DNA of 64,000 nt from an uncultured Alphaproteobacteria bacterium (GTDB taxonomy: Bacteria > Pseudomonadota > Alphaproteobacteria > HIMB59 > GCA-002718135). The stretch lies in NCBI GenBank assembly GCA_902615845.1, contig CACMQS010000005.1, forward strand, positions 19,711-83,710, given 5' to 3'. The notes beneath the pieces are model-generated. The model saw only the letters and a list, made by a program, of their open reading frames with translations, had not been told where the DNA came from and made no database searches. Below are positions 1 to 64,000 of the stretch, piece after piece. A program made the translations under genes and the position numbers. The number at the start of each line of letters is the position of its first letter. Position 1 is the stretch's first letter.

Positions 1-98
1 ACCAATACTGTGCTTCATCACCAAACAAATTAAAAGTAGTAAAATTTAAGGCAGCAATCTTTAATAAAAGTAAAATAATAGCTGATGGCAGTAGAATT

Positions 99-1433
99 TT
101 ATTTAGCATAGTATTTTTTATACAATTCAAATAAAATTATATTTAAAATAATAATAAAAAAGCCAGCAAAAAAAATATCACTTAAAAAATGACCACCCGC
201 CAATATTCGAATTAACCCCAATAAAAAGCCAAAAATAATACTTGCATATAAAAAAATTATTTTTTTTGTAATTAAATATAAAGTTATAATTGAAAATCCA
301 ACTGACGCATCACCCGAAACAAAAGAACAATTAGTTAAACATGCGTTACTCATTTCATACCAGGGTGAAAAAATTTCTTTGCCACCTAATTCTAATATAT
401 CATTTGGTCTCGCCCTACCCCAAAATTTCTTTAGAACAAGGTTTACAAATATTAAAACAATTATAACCTGAGATCCCCACAATAAAAATATTTCTTTGAT
501 AGAAAATTTATAATTAAAAAAAATCTTATCAATTTTAGTGAAGCGACCAACAACAGGTAAAACCAATATGTAAAGAAGAATAAAAGGTAGCAAAACTTCT
601 CTAAAAAATATTGAGATATAATAATGGGCATTAACTAGAAACTGAGAGTCTCCAAGATAAAACAACGATGAAATATATAAGTCTAAAGAAGGCGATGCAG
701 TAATAAACAGGCAGCTAATAAACAAAAATAAAATATAATAATAAATTTCTGAATTTTTGTCAGAAAGCAAATTTGAAAATTTATAGTGATTAAATTTTTT
801 TTCAAATAAAATATTTAAAACCTTAAATAATATAAGTGCCAATACTGCCCCTGCAACTATATCAGTAAAAAAGTGTGCCCCTACCACAACTCTACTTAGA
901 GCAACAATTGTTGCTAAGATGTAAAAAAAATATTTTAATTTTGGAAAAGCAGCAATCATAATAAAACAAACAATGAAAATTGTTGAAGAGTGGCCGGAAG
1001 GAAAAGAGTGAAAGCCTGACTCAAAAGTAAAATAATTAAACTCAAAAGTATTTTCAAAATCAGTGTAATTTGGTCTCGGCCTTCCTATAATATGTTTTAA
1101 AATTTGAGTAATAATTCCAACTATTAAAATATAAAAAAAAGACGAAATAAAAAAATTGACTAACTTATTTGATTTTTTAAATTCAATTATTTGAAGTTTG
1201 TTGTTTAGGTAGAAAACTATAAATCCAATAAATGAAATAGTAAAATACCAAGATGAACTCCCTAACTTTGTTATGTTTATAAAAAATTCTTTAAGAAAAA
1301 CACCGTTAAAACTTTTATTAATGTCAAGAAAATAATTATAAAACCAAAAGTCTGTATCAAATGAAAAAAATATACTTACGGTAAGTAAAAGTAAAATAAG
1401 TAATTCATATTTGATTTTATTTAAAATACCCAT
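99..1433 (-). CDS. Polytopic membrane protein with two tandem PAP2 (type-2 phosphatidate/undecaprenyl-PP-like) phosphatase domains
   Basis: 444-aa hydrophobic ORF. It has two copies of the PAP2 tripartite motif: KHIIGRPRP / PSGHSS / SRVVVGAHFFTD and KKFWGRARP / VSGDAS / IRILAGGHFLSD. Confidence 0.75.
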   Translation of the reverse strand: MGILNKIKYELLILLLLTVSIFFSFDTDFWFYNYFLDINKSFNGVFLKEFFINITKLGSSSWYFTISFIGFIVFYLNNKLQIIEFKKSNKLVNFFISSFFYILIVGIITQILKHIIGRPRPNYTDFENTFEFNYFTFESGFHSFPSGHSSTIFIVCFIMIAAFPKLKYFFYILATIVALSRVVVGAHFFTDIVAGAVLALILFKVLNILFEKKFNHYKFSNLLSDKNSEIYYYILFLFISCLFITASPSLDLYISSLFYLGDSQFLVNAHYYISIFFREVLLPFILLYILVLPVVGRFTKIDKIFFNYKFSIKEIFLLWGSQVIIVLIFVNLVLKKFWGRARPNDILELGGKEIFSPWYEMSNACLTNCSFVSGDASVGFSIITLYLITKKIIFLYASIIFGFLLGLIRILAGGHFLSDIFFAGFFIIILNIILFELYKKYYAK

Positions 1434-1462
1434 TTTATACTTATTAAAAAATTTAATGAGCT

Positions 1463-2776
1463 TTACAATATAAACTTAGATAAGTCCTGACTTTTAATAA
1501 GTTCTCCTAAGTTGTTTTCAACATATTCTTTATTAATTATAATTTCTGTAGGCCCAATATCTGAGGCAGTATAACTTACCTCCTCTAATAACTTTTCCAT
1601 AACTGTGTGCAATCTTCTAGCTCCTATATTTTCAACATTTTGATTAATTTCAGTTGATAGAGATGCTATTGAGTCGATCCCATCTTCTTCAAATTTTAAA
1701 TCCACTTTTTCTGTTCCAAGAAGTCCTTGATATTGTTTAATCAAACTATTTTGTGTTTCTGTTAGAATAAGTTTGAAATCTTTTTTACTTAAACTGTCAA
1801 GCTCAACTCTTATTGGTAATCTTCCTTGAAGTTCTGGCAGCATATCTGATGGTTTTGATAAATGAAAAGCACCTGAGGCTATAAATAAAATATAGTCTGT
1901 TTTGATTACACCATATTTAGTTGTAACAGCTGTTCCTTCTATTAGTGGTAATAAATCTCTTTGAACGCCCTCTCTTGAAACATCTGCACCACTTCTCTCA
2001 GCTCTAGATGTGATCTTATCTATTTCATCTATGAAAACAATTCCGTTTTGCTCAACATCTTCAAGAGCCCTTGAGTTTATTTTATCTTTATCTAAAAGTT
2101 TTTCAGTCTCTTCTGTTAATAAATAAGCGTGAGAATCTTTAACGCTCATTTTTTTCATTTTTTTTTGATTCCCAAAACCTTTTCCAAATACATCTCCTAA
2201 ATTAATCATACCCATTTGTGAGCCAGGCATTCCTGGTATGTCCATAGTTGGTAAACTTAAATTTGCATTAGCTGAAACTGGAATTTCAACCTCATTATCA
2301 TTCAACTCACCTGATCTAAGTTTTTTTCTAAAATTATCGCGAGTGGCAGGAGTAGAGCTTTTAGAAACTAAAACATCTAATATTCTTTCTTCTGCATTTT
2401 TTTCTGCCTTTGCTTTTACTTCTTGGCCCATTTGTATTTTTGTTTTTGTAATACTAATTTCAACTAGATCTCTTATAATTTGCTCAACATCTCTTCCAAC
2501 ATAACCAACTTCTGTAAATTTCGTTGCTTCAACTTTTACAAAAGGTGCATTTGCTAATTTAGCAAGCCTTCTTGAAATTTCTGTCTTTCCACAACCAGTA
2601 GGACCAACCATTAAAATATTCTTTGGTACAATTTCGTCTTTTAAAGAGTCATCAAGCTGTTTCCTCCTCCACCTGTTTCTTAAAGCTACAGCAACAGCTC
2701 TTTTAGCTTTGTTTTGACCAATGATAAACTTATCTAACTCAGAAACAATTTCTCTTGGGCTAAAACTGGACTCCAC
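1463..2776 (-). CDS. hslU: ATP-dependent protease ATPase subunit HslU
   Basis: Walker [10 protein letters not shown], Walker B FIDEIDKI, and a full-length HslU-like AAA+ layout. GTG start lies 1 nt after the hslV stop. Confidence 0.97.
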
Positions 2777-2777
2777 T

Positions 2778-3326
2778 TTAAAGCTCTATAGTTTCAGAAA
2801 TTATGTTATGATTTGTATAAATACAAATATCTGCAGCAATATTAAGTGATTCTTCAGCAATTTCTTTTGCATTCATTTTTGTATTTTTCATTAGTGCTTT
2901 TGCAGCGCTATTTGCATAAGGACCCCCTGATCCTATTGCTAATATTCCATCATCTGATTCAATAACATCTCCGGTTCCAGACAATAATAGACTCACTTCT
3001 TTGTCAGCAACTATCATCATTGCCTCTAATCTTCTTAGATATCTATCTGTTCTCCAATCTTTAGCAAGCTCTACACACGCCCTTTTAAGTTGGTTCTTAT
3101 ATTGATCTAATTTCCCCTCTAATCTTTCAAATAAAGCGAACGCATCTGCAGTAGATCCTGCAAAACCAGAAATAACGGTTTCATCAGCACCAAGTCTTCT
3201 AATTTTTTTAACATTTGATTTCATTACGGTATTACCAAGACTAGCCTGACCATCACCTGCAATAACGACAAGATTGTCTTTTCTAATTCCTACAATAGTT
3301 GTTGATTTTATAATGTTTTTTCCCAT
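2778..3326 (-). CDS. hslV: ATP-dependent protease subunit HslV
   Basis: TTIVGIRK...GDGQ Thr-protease N-terminus and the GSGG motif. It sits immediately upstream of hslU. Confidence 0.97.
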
Positions 3327-3334
3327 TAGATCTT

Positions 3335-3363
3335 AAGATGGCTATTTAATTATTTTTATCAAG
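3335..3363 (-). promoter_or_regulatory. Weak candidate sigma-32-type promoter for hslVU
   Basis: Minus strand reads CTTGAT-N16-CCATCTT about 10 nt upstream of the hslV ATG. This is only a partial match to CTTGAA-N13-17-CCCCATNT. Confidence 0.25.
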
Positions 3364-3407
3364 TAATTTACCTAGAATAAATCATATTTCACTGATATTA
3401 GGCAAAA

Positions 3408-3995
3408 ATGCGATTAGGGAAAGTTGAAAGAAACACTAAAGAAACCAAGATAAGCTGTGAAGTTAACTTAGATGGCACTGGTCAATCTAAAATTTCAACT
3501 CAAATTGGTTTTTTTGATCATATGTTGGAATTATTATCCCATCACAGCCTCATAGATTTAGATTTAAAATGTGAAGGAGATACCAATGTTGATCTTCACC
3601 ATTCAGTTGAAGACACAGCTTACGCAATTGCTTTAGCTATAAACAAAGCGTTAAATGATAAGAAAGGAATAAATAGGTATGGCTTTTCATATGTTCCAAT
3701 GGATGAATGCTTATCAAGATGTGTAATTGATTTAAGTGGAAGGCCCGAGCTTGTGTGGAATGTTAATCTTGGTTTAAAAAAAATTGGCGAAATGGATACA
3801 GAATTATTCCATGAATTTTTTAAAGCTTTTTCAAATGAATCAAAATGTAATTTGCATGTTGAAAATCTCTATGGAAAAAACAATCACCATATCATTGAAT
3901 CATGCTTTAAAGCGTTTGCTAAAAGTTTAAGATTTGCTATCGAAATAGATAATAGAAGAAAAGATAATATACCATCATCAAAAGGCACTCTTTAA
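3408..3995 (+). CDS. hisB: Imidazoleglycerol-phosphate dehydratase
   Basis: 195 aa with the N-terminus RNTKETKI and HHxxE metal motifs ([20 protein letters not shown]). Confidence 0.95.
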
Positions 3996-4001
3996 TTTTT
4001 A

Positions 4002-4631
4002 ATGAAAAAGATCACTATTGTTGATTACGGCTCAGGCAATGTTTTGTCTGCACAAAAATCTTTTATTAAAATAGCAAAAGCAAACGACATTGACGCTGAA
4101 GTTTTAATTTCAAAAAAACTTAATGATGTAAAGGACTCAACCCATATTGTATTACCTGGACAAGGAGCCTTTTCTACATGCATGAATGGTTTAAAAAAAA
4201 CTGATGGTTTGATTGATGAGCTCAATGAGTTTGCATTAATAAAAAAGAGACCATTTTTGGGGATTTGTGTTGGTATGCAAATGTTAGCCAACACGAGTGA
4301 AGAAAATGGAGTTCATGATGGCTTAGGTTGGATAGATGGCCAAATTAAACTATTACACGGACATAATTTAAAACTTCCTCATATGGGGTGGAATTTGGCA
4401 ATACCAACAAGCTCAAAATACAATAACCTAATCGCAACTAAAAATGATTATTACTTTGTTCACTCTTATTATTTCAATTGTGCTGATAGAGACAATATTT
4501 TGGCAGAAACTAAGTACGGAACAAATTTTGCTTCAATTGTTGGAAAAGAAAATATATATGGCGTCCAGTTTCATCCTGAAAAAAGTTCCTCCCAAGGATT
4601 AAACTTACTGAAAGAATTTATTAGAATATGA
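4002..4631 (+). CDS. hisH: Imidazole glycerol phosphate synthase, glutamine amidotransferase subunit
   Basis: Class I GATase: GICVGMQ nucleophile elbow and a C-terminal GVQFHPEKS motif. Confidence 0.95.
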   Translation: MKKITIVDYGSGNVLSAQKSFIKIAKANDIDAEVLISKKLNDVKDSTHIVLPGQGAFSTCMNGLKKTDGLIDELNEFALIKKRPFLGICVGMQMLANTSEENGVHDGLGWIDGQIKLLHGHNLKLPHMGWNLAIPTSSKYNNLIATKNDYYFVHSYYFNCADRDNILAETKYGTNFASIVGKENIYGVQFHPEKSSSQGLNLLKEFIRI

Positions 4632-5170
4632 ATATGTCTACACAATTAAAAGAAAAAATTAATATATCAGTCGATAATATTGATACACTTACAGAAGTAG
4701 ATTTAGCAGATCTTTGTAATATCACTGAACAAGCGATTAAAGCTGGAGGGGGGTTCGGTTGGTTAAGAGTTCCGACGAGAGATATTTTAATAGATTATTG
4801 GACAAAAAGAACCAATGATAAATATATAAAACTTATTGTAGGCAGACTTAATGGCGTTATAGCTGGAACTCTGCAACTAGCTTATGAGGCTCCTAATATT
4901 GAGTCTAGGAAAAATATTGCACGCATAAGAAGACAATTTGTTGCCCCATGGGCCAGAGGCTATGGTTTGGCTAAAACAATGATTGATTATACTGAAAAAA
5001 TTTCAAAAGAAGACAATATTAAATCTTTACAGTTAGCTGTAAGAGAAACACAAGATGCAGCAATAAAACTTTTTACAAGTAAAAATTATACCAAGTGGGG
5101 TGAAAACCCATATTATGCTTATATAAACGGAAGCTTTATTAAAGGTTATTATTACTATAAAAATTTGTAG
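4628..5170 (+). CDS. GNAT-family N-acetyltransferase embedded in the his operon
   Basis: 180 aa with an acetyl-CoA binding loop RGYGLAKTMI. Its start overlaps the hisH stop (ATGA) and its stop overlaps the hisA GTG (TAGTG). Confidence 0.7.
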   Translation: MNMSTQLKEKINISVDNIDTLTEVDLADLCNITEQAIKAGGGFGWLRVPTRDILIDYWTKRTNDKYIKLIVGRLNGVIAGTLQLAYEAPNIESRKNIARIRRQFVAPWARGYGLAKTMIDYTEKISKEDNIKSLQLAVRETQDAAIKLFTSKNYTKWGENPYYAYINGSFIKGYYYYKNL

Positions 5171-5910
5171 TGCAAATTATCCCAGCCATTGATTTAAAAG
5201 ATAACAAATGTGTTAGACTTTCTAAAGGTAAAGATAGCTCCAGTGTTGTTTACAATGAAGACCCAGAAAAACAAGCTATCTACTTTGAGCAAATCGGTTG
5301 TAAAAAATTACACTTGATTGACATAGATGCTGCATTTGGTAGATCAAATGTTAATTTTGAAACAATAAAGAAAATTAGAAAATCAATTTCAATACCAATC
5401 CAATTAGGAGGCGGGGTAAGAAACTTAGATTTAGCAAAAAAATATTTTGATGTTGGAATAAATAATTTGATCATTGGGTCAATGTCTGTTGAAAAACCAA
5501 ATGATGTTATAATTTTATCAAATAAGTATGCGGATAAAGTATATATATCATTAGATATTCTTGAAGATAATATAATGATAAAAGGTTGGGATGAAAACTC
5601 AGGAAAGAAAATACAAGATATCCTTGATATTTATTCTAACTCTAAAATTAAAGGATATGTAATTACAGATATCCAAAATGATGGAATGTTAAAAGGTTTA
5701 AATTTAGATTTTGTTAGTAATTTTCTGAAAAAAATAAACCTAATTAAAAAGTTTGATAAAAAAATCATTATTGCAGGTGGGTTAACAAATTACTCTGATC
5801 TAATAAATCTAAAAAAACTTAAATTTAAAAATATCGAAGGAATAATCTCAGGAAAATCTTTTTACGAAGGAAAGATTGATTTAGCAGAAGCGCAAAAAAT
5901 TCTAAATTAA
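5170..5910 (+). CDS. hisA: ProFAR isomerase (1-(5-phosphoribosyl)-5-[(5-phosphoribosylamino)methylideneamino]imidazole-4-carboxamide isomerase)
   Basis: N-terminus [20 protein letters not shown] and IIAGG phosphate loops. GTG start. Confidence 0.93.
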
Positions 5911-5911
5911 A

Positions 5912-6667
5912 ATGGTAAAAATAAGAATAATCCCATGCTTAGATGTTAAAGATGGAAGAGTAGTAAAGGGAATCAATTTTTTAAATTTAATCGATGCAGG
6001 AGATCCTGTCGAACAGGCAAAACATTATTCAGATAATGGGGCTGATGAAATATGTTTCTTAGATATTAGTGCATCATTAGAAAATAGAGACACAATGGTA
6101 AATGTAGTAAGAAAGACTGCAAATGAGGTTTTTATTCCTCTTACAGTTGGTGGTGGAATTTCATCAATAGAAAATATAAAGGCCTTACTCAAAGCCGGCG
6201 CTGACAAAGTGTCTATAAACTCGGCGGCAATTAAAAATCCTAATATTATTAAAGAAGCTTCGGAATATTTTGGGAACCAATGCATCGTTGTGGCAGTTGA
6301 TGCAAAAAAACACAAAAATGATTGGTTTGTTTATTCTCATGGAGGAACTAAAAAAACTGACTTACTAGCGTTAAACTGGATTGAAAAAGTTCAAAATCTT
6401 GGTGCCGGTGAAATTCTTCTAACTTCAATGGATAAAGATGGAACAAAATCAGGTTTTGATAATGAATTATTAAGTAAAGTATCAGAATTTTTAAAAATAC
6501 CACTTATAGCTAGTGGAGGTGTTGGAAATCTAGACCATTTTTATGATGGTGTAATTAAGGGTAAGGCAGACGCTTTATTAGCTGCCTCAGTCTTTCATTT
6601 TAATGAAATTAGCATTAAAGAAGTAAAGACATACTTAAAAGAAAAAAATATTAATATTAGAGATTAG
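5912..6667 (+). CDS. hisF: Imidazole glycerol phosphate synthase, cyclase subunit
   Basis: [22 protein letters not shown] and ASGGVG motifs. Confidence 0.97.
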
Positions 6668-6672
6668 GTTTT

Positions 6673-6945
6673 ATGAAAATTGAAGATTTAAATGAAATTA
6701 TAAATCAAAGAGTTAAAACAAGAAAAAAAAACTCATATACCAATAAATTATTGAAATTGGGACCAAAAAAAATTGCTCAAAAATTTGGAGAAGAAGCATC
6801 AGAATTAATTATAGATTTTTTAAAAGGATCAAAGAAAAGAACAATAGAAGAAGCCGTTGATGTTATCTATCACCTTCTTGTTTTATTAAAGTCAAAAAAA
6901 ATTACCATAAGTGACATTCACAAAGAGTTAGATAAAAGAAAATAA
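6673..6945 (+). CDS. hisE: Phosphoribosyl-ATP pyrophosphatase (monofunctional)
   Basis: 90 aa, SYTNKLL...KKIAQKFGEEASE...EEAVDVIYHLLVLL pattern, and the last position in the his operon. Confidence 0.85.
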   Translation: MKIEDLNEIINQRVKTRKKNSYTNKLLKLGPKKIAQKFGEEASELIIDFLKGSKKRTIEEAVDVIYHLLVLLKSKKITISDIHKELDKRK

Positions 6946-6951
6946 AATAAC

Positions 6952-7302
6952 ATGTATGATAAAAATAATATATTTGCTAAAATATTAAGGAAAGAAATAC
7001 CTTGTGATAAGGTTTATGAAGATGAATTTAGTTTATTTTTCTATGATATTAGCCCTCAAGCAAAAATACATATCTTAGGAATACCCAAGTTTACTTGTAG
7101 CACTTTCTCTGATTTTATAAAGAATGCAGAAAATAAAAATATTATATCTTTTTTTAAAAGTGTTCAGTTTGTAATTAATAAATTAAATATTGAAAAAGAT
7201 GGGTATCGGATAATTACAAATTCAGGAGAAGATGGTGGACAAGAAGTCCCACATTTTCATGTTCATATTTTAGCAGGAGAAAAAATTGGACGCCTAAGGT
7301 AG
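6952..7302 (+). CDS. HIT-family (histidine triad) nucleotide hydrolase
   Basis: 116 aa with the histidine triad HFHVHILAG. Confidence 0.9.
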   Translation: MYDKNNIFAKILRKEIPCDKVYEDEFSLFFYDISPQAKIHILGIPKFTCSTFSDFIKNAENKNIISFFKSVQFVINKLNIEKDGYRIITNSGEDGGQEVPHFHVHILAGEKIGRLR

Positions 7303-7309
7303 TTTATTT

Positions 7310-7912
7310 TTATTCTTTAATTATAACATAATTAACAATTTCATTAACACCTTTAATACTTCTCAGCGCTGATATCATTTCGTCTAGAAGATCAGGACGA
7401 GAAGATATTCCAGCTATATAAATTTTACCCTGTATTGTTTCAAAATTAAATGTAAGTGCTTTTATACCAACGGTTTTCGCAGCCACAGCTCTAGCTTGAG
7501 TATTTATCCACAAATCACTGGCATAGTCTTTTAAAGTTGTTCTATTTCCGATCTCTATTTCATTTATAATTTCTGTAACTCCTTCAACTTCCCAAACTAG
7601 ACGGACAGCATCTATTCTTATTTCTTGATTATCTACAAGACCAGTTAACAAAACCCTGCCTTCTAAAACACTTGTATTAACATTTACGAAAAGATTGTTT
7701 TCTGCATTTAGAAATTTTGCTGCAACATTTACTTTAATTGTAGCATCATCAATTACAGTACCCATTGATCTTTCGCCTTCAGCTACAACCAACGCGCTTC
7801 CTCCACCAGTTGCAAGAACATTTGCTGGTGAACACCCATAATTAACAAATGCAAAAACTAAAAGTGCTAGGGAAATTAAAATTTTTATTTTTTTTTCAAT
7901 TCTAACAAACAT
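7310..7912 (-). CDS. dolP: Dual-BON-domain lipoprotein, DolP/YraP-like
   Basis: Signal peptide ending ..NYGC. Two BON repeats align along their length with E. coli DolP (RSMGTVIDDATIKVNV..., VLLTGLV..., IYIAGIS...). Synteny with rsmI and lpoA matches the E. coli yra cluster. Confidence 0.8.
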   Translation of the reverse strand: MFVRIEKKIKILISLALLVFAFVNYGCSPANVLATGGGSALVVAEGERSMGTVIDDATIKVNVAAKFLNAENNLFVNVNTSVLEGRVLLTGLVDNQEIRIDAVRLVWEVEGVTEIINEIEIGNRTTLKDYASDLWINTQARAVAAKTVGIKALTFNFETIQGKIYIAGISSRPDLLDEMISALRSIKGVNEIVNYVIIKE

Positions 7913-8733
7913 TTGTAGATCTTATTTTTATTAATTTTTGTAAATTTATGTACTATTTCGACGATGTCGGTCAAAGAAAATTTTGTAGCCATTTTTTTAA
8001 GTTCATTTTCGTACAAACTAATTTTGTCAAAATCTTGATTTTTTAATGTTTGCCTATCAATTATTGCAACAAACTCACCTTTTAAATTCTCTTCCTTTTG
8101 TATTATTTCGTTTTTTACTTCTTTTGAAATTCCCCTAAAAACAAATTCGTTTACCTTTGTAAGCTCTTTGCATATTGCTATCGATCTATCGGGTAAAATA
8201 TTTTCTAGACACTCTAAAAAAGTAACTAACTTATGACCTGAGACAAAAAAAACAGAAACCCTGGTTTCCTTTGAAATGAGTTTAATCAAATCTTCTATTT
8301 TTTTTTTAGATTTTGGTGAAAAACCAAAAAAAATAAATTCTGAAATTGGTAGTCCTGATAATTGTAAACTTGAGATAATAGATGACGGACCAGGAACCGA
8401 AGAAATTTTAATATTATTTTCAATGCAGTATTTTACAAGATTATACCCAGGATCTGAAATTAATGGAGATCCGGCATCTGAAATAAGTACACAATTTTTA
8501 TTTTCTAATAAACTTTTTATCTGAGTTATAATTTTATGCTCATTATAATCATGTAAGGCAATTAATTTCTTTTTAATGCCCAATTTATTTAGTAGTTTAA
8601 GTGAATGTTTAGGATTTTCACATATTATGATATCACACTCTTTGAGAACAGTTACAGCTCTATACGTAATGTCATCTAAATTTCCAATTGGTGTTGCAAC
8701 AATTGACAAACCCCTTACTATTTTATTCATCAC
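7885..8733 (-). CDS. rsmI: 16S rRNA (cytidine1402-2'-O)-methyltransferase
   Basis: N-terminus LSIVATPIGNLDDIT, tetrapyrrole-methylase fold motifs (ISDAGSPLISDPG). The start is GTG 8733 or ATG 8730. Confidence 0.92.
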   Translation of the reverse strand: MMNKIVRGLSIVATPIGNLDDITYRAVTVLKECDIIICENPKHSLKLLNKLGIKKKLIALHDYNEHKIITQIKSLLENKNCVLISDAGSPLISDPGYNLVKYCIENNIKISSVPGPSSIISSLQLSGLPISEFIFFGFSPKSKKKIEDLIKLISKETRVSVFFVSGHKLVTFLECLENILPDRSIAICKELTKVNEFVFRGISKEVKNEIIQKEENLKGEFVAIIDRQTLKNQDFDKISLYENELKKMATKFSLTDIVEIVHKFTKINKNKIYKCLLELKKK

Positions 8734-9988
8734 ATATGTATTTACATTTATAATATCATGTACTCCAGTAAATTTATCTAAACAACCACCAATAAATTCT
8801 CAAGAGAACAAAAATACAAAAGAACAAGTTATTACAAAGCCGGCAAAAGGAATTTTAAAAAAAAATGAGGATAAAAAACAAACTATTTCAAACAATATTA
8901 AATTAGATAAAACAATTACTGTTTTATTCGCAAAAGATGATGACAAAAAAACAACTAATCAGTTTTTAAATACTTTTGAATTAGGTATTTATAACCTTGT
9001 TGTAAAAGATATAAATTTAGAAATAAAATTTTTTGAAAATAATCAAGATCTACAAAAAATTATAGAAAATAATCTCTCTCCAGGAAAAATATTCTTAGGG
9101 CCAATTCAATCAAAATATACTAAACATTTAAAAAGCTACTGTAAAAATAATATAATATTTTTTTCATTCTCGTCAAAACCCTCACTTGCCAAAGACTGTA
9201 TTTATTTATTGAATTTTTTTCCAAAAAATGAACTTTCGCAACTTCTCTCATATTTAAATAACGATGCTAGGGTAGCGCTTCTTTATCCTGAAAACGAGTA
9301 TGGATATTTAATAAATAGTTTTATTGATAACTTAATTTTTGAAAGCCCTGCTATCTTAGTAAATAGATCCTCCTACAAAGACGATCTTTCTAATGTAAGG
9401 GATGCAATAAAAGAATTAGGTAAATATGAGCTTAGGAAGTACGAACTAAACAGACAAAAACAAATTTTGTCTTCCAAAAAAGATGAAAAATCAAAAAAAA
9501 GACTTAAAAAACTTGAAAGATTTAAAACAACAAGTGATTATGATTTTACACATGTTTTAATTGCTGATTATGGTTTAAATCTTTTGCAGGTTGCCCCACT
9601 GTTACCCTATTATGATATTGATCCAAGTATTGTTCAATTCATGGGCACTGGAGTAATTGATGATAAAACTTTTTTCTACGAACCTTCATTACAAGGAGCA
9701 ATATTTCCGGGAGTACCTGAGACAAGAAGAATTAATTTAATAAATGACTACATGGAAATTTATGAAGAAGAGTTCCTAAGAATTTCAACTCTACCTTATG
9801 ATTTGATAGGTCTTATCAATTTTATTTATACAAATGAATATAAATTTGAAGATCTGTTAAAGCTTTTAAATAATCCAAAAAAAAGATTTGATGGAGTAGA
9901 CGGAAATTTTTATTTTAAAAATAATTTAATTGAAAGAGATTTGGATATATTAAAGATAAGTAATGGTGCATCTTTTGTAATTAATTAG
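8669..9988 (+). CDS. LpoA/LppC-like periplasmic-binding-fold lipoprotein (putative penicillin-binding protein activator); start uncertain
   Basis: Lipobox FIISC, then a type-1 periplasmic binding protein-like body (ALLYPENEYG...). It is divergent from rsmI, as in E. coli yraL/yraM. No ATG, GTG or TTG lies in frame downstream of 8733. The start must therefore be ATG 8669 or a rarer ATT at 8702, both inside rsmI. Confidence 0.6.
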   Translation: MSSKFPIGVATIDKPLTILFITYVFTFIISCTPVNLSKQPPINSQENKNTKEQVITKPAKGILKKNEDKKQTISNNIKLDKTITVLFAKDDDKKTTNQFLNTFELGIYNLVVKDINLEIKFFENNQDLQKIIENNLSPGKIFLGPIQSKYTKHLKSYCKNNIIFFSFSSKPSLAKDCIYLLNFFPKNELSQLLSYLNNDARVALLYPENEYGYLINSFIDNLIFESPAILVNRSSYKDDLSNVRDAIKELGKYELRKYELNRQKQILSSKKDEKSKKRLKKLERFKTTSDYDFTHVLIADYGLNLLQVAPLLPYYDIDPSIVQFMGTGVIDDKTFFYEPSLQGAIFPGVPETRRINLINDYMEIYEEEFLRISTLPYDLIGLINFIYTNEYKFEDLLKLLNNPKKRFDGVDGNFYFKNNLIERDLDILKISNGASFVIN

Positions 9989-10562
9989 ATAAAAAGTTAA
10001 TTAATTTTGTTGTAGCTATAGACCTATGGCTCATTTCATTTTTTTTATTTGTACTTAACTCAGCTAATGTTTTTTTATAATCTTTTGGAATAAATATTGG
10101 ATCATATCCAAAACCAAACTCGCCTTTTATTTTACTTGAAATCTTACCATCAATTCTGCCATTAAATATTATATTTTGATCACTTTTAATTGTTAAGCTT
10201 ATTGATGTTTTAAAGTAAGCGCTTTGTTTATCTTTGCTTTTAACGCTATCAATTATTCTTTTAAAACAATCTTCTTTACTTTTAAAATTATTTAAAAATC
10301 TTTTTGAAAGCACACCCGGCCTCCAATTTAAACTTTCAATACATATTCCTGAGTCATCTGCAAAACAAGGTATACCAGTTTGATTAAATCCATAGTCTGA
10401 CTTTATTTTTGCATTTTCTTCAAAAGTTTGCCCAGTTTCTTCTGGCTCAACACTTATGCCTATGTCATTTAATGATAAAAGTTTAAGGTTAAATTTGTAA
10501 AAAATTTTATTAATTTCAATTATTTTATTCTTATTTTTTGAAAAAAATAATAATTGCTTCAA
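9981..10562 (-). CDS. rdgB: dITP/XTP pyrophosphatase (non-canonical purine NTPase)
   Basis: Ham1 family motifs: FADDSG, FGYDPIF and SHR. Confidence 0.9.
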   Translation of the reverse strand: MKQLLFFSKNKNKIIEINKIFYKFNLKLLSLNDIGISVEPEETGQTFEENAKIKSDYGFNQTGIPCFADDSGICIESLNWRPGVLSKRFLNNFKSKEDCFKRIIDSVKSKDKQSAYFKTSISLTIKSDQNIIFNGRIDGKISSKIKGEFGFGYDPIFIPKDYKKTLAELSTNKKNEMSHRSIATTKLINFLSN

Positions 10563-10563
10563 T

Positions 10564-11274
10564 TTATTCTAATGCCTTTTTTTGTTTTGATATTATTTCT
10601 TTAACCCCTATTTTTGCAAGATTAAACATTTCTGCAAACTGTTCATCATTAAAAAAAAATTCTTCACCAGTAACTTGTATTTCAGAAATTTCATTTGAGT
10701 CACAAATTACGAAATTTGCATCTACTTGAGCATCAGAGTCTTCTCGATAATTTAAATCCAATAATGCTTTATTCTCAACTATTCCTGTAGAAACTGCTCC
10801 TATGAAATTTTTTATAATTGGTTTTTGAATATTATAATTATTCTTCAACTTTTCTATCGCCAGATATAAAGAAATAAAACCCCCACTAATAGAAGCAGTC
10901 CTTGTACCGCCATCTGCTTGAATCACATCACAGTCTATTTTTATTTGACGCTCTCCAAGGTTTGAAAGATCTACAATAGATCTTAAACTACGCCCAATTA
11001 ACCTTTGTATTTCTTGAGTTCTACCTGACTGTTTTCCTTTTGCTGCCTCTCTATCCATTCTTGTGTTTGTAGACCTTGGTAGCATGCCGTATTCTGCTGT
11101 AACCCAACCTTTACCAGTGTTCTTTAACCAGTGCGGAACCTTTTCATCAATTGTTGCAAGACAAAGAACATGTGTATTTCCAAATTTTACTAAGCATGAA
11201 CCATCTGCATGAATATTCACGTTTTTCTCAAATGAAATTTCACGCATTTGATTGAAGGATCTATCTTTTCTCAT
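10564..11274 (-). CDS. rph: Ribonuclease PH
   Basis: 236 aa with GSCLVKFGNTHVLC, GRTQEIQRLIGRSLR and DCDVIQADGGTRTASI motifs. Confidence 0.95.
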   Translation of the reverse strand: MRKDRSFNQMREISFEKNVNIHADGSCLVKFGNTHVLCLATIDEKVPHWLKNTGKGWVTAEYGMLPRSTNTRMDREAAKGKQSGRTQEIQRLIGRSLRSIVDLSNLGERQIKIDCDVIQADGGTRTASISGGFISLYLAIEKLKNNYNIQKPIIKNFIGAVSTGIVENKALLDLNYREDSDAQVDANFVICDSNEISEIQVTGEEFFFNDEQFAEMFNLAKIGVKEIISKQKKALE

Positions 11275-11321
11275 ATAAATTTAATAATAGTAGATAAAAA
11301 TTATTTTTAAATAAAATTCTT

Positions 11322-12368
11322 ATGTCTGATAATTTATATGCACAAATTAACGATAGATCGAAATTAATTTTTAAAAAATTAGTTGAGTCGTATCTAAAAA
11401 CCGGTTCTCCCGCAGGATCAGAAACAATTATGAAGATGGGAGGATTAAATCTTTCCTCAGCATCTATTAGATCTATTTTATCAAATTTACAAAAAGAAGG
11501 GCTTCTATATGCCCCACACAGATCAGCTGGAAGAATGCCCACAGAGAGAGGAATGAGGTTTTTTGTCGATGGACTTTTAGAGTTTGGAAGAATTTCAAAA
11601 ATAGATAAAGAAAATATTAAACAACAATGTTTAACAAAAGGCAAATCTTATGAAGAAGTGCTTGATATTGCTTCTAAGGCTATTTCAGGATTATCAAGTT
11701 ATGCGGGAATAGTTATTGCACCAAAATTTCAAAAAAACTTAAAACATGTTGAATTTATAAGATTAAATAAAAGTCAATTAATGCTTATTCTTGCTTATGA
11801 GAACGGTGAAGTAGAAAATCGCATCCTTGAAGATAATGGAAAATATAATAGTTCATTATTAATACAGGCTTCAAACTATCTTACATCAAAGTTTACAAAT
11901 AAAAATATCTCTCAAATAAAAAAAATTATTCAAACAGAAATTAAAAATTCACAAAATGAGCTAGAATTAATTTCATCAAAATTAATTCAAAAGGGCATTA
12001 TTGAAGCTCAACCTAATAGCAAAAATCCTTATATTTTTTTACACGGTCAATCAAATTTACTAAAAGATGAAATAGTCTCAAAAGACTTAGATCAAATACG
12101 AAACCTTTTTGATGAAATTGAGAGAAAATCTAGTTTCGTAGACATTTTAGAAACTGCAGGAAAAGCAAAAGGGGTTCAGATTTTTATTGGATCTAAAAAT
12201 TTTTTGTTTAAACACTCTGGTCTTTCTATGGTAATGGCCCCATATAAAAATAATGAACAAGAAATCATAGGAGCTATAGGTGTAGTTGGGCCGACAAGAT
12301 TAAACTACTCAAAAATAGTTCCTCTTGTTGATTATACATCCAAAATTATTGGAAAGGTGATTGATTAA
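11322..12368 (+). CDS. hrcA: Heat-inducible transcription repressor HrcA
   Basis: 348 aa, N-terminal winged-helix region (LVESYLKTGSPAGS) and C-terminal GAIGVVGPTRLNYSK. TAATG junction with grpE. Confidence 0.93.
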   Translation: MSDNLYAQINDRSKLIFKKLVESYLKTGSPAGSETIMKMGGLNLSSASIRSILSNLQKEGLLYAPHRSAGRMPTERGMRFFVDGLLEFGRISKIDKENIKQQCLTKGKSYEEVLDIASKAISGLSSYAGIVIAPKFQKNLKHVEFIRLNKSQLMLILAYENGEVENRILEDNGKYNSSLLIQASNYLTSKFTNKNISQIKKIIQTEIKNSQNELELISSKLIQKGIIEAQPNSKNPYIFLHGQSNLLKDEIVSKDLDQIRNLFDEIERKSSFVDILETAGKAKGVQIFIGSKNFLFKHSGLSMVMAPYKNNEQEIIGAIGVVGPTRLNYSKIVPLVDYTSKIIGKVID

Positions 12369-13039
12369 TGGTTGAGAAAAAAGAAGAAGATAACCAAAAA
12401 GAAGAAATTAAAGAACCTGATTCTGAGAATATTGAAAACGAAGAAGATAATAATCATAGTCAAAACAACATAGATACAGAAGAGACAAGCAAAGATGAAA
12501 ATTCAGAAGAAGACAATTTAGAAAAGGAAATCGAAACACTAAAAGAAGAAAAAATCCGATTACTTGCTGAAATGGAAAATCTTAGAAAAAGATTTGAAAG
12601 AGAAAAAGTTGAAACAATAAAGTTTGGCAGTATAAATTTAGCAAGAGATATTCTATCACCGGGAGATAATCTAGAGAGAGCATTAGATGCTTTGCCAGAG
12701 GATGAAAATCATCCAGAAAGTATTAAAAATCTTATTGATGGTTTAAAAATGGTGCTTAAAGAATACAAAAGTACTCTAGAAAAACACGGAGTCAAAAAAA
12801 TTGAAACTTTAAATCAAAAATTTGACCATAATTTTCATCAGGCAATGATGGAAGTTGAAAATAATGATGTTGAAGAAGGAACAGTAGTCCAGGAAGTCCA
12901 ATCTGGTTATACAATGCATGACCGATTACTAAGAGCAGCAATGGTTGGGGTTTCCAAAAAACTAGTTACTAAAACAGAAGAACCTAAAGAAGAAAAAGAA
13001 GAAGGTAATTCAGAAAATGAGAGTAAAGAAAACACATAA
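12368..13039 (+). CDS. grpE: Nucleotide exchange factor GrpE (acidic N- and C-terminal tails)
   Basis: Core LRLLAEMENLRKRFEREK ... FDHNFHQAM ... GYTMHDRLLRAAMV. Confidence 0.93.
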   Translation: MVEKKEEDNQKEEIKEPDSENIENEEDNNHSQNNIDTEETSKDENSEEDNLEKEIETLKEEKIRLLAEMENLRKRFEREKVETIKFGSINLARDILSPGDNLERALDALPEDENHPESIKNLIDGLKMVLKEYKSTLEKHGVKKIETLNQKFDHNFHQAMMEVENNDVEEGTVVQEVQSGYTMHDRLLRAAMVGVSKKLVTKTEEPKEEKEEGNSENESKENT

Positions 13040-13083
13040 AAAGCACTAAATAGCTTGTTTTTTCAATATAAATCCTAAACATC

Positions 13084-13113
13084 CTTGTATTTTAAAACTT
13101 TTTTCCCATATCT
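13084..13113 (+). promoter_or_regulatory. Candidate sigma-32 (RpoH) promoter of dnaKJ
   Basis: CTTGTA-N16-CCCATATC about 50 nt upstream of the dnaK ATG. It resembles CTTGAA-N13-17-CCCCATNT. Confidence 0.4.
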
Positions 13114-13163
13114 AAAGTAGCCAATGTTGATTGGTAAATAATTAAGTAAAGAGGATAAAAAAT

Positions 13164-15086
13164 ATGGCAAAAGTAATTGGTATTGATTTAGGTACTACAA
13201 ACTCCTGTGTCGCAGTAATGGACGGTAAGGAAGCAAAAGTAATTGAAAACTCTGAAGGTGGAAGAACAACCCCATCTATGGTAGCATTCAGCGACACAAA
13301 AGAAAAACTTGTTGGACAATCAGCTAAAAGACAAGCAGTAACTAATTCTGAAAATACTTTATTTGCCATAAAAAGATTAATCGGAAGAACATTTGAGGAT
13401 GAAGCTGTTAAGTCTGATAGCGGATTAGTGCCTTACAAAATCGTAAAGGGTGATAACGGTGATGCCTGGGTAGAAGCGCGTGGAGACAAATATAGCCCAA
13501 GTCAAATTAGTGCATTTATCTTACAAAAAATGAAAGAGACTGCAGAGTCGTATTTAGGAGATACTGTTACGCAAGCAGTTATAACAGTTCCCGCATATTT
13601 TAATGATGCTCAAAGACAAGCAACAAAAGATGCTGGAAAAATAGCTGGACTAGAAGTTTTAAGAATAATTAACGAGCCTACTGCTGCAGCGTTAGCATAT
13701 GGTTTAGATAAAAAGAAAACAGGGACAGTTGCTGTTTATGATCTTGGTGGAGGTACATTTGATATTTCTATCTTAGAAATTGGTGACGGTGTTTTTGAAG
13801 TTAAATCAACAAATGGTGATACTCACCTTGGTGGTGAAGATTTTGATCTTAAAATTATTGATTATCTTGCTGATGAATTCAAAAAAGATAATGGCATTGA
13901 TTTACGTTCAGATAAACTTGCCCTTCAACGTCTTAAAGAGGCTGCGGAGAAAGCAAAAATTGAATTATCAAGCTCAACTGAAACAGAAGTTAACTTGCCA
14001 TTCATAACAGCTGATCAATCTGGCCCTAAGCATTTAACGATTAAATTATCGAGAGCAAAATTAGAAGCTATCGTAGGTGAACTTTTAAATCAAAGTTTAA
14101 AACCTTGTGAAATGGCACTTAAAGATGCTGGATTACAAGCTGCAGAAATTGACGATGTTATTTTAGTTGGTGGTATGACGAGAATGCCTAAAGTAACGGA
14201 GATAGTAAAAAACTTCTTTGGTAAAGAGCCTAATAAAGGTGTTAACCCAGATGAAGTTGTTGCATCGGGAGCTGCTATTCAAGCAGGAGTATTACAAGGT
14301 GATGTAAAAGATGTTTTATTGCTTGATGTTACTCCTTTATCACTTGGTATTGAAACACTTGGCGGGGTATTCACAAAACTTATTGATAAAAACACAACTA
14401 TTCCAACAAAGAAGAGTCAGGTATTTTCTACAGCTGAAGATAATCAGAGTGCAGTTACTATTAGAGTTTTTCAAGGCGAAAGAGAGATGGCTGCTGATAA
14501 CAAATTATTAGGTCAGTTTGATTTAGTAGGTATTCCACCTGCTGCAAGAGGAATGCCACAAATTGAGGTAACTTTTGATATTGATGCAAACGGTATTGTA
14601 AACGTTTCGGCCAAAGATAAGTCAACTGGGAAAGAGCAGCAAATTAAGATTCAAGCTTCTGGCGGATTATCTGATGAAGAAATTGAAAAAATGGTTAAGG
14701 AAGCAGAGGAAAATGCAGAGGCTGATAAAAAGAAAAGAGAAGCTGTTGATACTAGAAACCATGCCGATAGTTTAATTAATGAAACTGAAAAGAACTTAAA
14801 AGAGCATGGTGATAAAATTCCAGAAGCTGATAAAAACAAAATCACAGAGGATATTGAAGAGCTCAAGAAAGTAAAAGACGGCGAGGATTTAGAAGCTATA
14901 AAATCTAAAACTGAAGCACTGGTTCAGTCATCTCTAAAAATGGGTGAAGCAATTTATAAACAAAATCCTCAAGGTGCCGGACCACAACCTGATCCATCTG
15001 GTGCTGAACCATCAGCAGACAATACAAAAGATGAAAAGGTCGTAGATGCTGAATTTGAAGAAGTAGACGAAGATAAAAAAGAATAA
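13164..15086 (+). CDS. dnaK: Chaperone DnaK (Hsp70)
   Basis: [22 protein letters not shown] and the full Hsp70 layout, 640 aa. Confidence 0.99.
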
Positions 15087-15114
15087 CGCTCCATAATTTT
15101 TATAAGGAGGAGAT

Positions 15115-16248
15115 GTGGCTGATAAAGATTTCTATGATATATTAGGTGTTCAACGAAATGCCAGCGAAGATGAAATAAAAAAAGCTTATAGAAAACAAGC
15201 TATGAAATATCATCCAGATCGTAACAAGGATGATAAAACTGCCGAAAGAAAATTCAAAGAAGCAGCAGCTGCTTACGAAGTTCTTAAAGACTCTGAAAAA
15301 AGATCAGCCTACGATCAATATGGTCATGATGCTTTTAGACAAGGCGGCATGGGAGGAGCGCAAGGCTTTGGAGATTTTGCCGGTGGCTTTTCTGATATTT
15401 TTGAAGAGTTCTTTGGTGGTGGGTTTGGGGGACAATCATCAAGAAGAAGAGGACCTCAGAGAGGAAGTGATCTTCGTTATAACATGTCAATCTCACTTTA
15501 TGAGGCTTTTACAGGAAAGAAACCACAAATCAGAATACCAACATATGTTGGTTGTGATGCGTGTGCAGCAACGGGAAGTGCAGATAAATCAGGGCCAAGT
15601 ACCTGTTCTACATGTGGAGGCGCAGGTAAGGTTCGATCACAACAAGGTTTCTTTTCTATTGAAAGACCTTGTCCAACATGTGGTGGAGAAGGCTCAAGTA
15701 TAAAAAATCCATGTCTAAAATGTTCTGGGACTGGAAACATTAAAAAACAAAAAACAATTTCAGTAACTATTCCTGCTGGCGTTGACACAGGTACAAGAAT
15801 TAGAATAGCTGGTGAAGGAGAGCCAGGTGAGAGAGGTGCTGGAAATGGAGACTTATATATTTTTGTTGAAGTACAAAAAGATAAACTATTTGAGAGAGAA
15901 GAAGAAAATTTATTTTGCGAAATACCAATTTCAATTACTACTGCTATCTTAGGAGGTGAAATAGAAGTACCAACAATAGAAGGTAAAAAAGCCAGACTCA
16001 ATATTCCAGCAGGAACACAATCTGAAACTCAATTTAGGTTAAGAGGAAAAGGAATGAGTATACTTAGACAAAGTAGACGAGGGGATATGTATGTTCAGGC
16101 AAATGTGGAAATCCCGGTAAATCTAAATAATAAACAAAAAGATATTTTGAGGGAGTTTGAAAATGAAGGTGGCACGTCAAAAAAACATAGTCCAAAATCG
16201 CAAGGTTTCTTCTCAAAATTAAAAGAAGTCTGGGAAGACTTAACTTAA
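15115..16248 (+). CDS. dnaJ: Co-chaperone DnaJ
   Basis: J-domain with HPD, a G/F-rich linker and four CxxCxGxG zinc-finger repeats. GTG start is preceded by AAGGAGG. Confidence 0.98.
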
Positions 16249-16289
16249 TTTCTTTTCAACTTACAATCACCAAAGTATAAGAAGTTTTA

Positions 16290-17093
16290 ATGGCAAAAAT
16301 TAAAATAGCAGTAGCAGGTTGTCTTGGCCGAATGGGTCAGGAAATATCGAAACAAATTTTACAAAATAAAAATTTAGAATTTGTTGGTGGTTTTGAACAC
16401 AAAAAACATAAAGATATAAACAAACCTTTAAACAAAGTTTCAAGTATACACTCTGCAAAATTAGTTACAGCTAATGCAGCTCAGTTAATCAAAGATTCAA
16501 ATGTCATCATTGATTTTACAACACCTGAGTCTACTTTAGATAATCTTAAGATCGCTTCTGCAAATAAAACAGCAGTTGTTATTGGCACAACTGGAATGAC
16601 GGATGCACAAAAAAAGAAAGTAAAAAGTTATTCAAAAAAAATACCTATACTTATGTCTTCTAATATGAGTGTAGGTGTTAATTTATTATTTAATTTAATA
16701 AAACAAACAGCATCAGTTTTAAAAGATACTGATTATGATATTGAAATTTCTGAGACTCATCATAAACATAAAAAAGATGCCCCTTCTGGAACTGCATTAT
16801 CTCTGGGTGAATATGCTGCTGAAGGTAGAAAAACTAAATTAAATAAATCAAAAGTTTTAGATCGTACAAAAAAACTAACATCTAGAAAAAAAGGCGACAT
16901 TGGTTTTTCTGTTACAAGAGGTGGTGAAATTGCAGGTGAACACACAGTTAGTTTCATAGGTACTAATGACAGAATTGACCTCGTTCATAAAGCTAACAAT
17001 AGATCTATTTTTGTAAGTGGAGCCATTGAGGCAGCTGTATTTATCTCTAAAAAGAAATCAGGAATCTTTACAATGCATGATCTATTATCTTAA
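16290..17093 (+). CDS. dapB: 4-hydroxy-tetrahydrodipicolinate reductase
   Basis: N-terminal Rossmann motif IAVAGCLGRMG and the ETHHKHKKDAPSGTAL motif. Confidence 0.93.
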   Translation: MAKIKIAVAGCLGRMGQEISKQILQNKNLEFVGGFEHKKHKDINKPLNKVSSIHSAKLVTANAAQLIKDSNVIIDFTTPESTLDNLKIASANKTAVVIGTTGMTDAQKKKVKSYSKKIPILMSSNMSVGVNLLFNLIKQTASVLKDTDYDIEISETHHKHKKDAPSGTALSLGEYAAEGRKTKLNKSKVLDRTKKLTSRKKGDIGFSVTRGGEIAGEHTVSFIGTNDRIDLVHKANNRSIFVSGAIEAAVFISKKKSGIFTMHDLLS

Positions 17094-17115
17094 AAATTTT
17101 AATTCTTAATATTAA

Positions 17116-17964
17116 ATGAATAAGATAATATGGATTACATCGTATCCAAAAAGTGGCAATACATGGTTAAGATATTTTCTTGGAAATTATTATTTTAACA
17201 AAAAAGATAATTTTGAACCTGAAATTATAAAAAACATTAAAAAGTTTCATATAAATAAAGAATTAATTTCATCGAATTCACACATGAAAGATTTTATAAA
17301 AAACCCTTATAATGTATCGAAATATTGGATTGAGAGTCAGCAGAAACTAGAAATAAAAAATGGAAACGTAATTTTTCTTAAAACACATAATGCTTTGATT
17401 AATATTGAAAATAATGAATTTACAAATTCAGAACTAAGTCTAGCAATTATTTATATCGTAAGGGATCCTAGAGATGTAGTTGTTTCTTACTCAAAATACA
17501 GAAATTTAGATTATGATAAAACTATCGACCATATGATCGGTAGCACGGTAAGCGTTCCTTATGTTAGAGATAGAAAAGACCCCGCTAATATAGAGATTAC
17601 CGGGTCCTGGTCATTTCACTATAATTCATGGAAGGATGGAATTTCAATAATTCCAAGAATGATTATAAAATATGAAGATCTTTTGAGTAATAGTGAAGAA
17701 ATTTTCACTAATCTAATTAAGTTTTTATCTGGCGTTATGAATTTAGAAGTAAATTATAAAAAAATAATAAGTAGTCATAATTTTTCAACATTCAAAAATT
17801 TAAAGAATTTTGAAAAAAATAATAATTTTTTTGAAAATGATAGTTCAGAAAATTTTTTTAGAATTGGTAAGTCTGGAAATTGGAAAAAAGAATTGAACAA
17901 AGCGCAAATCAAAAAAATTGAAGAAAGCTTTAAAGTAGAAATGAAAATTTTAGGATATCTATAA
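17116..17964 (+). CDS. Cytosolic-type (Sulfotransfer_1-like) PAPS-dependent sulfotransferase
   Basis: 5'-PSB loop YPKSGNTWLR, 3'-PB motif RDPRDVVVS and the C-terminal FRIGKSGNWKKEL motif. Confidence 0.8.
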   Translation: MNKIIWITSYPKSGNTWLRYFLGNYYFNKKDNFEPEIIKNIKKFHINKELISSNSHMKDFIKNPYNVSKYWIESQQKLEIKNGNVIFLKTHNALINIENNEFTNSELSLAIIYIVRDPRDVVVSYSKYRNLDYDKTIDHMIGSTVSVPYVRDRKDPANIEITGSWSFHYNSWKDGISIIPRMIIKYEDLLSNSEEIFTNLIKFLSGVMNLEVNYKKIISSHNFSTFKNLKNFEKNNNFFENDSSENFFRIGKSGNWKKELNKAQIKKIEESFKVEMKILGYL

Positions 17965-18135
17965 TATCTTACCAACATATATTAGTATATTTTTATAAAT
18001 TGGTTCTCTATCCAGTTCTATTTAATTAAAAAAAATTATCCTATTTACAATATAAAATACGTAAATTTAAAATGCTTCTAAATATAACTAAAAAATAATA
18101 TTGAAATAAAAAATTTTTTTTATAGAGTTTTCGAA

Positions 18136-20589
18136 ATGTTACCAAAAAAATCATTAAGTTTTATTTCAATATTACTTTTTTCTTCATTTTTATATAACTG
18201 TGCAGGCGGTGGTGGCGGAGGTGGAACCAGTATAAATTATAATTCAGGACCATCATCCTCTGGGGGAACATTTTTAGACTCAGGAACTTCTGTCACATAT
18301 AATTCTACCACAGCTTCGAACCATCAGGCTTATGATGCTTACGAAAATGTACGTGGCTCAACACAATCTTCACATCAAAACCCATTTGATATTATTAATG
18401 CTTATAAGGCATATGGATATGGTTTTAGTGGAGATGGTCAACAAATAGCTATTTTTGACTCAGGCTATGATACTGATCACTATACTTATCAAGGTAAAAC
18501 AATCTCAACATTTGGAACACTTACTGCAGATAACTCAAATAATAGCGCCTTACTAAATCATGGTAATTTTGTTGCAAGTATTGCTGCTGGATATCTAGAC
18601 ACAAGTTATTCTGGTACTGCTGCTTCACACGGAGTGGCTTATGATGCTGATTTACATTTAGCTAGTTATGATCAAAAAGGATCTGAAACTTATTACCCAG
18701 AGCAATGGGCAAATGCCCTAGATAATGCTTCAAATGCTGTTGTTCAAAATAATAGTTGGGGCTTTACTAATTCAAAATATAATTCCAGTACCTCATATAC
18801 ATCTTCGACACTTGCTACTCTTTCGTCAAATACTGGCCTTACTGCCAATGCTACATCGATTGATAGTTACATTACATCACTAAATAATTTTCAGGATCAT
18901 GGTGTTATAGTGTTTGCAGTATCTAATACTTCTTCTTATGATGATGTTGATGTTGCTGTAGCATTACCAGAAATTTATTCACAACTAGAAGAGGCGTGGA
19001 TAAACGTTGTCAATATTGATATTACAGGATCAGCAGGAAATGAATCATATACAAGAAAATCTGCCCCCTGTGGTTCGACAGCTGAATATTGTGTAGCTGC
19101 TGATGGACAGTATATAAGTGGTGCATTAAGTCATAGTGGAGGACTTTCCTATTTTTCAGCAGTTGGGTCAACAGGCTCATCATTTGCTGCACCTCAGGTT
19201 TCTGGTGCGGTTGCAATATTAGCCGAAGCCTTTCCATCCAATACACCAGAACAGTGGACTGACCGATTGTTAGCATCAGCCGATAACTCTATGTGTACAG
19301 CATCTGGCAATGTTTCATTTGCTAACGGAATTACACATGCATACTGCTCTGCATATGGACATGGCGTCATAGATATTTATGCAGCTTTAAGACCAATAAC
19401 ATCTTCTAGAATGCAAGAATCAATATTGGTTGGAAGCAACATTGAAACAGCTGCAGTTCATAATTTAAATAAATCTAATTTTAGTAACGGACTTATTTTT
19501 GGTGATTCAGTTTCTAATTCTTTTAAAGGAAAAAAAAGTTATTTTTATGATGCATTATACGGTGCGTTTGAATACAGTTTTGATAATCATTTAGTTACTG
19601 AAAAACCAAAAAGAATTAGTAATTTAGAAAGTTATTTTAATGAAAATAAATTTAAGTCTTTTTCTACTTCAGTTGATAATTCCGAAACAATGTTAAATTA
19701 TTCTTTTATAGTAGATGAAAATAATTATTTGGTGCCGGAAGAAGGTATTTCTTACTCTGTTAGTAACAATAATTATAATCTAAACACTTCTTACAATTAT
19801 CCCTTAGATATAAATTTAGGCTACGTTTCCTCAGATGATATTGACATATTTAATAATAACGAAAACATATTATTACCTTACTTAACTAGCAAAGATAACT
19901 CATATAATGTGAGCACAAATATTTTTAATGGCAAAGATTCACACATAAGTCTTGGCTACATGCAGACAGAAGATAAATTTTCTTTGGATAAAAAAGGTTA
20001 TGTTTTGTCTTATGTAAATCTTAAAAAAGATAGTGCTATTCTAACAGGTATTACTACTGAAAATGGTGGTTTTTTAGATAATAAGTTTAACGGGGCATTT
20101 TCTCTGGATGAAAATGACAATCCTACAAATTTTATTGGTTTTAGACAAAATGCTAAATTAGGAAAAAATGAACTTATGTTTGTTTCTTCTTATGGATCAA
20201 CAAAAGTTTCAACATCACCAAATTCACTCATTACAAATATTGATAATGTAAATACAACAAGTTTTTCTGCAAATTTAAGTAGAAAAGAATTACTAAATAA
20301 AAAAGACAGACTTATATTTTCTATTTCACAACCACAAAGAGTTGAAAATGGCGTAATGACATACTTGGTACCAAAATTGAATGATAAAGACGGAACACTT
20401 AATTATAATCAACATGAAACAAAACTTAAACCTTCTGGTAGACAGATTGATATTGCTTTAGATTATATTATTAATTTAAGTGAAAGCATGAACCTTTCTT
20501 TTCAAGGAAAGGTAATAGATGATTTCTCTCATGTAGAAAAAGATGCTTTTGATGCTTCACTAATAACATCATTTAAATATAAATTTTAG
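18136..20589 (+). CDS. Subtilisin-like (S8) serine peptidase, lipoprotein, with C-terminal beta-barrel (autotransporter-like) domain
   Basis: Lipobox LYNC followed by a Gly7 linker. Catalytic triad context: AIFDSGYD (Asp), NHGNFVASIAAG (His), NNSWG (oxyanion Asn) and GSSFAAPQVSGAVAIL (Ser). The C-terminal ~380 aa is N/S-rich with alternating hydrophobic strands and ends in ...SFKYKF. Confidence 0.8.
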   Translation: MLPKKSLSFISILLFSSFLYNCAGGGGGGGTSINYNSGPSSSGGTFLDSGTSVTYNSTTASNHQAYDAYENVRGSTQSSHQNPFDIINAYKAYGYGFSGDGQQIAIFDSGYDTDHYTYQGKTISTFGTLTADNSNNSALLNHGNFVASIAAGYLDTSYSGTAASHGVAYDADLHLASYDQKGSETYYPEQWANALDNASNAVVQNNSWGFTNSKYNSSTSYTSSTLATLSSNTGLTANATSIDSYITSLNNFQDHGVIVFAVSNTSSYDDVDVAVALPEIYSQLEEAWINVVNIDITGSAGNESYTRKSAPCGSTAEYCVAADGQYISGALSHSGGLSYFSAVGSTGSSFAAPQVSGAVAILAEAFPSNTPEQWTDRLLASADNSMCTASGNVSFANGITHAYCSAYGHGVIDIYAALRPITSSRMQESILVGSNIETAAVHNLNKSNFSNGLIFGDSVSNSFKGKKSYFYDALYGAFEYSFDNHLVTEKPKRISNLESYFNENKFKSFSTSVDNSETMLNYSFIVDENNYLVPEEGISYSVSNNNYNLNTSYNYPLDINLGYVSSDDIDIFNNNENILLPYLTSKDNSYNVSTNIFNGKDSHISLGYMQTEDKFSLDKKGYVLSYVNLKKDSAILTGITTENGGFLDNKFNGAFSLDENDNPTNFIGFRQNAKLGKNELMFVSSYGSTKVSTSPNSLITNIDNVNTTSFSANLSRKELLNKKDRLIFSISQPQRVENGVMTYLVPKLNDKDGTLNYNQHETKLKPSGRQIDIALDYIINLSESMNLSFQGKVIDDFSHVEKDAFDASLITSFKYKF

Positions 20590-20978
20590 TGAAAAATAAA
20601 TTACTATTTATACTTTCAATTACATTTATCTTCTCATGTTCTTCCCAATTAGATGAAATAAATTATAAAGATCAAAATAAGAGATTTGATTACTCATCTA
20701 TAGATAGTTTCAAAAAAACATTGGTTGAACATTTTAAGGATGATTTAAATAGGTTTGATAAGTCAAAACTTGAGGAAATTGAAAATAAATTCATCACTAA
20801 CACAACTTATGATAGCATCATTAAAAATAATTCTCATGAAAAATTTATTTCCAATAATCCTAATAAAATTTACATATTTATAAACTTTATTTTATTAAAT
20901 GAAAATTCAGATCAAATAATATTTGAATCAATGCAATCTTATTTACGCTATTTAACTAAAGATAAAATTTTAAGATAA
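20589..20978 (+). CDS. Small hypothetical lipoprotein, translationally coupled to the S8 peptidase
   Basis: 129 aa with signal/lipobox ITFIFSC. Its GTG start overlaps the protease stop (TAGTG). I recognise no family. Confidence 0.55.
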   Translation: MKNKLLFILSITFIFSCSSQLDEINYKDQNKRFDYSSIDSFKKTLVEHFKDDLNRFDKSKLEEIENKFITNTTYDSIIKNNSHEKFISNNPNKIYIFINFILLNENSDQIIFESMQSYLRYLTKDKILR

Positions 20979-20989
20979 TTTTTAATATT

Positions 20990-21433
20990 CTAAGATGATA
21001 GTTTTTCTCTGATTCTAAAGTATAATTTTTCCTTTAGTTCAGAATGTAAAAAGGTAGCTAGTTCAGTTTCTTTATCTGATTCTCTTATTGAAAGTTTAGA
21101 CTTATTTTTAAATTTTGTAAAAAAAACTTTAGACCAATAAGTAGTGAACTTGGATGTATGTAAAAGTTTGTCACCTTTAAATTTTTTAATTGATATTTCT
21201 TTTTGATCAATATTAATTTCATCCTTAATATTTTTCTCTTTGAAATATAAACGGATTAAATAAAAAATAACTAAGTATTCAAGTCCAAGAAATATAGATA
21301 CAGGCCAAGCACCTTGTACAATTAGAAAAATAGAGAATAATGAAATCCAACTTATAAAAATAATTCCTAAAACCAAAAAGACTGATTTTGAGCAACTTTG
21401 ATAAGGCCTTATATTTTCATTCATAGAATTCAT
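20990..21433 (-). CDS. Two-TM membrane protein, DUF2244-like (tentative)
   Basis: Two TM helices around a GAWPV motif, which I recall as typical of DUF2244. The likely start is MNSMNEN (21433 or 21424), not the ORF-track Met at 21484. Confidence 0.5.
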   Translation of the reverse strand: MNSMNENIRPYQSCSKSVFLVLGIIFISWISLFSIFLIVQGAWPVSIFLGLEYLVIFYLIRLYFKEKNIKDEINIDQKEISIKKFKGDKLLHTSKFTTYWSKVFFTKFKNKSKLSIRESDKETELATFLHSELKEKLYFRIREKLSS

Positions 21434-21645
21434 TATCTCATAATAATACAAAACAACCTTTGTGATAAAGAGACATATGTGCACAGATATTAAATCGATA
21501 ATTTACAGTTTATTATCAATTTATAATTGCTTCCAAATCCTAATAAATGGCTAAATTCCTTTGATCTCTTGCTAATTTATTAAGGAACATATAGATGCAT
21601 CCCCGAAAAAATATTAAGTAATAATCCTTATTTAATGGTGGCTTG

Positions 21646-24600
21646 ATGAAAAAAATTAGTAAAATTTTAGCAGCAAACAGAAGTGAAATTGCTATTCGGA
21701 TTTTCAGAGCTGCCGAAGAGTCCGGTATAAAAACAGCTGCTATTTATTCTAAAGAAGATCGTTTTGCTATTCACCGATTTAAAACGGATGAAAGTTATTT
21801 AGTTGGTGAAGGCAAAGGTCCAATACAAGCATATTTGGACATAGACTCTATTATTAAAATTGCCAAAGATGCAAAGGTAGATGCAATTCATCCTGGTTAT
21901 GGTTTTTTATCAGAGAGCCCTGAACTAGCAGAGCAGTGTGAAAAAAATGACATAACATTTATTGGTCCTAGTAAAGAAATACTAAAAAGATTTGGAAATA
22001 AAACTGAAGCTAAAAAAGTTGCGGAAGAAGCAAAGGTAGGTACCGTTCCGTCCGTTCTTGTAACAAAAGAAAATTTAAAAAGTGTTGAAAAAGAAGTTGA
22101 GAAAATTGGGTATCCAGTAATTGTTAAAGCTAGTTGGGGTGGCGGTGGTCGAGGAATGCGTGTTGTTAGATCAAGTAACGAATTAATAGATCAAATTACA
22201 ACTGCTCAAAGTGAGTCACTTAAAGCTTTTGGAAAAGATGAAGTATTTATAGAAAAATTTTTAGAAGATGCTGCGCATATTGAAGTTCAGATTTTAGGTG
22301 ACAGACACGGAAATATTATACATCTTTTTGAAAGAGATTGTTCTCTTCAAAGAAGGCATCAAAAGATTATTGAAAGAGCACCTGCACATTTTCTTGAAAA
22401 TAAAACTCGAGAAGAAATTTGTAACGCTGCTATTAAAATTGCAAAACAAGTTAAATACTTTGGTGCAGGAACTGTTGAATTTTTATTTGATAAAAAGTCT
22501 GGTGAATTTTATTTCATTGAAGTTAACCCGAGAATTCAAGTTGAACACACAGTAACCGAAGAAGTAACTGGTATTGATATTGTAAAAGCCCAAATTAAAA
22601 TTGCAGAAGGTGAAAAAATTGGTGATCACCCAGCACTTCCTAAACAAGAAGACATTCATCTAAATGGATTTGCTATTCAATGTAGGGTTACTACTGAAGA
22701 TCCACTTAATAATTTTATGCCAGATTATGGGAAGATAATGACTTACCGATCAGCCGCTGGTTTTGGAGTCAGATTAGATGCAGCAAATGCCTCTTCAGGT
22801 TCGATTATCACACCGTATTATGATTCTTTACTTGTAAAAGTAACAACTTGGGCAAAGCATCAAGACGACTGTATTAAAAGAATGGATAGAGCTTTGCGAG
22901 AATTTAGAATTAGAGGCGTTAAAACAAATTTAGTATTTCTTGAATCTCTTATAAACAACAAAGATTTCCTTGAAGGAAACTACAACACAAATTTTGTTGA
23001 TACTAAAAAAGAGCTCTATGCTTATAATCCTCAAAAAGATCGAGCTTCAAAAATAGTATCCTATCTTGGAAATATAATTGTAAATGGACACAATGATATA
23101 TCTGGAAGAGTCAGTAGCAATTCGACTGTAGAAGTTCAAATTCCTATTTCAAATATTAAAAGCGAAAAAAATAATTATGTAAAGGATTTAATAACTTTAG
23201 GTCCAGAAAAATTTGCAAAAAAAATAAAAGAAACACCTTATACCCTAATTACTGACACAACGATGCGTGATGCACACCAATCGCTTCTTGCTACAAGAAT
23301 GAGAACAGACGATCTTATTAATATTGCTGAATATTATAGTGAAAATCTAAGCAACTTGTTCTCATTAGAATGTTGGGGTGGTGCAACCTTTGATACATCG
23401 ATGCGTTTTTTAAAAGAGGATCCTTGGGATAGATTAGCAAGATTAAACAAAAGGGCTCCTAACCTTCTTAAACAAATGCTCTTTAGGGGATCTAATGCTG
23501 TTGGATACAAAAATTATCCCGATAACGTTGTTAAACATTTCATTCAACAATCAGCAGAAGCTGGAATTGATGTATTCCGAGTTTTTGATTCATTAAACCT
23601 AATTGATAATATGCGTGTTGCAATTGATGAAGTACGCAATCAAAATAAAATTTGTGAAGGAACAATCTGTTATACAAATGATGTAACTGATCCAAATGAG
23701 AAAAAATATACATTAAAATATTATATTGATCTTGTTAAAGATTTAGAAAAAGCAGGAGCACATATTATCGCTATTAAAGATATGGCGGGATTAGCAAAAC
23801 CTAATGCTATAAAAAAATTAGTTAATGAAATTAAACAAACAACTGATCTTCCAATTCATTTTCATACTCACGATACATCTGGTACTTCATCAGCATCAGT
23901 TCTTGCGGCAATAGAAGAAAAGGTAGATATCGTTGATCTTGCAATTGACTCGATGAGTGGATTAACATCACAGCCTGCGCTTGGCTCAATTGTATCTATT
24001 ATGAAACAAAATCATCAAGACCCAAAACTTGATGAAGAGGCTATAAGAACACTATCTTTATATTGGGAACAAGTACGTCAAAATTATCATGCATTTGAAA
24101 CTGATTTTAAAGGTGGAAGTTCTGATGTTTATCTTCACCAAATGCCAGGTGGGCAGTTCACTAATTTAAAAGAACAAGCTAGATCTTTAGGAATTACAAC
24201 TGATAAGTGGGGAATGGTTGCTAATAAATATGCAGAGGTAAACCAACTTTTTGGTGATATTGTGAAGGTAACCCCTTCTTCAAAAATTGTAGGCGATATG
24301 GCGCTTTATATGATTGCTAATGATTTATCCAAAGAAGATGTACTAGATCCAAAAAAAGAAATTTCTTTTCCTGCTTCTGTTATTGAGTTCTTTAAAGGGG
24401 AAATTGGTATACCACATGGAGGCTTCCCAAAAGAATTACAAAAGAAAGTTCTTGGAAACACAAAACCCCTCACAAAAAGGCCAGGGGAAGTTTTAGAATC
24501 AGTAGATTTAGATAAAGAATTCAAAAACCTAGAAGTTGAAATAGGGATGAAAGTTAATCAAACACATCTAGCATCATACTTAATGTATCCAAAAGTTTTT

Positions 24601-25086
24601 AAAGATTATGTTGATCACTTTAAGGAGTTTAGTGATACATCAATTCTTTCAACAGAATTATTTTTTTATGGTCCTCAACAAGATAAAGAATACACGATAG
24701 AAATTGATAAAGGAAAAAACCTAATCTTAAGATATTTAGCAAAAAGCGAAGTTAATAGTAATGGAAAGTGCTCCGTGTTTTTTGAAATTAACGGACAACC
24801 AAGAACAATAGATATAGAAAATAAAGAATTTTCAAAAAATATAACACAGAGAGCTAAAGCAGATGATAATAATTTGGATCATGTCGGATCTCCTTTGCCA
24901 GGCCAAGTTGCTAAAATATTCGTTCAATCAGGTAGAAAGGTGATTAAAGGTGATAAGTTACTAGTTATCGAGGCTATGAAAATGGAAACTACAATAAACG
25001 CTGATAAAAGTGGAACAATTAAATCAATTAATGTTGCATCTGGTGATAATGTGGAAACCAAAGATTTGCTTGTTGAAATTAGCTAG
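21646..25086 (+). CDS. pyc: Pyruvate carboxylase (single-chain)
   Basis: Biotin carboxylase ATP-grasp (GGGGRGMRVV), carboxyltransferase HFHTHDTSG and a C-terminal biotinyl motif EAMKME. ATG 21646 is preferred over TTG 21643. Confidence 0.95.
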   Translation: MKKISKILAANRSEIAIRIFRAAEESGIKTAAIYSKEDRFAIHRFKTDESYLVGEGKGPIQAYLDIDSIIKIAKDAKVDAIHPGYGFLSESPELAEQCEKNDITFIGPSKEILKRFGNKTEAKKVAEEAKVGTVPSVLVTKENLKSVEKEVEKIGYPVIVKASWGGGGRGMRVVRSSNELIDQITTAQSESLKAFGKDEVFIEKFLEDAAHIEVQILGDRHGNIIHLFERDCSLQRRHQKIIERAPAHFLENKTREEICNAAIKIAKQVKYFGAGTVEFLFDKKSGEFYFIEVNPRIQVEHTVTEEVTGIDIVKAQIKIAEGEKIGDHPALPKQEDIHLNGFAIQCRVTTEDPLNNFMPDYGKIMTYRSAAGFGVRLDAANASSGSIITPYYDSLLVKVTTWAKHQDDCIKRMDRALREFRIRGVKTNLVFLESLINNKDFLEGNYNTNFVDTKKELYAYNPQKDRASKIVSYLGNIIVNGHNDISGRVSSNSTVEVQIPISNIKSEKNNYVKDLITLGPEKFAKKIKETPYTLITDTTMRDAHQSLLATRMRTDDLINIAEYYSENLSNLFSLECWGGATFDTSMRFLKEDPWDRLARLNKRAPNLLKQMLFRGSNAVGYKNYPDNVVKHFIQQSAEAGIDVFRVFDSLNLIDNMRVAIDEVRNQNKICEGTICYTNDVTDPNEKKYTLKYYIDLVKDLEKAGAHIIAIKDMAGLAKPNAIKKLVNEIKQTTDLPIHFHTHDTSGTSSASVLAAIEEKVDIVDLAIDSMSGLTSQPALGSIVSIMKQNHQDPKLDEEAIRTLSLYWEQVRQNYHAFETDFKGGSSDVYLHQMPGGQFTNLKEQARSLGITTDKWGMVANKYAEVNQLFGDIVKVTPSSKIVGDMALYMIANDLSKEDVLDPKKEISFPASVIEFFKGEIGIPHGGFPKELQKKVLGNTKPLTKRPGEVLESVDLDKEFKNLEVEIGMKVNQTHLASYLMYPKVFKDYVDHFKEFSDTSILSTELFFYGPQQDKEYTIEIDKGKNLILRYLAKSEVNSNGKCSVFFEINGQPRTIDIENKEFSKNITQRAKADDNNLDHVGSPLPGQVAKIFVQSGRKVIKGDKLLVIEAMKMETTINADKSGTIKSINVASGDNVETKDLLVEIS

Positions 25087-25564
25087 TAAAGTCGTATTCT
25101 TTATAACATTCTTCTATCGAGTTCTTTGTATTTATTAGCTCTCCTAAAGAGTCTCGAAATTCAAAATATTCTACTCTCTTAATATTTGAGTTTATATTAA
25201 AAAAGATAAACAACCTACATGAACTACTATCATATCGCATCATATGCACCGAGCCATCAGATCGTGCTAAATTAGGCTGTCCCAGTTTTTGTTTAATCTC
25301 AGCAAGTTGTTTTCCCATGAAATTTATTTCTGCGATTTTTTGCTGCTCCTTAACTATAGTTTTTTCCTCTTCTTTTTCTTCAGTTATAATTTGTTGTTCT
25401 TCAACAATAGTTTTGTCTTCAATAATTTCTGGTTCTTTTTTTATAATAGTTTCTTCAACTTTATCTTTTACTACCGCCCCAACTTTAACGACTTCTCTTC
25501 CAACTTCAATAGTCGTACAGCTAGATAAAAACACTAATGTTAAAAAATAAATTGATAACCGCAT
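25079..25564 (-). CDS. Hypothetical lipoprotein with an E/K-rich repeat linker and a small C-terminal globular domain (BamE/SmpA-OmlA-like, tentative)
   Basis: Signal/lipobox VFLSSC. Imperfect repeat KTIVEEQQIITEE / KTIVKEQQKIAE. Its 3-prime end overlaps pyc by 8 nt. Confidence 0.55.
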   Translation of the reverse strand: MRLSIYFLTLVFLSSCTTIEVGREVVKVGAVVKDKVEETIIKKEPEIIEDKTIVEEQQIITEEKEEEKTIVKEQQKIAEINFMGKQLAEIKQKLGQPNLARSDGSVHMMRYDSSSCRLFIFFNINSNIKRVEYFEFRDSLGELINTKNSIEECYKEYDFTS

Positions 25565-25599
25565 TGCTCTTAGTGGGATTTCTATATATGTAATCGCAT

Positions 25600-26220
25600 A
25601 TGATTACAGTAATTAAATCACCATTTGTTCAATACAAATTAACAATTTTACGAAATAAAAAAACATCAAATACTGTTTTTAGACAAACTATGAATGAAAT
25701 AAGTTACCTCATTGCTTCTGATGTTCTTCAATACGTTCCATTTAAAAAACAAACAATTGAAACACCTCTAAAAAAAATGAGTGGTACAGCTCTGGGTCAA
25801 CCCATAATTTTGGTTCCAATTTTACGTGCTGGCTTAGGGTTACTTGAGGGGTTTGCAAAATTTTTACCGGAAGCTGAAAAAGGTCACATAGGTTTATACC
25901 GCGACGAACAAACTTATGAACCTGTAGAATACCTCTTTAAACTTCCAAGAGTTAAAAATAAAAAAGTGTTAATTCTAGATCCAATGTTGGCCACAGGTAA
26001 TTCTTCAATTGCTGCAATCAATTTAATAAAAAACAAAGGCGTTAATATTAAAGATATATTTTTGGTGTCTTTACTAGCTGCTCCTGAGGGTATTAAAAAT
26101 ATTCAAAAAAAGCAAAAAGGCATTCATGTATTTACTTGCAACATTGATGCTAAACTGAATAAAAATAAGTTTATTATACCAGGCTTAGGTGACGCAGGCG
26201 ATAGGTATATGGGTACTTGA
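25600..26220 (+). CDS. upp: Uracil phosphoribosyltransferase
   Basis: PRPP loop LILDPMLATGNS and C-terminal IIPGLGDAGDR. Confidence 0.95.
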   Translation: MITVIKSPFVQYKLTILRNKKTSNTVFRQTMNEISYLIASDVLQYVPFKKQTIETPLKKMSGTALGQPIILVPILRAGLGLLEGFAKFLPEAEKGHIGLYRDEQTYEPVEYLFKLPRVKNKKVLILDPMLATGNSSIAAINLIKNKGVNIKDIFLVSLLAAPEGIKNIQKKQKGIHVFTCNIDAKLNKNKFIIPGLGDAGDRYMGT

Positions 26221-26249
26221 AGTTATCCATAAAAAATCCTATTATTTAA

Positions 26250-26280
26250 GCATAATCTCATTTTTTTATGCATTTTTTTT
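26250..26280 (+). terminator. Candidate intrinsic terminator after upp
   Basis: GCATAA-N10-TTATGC stem followed by A-T8. The stem is short and AT-rich. Confidence 0.35.
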
Positions 26281-26337
26281 ATAATAAAATGTTATCAATG
26301 AGATATCTATAATTCATATTTAAGGGGGAAATTTAGT

Positions 26338-27315
26338 ATGAAGAAAATTTTAAGTATTTTTTCAGTTTCTTTCGCACTTATCTTCTCATCAAGTGCGTTC
26401 GCAAACACAATAGGGGTTGTTTACGACTCTGGTGGTAAATTTGACAAATCATTTAACGAGTTAGCATTCAACACAGCTGAAAGAGTTGTAGACGAACTTG
26501 GCTGGGGTATGATTGAGTTTGAATCTGCAAACGACAATCAAATCGAACAAGGTATGCGTAAAATTGCTGATAGAGGAGCAACAATGATAGTTGGGATGGG
26601 ATTTGCACAAGCTGATGCAATAGGCGCAGTAGCAGCAGATTATCCAGACATAAAATTCGTTGCAGTTGATGTATGTTGGTTAGATGATCCAAACAATAAT
26701 ATCTATCAAGCTTGTTATAAAGAGCACGAAGGATCCTTCCTAGTAGGAATGATGGCTGCTATGGCATCAAAAAGTGGAACTATTGGTTTCGTTGGCGGAA
26801 TGGACATTCCTTTAATTAGAAAATTTCAGGGTGGTTATGAACAAGGTGCTCAATATGTAAATCCAGATATTACTGTTTTAGCAAACATGACTGGAACTAC
26901 AAACGAGGCATGGAACAACCCAACTAAAGGTGCTGAACTAACAAAGGCCCAAATAGATGGTGGCGCTGATGTTGTTTATCAAGCTGCAGGTGGAACGGGA
27001 ATTGGTGTTTTACAGGCTGCCGCTGATGCTGGCATTATGGGTATTGGGGTTGACTCAAACCAAAACTGGATGCATCCAGGTACCATGCTTACTTCAATGT
27101 TGAAGAGATTAGATTTAACTATCTTCGAACAAGCACAAAATGTAGCAAAAGGTTCTTTTGAATCAGGAATTAATATCCTCGGACTTTCAGAAGGAATGCT
27201 TGGTTATGCAACTGAAGACGGAATGGTAACTTCTGAAATGGCTGCTGCTGCTGATGCTGCTGCTGCAGATATTGCAAGTGGTGCATTAGTTGTTGCTGAT
27301 TGGTCACAAGAATAA
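26338..27315 (+). CDS. BMP-family (Med/PnrA-like) ABC substrate-binding protein, probable nucleoside binding
   Basis: Signal peptide, BMP-family body (GFVGGMDIPLIRKF, GIGVDSNQ) and a strong SD AAGGGGG. It is followed by cognate ATPase and permease genes. Confidence 0.9.
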   Translation: MKKILSIFSVSFALIFSSSAFANTIGVVYDSGGKFDKSFNELAFNTAERVVDELGWGMIEFESANDNQIEQGMRKIADRGATMIVGMGFAQADAIGAVAADYPDIKFVAVDVCWLDDPNNNIYQACYKEHEGSFLVGMMAAMASKSGTIGFVGGMDIPLIRKFQGGYEQGAQYVNPDITVLANMTGTTNEAWNNPTKGAELTKAQIDGGADVVYQAAGGTGIGVLQAAADAGIMGIGVDSNQNWMHPGTMLTSMLKRLDLTIFEQAQNVAKGSFESGINILGLSEGMLGYATEDGMVTSEMAAAADAAAADIASGALVVADWSQE

Positions 27316-27332
27316 TTAAAATATAAACAATT

Positions 27333-27371
27333 GGCGAGGCCAAAGATTGATAAATAATTTATGGTCTCGCC
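27333..27371 (+). promoter_or_regulatory. GC-rich intercistronic stem-loop enclosing the start codon of the ABC ATPase gene
   Basis: GGCGAGGCC (27333-27341) pairs with GGTCTCGCC (27363-27371) over 9 bp, including one G-U. The 21-nt loop and 3-prime arm contain ATG 27361. Confidence 0.45.
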
Positions 27372-28881
27372 TATCTTAGAGCTTACAAATATAAATAAAT
27401 CTTTTGGCCACGTTCAGGCCAATAAAAATATTAATCTTAAAATTAATAAAGGAACAATTCACGGTATAATTGGGGAAAACGGTGCTGGTAAATCTACCCT
27501 AATGAGTATAGTTTTTGGCCTTTATCAGGCGAATTCAGGATCTATTAAAATTAATGGTAAAGAAATAAACCTAAGATCACCAAGAGACTCTATAGTAAAT
27601 GGTATTGGAATGGTTCATCAACATTTTATGTTGGTCGAAAATTTTACAGTATTAGAAAATATTATACTTGGTTTTGAAGGTGAAACAGTTTTTGGAGAAA
27701 AACTTGCCAATGCAAAAAAAGATTTAGAAAAACTTTGTAAAACTTATAATTTCAATATTGATCTTGATGCAACAATAGCAGATCTATCAGTTGGGTTCCG
27801 ACAAAGAGTAGAAATATTAAAATCTTTATATAGAGGGGCAGAAATTCTAATCTTAGATGAGCCTACTGGCGTGCTTACACCACAGGAAGTTGATGAATTA
27901 TTCAAAATTCTTAGATCATTAAAAGATGAAGGAAAAACAATTGTATTAATTACACATAAATTAATTGAAATCATGGATCTAACCAGTGAAGTTTCAGTTA
28001 TGCGTCAAGGTGAAATGGTTGGACATACAAAAACACAAAACACAAACAAAGAGCAGCTAGCTGAAATGATGGTTGGAAGAAGTGTCTTGCTGAGAGTCGA
28101 CAAAAAAGAAATAAAAAAAGGAGAAGTTATTTTTAAAGTTAACAATCTTTCAGTTAAAGATGATTTAGATGTTATACGTGTTAAAAATATTAATTTGGAA
28201 ATCCGTTCTGGTGAAATTTTAGGTATTGCAGGTGTAACTGGAAATGGACAAACTGAATTATTAGAAGCACTTTCAGGAATTAGAAAAGTGGAGTCAGGAA
28301 ATATTCAATTATTCGGTGAAAAAATATCTGACCAAGACAATTTTCTTAACCCAAGAATGCTAAAAGAGAAAGGCCTTGCGCATGTACCGGAGGACAGACA
28401 AAGAATGGGTTTAATAAGTGATTTTAAAGCTCACGAAAATTTAATTTTTGGATATCATGATCAAGAACCTTTTTCAAAATCTGCAGTTTTAAATAGTCAA
28501 GAAATTACAGAATATTCAAGTAAGATAATGCAAGAATATGATGTTAGACCAAACTCTCCAAACTTAATAACATCAAATTTTTCTGGAGGTAATCAACAAA
28601 AAATTATTTTGAGTAGAGAACTTAATGAAAATCCAAAAGTTCTTTTAGTAGGTCAACCAACAAGAGGTGTAGATATTGGTGCAATTGAATTTATTCATCA
28701 AAGACTTATTGATATGCGAGATAGAGGAGCGGCAATATTATTAGCGTCTGTTGAGTTAGATGAAATACTGTCCTTATCTGATAGGATTATTGTTATGTTT
28801 GATGGTAAAATTGTTGGAGAAAAAGAAAATAAAAATGTTACTGACCGTGAACTAGGATTACTTATGGCCGGTGTTGCGTAA
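27361..28881 (+). CDS. ABC transporter ATP-binding protein, duplicated ATPase (sugar/nucleoside CUT2 type)
   Basis: Walker A GENGAGKST, signatures LSVGFRQR and FSGGNQQK, Walker B ILILDEPT. 506 aa with two NBDs. Confidence 0.93.
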   Translation: MVSPILELTNINKSFGHVQANKNINLKINKGTIHGIIGENGAGKSTLMSIVFGLYQANSGSIKINGKEINLRSPRDSIVNGIGMVHQHFMLVENFTVLENIILGFEGETVFGEKLANAKKDLEKLCKTYNFNIDLDATIADLSVGFRQRVEILKSLYRGAEILILDEPTGVLTPQEVDELFKILRSLKDEGKTIVLITHKLIEIMDLTSEVSVMRQGEMVGHTKTQNTNKEQLAEMMVGRSVLLRVDKKEIKKGEVIFKVNNLSVKDDLDVIRVKNINLEIRSGEILGIAGVTGNGQTELLEALSGIRKVESGNIQLFGEKISDQDNFLNPRMLKEKGLAHVPEDRQRMGLISDFKAHENLIFGYHDQEPFSKSAVLNSQEITEYSSKIMQEYDVRPNSPNLITSNFSGGNQQKIILSRELNENPKVLLVGQPTRGVDIGAIEFIHQRLIDMRDRGAAILLASVELDEILSLSDRIIVMFDGKIVGEKENKNVTDRELGLLMAGVA

Positions 28882-30002
28882 TGAGTAACATAGTAGTTGA
28901 TAAATCCAAGGTACCATGGTGGGTGTCTAACGTTATCGTACCTTTAGTAAACTTAACATTAGCATTACTAGTATCAGGTCTGTTTATTTTTATAGCAGGT
29001 GAAAATCCAATTGAAGCAGTTAAGTTAATTATTTTTGGTTCGTTCGGTTATATCCAAGGTTTTGCATATACACTTTATTATACTACAAATTTTATTTTCA
29101 CTGGACTTGCATTTGCTGTAGCTTTTCATTGTAGACTTTTCAACATTGGGGGAGAAGGTCAGGCATATATAGGGGGCTTAGGTGTTTTTTTAGTAGCTAT
29201 AAATTTAAGTTTTCTTCCAATTCCAATTGTCTGGCTTTTATCAATTTGTGGAGCTTTCTTATTTGGAGCGGCTTGGGCTTATATACCAGCTTATCTTCAA
29301 TCAAAAAGAGGAAGCCATGTTGTAATCACAACAATCATGTTCAATTTTATAGCCTCTTCATTAATGATTTTTTTACTAGTAGATGTAATTAGAGATACCA
29401 ATCAGATGGCCCCACATACTGTTAAACTACCTGAAGCAATCTGGCTTCCCAGTTTTGAAGCATTTTCTGGTATCCTTGGCATAAAGATAAGGTATTCTCC
29501 TCTTAATCTTACTTTTTTATTAGCTATTGCTTCTTTATTCTTTGTTTGGTTTTTAGTATGGAAAACAAAATGGGGTTATGAGATGCGAGCTGTTGGTCAC
29601 AATACTCAGGCAGCGATCTATGCAGGTATATCCCCCCACAAAAATATAATTATAGCTATGTGCATTTCAGGAGGTCTGGCAGGGTTGCTTGGTGTTAATG
29701 AAATTCTTGGAGTAAGTCACAAAATACAAGCCGGCTTTCCAGCTGGATATGGTTTTACTGGAATCGCCGTAGCTTTGATGGGTAGAAATCATCCAATTGG
29801 AATTTTACCCGCTGCATTTTTATTTGGAATTTTGTACCAAGGTGGTTCAGAAGTAACATTTGAAATGCCTAATATCACTAGATACATGTTTGTTGCTGTT
29901 CAAGGTTTGATAATTTTATTTAGTGGAGCGTTAGAAAACTTATTCAGGCCACAAATTGAAAGTTTTTTTGTAAGAAGACTTAATAAAGAGGTAAATGCAT
30001 AA
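28881..30002 (+). CDS. ABC transporter permease (BMP/nucleoside system)
   Basis: 373-aa polytopic protein. TAATG coupling to the ATPase gene. Confidence 0.9.
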   Translation: MSNIVVDKSKVPWWVSNVIVPLVNLTLALLVSGLFIFIAGENPIEAVKLIIFGSFGYIQGFAYTLYYTTNFIFTGLAFAVAFHCRLFNIGGEGQAYIGGLGVFLVAINLSFLPIPIVWLLSICGAFLFGAAWAYIPAYLQSKRGSHVVITTIMFNFIASSLMIFLLVDVIRDTNQMAPHTVKLPEAIWLPSFEAFSGILGIKIRYSPLNLTFLLAIASLFFVWFLVWKTKWGYEMRAVGHNTQAAIYAGISPHKNIIIAMCISGGLAGLLGVNEILGVSHKIQAGFPAGYGFTGIAVALMGRNHPIGILPAAFLFGILYQGGSEVTFEMPNITRYMFVAVQGLIILFSGALENLFRPQIESFFVRRLNKEVNA

Positions 30003-30973
30003 TGGAATTTTTGTCTGACATTGCTTCTTTAATTAATTCTACATTAAGAATATCTACACCTTTAGTTTTTGCTGCCATGGCGGGTATTTTTGCTGAACGT
30101 TCAGGTGTAATTGATTTTAGTTTAGAAGGCAAAATGCTCATGGCAGCTTTTGTTGCAGCTGTAGGTTCTTATTATTTAGGCAATCCGTGGCTTGGGTTAT
30201 TATTAGCTATTATAGTATGTGTTTGTTTATCAATGTTACATGGTTTTGCATCAGTAACACATAAAGGTGATCAAGTAGTATCATGTGTTGCTATAAATAT
30301 TTTAATTATTGGTTTAACAACAGCTTTAGCAGCTGCTTGGTTTGGGCAAGCAGGTCTGACACCAACATTAAATGAAGAGCAACGTTTTCTAGAAATCAAT
30401 TTACCTTTTGCAGACTCTGTAAGAGATATCCCAATTATTGGAACACTTTATAGTGATATTTTAAGTGGCCATTATGTATTTGTTTATTTAGCTTATTTAT
30501 CAGTCCCAATTGTTTTCTGGATTGTATTTAAAACTAGCTTTGGTTTACGTCTACGAGCTGTAGGTGAAAACCCAAGCGCTGTAGATACTGCTGGCATTAA
30601 TGTTTTTGCTATGAGGTATAAGGCCCTTGCCGTTAATGGTGTACTAATTGCTTTTGCCGGTGCTCATTTATCAACTGCTGTTAATGCCAATTTTTTTAGA
30701 GAGATGTCTGCTGGAAGAGGTTACTTAGCATTAGCTGCAATGATTTTTGGAAAGTGGCATCCCAAAACAGCTTTGATCGCATGTTTATTATTTGGTTTCA
30801 CAGATGCACTTCAAATTAGGTTACAAGGTGTTGAGCTACCAGCTATAGGAGAGATACCTGTTCAGTTAATACAAGCGATACCATACATATTGACAGTTGT
30901 ATTACTTGCAGGTTTTGTTGGTAAAGCTATTGCGCCTAACGCAATCGGCCAACCCTATATTAAAGAAAGATAA
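30002..30973 (+). CDS. ABC transporter permease (BMP/nucleoside system)
   Basis: 323-aa polytopic protein. TAATG coupling to the preceding permease. Confidence 0.9.
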   Translation: MEFLSDIASLINSTLRISTPLVFAAMAGIFAERSGVIDFSLEGKMLMAAFVAAVGSYYLGNPWLGLLLAIIVCVCLSMLHGFASVTHKGDQVVSCVAINILIIGLTTALAAAWFGQAGLTPTLNEEQRFLEINLPFADSVRDIPIIGTLYSDILSGHYVFVYLAYLSVPIVFWIVFKTSFGLRLRAVGENPSAVDTAGINVFAMRYKALAVNGVLIAFAGAHLSTAVNANFFREMSAGRGYLALAAMIFGKWHPKTALIACLLFGFTDALQIRLQGVELPAIGEIPVQLIQAIPYILTVVLLAGFVGKAIAPNAIGQPYIKER

Positions 30974-31039
30974 TTATTATTTCATTTTAATAATTTTTAG
31001 TCTTTTGAAACCTATATAGTTAATAAAAAAGGAGTTAAT

Positions 31040-31333
31040 ATGTTGGTTAAATTAACACAAGATTTAAAAAATGGTTTTGGACCATGGAAAGAAATGCTTC
31101 TTGCAAATGGCCATAAACTTAAAGAACATGGAATGACTTGTATATTTGCAGCTACAGAAAAAGATAATGATAACAAGTTAACTGTTATTTTAGATTTTGC
31201 TACACCCGAGGGTATGATGGGTTTTAAAAATGATGAAGAATTAACACAAAGAAGAATTGAAGCTGGTGCTATGGTGGAAACTACAGTAATGACACCGATG
31301 ACTTCTGAAGCAGTCACGAATTTTTCAGGTTAG
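31040..31333 (+). CDS. Small hypothetical protein (97 aa)
   Basis: Good SD (AAAGGAG) 7 nt upstream of the ATG. Soluble alpha/beta-like composition. I cannot assign a family confidently. Confidence 0.5.
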   Translation: MLVKLTQDLKNGFGPWKEMLLANGHKLKEHGMTCIFAATEKDNDNKLTVILDFATPEGMMGFKNDEELTQRRIEAGAMVETTVMTPMTSEAVTNFSG

Positions 31334-31351
31334 TTAAGAAAGGAAAAAGAT

Positions 31352-31672
31352 ATGAGTTTAATGGAAAGATACCAAAAAGCCATGAATGATAAAAATGAAG
31401 ATGAAATGAACGATATCTTGCATGATGATTTTAAATTCACAATGCATGCGTCTGGAAATGTTCTATCAAAATCTGATGTAGTTAATTGGGCTATGTCAGA
31501 CGATATTAATTCTGATAAAGATAGAATTGTATATGAGAATGACGAAATAGCCGTTCTTCATGCTTTTGTTACGTTTAATGACGGCAACACTCAGGCAGTA
31601 ATGTCTGTTTTTAAAATTGAAAATGGTAAAATTGTTTCTTTAGAAACAGGTGCAACGAATATGCCAAAATAA
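31352..31672 (+). CDS. NTF2/SnoaL-like fold small protein (106 aa)
   Basis: SD AAAGGAAA upstream. Length and pattern (..DDFKFTMH.., ..VLHAFVTF.., ..ENGKIVSLE) are typical of SnoaL-like domains. Confidence 0.55.
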   Translation: MSLMERYQKAMNDKNEDEMNDILHDDFKFTMHASGNVLSKSDVVNWAMSDDINSDKDRIVYENDEIAVLHAFVTFNDGNTQAVMSVFKIENGKIVSLETGATNMPK

Positions 31673-31702
31673 AAAAAAGTGGAACTTAAAGTTCCACTTT
31701 TA
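31671..31702. terminator. Bidirectional intrinsic terminator between convergent genes
   Basis: A8 - AGTGGAACT / TAA / AGTTCCACT - T4. This is a perfect 9-bp stem flanked by an A-run and a T-run, between the NTF2-like gene (+) and katG (-). Confidence 0.7.
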
Positions 31703-31720
31703 AACTAATTATAACTAATT

Positions 31721-33856
<2,136 letters not shown>

Positions 33857-33916
33857 TTAGAACCTCCGTTTTATATTGCTAATATATAAAGAATTTAAAT
33901 TAAAGAAAAGTGAAAA

Positions 33917-34321
33917 CTATAAGTCTATTCTGAATTTTTCAGGTCGCCACGTCGCAGGGGCAAGCTCAAAATCATTAAATTCGAAAGCGGGTGCGACAGT
34001 GCATCCAATTAAACTAAATGAACCAGAAGATCTCATCGCAAACCATGTGTTTGCTGTTACGGTATAAATATAATTATGATCTGACCCTAGAGAAAAAACT
34101 TCATAATTAATTCCGTCACTTGATGTGAAAACTTCTAGAGGATCTCCAGAATAAAAATGTAATATTTCATTTTTAGTTAATCGATGCCAATGTGATTTTT
34201 CATCCTTTTTTAATAAGTAATAAATTTGACTAACATTTTTGTTCTTAAAATTTTCAACATAATGCCCTCCTTCAGGATGACTACTCATATTCAGTTTTTT
34301 TATTAAATTATCTGCTTCCAC
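33917..34321 (-). CDS. Cupin-fold protein, DUF985-like
   Basis: 134 aa with N-terminal L..HPEGGHY and a cupin beta-barrel pattern. GTG start abuts the ribA stop. Confidence 0.7.
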   Translation of the reverse strand: MEADNLIKKLNMSSHPEGGHYVENFKNKNVSQIYYLLKKDEKSHWHRLTKNEILHFYSGDPLEVFTSSDGINYEVFSLGSDHNYIYTVTANTWFAMRSSGSFSLIGCTVAPAFEFNDFELAPATWRPEKFRIDL

Positions 34322-34912
34322 TTAGATTAAATGACCAAGTTTACTTTTCTTAGTTGAGATATATTTCTCATTATACTTATTGGTATCTGAAAAAATAGGA
34401 ACCCTTTGATTTACTTTGATACCCATATCTTCAAGCGCTTTTATTTTTTTTGGATTATTAGTCATTAAATCTAATTTTTTGATTGCTAAATATTTTACCA
34501 TTCCAGCAATATTTTCATATGTTCTTTCATCATCTTTAAACCCTAATTGATGATTGGCTTCAACAGTATCTAGTCCTTTGTCTTGTAAACTATATGCTTT
34601 AATTTTATTTGAGAGACCAATACCTCTTCCTTCTTGTTGAAGATAAAAAACAACCCCTCTTCCATTTTGAGCGATTTGTTTTAATGATTCAGTTAGTTGA
34701 AATCTACAATCACATCTCATACTAAAAAAAGATTCCCCTGTAATACATTGCGAATGAATTCTTGATAAAACTGGCTCATTAGTAAGCAAGTCACCCATAC
34801 ATATTGCTAAATGATCTTTAGATTCATTTTCATCTGTAAAGGCATGTACAGTGAACTCCCCAATATCTGTTGGAAGTTTACTAGTTTCAATAAACTTTAA
34901 TTTGTCTGACAT
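34322..34912 (-). CDS. ribA: GTP cyclohydrolase II (monofunctional)
   Basis: Zinc cysteines HSQCITGESFFSMRCDC and the QEGRGIGL motif. 196 aa with no RibB domain. Confidence 0.92.
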   Translation of the reverse strand: MSDKLKFIETSKLPTDIGEFTVHAFTDENESKDHLAICMGDLLTNEPVLSRIHSQCITGESFFSMRCDCRFQLTESLKQIAQNGRGVVFYLQQEGRGIGLSNKIKAYSLQDKGLDTVEANHQLGFKDDERTYENIAGMVKYLAIKKLDLMTNNPKKIKALEDMGIKVNQRVPIFSDTNKYNEKYISTKKSKLGHLI

Positions 34913-35385
34913 TATAGTTTAGTTGGATTTGCTGCACCTTTGTATACTTCTTCAGGATCAAAAACTTTTTCTTTCTCTTCAAATTTAAGAATAACTTTAG
35001 AGCTAGAACTATTCAAAGGAATGCTTCTATAAAAACATGATCTATATCCTACATGACAGCTGGCACCACCTTCGACATCAACTCTTAACCAAACACAATC
35101 TTGATCATCATCAATTCTTATTTCTTTTATCTTCTGCGTTAATCCACTTGTTTTACCTTTATGCCAAAGAGTATTTCTACTTCTAGAAAAATATACCGCT
35201 TCGCCCAAACTTATAGTTTTTTTAAAAGCTTCTTCATTCATATAACCTTGCATAAGTAGCTCGCCAGATGAAAAATCTGTTGTTACAACTGGTATTAGAC
35301 CATTTGAATCAAATTTCGGAGCAAGCTCATTTGACTCTTCAACTTGTTCTATAGATTTTCTTTTTTCAAATTGAATGTTATTCAT
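34912..35385 (-). CDS. hisI: Phosphoribosyl-AMP cyclohydrolase (monofunctional)
   Basis: [26 protein letters not shown] and SCH motifs. It overlaps hemB (8 nt) and ribA (1 nt). Confidence 0.9.
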
Positions 35386-36379
35386 TTTTTAATTTTTCAG
35401 CAGCTTCAAATGCGAAGTAAGTTAGTATACCATTTGCTCCAGCTCTTTTAAAAGATAAAAGAGATTCCATTATAACTTTTTCATTTAACCAACCTTTATT
35501 AATTGACTCTTTTATCATCGAATATTCACCAGATACTTGGTAGGCAAAGGTTGGAACTTTAAATTCTGATTTTATTCTAGAAATAATATCAAGATAAGGC
35601 ATACCAGGCTTAACCATTACCATATCTGCTCCTTCACTTATATCTAATCCAACTTCTCTAATTGCTTCATCACTGTTTGATGGATCCATTTGATATGTTA
35701 ATTTGCCATCTTTACCTAAACTAGAACCAGAACCTATAGCATCTCTAAAAGGACCGTAAAAACCTGAAGCATATTTAGCAGCGTAAGAAAGTATGAGAGT
35801 ATCTGTTAAATTATTTGAATCTAATGCAGTTCTTATTCTTCCAACTCTTCCATCCATCATATCCGACGGGGCGATTACATCACAACCAGCATTCGCTTGG
35901 ACCAGAGCCTGTTGTTCCAAAACCTCCAAAGTTTTATCATTATCTATTTTATCATTTATAACTAAACCATCATGCCCATGGTCCGTAAAAGGATCTAACG
36001 CAACATCACATACAATACCAATATTTGGAAAATCTTTTTTGATACTTTTAATTGATCTGCATACCAAATTGTTTTCATCTACAGCTAAACTTCCCTCAGA
36101 ATTTTTAAGGCCACTTTCAATTTGCGGAAAAATTGCAATAGCAGGAATATTAAATTTAACAGCTTTTTCTACTTCACTTAAAAGTTTATCAATAGAGTAT
36201 CTGCTTACACCAGGCATCGAATTAATAGGATCATCAACCTTGTTTCCCTCGCATACAAATAGAGGCAAGATTAAATCATTAACACTAAGTGTATTTTCAG
36301 CAACTAAACGACGAGAAAATTCTTTCATTCTATTACGTCTAAGTCTTGTACTTGGAAACTTGCCTTGCATGTTATTCAT
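35378..36379 (-). CDS. hemB: Porphobilinogen synthase (delta-aminolevulinate dehydratase), Asp-rich metal-site type
   Basis: [14 protein letters not shown] in place of the Cys-rich zinc site, with active-site lysine context [11 protein letters not shown]. Confidence 0.96.
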
Positions 36380-36382
36380 TTT

Positions 36383-38308
36383 TTATTCTATTGGTGATTT
36401 TGCTTCTTTAGATAAGCTAGTAACAATATCTTCTAATTTAAAGGTCTTTGTTTCAGAGGATCCAATTCTTCTAACAGATACTGTTTTATCTTCAGCTTCT
36501 TTTTTTCCAACAGCAATAATTGCTGGCACTTTACTATTACTGTGTTCACGTATTTTATAACCAATTTTTTCATTACGTGTATCTATTTCGGCCCTAATTC
36601 CTTTTGATACTAATGCTTTTTGTACCTCATAAGCATACTCATCTGTATCAGATGTAATTGTAGCAACTACAGCTTGCAATGGTGAAAGCCAAAACGGAAG
36701 ATGGCCTGCATAATGTTCAATTAGAATGCCAGTGAATCTCTCTAAGGAACCAAATAGAGCTCTATGCAACATGACTGGTATTTTTTTATTACCATCTTCT
36801 CCAATATAAGTGGCTCCCAATCTTCCAGGTAAATTTAAATCTACTTGCAGTGTACCGCATTGCCAGTCTCTGCCAATTGCATCACGTAAAACAAACTCTA
36901 ATTTTGGACCGTAAAATGCACCTTCTCCTGGGTTGAGTGTATACTCAAGACCTGTTGCTTCCATGGCTTGCATTAATGCAGCCTCAGCTTTATCCCAAAT
37001 AGCATCATCCCCTACGCGTTTTTCAGGACGGTCAGAAAATTTAATTCTAACATTATCGAAACCAAAGTCCTTATAGATACTAAGTATCAAATCACATACC
37101 GTTTTACTCTCTTGTGTAATTTGATCTTCTGTGCAAAATATATGTGCATCATCTTGTGTGAATGCTCTCACCCTCATTAATCCATGAAGAGCACCTGATG
37201 GTTCATAACGATGTACTTTTCCGAATTCAGATAATAGAAATGGTAAGTCTCTATAACTTTTTAATCCTTGTTTAAAAATTTCTACAGCACCAGGGCAATT
37301 CATTGGTTTGATAGCATAAATTTTATTGTCTTTTGCTTCAGTTCTAAACATCATGTCGCTAAATTTGTCCCAGTGACCAGACGTTTCCCATAGAGACTTA
37401 TCCATCATATCTGGCGTATTAGTTTCTACGTAACCTGTCTTGTCTTGTCTGTTTCTCATATAATTTATTAGCGACTGGAATAATGTCCAACCCTTAGGAT
37501 GCCAAAATACCGCTCCAGGAGCCTCTTCCTGAAAATGAAATAAATCCATTTCTCTTCCTAGTTTTCGGTGATCTCTTTTTTCTGCTTCTTCAATTTGTAA
37601 AAGGTGTTGTTCAAGATCCTTTTCTGTTGCCCAGGCCGTCCCATAAATTCTTGTTAGCATTGTATTAGATGAATCACCTCGCCAGTAAGCGCCAGCAACT
37701 TTCATTAATTTAAATGCTTTACCAATTTGTTTTGTTGAAACCATATGAGGACCTCGGCACAAGTCTAACCAATCACCTTGTTTGTAAATACTAATTTCCT
37801 CATTATCAGGCAGATCATTAATTAGTTCAACTTTATAGTCTTCACCTTTGTCTTTAAAATATTTTATCGATTCCTCTTTAGACCACACTTCTCTTATGAA
37901 ATTTTTATTTCTTTGAATGATATCGTGCATCTTCTTTTCAATTTTTGGAAGATCTGCAACAGTAAAAGGTTCATCTCTTGCAAAATCATAATAAAAACCA
38001 TTTTCAATTGCTGGACCAATTGTAACTTGTGTTCCAGGGAATAATTCCTGGACAGCTTCTGCCATTACATGAGCACAATCATGTCGTATTAATTCAAGTG
38101 CTTCCTCGCTATCTCTTTTTAAAATCGCTACAGATGCATCACCATTAATAGGTAAACTAATATCTTTTATCTCATTATTAATTTTTATAGCAACTGATTC
38201 TTTGGCAAGAGATTTAGAAATTTGCGATGCCAATTCAAGACCATTGATGCCTTTATTAACTTCCTTTTTATTTCCATCTGGAAATGTAATTATTATCTTT
38301 TCACTCAT
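36383..38308 (-). CDS. thrS: Threonine--tRNA ligase
   Basis: N-terminal TGS domain, editing-domain HxxxH (RHDCAHVMA), class II core and anticodon-binding domain. 641 aa. Confidence 0.98.
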
Positions 38309-39690
38309 CTAGATTTCCGCCAAATCGTTCCTTTATCAGTATCTTCTATTTCTATGCCTTTATCTTTTAATGTGTCCCTAATAGTATCTGCCAAATTAAA
38401 ATTTTTACTGCGTCTAGCTTCATTACGTTCATTTATCAACCTTTCAATTTCTTCAGTATTTTCAATATCTTTTTGATTATAACCTAACCAATTTCCTGGA
38501 TCATCTTCAAGAATACCTAATATTTTACCGGCAGAAAGAAGATTTTTTTTAATTTCTTTTTTTCTTTCATCAGATGCAGATGAAGCATCATTTGCTTCTT
38601 CATTAAGTTTTGCAATGACTTTAGGTGTATTCAAATCATCTAAAAATGATTCCATTATAGAATCAGAAGGTAAGTTAGAATTTATTTCAACTTCTGACAA
38701 CTCTAATAGAACTCTATAAAGTCGATCTATCATTTTGCTATTTTGTTCAATGATTTCTTCTGTCCAGTTCAATGGCTGTTTGTAGTGAGCTGACAACAAT
38801 GTTAATCGCAAAACCTCTCCCTTGTATTTTTTATTGAGATCATGAACGAGTCTAATATTGCCAATTGACTTTGACATTTTTTCTCCCTCAACATTAACAA
38901 ATCCATTATGAAACCAATAAGTTGCAAAATCTTTAGGATCTTTATTTTCAGATATGGAACAAGTTTGTGCTATTTCATTTTCATGATGCGGAAACACCAA
39001 GTCAATACCACCGCTATGGATATCAAAAGGAAGGCCTAATGATTTTTCTGACATAACGGAGCACTCTAAATGCCATCCTGGTCTTCCAAATCCCCAAGGT
39101 GAATCCCAACCAGGTAAGGGTGAGGGAGATGGTTTCCATAAAATAAAATCTGCTGGATCTTTTTTGAACGGCGCTACTTCAACACGGCTTCCAGCTATTT
39201 GTTCATCTCTATTTCTTTTTGAAAGAATTCCATAATTATCAAAACTTGGCACATGAAATAAAACATGACCCTCTTTTTCATAAGCTTTATTTTCATCAAT
39301 TAATTTTTTTATTAATTCGATCATTTCTTTAATATGATCAGTTGCCCTTGGTTGAATATCAGGAAGATTAACGCCAAGTGCACTCATGTCATTATTGTAA
39401 ATCTCTGTATATTTATTTGTGATAACACTAATATCCTCACCTGTTTCTTTAGAAGCTTCTATAATCTTGTCATCAATATCAGTGATATTAGATACATAGG
39501 TCACTTGTTTAAATTGTGTTTTTAATACACGGACTAATAAATCATTTACAACTGCCATACGCGCATTACCTATGTGCGCAAAATTGTAAACAGTTGGACC
39601 GCAAGCATATATTCTTACATGATCTGGATTAACTGGTTTAAAAAATTCTTTTTTACCACTTAATGTGTTTTGTAACTGTAATGACATCAA
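38305..39690 (-). CDS. cysS: Cysteine--tRNA ligase
   Basis: HIGNAR (HIGH) and KMSKS motifs. 4-nt overlap with thrS. Confidence 0.97.
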
Positions 39691-39698
39691 TATAATTT

Positions 39699-40121
39699 TT
39701 AATAATTAAGTTCTATTACCACGGGTTCGCCATGAACTAAAATGATTGCAGCTTTTTCAAATGATGGAGGACCTTTTGGTTGATAATTATTACTAAAGGC
39801 AAAACCTTCTTTTGGTCTCCAGAATAATCCAGTCTTTAATTTTCCATCTGAATCTTCATCGTGATAGGCAACAATTGCTATTTTTCCTTCATGTATCTTA
39901 CTCAAAGGAACTACAACCTCATCCTTTTGCACTCTTTTTCTAACGCTCTCAATTGCTAATTCTTCATCCAAAAAGCTCTCTTTTGAGTCATATATCTTAA
40001 CATCAATGTAACCATCACCATGTTCTACATTTGGAAAAATGATAGTTCCATGTGCAAAAAGACCTAAAGAACATGTGACTGTTAAGCCAAAAAAGAATAT
40101 TTTAGTAAAAAAACTTTTCAT
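39699..40121 (-). CDS. Secreted DUF2141-like protein
   Basis: Signal peptide. The pattern AYHDEDSDGKL...PKEGFAFSNN...GPPSFEKA matches what I recall of DUF2141. Confidence 0.65.
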   Translation of the reverse strand: MKSFFTKIFFFGLTVTCSLGLFAHGTIIFPNVEHGDGYIDVKIYDSKESFLDEELAIESVRKRVQKDEVVVPLSKIHEGKIAIVAYHDEDSDGKLKTGLFWRPKEGFAFSNNYQPKGPPSFEKAAIILVHGEPVVIELNY

Positions 40122-40149
40122 ATAAGTATCCTAATTATAATAGAATCAA

Positions 40150-41355
40150 GTGCTGAACAATAAAGAATATCTAAATAGACTATATCAATCAGATAAACCT
40201 CTTATAATTTACAAAACTGATAAGGGTTATGATATCTATACTGATTTTTCTAGAAGAATTATTATTAACAAAAAGAATCTAAAATATTTTCTTAATATCC
40301 AATCAAAGTCAAAAAAATCTAAGATTGAAGAATTGAATTGTTATGTTGGTTTCTTTGGTTATAAGCTTCTTTGTGAAAATATAGGAATAAAGTTTCCAAA
40401 ACAGCAATCTAAAAATTTTCATAGTGGCGTATTTTACAAGCCACAAACTAAAATTAGTATTGGTAAAAAAATAGTAATCAAAAGCATTAAAGCCAATTTT
40501 AGAAATATAAGTATCAATACAAAAAAATATTTACAGTTAAATAAAAAGTTTAATCTTAATTTATCTTTAAAGCAGTACTCTAAGATATTTAATGATTTCT
40601 CTAAAAATATTAAACAGGGAAAAACTTATCAAATTAAAATAGCTCAAACATATTCGAAAAAAGGTAATATCAATTCTATTGATCTTTTTTGGAAGCTAAT
40701 GAAAATGAATGAATCACCTGAAAGTTTTCTTATCAGGGAAAAAGACTATAATATCGTAAGTTGTTCACCAGAGACACTCATATTGAAAAAAGATAACACA
40801 ATTAGAACTAAACCTATTGCTGGAACATTAAGAAAAACAAAGCAGTTAAATAAAAATAAAGCTCTCACATTCTTTAGAAGAAATGAAAAAGAAACTAAAG
40901 AACATAATATGATTGTTGATATGGAAAGAAATGATCTGTCTAAAATTTGTAAAACTGGATCTGTAAAAATAGATAAACTAAAAAAGGTTGAGGAATATCG
41001 TGATCTTTTTCATTACGTTACAACAATCAAGGGAGTTATAAAAAATAAAATGAGTAACCATGATATAATTTCTTCTTTAATGCCAGGAGGTTCAGTCATT
41101 GGTTGTCCAAAAATTAGTACTATTCAACTTCTAAATAGAAAAGAAAAATTTGACAGAAATATTTATACAGGCAGTTTTGGAATTATACATTCAAATGGTG
41201 ATATGCGATTTAACATAATGATTAGAACACTACTTAATTTCAAAAATGATATTGAATTATCAGTTGCTAGTGGTGTGATCTTAGGTAGTACTGCAAAAAA
41301 AGAATATAATGAAAATTATATTAAAGCTAAATCGCTTTTAGATCTATTTAACTAA
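40150..41355 (+). CDS. pabB: Aminodeoxychorismate synthase component I
   Basis: Chorismate-binding motifs PIAGT, VDMERNDL, PGGSVIGCPK and YTGSFG. GTG start. The N-terminal region is short and divergent. Confidence 0.8.
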   Translation: MLNNKEYLNRLYQSDKPLIIYKTDKGYDIYTDFSRRIIINKKNLKYFLNIQSKSKKSKIEELNCYVGFFGYKLLCENIGIKFPKQQSKNFHSGVFYKPQTKISIGKKIVIKSIKANFRNISINTKKYLQLNKKFNLNLSLKQYSKIFNDFSKNIKQGKTYQIKIAQTYSKKGNINSIDLFWKLMKMNESPESFLIREKDYNIVSCSPETLILKKDNTIRTKPIAGTLRKTKQLNKNKALTFFRRNEKETKEHNMIVDMERNDLSKICKTGSVKIDKLKKVEEYRDLFHYVTTIKGVIKNKMSNHDIISSLMPGGSVIGCPKISTIQLLNRKEKFDRNIYTGSFGIIHSNGDMRFNIMIRTLLNFKNDIELSVASGVILGSTAKKEYNENYIKAKSLLDLFN

Positions 41356-41912
41356 TGATTTATCTCATTGATCATGAAGACTCATTCACATACAATTTAG
41401 CTCATCTACTAGATAGTATTGAGCCAACATTTGTTTCAAATTATTATGAAATAAATCAAACAAAACTAGAAAAATCTTCGACCATCGTTCTTTCACCAGG
41501 CCCTGGTGAACCAAAAGATTATCCATTAACAACTAAGATTTACAATAAATATAAAGGAAAGAAAAAAATATTAGGAATATGCTTAGGTTTCCAACAAATA
41601 GTTTTTTGTGAAGGAGCTAAAATAGTTCAACAAAAAAATATTCTTCATGGTTATCAGAGTCATATTAAAGTTACTAACGATAAATCAATTTTTAAAAAAA
41701 ATTTTAATTTCCTTGGAGGTCGATATCATTCCTTAAAAATGGCTGAACCATTTGTTTCTCAATCAATGATAATTACAATGCGTTGTGTAAAAACAAATGT
41801 AGCAATGGCGGTTGAAGATGATATTAATAAAGTCTATGGATTACAGTTTCACCCAGATTCATTTTTAACTCCACATGGAAAATATCTTATTAAAAAAATC
41901 CTTTCACGCTAA
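41355..41912 (+). CDS. pabA: Aminodeoxychorismate synthase glutamine amidotransferase component II
   Basis: ILGICLGFQ nucleophile and GLQFHPDS. TAATG coupling to pabB. Confidence 0.85.
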   Translation: MIYLIDHEDSFTYNLAHLLDSIEPTFVSNYYEINQTKLEKSSTIVLSPGPGEPKDYPLTTKIYNKYKGKKKILGICLGFQQIVFCEGAKIVQQKNILHGYQSHIKVTNDKSIFKKNFNFLGGRYHSLKMAEPFVSQSMIITMRCVKTNVAMAVEDDINKVYGLQFHPDSFLTPHGKYLIKKILSR

Positions 41913-42630
41913 GAATTTTAAATTACTAAAGTTCAATTCTCTTTGGGGATACAAGGGCATCTTTACAACCATTAGACTATTTGGCAAAGAGCCAAATTTT
42001 ATCTTAGTTGATCAGCATTTAAAAAAACTAAATAAAGATTTAAGATACTTTGGCATTGATATTAAAATTTCAAAAAATTTTTTAACTAATTTTTTAAATA
42101 AATATTCTAAAATTAAAAATTACGATCACCTCCTAAGAATTGCAGTCACAAAAAAAATAATCTCATTATCTGTACGTAAACGAAACAAAGATCATAAGTA
42201 TTTTACTGCAAAATTTTTTAGATTCCAACGGGCTTTACCTAACTTCAAAAACTTACAATACAAAAAAATAATTTCTTTACAAAAAAAAATTAATTTACAA
42301 AAAGAAGAGATTCTTTTTTATTTTAGCAACAAAATTTTAGAAGGCTCTACGACCAATTTAATTTTTGTAAACGGTAATAAATTATTCACTCCAAAAAATT
42401 ACTATTATCATGGAATTACTCTAGAATACTTAATTAAAAATCTACCTTATAAAATTCATAGAACAGATATTAATATTTCTAGTTTACATCAATTTAGTGA
42501 AATACTTCTAGTTGGTTCTGGTAAAGGTGTGGTTAGTATTTCTTTTATTAAACAATTTAATTGGTATAGGTCTTCAATGAAAATATATAATTATTTATCA
42601 AAAAAATATTCAAAAATATTATTGAAATGA
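41875..42630 (+). CDS. pabC: Aminodeoxychorismate lyase-like class IV aminotransferase-fold protein
   Basis: Size, position between pabA and folP, and the class IV fold pattern (..EGSTTNLIFV.., GITLEYL). The sequence is very divergent and the start is uncertain (38-nt overlap with pabA). Confidence 0.6.
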   Translation: MENILLKKSFHAKNFKLLKFNSLWGYKGIFTTIRLFGKEPNFILVDQHLKKLNKDLRYFGIDIKISKNFLTNFLNKYSKIKNYDHLLRIAVTKKIISLSVRKRNKDHKYFTAKFFRFQRALPNFKNLQYKKIISLQKKINLQKEEILFYFSNKILEGSTTNLIFVNGNKLFTPKNYYYHGITLEYLIKNLPYKIHRTDINISSLHQFSEILLVGSGKGVVSISFIKQFNWYRSSMKIYNYLSKKYSKILLK

Positions 42631-43445
42631 AATTAGGAAAATATAATTTTAAACTATCTAGTCCAACGGTAATGGGAATATGCAATGTTACTCCTGACTC
42701 TTTTAGTGATGGTGGAAAGAGTTTTAAAAGTTCAGATGCACTAAAAAATATCAAAGAAATGGTTAAAAATGGAGCAAGTATTATTGATATTGGGGCAGAA
42801 AGTACAAGACCTGGTTCAGATCCATTAACACACATAGAAGAAGTTAAAAGATTAGATCCGATATTAAAAAAATTACCAAAAAATAAATTTGTCATATCGG
42901 TTGATACTAATAAAATTGAAACTCAAGAATATGCATTAAATATGGGAGCACATATTATAAATGATGTGTTCGGTGGCTCAGAAGATTTATTCTTTTTAAC
43001 TAAAAAATTTAAAACAGGTTTAATTTTAATGCACACACCTGCGCCACCCAAAACTATGCAAAAGAAAATACACTCATATAATAATGTTGTACAAGATATT
43101 AAAAAAATATTTCTTCAGAAAATTAAACAATTAGAAAAAATAAAAATTCCTTCATCCAAAGTTTGGTTTGATCCAGGTATTGGTTTTGGTAAAAATTTAA
43201 AACAAAACATAGAAATCATGCAAAAAATTAATCAATTTAAGTTTAAGGGATATGGATTACTATTAGGATCATCTAGAAAAAGCTGGATCAACTTCATAGA
43301 TAAGAGTGAAACAAATCAAAGATTGGGAGGTTCAATCGCTTCTGCATTATATTGTTATCAAAAGGGAGTTGATATATTTAGAGTTCACGACATAAAAGAA
43401 ACGTCTCAATCATTAAAAATTTTTGAAAAACTATGTTCAAAGTAG
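42627..43445 (+). CDS. folP: Dihydropteroate synthase
   Basis: MGICNVTPDSFSDGG, IIDIGAESTRPG and DPGIGFGK motifs. Confidence 0.93.
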   Translation: MKLGKYNFKLSSPTVMGICNVTPDSFSDGGKSFKSSDALKNIKEMVKNGASIIDIGAESTRPGSDPLTHIEEVKRLDPILKKLPKNKFVISVDTNKIETQEYALNMGAHIINDVFGGSEDLFFLTKKFKTGLILMHTPAPPKTMQKKIHSYNNVVQDIKKIFLQKIKQLEKIKIPSSKVWFDPGIGFGKNLKQNIEIMQKINQFKFKGYGLLLGSSRKSWINFIDKSETNQRLGGSIASALYCYQKGVDIFRVHDIKETSQSLKIFEKLCSK

Positions 43446-43777
43446 AAATTAAAAACTTATCCATCAGTGCAAATATAGGTATCACTGCTCAAGAGAGAAA
43501 GAAAAAACAGTTGTTAAAGGTAACATTAGAATTTAGTTATCCTGTTAAAAACTCACTAGATTTAAATAATATAAATAATGTGAAGGATTATTCATCTGTT
43601 ACAAAATATTTAAAAACCTTCATAAAGGAGTCTCAATCTCATACTCTTGAGCATTTAATAATAAAAACATCTAATGTTCTTGAAAAAAAATTTAAAATTA
43701 AAAAAGTTAAAATTACAATTAATAAAACAGCTGTAGCAAAAAAATATGGAGCTGACTCACTAAGTGTATCAAACTGA
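43433..43777 (+). CDS. folB: Dihydroneopterin aldolase
   Basis: 114 aa. N-terminal pattern I..L.....IGI...ER...Q, and position between folP and folK. Confidence 0.8.
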   Translation: MFKVEIKNLSISANIGITAQERKKKQLLKVTLEFSYPVKNSLDLNNINNVKDYSSVTKYLKTFIKESQSHTLEHLIIKTSNVLEKKFKIKKVKITINKTAVAKKYGADSLSVSN

Positions 43778-44264
43778 AACAATAATCGCACTTGGCTCAA
43801 ATCTAGGTCATGCTATATTTAATTTACGGTGTGCTGTTAGAGAGTTAAAAAATATTGGTAATATAAAAAAATTTGCAAATATTTATGTTTCTTCTCCTTA
43901 TGGATACAAATCGCAAAGTAATTTTTTTAACACCGCAATAAAACTATTAACCAACCAGCAGCCATTAGAATTAATAAATAATATTTATGAAATTGAAAAA
44001 AAATTAAAAAAAAATAAAAAAATTATCAATGGTCCAAGAAACATTGATTTGGATATTATTTTTTTTGGCAAACAAATATTTAATAAAAAAAATTTAATAA
44101 TTCCTCACCCAAGAGCAGCTGAAAGAGATTTTGTGTTATATCCAATACTTGATATTGATCCATTTTTTAGACATCCACTTGAAAAAAAATCAGTAAAAGT
44201 CTTATCGCAAGAGTTGCAAAATAAATATATTATTAAACGTTTATCCTACCGAAATTTGATTTAA
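43764..44264 (+). CDS. folK: 6-hydroxymethyl-7,8-dihydropterin pyrophosphokinase
   Basis: IALGSNLG, GPRNIDLDIIFF and IPHPRAAERDFVLYPI motifs. Confidence 0.9.
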   Translation: MYQTETIIALGSNLGHAIFNLRCAVRELKNIGNIKKFANIYVSSPYGYKSQSNFFNTAIKLLTNQQPLELINNIYEIEKKLKKNKKIINGPRNIDLDIIFFGKQIFNKKNLIIPHPRAAERDFVLYPILDIDPFFRHPLEKKSVKVLSQELQNKYIIKRLSYRNLI

Positions 44265-44891
44265 AAAATCCTTGAGTTTTGATTTAGAAATTAAATTTCT
44301 CTGATTTTTCAAGCTTCTAGAAATATCTAATCCAAAAGGTGTTATTTGTTTTAGAATGGTGGCAACATTTTTTTTGTCTATACCGCCACCAATATAAACT
44401 GGAATATTTTTACTTTTTATAAACTGTATTTGTTTAATACTTTTTCTCAATGAATACTTTTTAATACTCTTTTTCCTATAAACATTCATATCAAAATAAA
44501 TAACATCAACAATTTTTCTAATTGATTCAATGTATTTTTTATCAAAATTTTCTGGATTAATTGCAATACCAATTTTTAATCTTCTAAATATTTTTTTTAT
44601 TTTTAATAAATCTTTTTTGGGAAAATGATATGAACATGAAATTGTCTTTGGTTTTGTAAAATCTATTTGCTCTATTAGCTTGTCTAAAGATACATACCGA
44701 GTCAGAAGCACTGATTCTATCTTATAATTTTTACATTCTTTAATTAATGATTGTATTTTTTTATCACTAACTGTGTTTGGTCCATTTAAATTTTTACTTG
44801 CAAAACCCAATGATTTTATTTTATTTTTATGTGCCACTTCAACAGATTTCACATTTGTTATGCCACAAATTTTTAGAGGTATATTTTTCAT
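44241..44891 (-). CDS. Phosphoribosylanthranilate isomerase (TrpF)-fold protein, isolated from other trp genes
   Basis: N-terminal LKICGIT (catalytic Cys context), (beta/alpha)8 periodicity and a C-terminal PVYIGGGI phosphate loop followed by GLDISRSL. Its 3-prime end overlaps folK by 24 nt. Confidence 0.7.
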   Translation of the reverse strand: MKNIPLKICGITNVKSVEVAHKNKIKSLGFASKNLNGPNTVSDKKIQSLIKECKNYKIESVLLTRYVSLDKLIEQIDFTKPKTISCSYHFPKKDLLKIKKIFRRLKIGIAINPENFDKKYIESIRKIVDVIYFDMNVYRKKSIKKYSLRKSIKQIQFIKSKNIPVYIGGGIDKKNVATILKQITPFGLDISRSLKNQRNLISKSKLKDFLNQISVG

Positions 44892-44943
44892 TAAATTTTA
44901 TTTTTAAAAATTATAAATATATGTAAACTATTTTTTTTTATAT

Positions 44944-46380
44944 ATGTCATTAAATTTTTATAGACGAGTAGCGTTTGGCCTGTCGCCAAATGAAAAACCA
45001 GATAAAGATCCTCTTAATTGGGCAATAAATCAATTAGATACCATACCTGATCTCTTGTGGCCTGGAACAATCCCAACAGAAAAAGATTTAAGAAAAAAAT
45101 ATGGTGAATGGGTGTACGGAGATAGAGAGGTTTTAAGAAAAAAATTTAAAAATGATAAACATGCGTATAGAAAAGCAAAAGATGAATTAAGAATAAAAAC
45201 TGGTGAAAGATATTTTGAATTAAATGAACATGCTATTCGTCATTTTCAAACAAAGTATTCCAAACAACCTGTTTTCGAGCGTTTCTGGCTTTTTTGGGGA
45301 AATCATTTTGCAATAAGTGAAAAAGATTTTCTAGCAGAGTTTAGTACTGGACCCTATCAACGTGAAATTATTAGACCTAACATGGTTAAAACTTTTGAAG
45401 AGATGGTTCAGTCAGTAACTACTTCATGGTGTATGATTCATCACCTTGATAATTCAGAATCTTTTGGCCCCAATTCTAAAAAAGGAATGGAGTGGGGAGA
45501 GACTATAAACGAAAATCATGCAAGAGAATTATTAGAGTTACATACAGTTTCTCCTAATGCTGGATATACTCAGGAAGATGTTATTCAGTTGGCCTATATC
45601 ATGACAGGTTGGGCGCACAAATGGGATAGAAAAAATTTAGAAACCGGCGATATATGGTTTGATCAAGAAATGCATCAAAAAGGAGATAAAATAGTTTTAG
45701 GAGTTAAATATAAAAATGACGCAAAAAGAGAACTTGCAAAAGTAATTCATGATTTGGCAACACACCCAATCTGCATAAAATTTGTTTCAACAAAATTATG
45801 TAGGCATTTTATTACAGATGAACCAACAGATGAAATGATAAAACCCGTAATAGAAGCATGGAACAAATCCAATGGAAACTTAATTGAAATTCATAAAGCA
45901 GTTATAACGCAAGCTTATAAATATAATGAGAATACACATAAATTTCATCCACCTGAAATATGGTTAATGCAACTATCTAGAATGTTTGATTTAAATATTC
46001 CGCTTTCTTTTGAAAAAATGAATTATACTTTTAAGTCAAAACCAAATAATAGACAAAGACAATTATCATGGATACTTAGAGAAATAGGTCATTCACCTTA
46101 TCGTGCCAAACAACCTAATGGTTGGAGTGATTTGGAGGTAGATTGGGTATCACCAGAATTATTATTACGTCGCTTTTGGTTTGCTTCAGTTGAACTTCCC
46201 ATGCTTGTTAAATCTGGAAACAGATCACATGATTTTATTTTAACTTGTCTTAAAAATAATTTTGATGATCATGAAAATATGGCATCACTTATTGAGAATT
46301 TTAGATTTGGTATATCAGATTATGATTTAGGGCAAAAGTATGGAGTTATTTGTAATTTGCCAGGAGTATTAAAAACATGA
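44944..46380 (+). CDS. DUF1800-family protein
   Basis: 478 aa. N-terminal RRVAFGLSP and internal HARELLELHTV motifs are typical of DUF1800. It is paired with DUF1501, as is usual. Confidence 0.8.
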   Translation: MSLNFYRRVAFGLSPNEKPDKDPLNWAINQLDTIPDLLWPGTIPTEKDLRKKYGEWVYGDREVLRKKFKNDKHAYRKAKDELRIKTGERYFELNEHAIRHFQTKYSKQPVFERFWLFWGNHFAISEKDFLAEFSTGPYQREIIRPNMVKTFEEMVQSVTTSWCMIHHLDNSESFGPNSKKGMEWGETINENHARELLELHTVSPNAGYTQEDVIQLAYIMTGWAHKWDRKNLETGDIWFDQEMHQKGDKIVLGVKYKNDAKRELAKVIHDLATHPICIKFVSTKLCRHFITDEPTDEMIKPVIEAWNKSNGNLIEIHKAVITQAYKYNENTHKFHPPEIWLMQLSRMFDLNIPLSFEKMNYTFKSKPNNRQRQLSWILREIGHSPYRAKQPNGWSDLEVDWVSPELLLRRFWFASVELPMLVKSGNRSHDFILTCLKNNFDDHENMASLIENFRFGISDYDLGQKYGVICNLPGVLKT

Positions 46381-47528
46381 ACTGCACAAGAAGAAATTTT
46401 TTAATTGGAGGATCAACAACATTGTTTCTTTCTGGATATTTTCCAAAAATAAGTTTTGCTTCAATGCAGAAAAAAAATCTAATTATTATATCACTTCGCG
46501 GGGGAATGGATGGTTTAACAGCTGTTCCTGTTATTGGAGATAAACGTCTAAAAAAATTGAGAAAAAAACTTATTCTGGAAGACGTTCTTAATTTGAACAG
46601 CGACTTTGGTCTTCACCCTAAATTAGAAATTTTCCATAAACTCTGGCAAAAAAATCAAGCGGCATTTGTTCATGCAACAAATATTCCTTACACAGGTAGA
46701 TCACATTTTGATGGACAAAATTTAATGGAAACTGGAGCACACATTCCATACAAAGAAAAAACAGGATGGCTTGGTAGGGGATTACTAGCTTCTAATATTA
46801 TAGGAAAAGGTTTGGCAATATCTTTACCAATGCCACTTTTATTAAGAGGTGTGCCACAGAATAATAATTTCTTCCCATCACCAGATTTTGTTGAAACAAA
46901 GTTAATAGATCAAATTTATAATGAATTTAAAGGTGAACATAACGAGCTAATTAAATCTACACTTGATACAATTAGACAAAGACCATTGTCTATGCAAATA
47001 GCTACTGACTCTGATGATAGAAAAAAACTTGCTCTTGAAGCTGCTAAACAATTAAAAGATCAAAGTGGTCCTAGAGTTGCTGTATTTGATTTAGATGGTT
47101 TCGATACCCATGCTGCTCAAGGAGGTGTTGATGGAGCGCATGCTGATGAACTAGAAGAAGTAAATAAGATCGTTACTATTCTTCATGAAAATCTTGGCCA
47201 AGCATTTGATAATACACTAATTCTTACTCTCACTGAATTTGGCCGAACTATAAAACAAAATGGAGGCTATGGAACTGAGCACGGATATGGAAGTGCAATA
47301 CTAATGGCTGGAGGCTTGTTAAAAAAATCTCAAGTTTATACAGATTGGCCTGGACTAAAAAAGAAAGAATTGTTTGAGGGAAGAGATCTAAATTCGACTG
47401 TTGATTCCAGAGCTGTTTATAATTCTGCTATGTCAATTTGTTTTAACCAAGATCCAGAATTTTTGCGTAAAGAAGTTTTTTGGGGAGACGAACTTCCTGA
47501 TTTGTCTCAAGAATTGTTTAAGATTTAG
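46377..47528 (+). CDS. DUF1501-family protein (alkaline-phosphatase/sulfatase-like fold) with Tat signal
   Basis: Twin-arginine signal TRRNFLIGG, plus HFDGQ and TEFGRT motifs. ATGA overlap with the DUF1800 gene. Confidence 0.85.
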   Translation: MNCTRRNFLIGGSTTLFLSGYFPKISFASMQKKNLIIISLRGGMDGLTAVPVIGDKRLKKLRKKLILEDVLNLNSDFGLHPKLEIFHKLWQKNQAAFVHATNIPYTGRSHFDGQNLMETGAHIPYKEKTGWLGRGLLASNIIGKGLAISLPMPLLLRGVPQNNNFFPSPDFVETKLIDQIYNEFKGEHNELIKSTLDTIRQRPLSMQIATDSDDRKKLALEAAKQLKDQSGPRVAVFDLDGFDTHAAQGGVDGAHADELEEVNKIVTILHENLGQAFDNTLILTLTEFGRTIKQNGGYGTEHGYGSAILMAGGLLKKSQVYTDWPGLKKKELFEGRDLNSTVDSRAVYNSAMSICFNQDPEFLRKEVFWGDELPDLSQELFKI

Positions 47529-47554
47529 AAATAAATAATTTTTTTAGCAATTTC

Positions 47555-47971
47555 ATGTTAAACAAGAATATGGTTTCAGAAAATTTTGATAGTTTATTTA
47601 AGGCTGCAAAAAAAGTTAGAGAGCAAGCTCATGTGCCCTATTCAAATTTTAAAGTAGGAGCAGCTTTTCTAACAGAAGATAGTAAAATTATTACTGGTTG
47701 TAATGTTGAAAATGCTGCCTATCCTCAATCCCAGTGTGCTGAAGCAACTGCGATTGGAAATATGATATCTAATGGAAACAAAAAAATTTTAGAAGTTGTT
47801 GTTATAGGTTCAGGTGAATTATTATGCTCACCTTGTGGTGGTTGTAGACAGAGGTTAAGAGAATTTGCTACTTTAGATACTAAGATTCATATGTGTAACG
47901 AAAATGGTCATATGAAAACATCTACACTCGAAGAATTACTTCCAGATTCTTTTGGCCCAGAGAATCTTTAA
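47555..47971 (+). CDS. cdd: Cytidine deaminase (homotetrameric type)
   Basis: Zinc motifs CAEATAI and CSPCGGCRQ. Confidence 0.9.
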   Translation: MLNKNMVSENFDSLFKAAKKVREQAHVPYSNFKVGAAFLTEDSKIITGCNVENAAYPQSQCAEATAIGNMISNGNKKILEVVVIGSGELLCSPCGGCRQRLREFATLDTKIHMCNENGHMKTSTLEELLPDSFGPENL

Positions 47972-48801
47972 TGCTACCTTCGGCCAAAAAATTTTTAGAA
48001 ATTACTAATAACACTTCACCAGACATTGCTGTAATTTTAGGAAGCGGACTAACTAATTTTTTTGAAGAAAAAGATATTCAAGAGTCAATTTCATATGAAC
48101 AATTATCTGATTTTCCACAGCCAACTGTCAAAGGTCACGCAGGTAAATTAGTTTTAGGAAAAATAAATACTTTAAATGTTGTTTGTATGTATGGAAGATC
48201 ACATATTTATGAGGGGCATAATCCTCAAAGTTTAGCTTCACCCATAAGAGTATTAAACGACATTGGGTGCAAGTTATTAGTTGTTACAAATTCAGCAGGT
48301 AGTTTAGATGAAGCTATGCCGGCTGGCAGTCTAATGGCAATTAATGATCATATTAACTGGAGTGGTTTCAATCCACTTATTGGACCCAATGCTGAAGAGT
48401 ATGGCCCTCGTTTTCATGATATGAGTGATGGGTATCACAAGTTTTATAGAGATCAGTTAATACAAGTCGCTAAAAAAATAGATCAAAAAATTTATGAAGG
48501 TATCTATTGTATGTACTCAGGACCAAATTTTGAAACTCCTGCTGAAATCAATGCCTTAAAAGTAATAGGTGGAAATGCAGTTGGAATGTCTACAGTACCA
48601 GAAGTGTTAGTTGCTAATCATTGCGGACTTCCCGTTATTGGTATTAGCGTAATCACCAACTTAGCTGCTGGTATGAATAAAACAAAATTAAGTCATCAGG
48701 AAACTTTAGAGAATGCAAGTTTAGCAGAGAACAATGTTTTAAATTTAATTAAACAATTTATACAAGAAGTTCAATTCGATGATACCTCAAGAGATAATTA
48801 G
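47971..48801 (+). CDS. punA: Purine nucleoside phosphorylase (PunA/trimeric family)
   Basis: GRSHIYEG, VVTNSAGSL and GMSTVPEV motifs. TAATG coupling to cdd. Confidence 0.9.
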   Translation: MLPSAKKFLEITNNTSPDIAVILGSGLTNFFEEKDIQESISYEQLSDFPQPTVKGHAGKLVLGKINTLNVVCMYGRSHIYEGHNPQSLASPIRVLNDIGCKLLVVTNSAGSLDEAMPAGSLMAINDHINWSGFNPLIGPNAEEYGPRFHDMSDGYHKFYRDQLIQVAKKIDQKIYEGIYCMYSGPNFETPAEINALKVIGGNAVGMSTVPEVLVANHCGLPVIGISVITNLAAGMNKTKLSHQETLENASLAENNVLNLIKQFIQEVQFDDTSRDN

Positions 48802-50089
48802 AAAAAAAAGAGACAACAAAGATCTATCAAAAGAAGATATCAACTTTTTTGTAGACGGTTTAACAAATGGATCTTTTTCAGATGCACAAATTGCAGCAAT
48901 GAGCATGGCAATATTTTCAAATGGAATGACGCCTGAAGAAACTGTTTGTTTAACTGAGGCGATGACAAACTCTGGCGATACACTGAATTGGTCTGAGATT
49001 GTAGATTCTGAGTTGGTTTGTGATAAGCACTCAACTGGTGGTGTTGGAGACAAGACGAGCGTTATATTAGCACCAATACTTGCAGCTTGTGGACTGTATG
49101 TACCTATGATTTCAGGTAGAGGTTTGGGTCATACCGGTGGTACTCTAGATAAATTTGATTCAATACCTGGGTACAATACAAAGCCTGATTTAGAAACTTT
49201 TAAACAAGTTGTAAAAGACGTTGGTTGTGCAATTATTGGTCAAACCTCTAACTTAGCACCAGCTGATAAAAAATTATATTCTATAAGGGATATTGTAGGT
49301 ACAGTAGAATCTTTACCTTTAATAACATCATCTATTCTTTCAAAAAAAATTGCAAGCGGTCTTTCATCGTTAGTCCTTGATGTAAAAGTTGGTAATGGAT
49401 CTTTTAATAGTACTATTGATATAGCAAGAGATTTATCCAACTCCTTAGTAAGAGTCGCTAAAGGAGCAGGTTTACATTGTGAAGCTATATTAACAGATAT
49501 GAATCAGGTCTTAGGTAAAAGTGCTGGTCATACACTAGAAATATTAGAATGCATAAAATATATTAAAAATGATTTTAAAGATCATCGATTAGAGAAAATC
49601 ACTAATGAATTAATATCTTCGCTATTAGTAAACATTTATAAAATTTCAAAAGAAGAGGCTTATAATAAAATTAATACGGTTATTAATAATGGACTAGCTG
49701 CAGAAAAATTTGAAATGATGGTTGCAGCCTTGGGTGGACCAAAAAATATTTTAACATCTTATGAAAAAGATCTAACTAATACATCTATTCAAAAAGATAT
49801 ATTTTCTATTGAAGGTGGATGGATAGAAAATATTCATACCAGAGAATTAGGCCTGATACTTATTGAACTTGGAGGTGGAAGAAAACAGGTTACCGATAAA
49901 ATAAATTATGGAGTTGGATATGATAATGTTCTCAATATTGGTGATGAAGTAAATTCCTCAACTCCTCTGTTAAGTTTATACTCAAGTAAAAATATAGATA
50001 ATAATTTAATAAATAAAATAAAAGGCTGTTTCATTATTTCAGATAAAAAAACTCAAAAACTATCTGAAATATTTGAAACTATAAATTAA
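48779..50089 (+). CDS. deoA: Thymidine/pyrimidine-nucleoside phosphorylase
   Basis: N-terminus QEIIRKKRD, DKHSTGGVGDK and SGRGLGHTGGTLDK motifs. Confidence 0.93.
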   Translation: MIPQEIIRKKRDNKDLSKEDINFFVDGLTNGSFSDAQIAAMSMAIFSNGMTPEETVCLTEAMTNSGDTLNWSEIVDSELVCDKHSTGGVGDKTSVILAPILAACGLYVPMISGRGLGHTGGTLDKFDSIPGYNTKPDLETFKQVVKDVGCAIIGQTSNLAPADKKLYSIRDIVGTVESLPLITSSILSKKIASGLSSLVLDVKVGNGSFNSTIDIARDLSNSLVRVAKGAGLHCEAILTDMNQVLGKSAGHTLEILECIKYIKNDFKDHRLEKITNELISSLLVNIYKISKEEAYNKINTVINNGLAAEKFEMMVAALGGPKNILTSYEKDLTNTSIQKDIFSIEGGWIENIHTRELGLILIELGGGRKQVTDKINYGVGYDNVLNIGDEVNSSTPLLSLYSSKNIDNNLINKIKGCFIISDKKTQKLSEIFETIN

Positions 50090-50745
50090 TGAGCACTCAA
50101 ACAGAAATTAATGAAGCACTTGTGCAATACTTACAAAGCGTAGGTTACCGAGAAGATAAAATAATTACTGAACTAGAAAATGAAACTATAAAACTTGGTA
50201 GTGTTTCTCAAATGCAGATTGCAAAAGAACAAGGTCAGTTTTTAGAAATGATAACTAAAATTTCCAATTCTAAAAACTGTTTAGAAATTGGAAGGTTTAC
50301 AGGGATGAGCACTTTATTTTTGGCTAGAGGTCTACCTAAAACAGGAAAAATCGTAACTGTTGATAATTCAGATGAATTTTTATCGTTAGCAAAAAAATAT
50401 TGGGAATTAGATAATATGAGCTCAAAAATTGAATCGATTATTGGAGATGGTGTTGAGGTAATGCAAAGCATGATAGACCGTCAACAGAGTTATGATTTAA
50501 TTTTTATAGATGCTGATAAAAATAATTATCCAAATTATTACGAACTTTCACTGAACCTATTAGTTTCTAATGGAATAATAATTATTGATAATATGCTTTG
50601 GCACGGCGATGTGGCTGATGAAACTAAACAAGACTCTCAAACAAAAACTATCCGTGATTTAAATTTAAAAATACAAAATGACACAAGAGTGGAATTCTCT
50701 CTTCTGCCATTATCTGATGGATTATCCTTTATAAGAAAAAAATAA
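50089..50745 (+). CDS. Class I SAM-dependent O-methyltransferase (cation-dependent, caffeoyl-CoA OMT/YrrM-like family 3)
   Basis: CLEIGRFTGMST SAM loop and DLIFIDADKNNY metal/SAM motif. TAATG coupling to deoA. Confidence 0.85.
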   Translation: MSTQTEINEALVQYLQSVGYREDKIITELENETIKLGSVSQMQIAKEQGQFLEMITKISNSKNCLEIGRFTGMSTLFLARGLPKTGKIVTVDNSDEFLSLAKKYWELDNMSSKIESIIGDGVEVMQSMIDRQQSYDLIFIDADKNNYPNYYELSLNLLVSNGIIIIDNMLWHGDVADETKQDSQTKTIRDLNLKIQNDTRVEFSLLPLSDGLSFIRKK

Positions 50746-50751
50746 CAAAGA

Positions 50752-50779
50752 CTTGAATTAAACACAATCATCCCCACAT
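50752..50779 (+). promoter_or_regulatory. Sigma-32 (RpoH)-type promoter of the small heat-shock gene
   Basis: CTTGAA (50752-50757) - 14 nt - CCCCACAT (50772-50779). This is a near-perfect match to CTTGAA-N13-15-CCCCATNT, about 60 nt upstream of the hsp20 ATG. Confidence 0.6.
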
Positions 50780-50842
50780 TATAATTGTCTGTATGCCATT
50801 GTGGGTATGGACAAAATAAACTTGCTTAATAAAGGAGTTATT

Positions 50843-51280
50843 ATGACTAGAAACCTATCCGTTTGGAATTCACTAAGACCATTCTCTGTTGGATTTGACT
50901 CAATTTTTGATGAATTTGATAGAATGTTGGAGTCTACGGAACGATACAATACAAATTATCCACCTTACAATATTCATAGAGTTGATGAGCATAACTATAA
51001 AATTGAAGTTGCTCTCGCTGGATATAGTAAAGAAGATATTGAGATTGAATTAAAAGAAAATAACCTAACTGTTAGAAATAAACCTAAAGAAAAAGTGGTT
51101 AATGAAAATGGCAATGGTGTAATCCATAAAGGAATCTCAACAAGACAGTTTGAAAGATCGTTCACAATTTCAGAAGACATCAAAGTTAAAGATGCTGAAT
51201 TGAAGAATGGACTTTTAGCGATTGATTTGGAAAGAATTATTCCAGAAGAAAAAAAAGCTAGACTAATTTCAATAAAGTAG
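50843..51280 (+). CDS. Small heat-shock protein (Hsp20/IbpA family)
   Basis: Alpha-crystallin domain (YNIHRVDEHNYKIEVALAGYSKEDIEIELKENNLTV). ATG 50843 with SD AAAGGAG is preferred over the ORF-track GTG at 50801. Confidence 0.9.
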   Translation: MTRNLSVWNSLRPFSVGFDSIFDEFDRMLESTERYNTNYPPYNIHRVDEHNYKIEVALAGYSKEDIEIELKENNLTVRNKPKEKVVNENGNGVIHKGISTRQFERSFTISEDIKVKDAELKNGLLAIDLERIIPEEKKARLISIK

Positions 51281-51289
51281 TTTTGGATA

Positions 51290-51316
51290 GGGGCCCAAAG
51301 TGGCCCCAACATTTTT
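51290..51316 (+). terminator. Intrinsic terminator after hsp20
   Basis: All-GC stem GGGGCC / CAAAGT / GGCCCC followed by AACATTTTT. Confidence 0.6.
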
Positions 51317-51437
51317 AACTTTAAATTTAGAATAAATCTAATTTTATGAATTTTAACAACACTGATATTAAAAAAAAATTTATATAGATCTACATTCCTA
51401 TTCTGATAATTTTTAATAAGATTCTTAATCATAGAAC

Positions 51438-51460
51438 GTGGAGATATTTATTATCTCCAC
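51438..51460 (+). promoter_or_regulatory. Perfect 9-bp inverted repeat (operator or 5-prime UTR hairpin) just upstream of the Fe3+-binding protein gene RBS
   Basis: GTGGAGATA-TTTAT-TATCTCCAC, followed by A8-GAAGG and ATG 51478. No U-run follows in either orientation, so it is not a terminator. Confidence 0.45.
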
Positions 51461-51477
51461 AAAAAAAAGAAGGTTAT

Positions 51478-52491
51478 ATGAAAATTATTTTTAGATTACT
51501 ATTAATACTAATTGCATCCACCATTTCACTAAACTTGTTTGCCAAAGAGGTTAATGTTTATTCTTACAGGCAGCCAATTTTAATAGATCTTTTCTTTGAG
51601 GAATTTACAAAATCGACTGGCATAAAGGTAAATGTTTTACATGCAAAAAAAGGATTACTAGAACGAGTTCTAGCTGAAGGGGAAGATACACCTGCTGACT
51701 TGGTATTAACAGTTGATATAGCAAGGTTAAACCAATTTGTTGAAAAGGATATTTTGCAACCAATTAACTCAGATATTTTGAATATAAATATTCCAAATCA
51801 TTTAAGAGACAGTAATAATAAATGGTTTGCACTTTCAAAGAGAGCTAGAATTGTTGCAATATCAAAAGAAAGATTATCTACAGACTCAATTAAAAGAATA
51901 GAAGATTTATCTGATCCAAAATGGAAAGGTAAAATTTGTACAAGACCTGGTAGCCATGACTACAATAGATCACTTTTAGCTTCAATAATTGCTGCAAATG
52001 GAGAAGTTATTGCTGAAGAATGGACTGCAGGCGTTGTTGCAAATTTAGCACGTAAACCTGAGGGTAATGATAGAGCTCAAGCAAAAGCAATTTATGAAGG
52101 TGTCTGTGATATTGCTGTAATGAATACCTATTATTTTGGAAAAATGAAATTTAATGAAAAGAATCCAGAACAAAAAGAGTGGGCTAACTCAATAGAGTTA
52201 GTTTTTACTAATCAAGAAGACAGAGGGAATCACATTAATGTTGCTGGTGGAGGTGTAATTAAGTACTCTAAAAATAAAGACAATGCGATTGCACTACTTG
52301 AATTTCTAACTCAGCCAAAAGCACAAGTCCTTTACAGTTCTATAAACTATGAATATCCGGTTAATCCAGATATGCAATTAACTGATGAGTTAAAATCATG
52401 GGGCCAGTTTAAAGAAGATAAACTGCCTGTTGAAAAACTTGCAGAACTTGCTCCTGTAGCTCAGAAAATCATTGATAGAGTAGGCTGGTAA
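51478..52491 (+). CDS. Fe3+ ABC transporter periplasmic binding protein (FbpA/AfuA/SfuA family)
   Basis: Signal peptide. VNVYSYRQP start of the mature protein. Family-typical TRPGSHDYN and NVAGGGV regions. Confidence 0.88.
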   Translation: MKIIFRLLLILIASTISLNLFAKEVNVYSYRQPILIDLFFEEFTKSTGIKVNVLHAKKGLLERVLAEGEDTPADLVLTVDIARLNQFVEKDILQPINSDILNINIPNHLRDSNNKWFALSKRARIVAISKERLSTDSIKRIEDLSDPKWKGKICTRPGSHDYNRSLLASIIAANGEVIAEEWTAGVVANLARKPEGNDRAQAKAIYEGVCDIAVMNTYYFGKMKFNEKNPEQKEWANSIELVFTNQEDRGNHINVAGGGVIKYSKNKDNAIALLEFLTQPKAQVLYSSINYEYPVNPDMQLTDELKSWGQFKEDKLPVEKLAELAPVAQKIIDRVGW

Positions 52492-52508
52492 ATTATAGGT
52501 TAACTGTT

Positions 52509-54104
52509 TTGATAAATTTTAATTTATGGTCCAATTCTGTGGCGATAATTGCTTTAATAATTATCGCCCCTATTTTTTCAATATTTTATTACGCGATCTT
52601 AGGCGATACATCACTATGGCCACATCTATTTTCTACTGTTTTACCCAGATATTTTACCAATACAATAATTCTAATGTTTGGTGTTGGAGGATTAAGTTTA
52701 GTCTTTGGTTTGACTACTGCTTGGATAGTGACAAGATATAATTTTTTTGGGAAAAAATTTTTTGAATGGATGTTATTATTACCAGCTGCTGTCCCAGCGT
52801 ATATTATTGCCTATACTTATACCGACTTTTTTGAATATGCTGGTCCTCTTCAATCATTGTTAAGAGACATATTTGGTTGGACGAGCTCGAAAGATTACTG
52901 GTTTCCAAACGTGCGATCAATGGGAGGTGCAATTTTGGTAATGTCTTCTGTATTGTATCCATATGTATATTTAATGACTAGAGCATCATTTATAACGACA
53001 CCTATATCTTTTTTTCAAACTAGTTCTATTTACGGAAGGAATTCCTTCTTCAATGTTGCTATTCCATTTGGTCGTCCAGGTATAATTGCTGGTTTGGCCT
53101 TAGTACTGATGGAAACAATTTCTGATTTTGGGACAGTTGATTATTTTGCAATTGAAACATTAACCTTAGGTGTATTTAATGTTTGGCTAGGAATGAATAG
53201 TCTATCTGGCGCATCACAGATTTCTAGTATTTTATTTATGATTGTTATAGTACTTTTAACTTTAGAGTATTTGGGTAGGCGTAGCAGAAAATTTCATGAA
53301 AAGTACAGTGGCGCATCTTATACACCAACCCAAACAGTTTCTGGTATTAAAAATTCACTATTGTTTTTAATTTGTCTAATACCTTTAAGTCTTGGTTTTA
53401 TAATACCTGTTTCAATTTTATTGAATTTTGTAATTAAAGGTTATTCTATAATAAATTTTATTGAAATTTTTCAAATAACACTATCAAGCATATCTTTAGC
53501 ATTTATTTCTTCATCATTCATTATGTTGCTCTCCTTATTAATGATTATAGTTGGAGCATATAAATCAAATAATTTCCAAAAAATTTTAATATTTTTTGCT
53601 TCTTCTGGTTACGCTTTTCCAGGAACAATTCTTGCTGTTGGAATAGTGGTATTTGTCGGGTGGCTTAATGATTTAATTTATTTTCGTATGAGTTATGCTG
53701 TTGGTGGATTTATAATTTTATTATTTGCGTATAGTATTAGATTTTTAGCTGTTGGCAATGGAGCTATTACATCAGGTATTTCAAGAATTCATCCAAACTT
53801 ATTAGACGCATCAAGAACAATGGGCGTGAGTTTTTTCAAAAGCATAAGAAAAATTATATTACCCCTGCTGTATACAAATTTATTAGTTGGAGGAATATTA
53901 GTTTTTGTAGACATCTTAAAAGAACTTCCAATAACTCTTTTATTAAGACCATTTAATTTTGAGACACTAGCAACCTATGTTTATCAATATGCCTCTGATG
54001 AAATGTTGGAGGAGTCAGCATTTGCAGCTCTAATTATTGTTATTGCTGGATTAGGACCGGTAATTTTTCTTAACAGAACAATAACTAAATCAATAAAAAA
54101 CTAA
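52509..54104 (+). CDS. Fe3+ ABC transporter permease (duplicated, FbpB-type)
   Basis: 531 aa with about 12 TM segments and two BPD-transporter EAA-like loops. A TTG start is proposed by the ORF track. Confidence 0.85.
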   Translation: MINFNLWSNSVAIIALIIIAPIFSIFYYAILGDTSLWPHLFSTVLPRYFTNTIILMFGVGGLSLVFGLTTAWIVTRYNFFGKKFFEWMLLLPAAVPAYIIAYTYTDFFEYAGPLQSLLRDIFGWTSSKDYWFPNVRSMGGAILVMSSVLYPYVYLMTRASFITTPISFFQTSSIYGRNSFFNVAIPFGRPGIIAGLALVLMETISDFGTVDYFAIETLTLGVFNVWLGMNSLSGASQISSILFMIVIVLLTLEYLGRRSRKFHEKYSGASYTPTQTVSGIKNSLLFLICLIPLSLGFIIPVSILLNFVIKGYSIINFIEIFQITLSSISLAFISSSFIMLLSLLMIIVGAYKSNNFQKILIFFASSGYAFPGTILAVGIVVFVGWLNDLIYFRMSYAVGGFIILLFAYSIRFLAVGNGAITSGISRIHPNLLDASRTMGVSFFKSIRKIILPLLYTNLLVGGILVFVDILKELPITLLLRPFNFETLATYVYQYASDEMLEESAFAALIIVIAGLGPVIFLNRTITKSIKN

Positions 54105-54107
54105 AAC

Positions 54108-55154
54108 TTAATTCTTAAATATGTAAGCCTGATCATTATCAATTTCTATCTCCACTGCAGATGATTGTTTTGGATTAAAGTCAGCAGGCATGTGGCTATG
54201 AACATGAACAACTTCATTATTATTATCTAACACAGATAAATGGATAAAACTAAATGACCCCATTAATTTTGATGCCATAACGGTTCCCTTAATTCCATTA
54301 ACTGGTGTTGGTTGTTTGTTGAGTTTTACGCCTTGAGGTCTTATGTGTACTACAACTTTTTCACCTTCTAAATTTCCAGGTGTTTTAATTTTTCCAACCG
54401 GTGTGTGAATGTGTGATTCTTTAACAACACCTTCAAATTTATTTGTTTCACCAAAAAAACCTGTAACATATGAATTTTTTGGATTGTTATAGAGATCATT
54501 TGGAGTTCCTGATTGCACAATCGAACCTGATTTATCAAAAATATTTATATGATTTGAGATAAACATTGCTTCAAAAGGATCATGAGTGACTATAATTACA
54601 GACACATTTGATTTTTGTAAAAGATGCAGCGTATCATCCCGCACCTCTTCTCGAAGACTTAAATCCAAACTTGAAAAAGGCTCATCTAATAAAAGTAAAT
54701 CGGGTTGTGAAATTATAGATCGTGCAAGAGCAACTCTCTGTTGTTCACCACCACTTAACTCGTGTGGATATTTATCTAGTGAATTTGGTAATTTAATTAA
54801 TTCAATAATTTCATCAACATTATTAGTTGAATTTTTTACATTAGTTGGAAATCTTAAATTTTCTTTTACTGTCAAATGTGGGAATAAAGCGTAATCTTGA
54901 AATAAAAAACCAATTTTTCTTTTTTCTGTAGGTAAGTGTTTTGCAATACTACTTACTTCTTCACCATTAATAATAATTTTACCTGACTGTACTTTTTCAA
55001 GACCTGCTATGAGCTTTAATAAAGTAGTTTTTCCACTACCTGACGGTCCCAAAATACAAGAGATACTATCTTTATTGAGATTAAAATTAATATTATTTAA
55101 AATTTTTTTATTATTAATAGAGTGAGTAAGATCTTTAACTTCAACAGCAATCAT
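54108..55154 (-). CDS. ABC transporter ATP-binding protein, FbpC/PotA type (probable partner of the adjacent Fe3+ system, encoded convergently)
   Basis: Walker A GPSGSGKTT, signature LSGGEQQR, Walker B LLLLDEPFS and a C-terminal TOBE-like domain. Confidence 0.85.
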   Translation of the reverse strand: MIAVEVKDLTHSINNKKILNNINFNLNKDSISCILGPSGSGKTTLLKLIAGLEKVQSGKIIINGEEVSSIAKHLPTEKRKIGFLFQDYALFPHLTVKENLRFPTNVKNSTNNVDEIIELIKLPNSLDKYPHELSGGEQQRVALARSIISQPDLLLLDEPFSSLDLSLREEVRDDTLHLLQKSNVSVIIVTHDPFEAMFISNHINIFDKSGSIVQSGTPNDLYNNPKNSYVTGFFGETNKFEGVVKESHIHTPVGKIKTPGNLEGEKVVVHIRPQGVKLNKQPTPVNGIKGTVMASKLMGSFSFIHLSVLDNNNEVVHVHSHMPADFNPKQSSAVEIEIDNDQAYIFKN

Positions 55155-55175
55155 AAAATACCTATTACACTAAAA

Positions 55176-56087
55176 TTAAACTTGGGGAAATTTATCTACA
55201 ATTTCACTTTCCCATTCAAGAAACTTTTTAGATCTATTATCAGGACTTGGATGTGATCCCATAAATTCGGGCATTCTTCCTTCTTGATCTGCCATCATTC
55301 TTTGCCATAGTCTGGCAGGCTCCTTAATATTAAATCCCGCAAGATTCATAAAACCCATTCCTAAATAATCTGCTTCACTTTCCATTTTTCTGCTAAAAGG
55401 AAGAAAGATTCCATATTTAACAACTGAGTTGTAAACATTACCACCTACATTACCTACTCTAAAAGACTTATTGAGAAGTTCTGCATACCTACTTCGTGAT
55501 ATTCCAATGGTTGCCATTTGTATCATAGAAGCTTGAGTTAATTTTTCTACAGTATGTCTTGCAAATGCATGAGCAATTTCATGTCCCATGACTGCTGCAA
55601 TACCATCATCATTTTTACATATAGGAAGTATACCTGTATAAAAAGCGATTTTGCCCCCTGGCATACACCAAGCATTTTTTGTTTCTGAGTCTATAAGAGC
55701 GAACTGCCAATTAAAATTTCCAGCAGGATTTTTTTCACGCTTATTAAGATAATACGTATCCAGAGAGGTATAAATTTCTTTTCCTATTTCTTCAATTTTT
55801 TTTGATTCATTTGTGTTATCCAAAAGAATTTTATCTTCTTTAGCTTTAGATAAAAATCTTGAATATGTTTTTTCAACCTCTTGATTTAGAGATCTTTCAT
55901 TAGGATAAATTTTTGGAGTGCCAAGAACACCTCCACCCATTAAAATTATAGGTAGATTGCTATCATATAAATTTAACTGACTTCGATTTGTTAATGGTAC
56001 CTGTGTACAAGAAGGTAAAATCATTGAACCACATAAAGAGCAACTTGCGCCAAAAACAAAGCTTCTTCTGTTTATTCTTGCTTCCAT
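55176..56087 (-). CDS. M48-family zinc metallopeptidase, probable lipoprotein
   Basis: HEIAHAFARH (HExxH). The N-terminal signal contains an RRSF motif and Cys residues. Confidence 0.85.
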   Translation of the reverse strand: MEARINRRSFVFGASCSLCGSMILPSCTQVPLTNRSQLNLYDSNLPIILMGGGVLGTPKIYPNERSLNQEVEKTYSRFLSKAKEDKILLDNTNESKKIEEIGKEIYTSLDTYYLNKREKNPAGNFNWQFALIDSETKNAWCMPGGKIAFYTGILPICKNDDGIAAVMGHEIAHAFARHTVEKLTQASMIQMATIGISRSRYAELLNKSFRVGNVGGNVYNSVVKYGIFLPFSRKMESEADYLGMGFMNLAGFNIKEPARLWQRMMADQEGRMPEFMGSHPSPDNRSKKFLEWESEIVDKFPQV

Positions 56088-56116
56088 ATTATTATTATAT
56101 AGGTAATTTTACTTAT

Positions 56117-57097
56117 ATGAATATTTTTAATTCAGTTAAAAAAGCAGAAATTCATGTTCATTTAGAGGCAACCATTACGCCAGATTTATGTAAGAAATTT
56201 GCTAAACGTAATAATTATGAAATACCTGAAGAAATGTTTGGCTCAAAGTACGCATACCAATGGGATGATTTTTATGATTTTATAAAAAAATATGACATCG
56301 TTACTTCTGTCATACATACGCCAGAAGATTATTTTGAATTAACGTATGAATATTTAAAAGATTGTGCGGCTAACAATGTTCTTTATGTCGAAGCGATGAT
56401 TTCCTCAACTCATGCTAAAGAAAAAGGGATGACCTATCATTCTTTTATTGAAGGAGTCTATGAAGCTTCCAAAAAAGCTGAAGAAGATTTTGGTATTGTT
56501 TCACGTTACATAATGAATGGGATCAGACATTTAGGACCAGATTCAGTACAAGGAACTGCAGAGGAAGTTTTAAATAATCCTCATCCTTGTTTAGTTGGTT
56601 TTGGTTTGGCCGGTGATGAGTTACATTTTCCTCCAAATTTATTTGTTGAAACATTTGATATGTTAAAAAAAGAAAATTTTCCAATTACGGTTCATGCAGG
56701 TGAATGGGATGGCCCTGTAAATATAAGAAATGCTATTAACCTTCTGCATCCAACAAGATTAGGTCACGGAGTTCGATCAATAGAGGATCCTGATTTAGTG
56801 AAAGAAATAATTGATAAAGATATTATTCTAGAAACTTGTCCAACAAGTAATATTGCAACTAAGATTTATGAAGATTATGTAGATCATCCTGTGAAAACGT
56901 TATTTGATCAAGGAGTAAAAGTAACAGTCAATTCTGATGACCCTCCTTTTTTTAATGCTACGATAAACGGTGAATACAAAGTCATGGAAGATTTAGGTTT
57001 AAATGAAAAGGAACTAACCTCTCTTACTCATAACGCAATTAAATATTCTTTTTGCGATGATGAAAATAAAAATAAATTATTAGCTAAATTAAACTAG
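56117..57097 (+). CDS. add: Adenosine (or adenine) deaminase family protein
   Basis: AEIHVHLEATI metal motif, HAGE and NSDDPPFF motifs. ATG 56117 is preferred, because the ORF-track extension from 55988 overlaps the M48 gene antisense. Confidence 0.88.
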   Translation: MNIFNSVKKAEIHVHLEATITPDLCKKFAKRNNYEIPEEMFGSKYAYQWDDFYDFIKKYDIVTSVIHTPEDYFELTYEYLKDCAANNVLYVEAMISSTHAKEKGMTYHSFIEGVYEASKKAEEDFGIVSRYIMNGIRHLGPDSVQGTAEEVLNNPHPCLVGFGLAGDELHFPPNLFVETFDMLKKENFPITVHAGEWDGPVNIRNAINLLHPTRLGHGVRSIEDPDLVKEIIDKDIILETCPTSNIATKIYEDYVDHPVKTLFDQGVKVTVNSDDPPFFNATINGEYKVMEDLGLNEKELTSLTHNAIKYSFCDDENKNKLLAKLN

Positions 57098-58058
57098 ACA
57101 ATTTTACTAAAGGTCTTGCACCATAATGCGAAATAATTTCCGCAGCAGCAATTGATGCATAATTACCACATTCATCCATTGCCTTACCTTTCGAATAACC
57201 AAATAAAAAACCAGCTGCAAATAAATCTCCAGCTCCAGTTGTATCCACAACCTTTTCTACTTTTTTTGCAGCAACTTCAGTGATGTCATTACCAGAAACA
57301 ATAACTGATCCACTATTTCCTTTAGTAATAGCAGCAATTATATTTAATGATTTTGCATATTCTAGACCTTCTTCAAAACTTTCTGTTTGTGCCATTGCTT
57401 TGATTTCATCTTCGTTAGCAAAAAGAATATCAACATTCTCAGTTATTAATTCTTTAAAAGAATCTCTGTGTCTATCAACACAAAAAAGATCAGATAATGT
57501 AAATGCAATTTTTTGATTATCAGCCTTGCAAATATCTACCATTTTTTTCATAGCCTTTTTTGCATTCTCATTGTCCCACAAGTAGCCTTCCAAATATGCA
57601 ATCTTATGATTTTTAATATCATCCTCTTTTATATCTTCAGGCCCTATTAATGTTCCAGCACCAAGAAAAGTACACATTGTTCTTGTTCCATCTTCTTCAA
57701 CAAAAATTGTACAACATCCAGTTGAAATTTCAGGCGATGTAAATCCCAATGGAAACTTTAGTCCTTCCCGGATCATATCTTTTTGAAGGTAAACTCCAAT
57801 TTCATCATTTTTAATTTTTCCAATAAAACTTCCATTACCACCAAAAGAGGTAATGCCAAACATGGAGTTACCAAGGGAACCTCCACCAGCCATTTCTCTA
57901 ATTGAATAACTTTCATGCAAATTATTTTTTAAGTTTTCATCAATAAGATTCATAGAATCTCTATTAATTTCATGTTTTTCAATCTCACTTTGATTGGAAG
58001 GAATTATGGCATCTACCATAGCATTTCCAATTCCAACTACATCTAATTTATCACTCAT
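57084..58058 (-). CDS. PfkB-family kinase, adenosine kinase-like
   Basis: N-terminal VVGIGNAMVD, GG dipeptide and the C-terminal DTTGAGDLFAAGF motif. Confidence 0.8.
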   Translation of the reverse strand: MSDKLDVVGIGNAMVDAIIPSNQSEIEKHEINRDSMNLIDENLKNNLHESYSIREMAGGGSLGNSMFGITSFGGNGSFIGKIKNDEIGVYLQKDMIREGLKFPLGFTSPEISTGCCTIFVEEDGTRTMCTFLGAGTLIGPEDIKEDDIKNHKIAYLEGYLWDNENAKKAMKKMVDICKADNQKIAFTLSDLFCVDRHRDSFKELITENVDILFANEDEIKAMAQTESFEEGLEYAKSLNIIAAITKGNSGSVIVSGNDITEVAAKKVEKVVDTTGAGDLFAAGFLFGYSKGKAMDECGNYASIAAAEIISHYGARPLVKLSSLI

Positions 58059-58939
58059 TTTTGTTTAATAATTATTGGTACTAATTGTACTATAATGACT
58101 CCAATAAATATTGCAAGGCATCCAAGTATTTTTTGTGTGTCTAATACTTGATTTAAAAGTATCCAACCTGCTATCGCAGCAAAGACTGACTCCATTGATA
58201 AAATAATAGCAGCTGGAGCAGGATTAGCTTTATGTTGAGCGATAATTTGAAGTGTATATCCAATGCCTGCAGAAAAAATACCCGTATATAAAATTTCAAA
58301 CCATTCAATTTGCATATTTGAGAGCTTTGGCTCTTCCCACATGAAAGCTAAGATCATAGATAAAATAAAAACAATAAAGTACTGAATACTTCCAAATAAA
58401 AAAGGACTGTTGAGTTCTTTCATAAAAATATCAATACAAATAATATGTAAGGCAAAAAACAAAGCAGCAATAAACAAGAGTGAATCTGATTGTTGAATCT
58501 CAACTGATTGATTAGAGGATAAAAGATATGACCCATATAAGCAAAGTAAAATAGCAATCCAAATAATCCAGTGTACCTGTTTTTTAATTATGAATCTTGA
58601 AATTATACCAACAAAGGGAACATAAAGAGTGCTAAGAAAAGCAGCATTTGATATTAATGATTTTTGTAAAGCGTATTGTTGAAGACCCATACCACCAAAA
58701 AGAAAAAAACCTGTAGCTAAACAAAGATAAACTTTTTTTCTATCACTTAATATTTTAGAAATATTTTGTTGTTCTAGATAAATCGCAAATGGAATTACTG
58801 TTAAAAAAGCAAAAAAAAATCTTCCAAAGCTAAAAGTAAAAGGACCTATGGCTCCCATTCCAGTAGTTTGGCTTACAAAAGCTGTTCCCCATATAAGTGA
58901 GGCAATTAACATGAGTATGTTAGCTCTTGTATGACTCAT
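58055..58939 (-). CDS. DMT-superfamily (EamA) transporter
   Basis: 294 aa with 10 TM segments and two EamA-like halves. 4-nt overlap with the kinase gene. Confidence 0.85.
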   Translation of the reverse strand: MSHTRANILMLIASLIWGTAFVSQTTGMGAIGPFTFSFGRFFFAFLTVIPFAIYLEQQNISKILSDRKKVYLCLATGFFLFGGMGLQQYALQKSLISNAAFLSTLYVPFVGIISRFIIKKQVHWIIWIAILLCLYGSYLLSSNQSVEIQQSDSLLFIAALFFALHIICIDIFMKELNSPFLFGSIQYFIVFILSMILAFMWEEPKLSNMQIEWFEILYTGIFSAGIGYTLQIIAQHKANPAPAAIILSMESVFAAIAGWILLNQVLDTQKILGCLAIFIGVIIVQLVPIIIKQK

Positions 58940-58960
58940 AAAAATATTTGATTACTTAAT

Positions 58961-60751
58961 TTATTGTTTATCTTTATTAATCCACCAAGACTCAATTACA
59001 ATTCCGTAAAGTGGAATTTCGTCTGGGTATTCAAAAAAATCCCAATAAGCAATTCTGTCTTTGTTGCTATGATAAAGAGGAACGACATAGTGACCCCATA
59101 ACAATACTCTATCAAGTGCGTGGATCGCCGTTGTTAATTCTTCTCTATTTGTTGCACTAATTAGTTTTTCAATTAATGCATCTACTGCTGGACTATTAAT
59201 ACCAGGATAATTTCTGCTTCCATCTTTTTGACCAACTTCTGATCCCCAATAAAATTGTTGCTCATTTCCTGGGCTTAAACTGACTCCCCAGTATCTTTTA
59301 ATCATATCAAAATCATAACTTAACAAACGTTCTTGATACTGTGATGAATCAACAGTTCTTACATCCATTGTAATCCCAAGTTTTTTTAAATTACTTTGAT
59401 AGGCTAAGGCAATCTTCTCATCAGATGGGCTTACAATCAAGAACTCAAACTTAAATTCCTTTCCATTTTTTATGAGTTTTCCATTTTCAACAAACCATCC
59501 CTCTTTTTCAAGTATTTCTTTTGCTTTCAATAAATTTTTACGGTCATTACCACTTCCATCTGTAATAGGTGGATTAAATGTTTCCGTAAATACCTCTGCT
59601 GGAATTTCATCTTTCCATACATCCAATAATTCTAACTCATTTTTTGACGGTAAGCCTGAGGAAGCTAACGGTGAATTATCAAAATAACTATCTGTTCTCA
59701 CATAAGCATTTTGATATATTGTTTTATTAATCCATTCATGATCATAGGCATAACTTAAAGCAAGTCTTACATTTCTATTATTAAATATTTCACGTCTTGT
59801 ATTCATCACAAGACCATTCATTCCAACAGGTCTATCGTTATTCATTTCTGTCAGTATTACCTCTCCATTCTGAACAGCTTTGAAATCATATTCTGATAAC
59901 CAACGTTTAACATTGTACTCTCTTCTAAAGTCGTATTCACCAACCTTAAAAGCTTCAACTAAGACATTTGAGTCTTTGTAATAATCATAAATAATTGTAT
60001 CAAAATTATAGAGACCTTTATTTACCGGTAAATCTTTTGCCCAGTAATTTTCAACCCGTTTGTATTTTATTTGACGTCCTGGATCGAGACTATCAACTTG
60101 GTATGGGCCACTGCCTAGAGGGATATTTAAAAATGTTTTTGTAACATCAAGATTTTCATAAAACTTTTTTGGAATGATAGGAAGAAAGCCTGCAATAATA
60201 AGGGGCAATTCTTTGTCTTCATTATTTTCAAAAATCATTTTTATTCCGTCATTTCCAATCAATTCAGTTTTAATAACTTTGCCATAAGTTTTTTTCTGAT
60301 TTGGAGTACCTTTTGTTTGAAACGTTTCTAAACTAAATAATACGTCATCACGTGTTATTGGTGAACCATCATGAAAGGTTGCATTTGAATTTAAATAAAA
60401 AGTTATAGATGATCTGTCTTCAGGTAATTCAACTTTCTCAGCTATCAATCCATAGAGAGAGAAAGCTTCATCCCAAACTCTTCTCATTAATGTATCATTG
60501 ACGTACCCAAGACCAGCAGCTTTAGAGCCTTTAAAAGCTACCCTATTAAGATTATCAAAAGATCCATATGATCCAAATTTCACAGTACCACCCTTAGGTG
60601 CGTTTGGGTTTACATAATCTAGATTTTCAAAATCACTAGCATACTTTGGTATTCCATGCATTGCAATACCGTGAACTTTTTCACTGTATGCATAGTTATT
60701 AAATGAAATTATTGAAGCTAAAAGGACAAAAATAATGAAAATTTTTTTCAT
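58961..60751 (-). CDS. ABC substrate-binding protein, family 5 (YejA/OppA-like), orphan
   Basis: Signal peptide. 596 aa with a family-5 SBP layout. No permease or ATPase genes are adjacent. Confidence 0.85.
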   Translation of the reverse strand: MKKIFIIFVLLASIISFNNYAYSEKVHGIAMHGIPKYASDFENLDYVNPNAPKGGTVKFGSYGSFDNLNRVAFKGSKAAGLGYVNDTLMRRVWDEAFSLYGLIAEKVELPEDRSSITFYLNSNATFHDGSPITRDDVLFSLETFQTKGTPNQKKTYGKVIKTELIGNDGIKMIFENNEDKELPLIIAGFLPIIPKKFYENLDVTKTFLNIPLGSGPYQVDSLDPGRQIKYKRVENYWAKDLPVNKGLYNFDTIIYDYYKDSNVLVEAFKVGEYDFRREYNVKRWLSEYDFKAVQNGEVILTEMNNDRPVGMNGLVMNTRREIFNNRNVRLALSYAYDHEWINKTIYQNAYVRTDSYFDNSPLASSGLPSKNELELLDVWKDEIPAEVFTETFNPPITDGSGNDRKNLLKAKEILEKEGWFVENGKLIKNGKEFKFEFLIVSPSDEKIALAYQSNLKKLGITMDVRTVDSSQYQERLLSYDFDMIKRYWGVSLSPGNEQQFYWGSEVGQKDGSRNYPGINSPAVDALIEKLISATNREELTTAIHALDRVLLWGHYVVPLYHSNKDRIAYWDFFEYPDEIPLYGIVIESWWINKDKQ

Positions 60752-60792
60752 TAATTCATCCTATCAAAAAAAAGACAGATTTGTAATGAAAT

Positions 60793-61227
60793 ATGATGCT
60801 AAAAAATTATATAAACACAATGCAATGTCTTAAATTAATTTCACTAATTATAATATTATGTATCGGGCCAAGTATTCATGCGGCAGAAATTGATATTTTT
60901 AAAGGGATGAAATTATATGCCGAAAACTGTGCTGGCTGTCATATGGGTAATTTAGCCGGTCATGAAGAGTGGAATAAATCTTTAGATGAAGACGGTCATC
61001 GAAGAGCACCGCCACTTAATGGTACAGGTCATACCTGGCATCACTCCCCTAAATATTTATTTCAGGTCACTAAATATGGTTTTAAAAAAATAATTCCTGA
61101 TTATGAAGGAAAAATGCTTGGTAATGAAACGTTATCAGATGATGATGTTTGGTCTATTATCGAATTTATTAAAAGTACATGGCCAGAAAAATTACTAAAA
61201 AAATATAATTCCCATTTTAAGAGTTAG
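60793..61227 (+). CDS. Periplasmic monohaem c-type cytochrome
   Basis: Signal peptide, a single CAGCH haem-binding motif and a His-rich GTGHTWHH segment. The start is one of three nearby Met codons. Confidence 0.75.
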   Translation: MMLKNYINTMQCLKLISLIIILCIGPSIHAAEIDIFKGMKLYAENCAGCHMGNLAGHEEWNKSLDEDGHRRAPPLNGTGHTWHHSPKYLFQVTKYGFKKIIPDYEGKMLGNETLSDDDVWSIIEFIKSTWPEKLLKKYNSHFKS

Positions 61228-61231
61228 AATT

Positions 61232-61260
61232 ATTGAAGCAAAACTTCAATTTTAATATTT
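61232..61260 (+). terminator. Weak candidate terminator or attenuator between the cytochrome c gene and msrP
   Basis: ATTGAAG / CAAAA / CTTCAAT stem-loop followed by TTTAATATTT. Confidence 0.3.
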
Positions 61261-61278
61261 AAGATATATATTATTAGT

Positions 61279-62196
61279 ATGAAAATTTTAGGATCTGAAA
61301 TCACACCCTATAAGACATATTTAAATAGACGAAAGTTTATAAAGGGATCTTTGGCTAGTGCTATGCTAGCTACTGTTCCATCATCAGCATTTGCAAATCA
61401 TGAAAGTGATCCTTCAATTTATAGTAAAAATTTAAATGAAAACGATAAACTTAATTCTTACGAAGAAATTACTACCTACAATAACTTCTATGAATTTGGT
61501 ACTCACAAAAAACATCCTCATTTAAACTCTGGAAATTTTAAACCTAGGCCATGGACAATAAAAATAGATGGTCTGGTGAAAAAACCTCAAACATTTGACT
61601 TAGAAAAAATTTTATCAAATGTAACAATAGAAGATAGAGTGTATCGATTAAGATGTGTTGAAGCTTGGTCCATGGTCATTCCTTGGCAAGGCTTTCAACT
61701 ATCTGAACTTATAAAAATGGCTGAACCCTTAAATTCAGCAAAGTATGTTCAATTTGTAACTGTGTTCAGACCAGAAGAAATGCCAGGTCAGCAAAAGAGA
61801 ACAATCATTTGGCCATATAGAGAAGGGCTTCGAATGGATGAAGCAATGAATCCTCTAACAATATTAGCAACTGGATTGTATGGTCATGAAATGCCTAATC
61901 AAAATGGTGCACCCATAAGATTAGTTGTTCCATGGAAGTATGGTTTCAAATCAATTAAATCAATTGTGGAAATTAGATTTTTAGATACTCAACCTGAAAC
62001 ATCTTGGGAAACTTTAGCTCCTTGGGAATATGGTTTTTATGCTAATGTTAATCCTAATGTTAATCATCCAAGATGGAGTCAAGGAACAGAGAGACGAATT
62101 GGAGAGTTTAAAAGAAGAGAAACACTTATGTTTAATGGCTATGAAGAAGAAGTAGCACATCTCTATAAAGATTTAGATTTGACTAAATTTTATTAA
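61279..62196 (+). CDS. msrP: Protein-methionine-sulfoxide reductase catalytic subunit MsrP (YedY, molybdopterin)
   Basis: Tat motif NRRKFIKG, YNNFYEFG, RCVEAWSMVIPW and NGAPIRLVVPWKYGFKSIKSIV. It is collinear with E. coli MsrP. Confidence 0.93.
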   Translation: MKILGSEITPYKTYLNRRKFIKGSLASAMLATVPSSAFANHESDPSIYSKNLNENDKLNSYEEITTYNNFYEFGTHKKHPHLNSGNFKPRPWTIKIDGLVKKPQTFDLEKILSNVTIEDRVYRLRCVEAWSMVIPWQGFQLSELIKMAEPLNSAKYVQFVTVFRPEEMPGQQKRTIIWPYREGLRMDEAMNPLTILATGLYGHEMPNQNGAPIRLVVPWKYGFKSIKSIVEIRFLDTQPETSWETLAPWEYGFYANVNPNVNHPRWSQGTERRIGEFKRRETLMFNGYEEEVAHLYKDLDLTKFY

Positions 62197-62199
62197 TGA

Positions 62200-62805
62200 A
62201 TGTTTTCAACAAAAAATTTTAACCGCAGTAAACCTGTCTTATTTATTTTAATTCTATTTCCTAGTCTACTCTGGGCGTACCAATTTGTTACTGGGAATCT
62301 TGGAGTAAATCCAATTGAAAAACTAATGGATGAGTTAGGTCTAATGGCACTCAGATTAATAATAATAACTCTTATGATTACTACTCTATCAAATATTAGA
62401 CCTTTAAAATCAATAGTTGTATTACGAAGAATGATTGGACTTTTTGCTTTCTATTATGTCTGTTTGCATTTCTCCACTTACATAGTTTTAGATCATTTTT
62501 TAGATATGCAATTTATCATACAAGATATTATAAAAAGACCATTTATAACTTTTGGTTTTATAAGCTTTCTTTTTTTAATCCCACTTGCTAGCACTTCAAC
62601 AAACAATATGATTAAACGATTAGGTTTTAAATTATGGAAGAAAATTCATTATTTAATTTACCCAGTAGCCATTCTAGCTAGTATGCATTTTTATGTTTTA
62701 GTTCGTGCTGATAAAACTGAACCAGTTATTTATATGGGAATAATTATCCTCTTATTACTTCAAAGAATATTTAAAAGACTTACTCGTCATCAGTTGGTTC
62801 AGTAA
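62200..62805 (+). CDS. msrQ: MsrQ (YedZ) haem-b membrane subunit
   Basis: 201 aa with six TM segments, ferric-reductase-like conserved His residues, directly after msrP. Confidence 0.88.
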   Translation: MFSTKNFNRSKPVLFILILFPSLLWAYQFVTGNLGVNPIEKLMDELGLMALRLIIITLMITTLSNIRPLKSIVVLRRMIGLFAFYYVCLHFSTYIVLDHFLDMQFIIQDIIKRPFITFGFISFLFLIPLASTSTNNMIKRLGFKLWKKIHYLIYPVAILASMHFYVLVRADKTEPVIYMGIIILLLLQRIFKRLTRHQLVQ

Positions 62806-64000
62806 CGGGGTTCATTTCCATACCGGCAGGACTAATATTTCGTGGTAAAGGATTATATTGTGATTCAAGATCACGCGGTTTAGTTCTTTGAGTCATTCTA
62901 TACAAACCAAATAGTCCTAGTAGTCCATGTATTAAAAATAAATAGATGTAAAAACCTACAGCCCCCAAAATTTCCATGAATCCAGAAACAAACAAAGGTC
63001 CGATAATTGATCCAATACCAATAAGTATACCAAAGGTTGCACTTGCTGATACTATCTCATTGGGTTGTAAGAAGTCATTTGTATGAGCAACCGTAAGTGA
63101 ATACATTGGTAAACATGTAACTGAAAAAAGACCAGTAAAAATTAAGAATAATGTTAGCGGCATAAAGTTTGCAAAAACAAAAAATAAACTCAAACCTGAA
63201 GTCATAAAAGAAACACCAATAAGAATAACACGTCTATCAATTCTATCTGACAAATATCCAATAGGCCATTGAGATAGGGCGCCAGCGGACGTTATAATCA
63301 TCATATATAGAGAAATTTCAAATAAGCTTAAATTAATAGATGATGCATAAATTGCACCGTAACCAAAAACTGCACTATGCGATAAACCAGTTGCTAGAGC
63401 GCCAACAAAACCTAAAGGTGAAACAGTGTAAAATTCTCTTAAAGAAAAAAATTTAGGACTTTCTGTATTAGGTTGTTCTGTTGAAGAAAGAAGAATAGGA
63501 AGAAGTGCGAATGATAATAAGATTGATACTAAAATAAATAAATCAACTTTAGCTGGATCACCTAAATTTAATAAAAATTGCCCTGCTCCAACAAACACAA
63601 AAGTAATAATCATGTAAACGGAAAGTAATTGGCCGCGAGTTTGATTAGTTGATTTTTCATTCAACCAACTCTCCATGATCACATAAATTCCAGCAAGACT
63701 TAAACCAGTTAATATTCGTATAAACATCCATGAATAGGGATGAACAAATACTGAGTGTAATAATATAGCGATAGAAGCAAGTGATGCTAAAGCGGCAAAA
63801 ACTCTTATGTGACCAACACGTTGTAAAAAAATGGGAATTGTTAACGCACCAGTTAAATATCCAACGTAATAACCAGCTATAATAAGTCCTGATGCAAAAA
63901 AACTAAAACCCTCTAAAACAGAACGAACACCGATAAGTGTTCCTTGCAGACCGTGACCAAGACTAATTAAAGCAAAGCCAAAAAAAAGAGCCCAAGTGTT
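62780..64000 (-). CDS. MFS transporter (5-prime end beyond the window)
   Basis: Polytopic hydrophobic ORF. The reading frame stays open upstream of the ORF-track Met (63727) to the window edge. Its 3-prime end overlaps msrQ by 26 nt. Confidence 0.8.
   Translation of the reverse strand, partial: NTWALFFGFALISLGHGLQGTLIGVRSVLEGFSFFASGLIIAGYYVGYLTGALTIPIFLQRVGHIRVFAALASLASIAILLHSVFVHPYSWMFIRILTGLSLAGIYVIMESWLNEKSTNQTRGQLLSVYMIITFVFVGAGQFLLNLGDPAKVDLFILVSILLSFALLPILLSSTEQPNTESPKFFSLREFYTVSPLGFVGALATGLSHSAVFGYGAIYASSINLSLFEISLYMMIITSAGALSQWPIGYLSDRIDRRVILIGVSFMTSGLSLFFVFANFMPLTLFLIFTGLFSVTCLPMYSLTVAHTNDFLQPNEIVSASATFGILIGIGSIIGPLFVSGFMEILGAVGFYIYLFLIHGLLGLFGLYRMTQRTKPRDLESQYNPLPRNISPAGMEMNPVTEPTDDE

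Follow-up and report, generated by a model that had tools for sequence, protein, structure and literature searches.

A TrpF-like gene linked to folK in marine bacteria of the order HIMB59: a candidate RibA-dependent entry into folate synthesis

We describe a gene for a TrpF-like isomerase, here called trpFL, that converges on and overlaps the last gene of a six-gene folate block. The gene lies in a 64-kb window of assembly GCA_902615845.1 (contig CACMQS010000005.1, forward-strand positions 19,711-83,710), and "window" refers below to the whole of this stretch. The best explanation of trpFL is that it is a specialised descendant of phosphoribosylanthranilate (PRA) isomerase that forms part of a folate module. 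We propose that it encodes a dedicated isomerase converting the RibA product to dihydroneopterin phosphate, which would make it a specialised version of the TrpF/RibA bypass of Chlamydia; we lean towards this assignment, if only slightly. The preliminary description of this DNA had read the locus as a candidate RibA and TrpF bypass of FolE and FolQ. Consistent with that reading are a TrpF-fold gene that is under selection, retains the catalytic dyad and is locked to folK, a ribA gene beside hisI, and a folate block that lacks the FolE and FolQ steps.

The host belongs to the order HIMB59 (AEGEAN-169), an abundant marine bacterial group, and is not SAR11 proper. A SAR11 host had been assumed because the first matches were labelled Pelagibacteraceae; this was dropped because AG-337-I02, the source of a related locus with 88% identity (L045), is a GTDB genus within the order HIMB59/AEGEAN-169 (PMC8692485). 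The host is a free-living planktonic alphaproteobacterium. Within SAR11 proper, members of Pelagibacter carry folE. In Ca. P. ubique HTCC1062, FolE1 is present and the fol genes are scattered (SEED table, PMC1971073). An exact-protein look-up of the DnaK encoded in the window returned no record.

The trpFL gene (44241-44891, minus strand) encodes a protein of 216 amino acids. As initially described, it has a TrpF fold, a KICGIT context around the catalytic Cys and a GGGI loop (residues 168-171), and it shares a 24-nt 3'-3' overlap (44241-44264) with folK. The Pfam PRAI model (PF00697) scored trpFL at 23.0 bits, a borderline match to the gathering score of 22.7. None of the 11 NCBIfam TrpF equivalog models was reached, the scores being 18-41 bits (maximum 40.7) against cut-offs of 172-380, and the relatives P0121 and P0128 behaved in the same way on the TrpF family cut-offs. 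Across the trpFL family the equivalog scores were 26-57 bits, compared to 93-181 bits for other TrpF-like matches from the same search. The AlphaFold2 model of trpFL had a pLDDT of 96.1, and when it was compared with the PDB by Foldseek the ten best matches were all TrpF (including 4aaj, 5lhf, 1dl3, 1nsj and 1lbm), with TM scores of 0.74-0.83; identity to the solved TrpFs was 15-20%. The protein is thus predicted with high confidence to be a TrpF-type (beta-alpha)8 barrel. The gene is under purifying selection, with a dN/dS of 0.06-0.13 (about 0.1), indicating that it is a functional, selected gene. It founds a small family confined to the HIMB59-order clade, whose members NCBI labels "hypothetical protein" and IMG names "phosphoribosylanthranilate isomerase". 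Judged by its sequences, this family appears to be a strongly diverged, paralogue-like copy of TrpF.

Alignment with the TrpF of T. maritima separates what trpFL has kept from what it has lost. Cys9, Asp134, G168-G170, D189 and S191 of trpFL align with C7, D126, S157-G159, D178 and S180 of the T. maritima enzyme, and the catalytic pair C9 and D134 is invariant across 70 family sequences. Arg36 of the T. maritima S-x-R motif is replaced by Asn39, and His83 of the QLHG motif by Ser87, both replacements being invariant in the family. The GGSGxxFDW loop after strand 6 is gone: its residues G133-G136 align with I143-Y146 of trpFL, the FDW part is unmatched, and I143, at the position of the lost GGSG, is again invariant. 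Further invariant polar residues peculiar to the family are S32, T40, N112, Y132, N136, Y138, K195 and N199 (70 distinct sequences). Arg36 and the beta6-alpha6 loop together form what we take, from T. maritima structural work, to be the anthranilate-binding side of TrpF. With residue roles assigned in this way, trpFL appears to lack the residues that canonical TrpF uses on the anthranilate part of its substrate, and the protein probably no longer handles PRA.

The folate block consists of six plus-strand genes (40150-44264), every one of which overlaps its successor; here the coordinates and overlaps of the preliminary description were reproduced. The pabB gene (40150-41355) encodes a short form of aminodeoxychorismate synthase component I of 401 amino acids (PF00425 Chorismate_bind, 246.9 bits), for which the top NCBIfam models were PabB models, under cut-off. 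It is followed by pabA (41355-41912), the glutamine amidotransferase component (PF00117 GATase, 120.8 bits; TIGR00566, 120.1 against a cut-off of 121.05), and by a gene for a pabC-like aminodeoxychorismate lyase of the class IV aminotransferase fold (41875-42630; PF01063 Aminotran_4, 92 bits), for which the top NCBIfam models were pabC models, all under cut-off. The downstream pterin branch is complete by profile matches in the window: folP, for dihydropteroate synthase (42627-43445; Pterin_bind, 238 bits; TIGR01496 DHPS, 282 bits, cut-off 162.6), folB, for dihydroneopterin aldolase (43433-43777; PF02152, 64.2 bits; TIGR00526, 52.6 bits, cut-off 45), and folK, for HPPK (43764-44264; PF01288, 110.6 bits; TIGR01498, 124.6 bits, cut-off 54.1). 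The block therefore encodes all of the dedicated folate steps minus those of GTP cyclohydrolase I and FolQ.

Comparison of related loci revealed that the association of trpFL with folK is conserved. The two genes were convergent and adjacent in 86 of 89 loci; among the remaining three, one had a frameshifted trpFL that still adjoined folK and two were cut by the contig end. The linkage was accordingly found in all 87 informative loci, down to 38% identity, and the family was found solely with the fol block. Overlap of the 3' ends was also kept in relatives, measuring 35 nt in two loci (L073 and L076) and 44 nt in two others (L084 and L215). The surroundings of the seven-gene block varied. The neighbour on the trpFL side was of four kinds (DUF1800, cdd, an ATPase-inhibitor zeta gene with malate synthase, and katG) and that on the pabB side of two (DUF2141 and an iron-binding protein), such that both flanks had been exchanged at least three times with trpFL staying with folK. 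In loci L083, L084 and L215 the entire block lay in another neighbourhood, trpFL still included. A lineage at 39% identity had trpFL 4 nt after katG on the same strand, and the thrS-cysS-DUF2141 run was likewise conserved beside the block. When HIMB59-order contigs were sought through a hisI anchor for loci without the block, all five that were examined had both the block and ribA. No trp genes were found in the 64-kb window or within 10 kb on either side of the 89 loci, and the claim that no other trp gene lies nearby thus held for the scanned ORFs of the window. By its conserved neighbourhood, trpFL is a probable functional member of the folate gene cluster.

Membership of the cluster does not extend to shared transcription. 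Because trpFL is convergent with folK, its transcript is separate from that of the fol genes; it lies on the opposite strand and has its own upstream spacer of 52 bp (44892-44943), which separates it from a divergent DUF1800 gene and at which it must have its own promoter. A promoter scan gave a single weak -35/-10 match on the minus strand (44927-44900), not above chance, and a terminator scan likewise gave nothing above chance. Scans near ribA, trpFL and pabB found no riboswitch or other RNA signal, and no riboswitch or common regulatory signal that joins ribA, trpFL and the fol genes.

The putative supplier of substrate, ribA, is located about 9 kb from trpFL (34322-34912, minus strand). 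The monofunctional, stand-alone GTP cyclohydrolase II called in the preliminary description was confirmed by NF001591 at 268.6 bits (cut-off 148), with TIGR00505 at 245.6 bits. Next to it is hisI (34912-35385, minus strand; NF000768, 153 bits), which served as a positional anchor. The distance between ribA and hisI was at most 1.5 kb in 62 of 64 loci, and the remaining two are truncated by the locus end. In Pelagibacter the divergent neighbour of hisI is folE, whereas in the HIMB59 clade ribA takes that place. RibA may have no more than a housekeeping role in riboflavin synthesis, and its adjacency to hisI may be a coincidence.

The genes that trpFL would replace were sought in the window and beyond it. 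All non-spurious window ORFs of at least 100 amino acids were scanned with the Pfam and NCBIfam models, and none of these ORFs matched GTP cyclohydrolase I (PF01227), FolE2, a Nudix hydrolase or a trp enzyme. A tblastn search that used E. coli FolE as query and covered the window and 84 related loci (1.57 Mb) gave no match at E<=10. With both the ORF scan and the FolE search empty, the statement that the window has no folE, folE2 or folQ was borne out, and the designation of the cluster as folE-less is valid for the window and for 10 kb on either side of the related loci, which is its reach. For the genome as a whole, we infer that FolE is absent. A codon-biased DNA pattern (CEHH...QER) recovered 119 real folE genes from metagenome contigs. 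The groups identified were Pelagibacter (23 loci), Flavobacteriales and Marine Group II/III archaea, along with a large group that its N-terminal motif, judged by eye, marks as Bacteroidota-like. Several further groups had no taxon. None of the 119 was tied to HIMB59, which is weak negative evidence; tetranucleotide similarity was not discriminating for sorting the folE contigs by taxon. Among the matches listed, which were saturated by Pelagibacter, FolE and trpFL had no contig in common. Nor could a canonical trpF be attributed to the clade, by composition or cluster names, among the matches of the representative search.

On the basis of its genomic context, we infer a substrate for trpFL, the candidate being 2,5-diamino-6-ribosylamino-4(3H)-pyrimidinone 5'-phosphate. 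The stand-alone RibA would make this compound from GTP. The TrpF-like enzyme, with Cys9 as base and Asp134 as acid, would open the ribosylamine and carry out an Amadori rearrangement, and the ribulosyl product would ring-close to 7,8-dihydroneopterin 3'-phosphate. An unspecific phosphatase, FolB, FolK and FolP, together with pABA from PabBAC, would then lead to dihydropteroate. Such a route would replace both GTP cyclohydrolase I (FolE) and the pyrophosphatase FolQ. In its widest form, the proposal is that trpFL represents a new isofunctional, TrpF-derived family that has given up PRA and serves as a dedicated dihydroneopterin-phosphate synthase, so that the seven-gene block and the housekeeping RibA together would need neither GTP cyclohydrolase I nor FolQ, the first such case in free-living bacteria. 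We judge the chances for and against this wider proposal to be evenly balanced.

The proposed route has a precedent in Chlamydia, as the preliminary description had stated: there, dihydroneopterin monophosphate is made from the RibA product by TrpF, which also complements an E. coli strain deleted for folE (Adams et al. 2014, mBio, PMC4161248). Both systems have a TrpF-fold enzyme that carries the catalytic dyad, a genome that encodes GTP cyclohydrolase II, the genes folB, folK and folP, and a cluster without folE and folQ; the chemistry proposed for trpFL is identical, from the RibA product to dihydroneopterin monophosphate. The likeness to Chlamydia extends to the proposed chemistry but not to the use of an ordinary TrpF, trpFL belonging to a diverged, apparently paralogue-like family. 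The chlamydial enzyme is the normal TrpF of the organism, still isomerises PRA and is unlinked to the fol operon, whereas trpFL is without the Arg36, His83 and GGSG-loop signatures and physically overlaps folK. The systems also differ in the source of pABA (CT610 in Chlamydia, PabBAC in the HIMB59 clade) and in the host, an obligate intracellular parasite in one case and a free-living planktonic alphaproteobacterium in the other. The absence of folE has been shown for Chlamydia; for the HIMB59 clade it covers the window and 1.57 Mb of related loci.

Other known enzymes allow trpFL to be placed further. With canonical TrpF (EC 5.3.1.24; T. maritima 1NSJ/1LBM) it shares the (beta-alpha)8 fold, the Cys base and Asp acid at the same positions, and the phosphate-binding loops after strands 7 and 8; it differs in being without the SPR Arg, the QLHG His and the GGSGxxFDW loop and in having a fol-gene rather than a trp-gene context. 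PriA, the dual HisA/TrpF enzyme of Actinobacteria (discussed in PMC4161248), is likewise a TIM barrel for Amadori rearrangements that has taken on a second phosphoribosylamine as substrate. PriA, however, is homologous to HisA and works in two amino-acid pathways, whereas trpFL is TrpF-derived and folate-linked, and its window has a separate, ordinary hisA (5170-5910, from the window scan). FolE2 (GTP cyclohydrolase IB, COG1469) is a non-orthologous replacement of FolE that is often clustered with folate genes (PMC1971073) and fills the same pathway hole as is proposed for trpFL. In contrast to trpFL, it is a T-fold enzyme that works by a different mechanism, and FolQ is still needed because FolE2 makes the triphosphate; no FolE2 domain was found in the window.

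A potential concern is whether trpFL is simply the PRA isomerase for tryptophan, evolving fast in an AT-rich, streamlined genome and located beside folK by chance. The protein has kept its catalytic residues (Cys and Asp) and its phosphate loops, the Pfam PRAI score is just reached, IMG calls the relatives phosphoribosylanthranilate isomerase, and the window shows no other trpF; with no second, canonical trpF attributed to the clade among the matches of the representative search, trpFL may still be the sole TrpF. We nevertheless regard this explanation as improbable. Arg36, the QLHG His83 and GGSGxxFDW are exchanged family-wide for other invariant residues, and every TrpF equivalog score is far under its cut-off, whereas housekeeping proteins of the same window clear theirs easily (thrS 702 against 384, hemB 485 against 297, DHPS 282 against 163). 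In addition, the gene is never beside trp genes and always beside folK, through several rearrangements. That constancy also bears on whether there is any functional link, given that the adjacency might be synteny inherited within one clade and the folK overlap a by-product of genome compaction. All of the loci do come from one order, and streamlined genomes keep long syntenic runs, such as thrS-cysS-DUF2141 beside this very block. Synteny of this kind is difficult to reconcile with repeated exchange of both flanks around an unbroken trpFL-folK pair, or with relocation of the block as a whole, trpFL included, in three loci, and we consider it very improbable that the link is an accident of position.

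A different possibility is that trpFL is a TrpF-fold isomerase or lyase for another substrate, pterin-related or not (for example in a back-up or salvage role, or on another phosphoribosylamine), with dihydroneopterin triphosphate still being made by a FolE or FolE2 encoded elsewhere. The assignment of its substrate comes from context, other non-canonical TrpF-like groups occur in unrelated contexts (P0172 and P0162), and in the 39% lineage the gene directly follows katG, all of which would be compatible with such a function. To our knowledge, few phosphoribosylamines are available in cells; among them, only the RibA product feeds the pathway of the six linked genes, and this chemistry can provide precisely the step missing from the block. 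Nor would a back-up role account for the exclusive occurrence of the family with the fol block. Some real weight remains with a different substrate, but we think it unlikely, and prefer the reading of trpFL as a dedicated isomerase of the RibA product.

If that reading is true, the RibA/TrpF folate route is more than a stopgap of degenerating parasite genomes: a free-living marine lineage of global abundance would have it as a selected, dedicated solution, served by an enzyme family that can be recognised as such. Free-living bacteria would thereby gain their first example of such a pathway, in a group that ranks among the more abundant ocean bacterioplankton; in the literature searched, no paper connects folate with TrpF-like genes in SAR11, HIMB59 or any other free-living bacterium. 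Predictions of folate or pterin auxotrophy made from genomes by looking for folE would change. A 2026 survey that predicted extensive folate auxotrophy in the order HIMB59 used FolK and FolP rather than folE (PMC13408713). Enzymes of this kind among "hypothetical proteins" would be recognisable by an annotation signature in which Cys and Asp are kept, Arg36 is changed to Asn and His83 to Ser, and the GGSG loop is absent. The family would also illustrate how nature has adapted a TIM-barrel Amadori isomerase from an aromatic substrate to a pyrimidine one. Regarding the non-canonical TrpF-like groups elsewhere, P0172 is situated amid genes for sugar kinase and PFK, and P0162 has an extension at its C terminus that by eye resembles MazG/HisE.

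The folate genes in the window form a chain of six on the + strand (40150–44264) in which every gene overlaps the next one, as stated in the preliminary description and borne out by the ORF positions. Profile scores support pabB (Chorismate_bind, 247 bits), pabA (GATase, 121 bits), a pabC-like class IV aminotransferase (92 bits), folP (DHPS TIGR01496, 282 bits), folB (64 bits) and folK (TIGR01498, 125 bits). On the − strand lies trpFL (44241–44891), a TrpF-like ORF of 216 aa positioned tail-to-tail with folK, and its coordinates agree with the described convergent overlap of 24 nt with the folK 3′ end. Of the dedicated steps that lead to dihydropteroate, the block of seven genes lacks only the one or two that convert GTP into dihydroneopterin phosphate. 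Scans with Pfam or NCBIfam found no GTP cyclohydrolase I, FolE2, Nudix hydrolase or tryptophan enzyme among the plausible window ORFs, consistent with the earlier claim that folE, folE2 and folQ are absent from the window and that no other trp gene is nearby, and tblastn with E. coli FolE gave no match to either the window or 84 related loci. A 112-aa ORF antisense to the pabC/folP junction (42557–42895, −) is almost certainly spurious.

The gene trpFL is convergent with and adjacent to folK in 86 of the 89 loci that have it, the remaining three being one frameshifted copy in the same place and two loci that end inside the gene; all six pab and fol genes are present in 80 of the 89. On the trpFL side the neighbor varies: the window has DUF1800, while L048, L056 and others have cdd; in L076, L078 and L208 it is an ATPase-inhibitor zeta gene together with malate synthase, and L083, L084 and L215 have katG. 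The pabB end borders either DUF2141 or an iron-binding protein, after which come fur, znuA, znuCB and zur. Because the association of trpFL with folK survives rearrangement on both sides, and because their overlap (24, 35 or 44 nt) is conserved, the seven genes move as one block. With FolK or FolP missing as its criterion, a 2026 survey predicted folate auxotrophy to be extensive in order HIMB59 (PMC13408713), which suggests a patchy distribution of the block there, although no locus without it was found among the HIMB59-order loci examined.

Individual loci differ at the ends of the block. L050 and L051 (9552–11128) look mosaic: their pab/fol genes and cysS/thrS are 95–99% identical to those of the window, identity falls to 87–89% for folK and 80–81% for trpFL, and cdd abuts trpFL because DUF1800 and DUF1501 are missing, a pattern pointing to a breakpoint, from recombination or an indel, at the trpFL end. 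In L077 (10001–10649) trpFL is apparently frameshifted: the locus has one extra nucleotide, and the best alignment spans residues 1–144 only. Either the single-cell assembly contains an error here or the gene is a pseudogene. In a lineage of 38–39% identity (L083, 409–3228; L084, 7829–10648; L215, 7844–10663) trpFL is on the same strand as katG and starts 4 nt past its stop, which may mean co-transcription with the catalase-peroxidase; the other side of the block is bordered by an iron-binding protein, fur, znuA, znuCB and another gene of the Fur family, zur-like. A short-chain dehydrogenase lies beside the block, between DUF2141 and cysS, in L001–L003 (13542–14991, with a bacteriorhodopsin-family gene also in this interval) and L072–L074 (~15230–15940), and several marine contigs unrelated to these (L108, L156, L163, L198) have such dehydrogenases beside folE. 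FolM or a pteridine reductase-like enzyme is a possible identity for them.

By sequence, trpFL is only marginally recognizable as a TrpF, with a Pfam PRAI score of 23.0 bits (gathering score 22.7) and scores of at most 40.7 bits against NCBIfam TrpF equivalogs (cut-offs 172–380). The predicted structure is clearly that of a TrpF: the AlphaFold2 model (pLDDT 96.1) has TrpF proteins as its ten best solved-structure matches (TM 0.74–0.83, identity 14–20%). Residues were aligned with T. maritima TrpF, the sequence of which was checked against 1LBM/1NSJ. The catalytic Cys (C7, trpFL C9), the catalytic Asp (D126, D134) and both phosphate loops (S157-G159, G168-G170; D178 and S180, D189 and S191) are retained. 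Arg36 of the S-x-R motif is replaced by Asn39, His83 of QLHG is replaced by Ser87, and the GGSGxxFDW loop after strand 6 has no counterpart. Both N39 and S87 are invariant across 70 distinct family sequences, as are the polar residues S32, T40, N112, Y132, N136, Y138, K195 and N199. From structural work, we take Arg36 and the GGSGxxFDW loop of T. maritima TrpF to bind the anthranilate moiety; on that view, the site in trpFL would preserve the ribose-phosphate half and the Amadori chemistry, with the aglycone half rebuilt. The gene is under purifying selection (dN/dS 0.06–0.13).

The family is small. A search of 1.84 billion cluster representatives returned only 229 proteins at E≤0.001; fragments aside, two more full-length representatives (56% and 38% identity) make up the family, and TrpF-like proteins of 21–34% identity come next. 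Tested TrpF-like proteins outside the family scored 93–181 bits with TrpF models, compared with 26–57 bits for its members. NCBI labels the members 'hypothetical protein', and IMG names them PRA isomerase. None of the papers searched describes the gene. A second non-canonical TrpF-like group (P0162, P0159, P0172, P0173; L214 4804–5454) reads SGPG where the S-P-R motif would be, lacks the QLHG His and keeps the GTGxxHDW loop. P0162 (330 aa) carries a C-terminal extension of ~110 aa that appears MazG/HisE-like by eye, and P0172 is found near MFS, ROK kinase, PFK, PIG-L and SIS genes.

With one genome scanned for each GTDB species, 124 relatives were found and 80 kept. The kept loci all come from marine genomes of single-cell or metagenome origin, among them Pelagibacteraceae bacterium AG-337-I02, SAG-MED31 and MarineAlpha5 bins. 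In GTDB, AG-337-I02 is a genus within order HIMB59 (PMC8692485), which is AEGEAN-169, the former SAR11 clade V (PMC8692485, PMC10308909), and because this relative belongs there the window is not from SAR11 proper. The placement matters because Ca. P. ubique HTCC1062, a SAR11 member, has FolE1, with scattered fol genes (SEED folate table, PMC1971073 supplement). We sought folE in marine metagenome contigs with a codon-biased DNA pattern for CEHH...QER, suited to AT-rich genomes; 119 of 120 matches were real folE genes. The largest alphaproteobacterial group (23 loci) was named 'GTP cyclohydrolase I FolE [Candidatus Pelagibacter sp.]', and folE is the divergent neighbor of hisI in every Pelagibacter-group locus with enough flanking DNA. 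Of the other folE groups from the marine metagenomes, those that could be named were Flavobacteriales, Marine Group II/III archaea and a Bacteroidota-like group; no group among them could be linked to HIMB59, which counts only as weak negative evidence. Some Pelagibacter-like FolE proteins in the database, P0303 and P0304 (269–270 aa), have an extra QueF-like domain (PF14489 + PF01227), either a fusion or a gene-call run-through.

In the window, directly downstream of hisI, is the ribA that had been described as a stand-alone monofunctional GTP cyclohydrolase II (34322–34912), an assignment upheld at 268.6 bits (cut-off 148). Comparison of hisI contexts (window 34322–35385; L206 9456–10609; L089, L160, L196 and other group A loci) placed ribA within 1.5 kb after hisI in 62 of 64 HIMB59-order loci, the other two being cut at hisI; sometimes one gene, such as a sulfotransferase, is inserted. 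A GTP cyclohydrolase II, ~9 kb from trpFL, thus occupies the position that GTP cyclohydrolase I has in Pelagibacter, a related streamlined alphaproteobacterium. This position is suggestive but is not proof, because ribA may simply be the riboflavin gene. No riboswitch or shared signal was found for ribA, trpFL and the fol genes.

The preliminary description had proposed a RibA-TrpF bypass on the Chlamydia precedent, which the literature confirms: in E. coli, loss of folE can be made good by Chlamydia TrpF, which also turns the purified RibA product into dihydroneopterin monophosphate, so that FolQ is unnecessary (Adams et al., PMC4161248). The proposal is partly supported. The TrpF fold, the catalytic Cys and Asp and the folK linkage favor it; the difference from Chlamydia lies in the enzyme, since Chlamydia employs an ordinary TrpF with a second job, whereas here a diverged TrpF-like family is fixed to the fol block and has probably lost activity on PRA, the TrpF substrate. 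We lean toward trpFL as a candidate dedicated isomerase for the RibA product that would bypass FolE and FolQ. RibA would make the diaminopyrimidinone ribosylamine phosphate, trpFL would carry out its Amadori rearrangement, ring closure would give dihydroneopterin phosphate, and a phosphatase would precede FolB, FolK and FolP.

A less probable reading, but one that carries some weight, gives the TrpF-fold enzyme a different role in genomes that have retained FolE. That trpFL is an odd but ordinary TrpF appears improbable, and linkage to the fol genes without function is more improbable still.

Some minor features were also observed. In L144 (956–5018) a Bacteroidota-type folE is directly upstream of cysS-thrS, its CysS being 59.5% identical to that of the window and its ThrS only 47.5%; CysS from other folE-cysS contigs of the Bacteroidota-like group is only ~38% identical, and cysS may have been transferred between lineages. 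In the window lineage hemB lies between thrS and hisI (35378–36379); it is not at that position in the deeper lineages L078, L208, L211 and L224, and all that L076 has is a hemB-like gene (39%) in another place. This pattern fits the heme auxotrophy in HIMB59 reported in work that PMC10308909 cites. Window ORFs at 8576–9988 (+), 20589–20978 (+), 25079–25564 (−) and 31012–31317 (−) had no Pfam match, and the first of these (470 aa) overlaps the end of an rsmI-like gene (7885–8733) by 158 nt. An MsrP-like molybdopterin oxidoreductase and its MsrQ-like ferric-reductase membrane partner (61279–62805) imply, as predicted proteins, that the genome uses molybdenum cofactor, which belongs to a separate GTP-derived pterin pathway.
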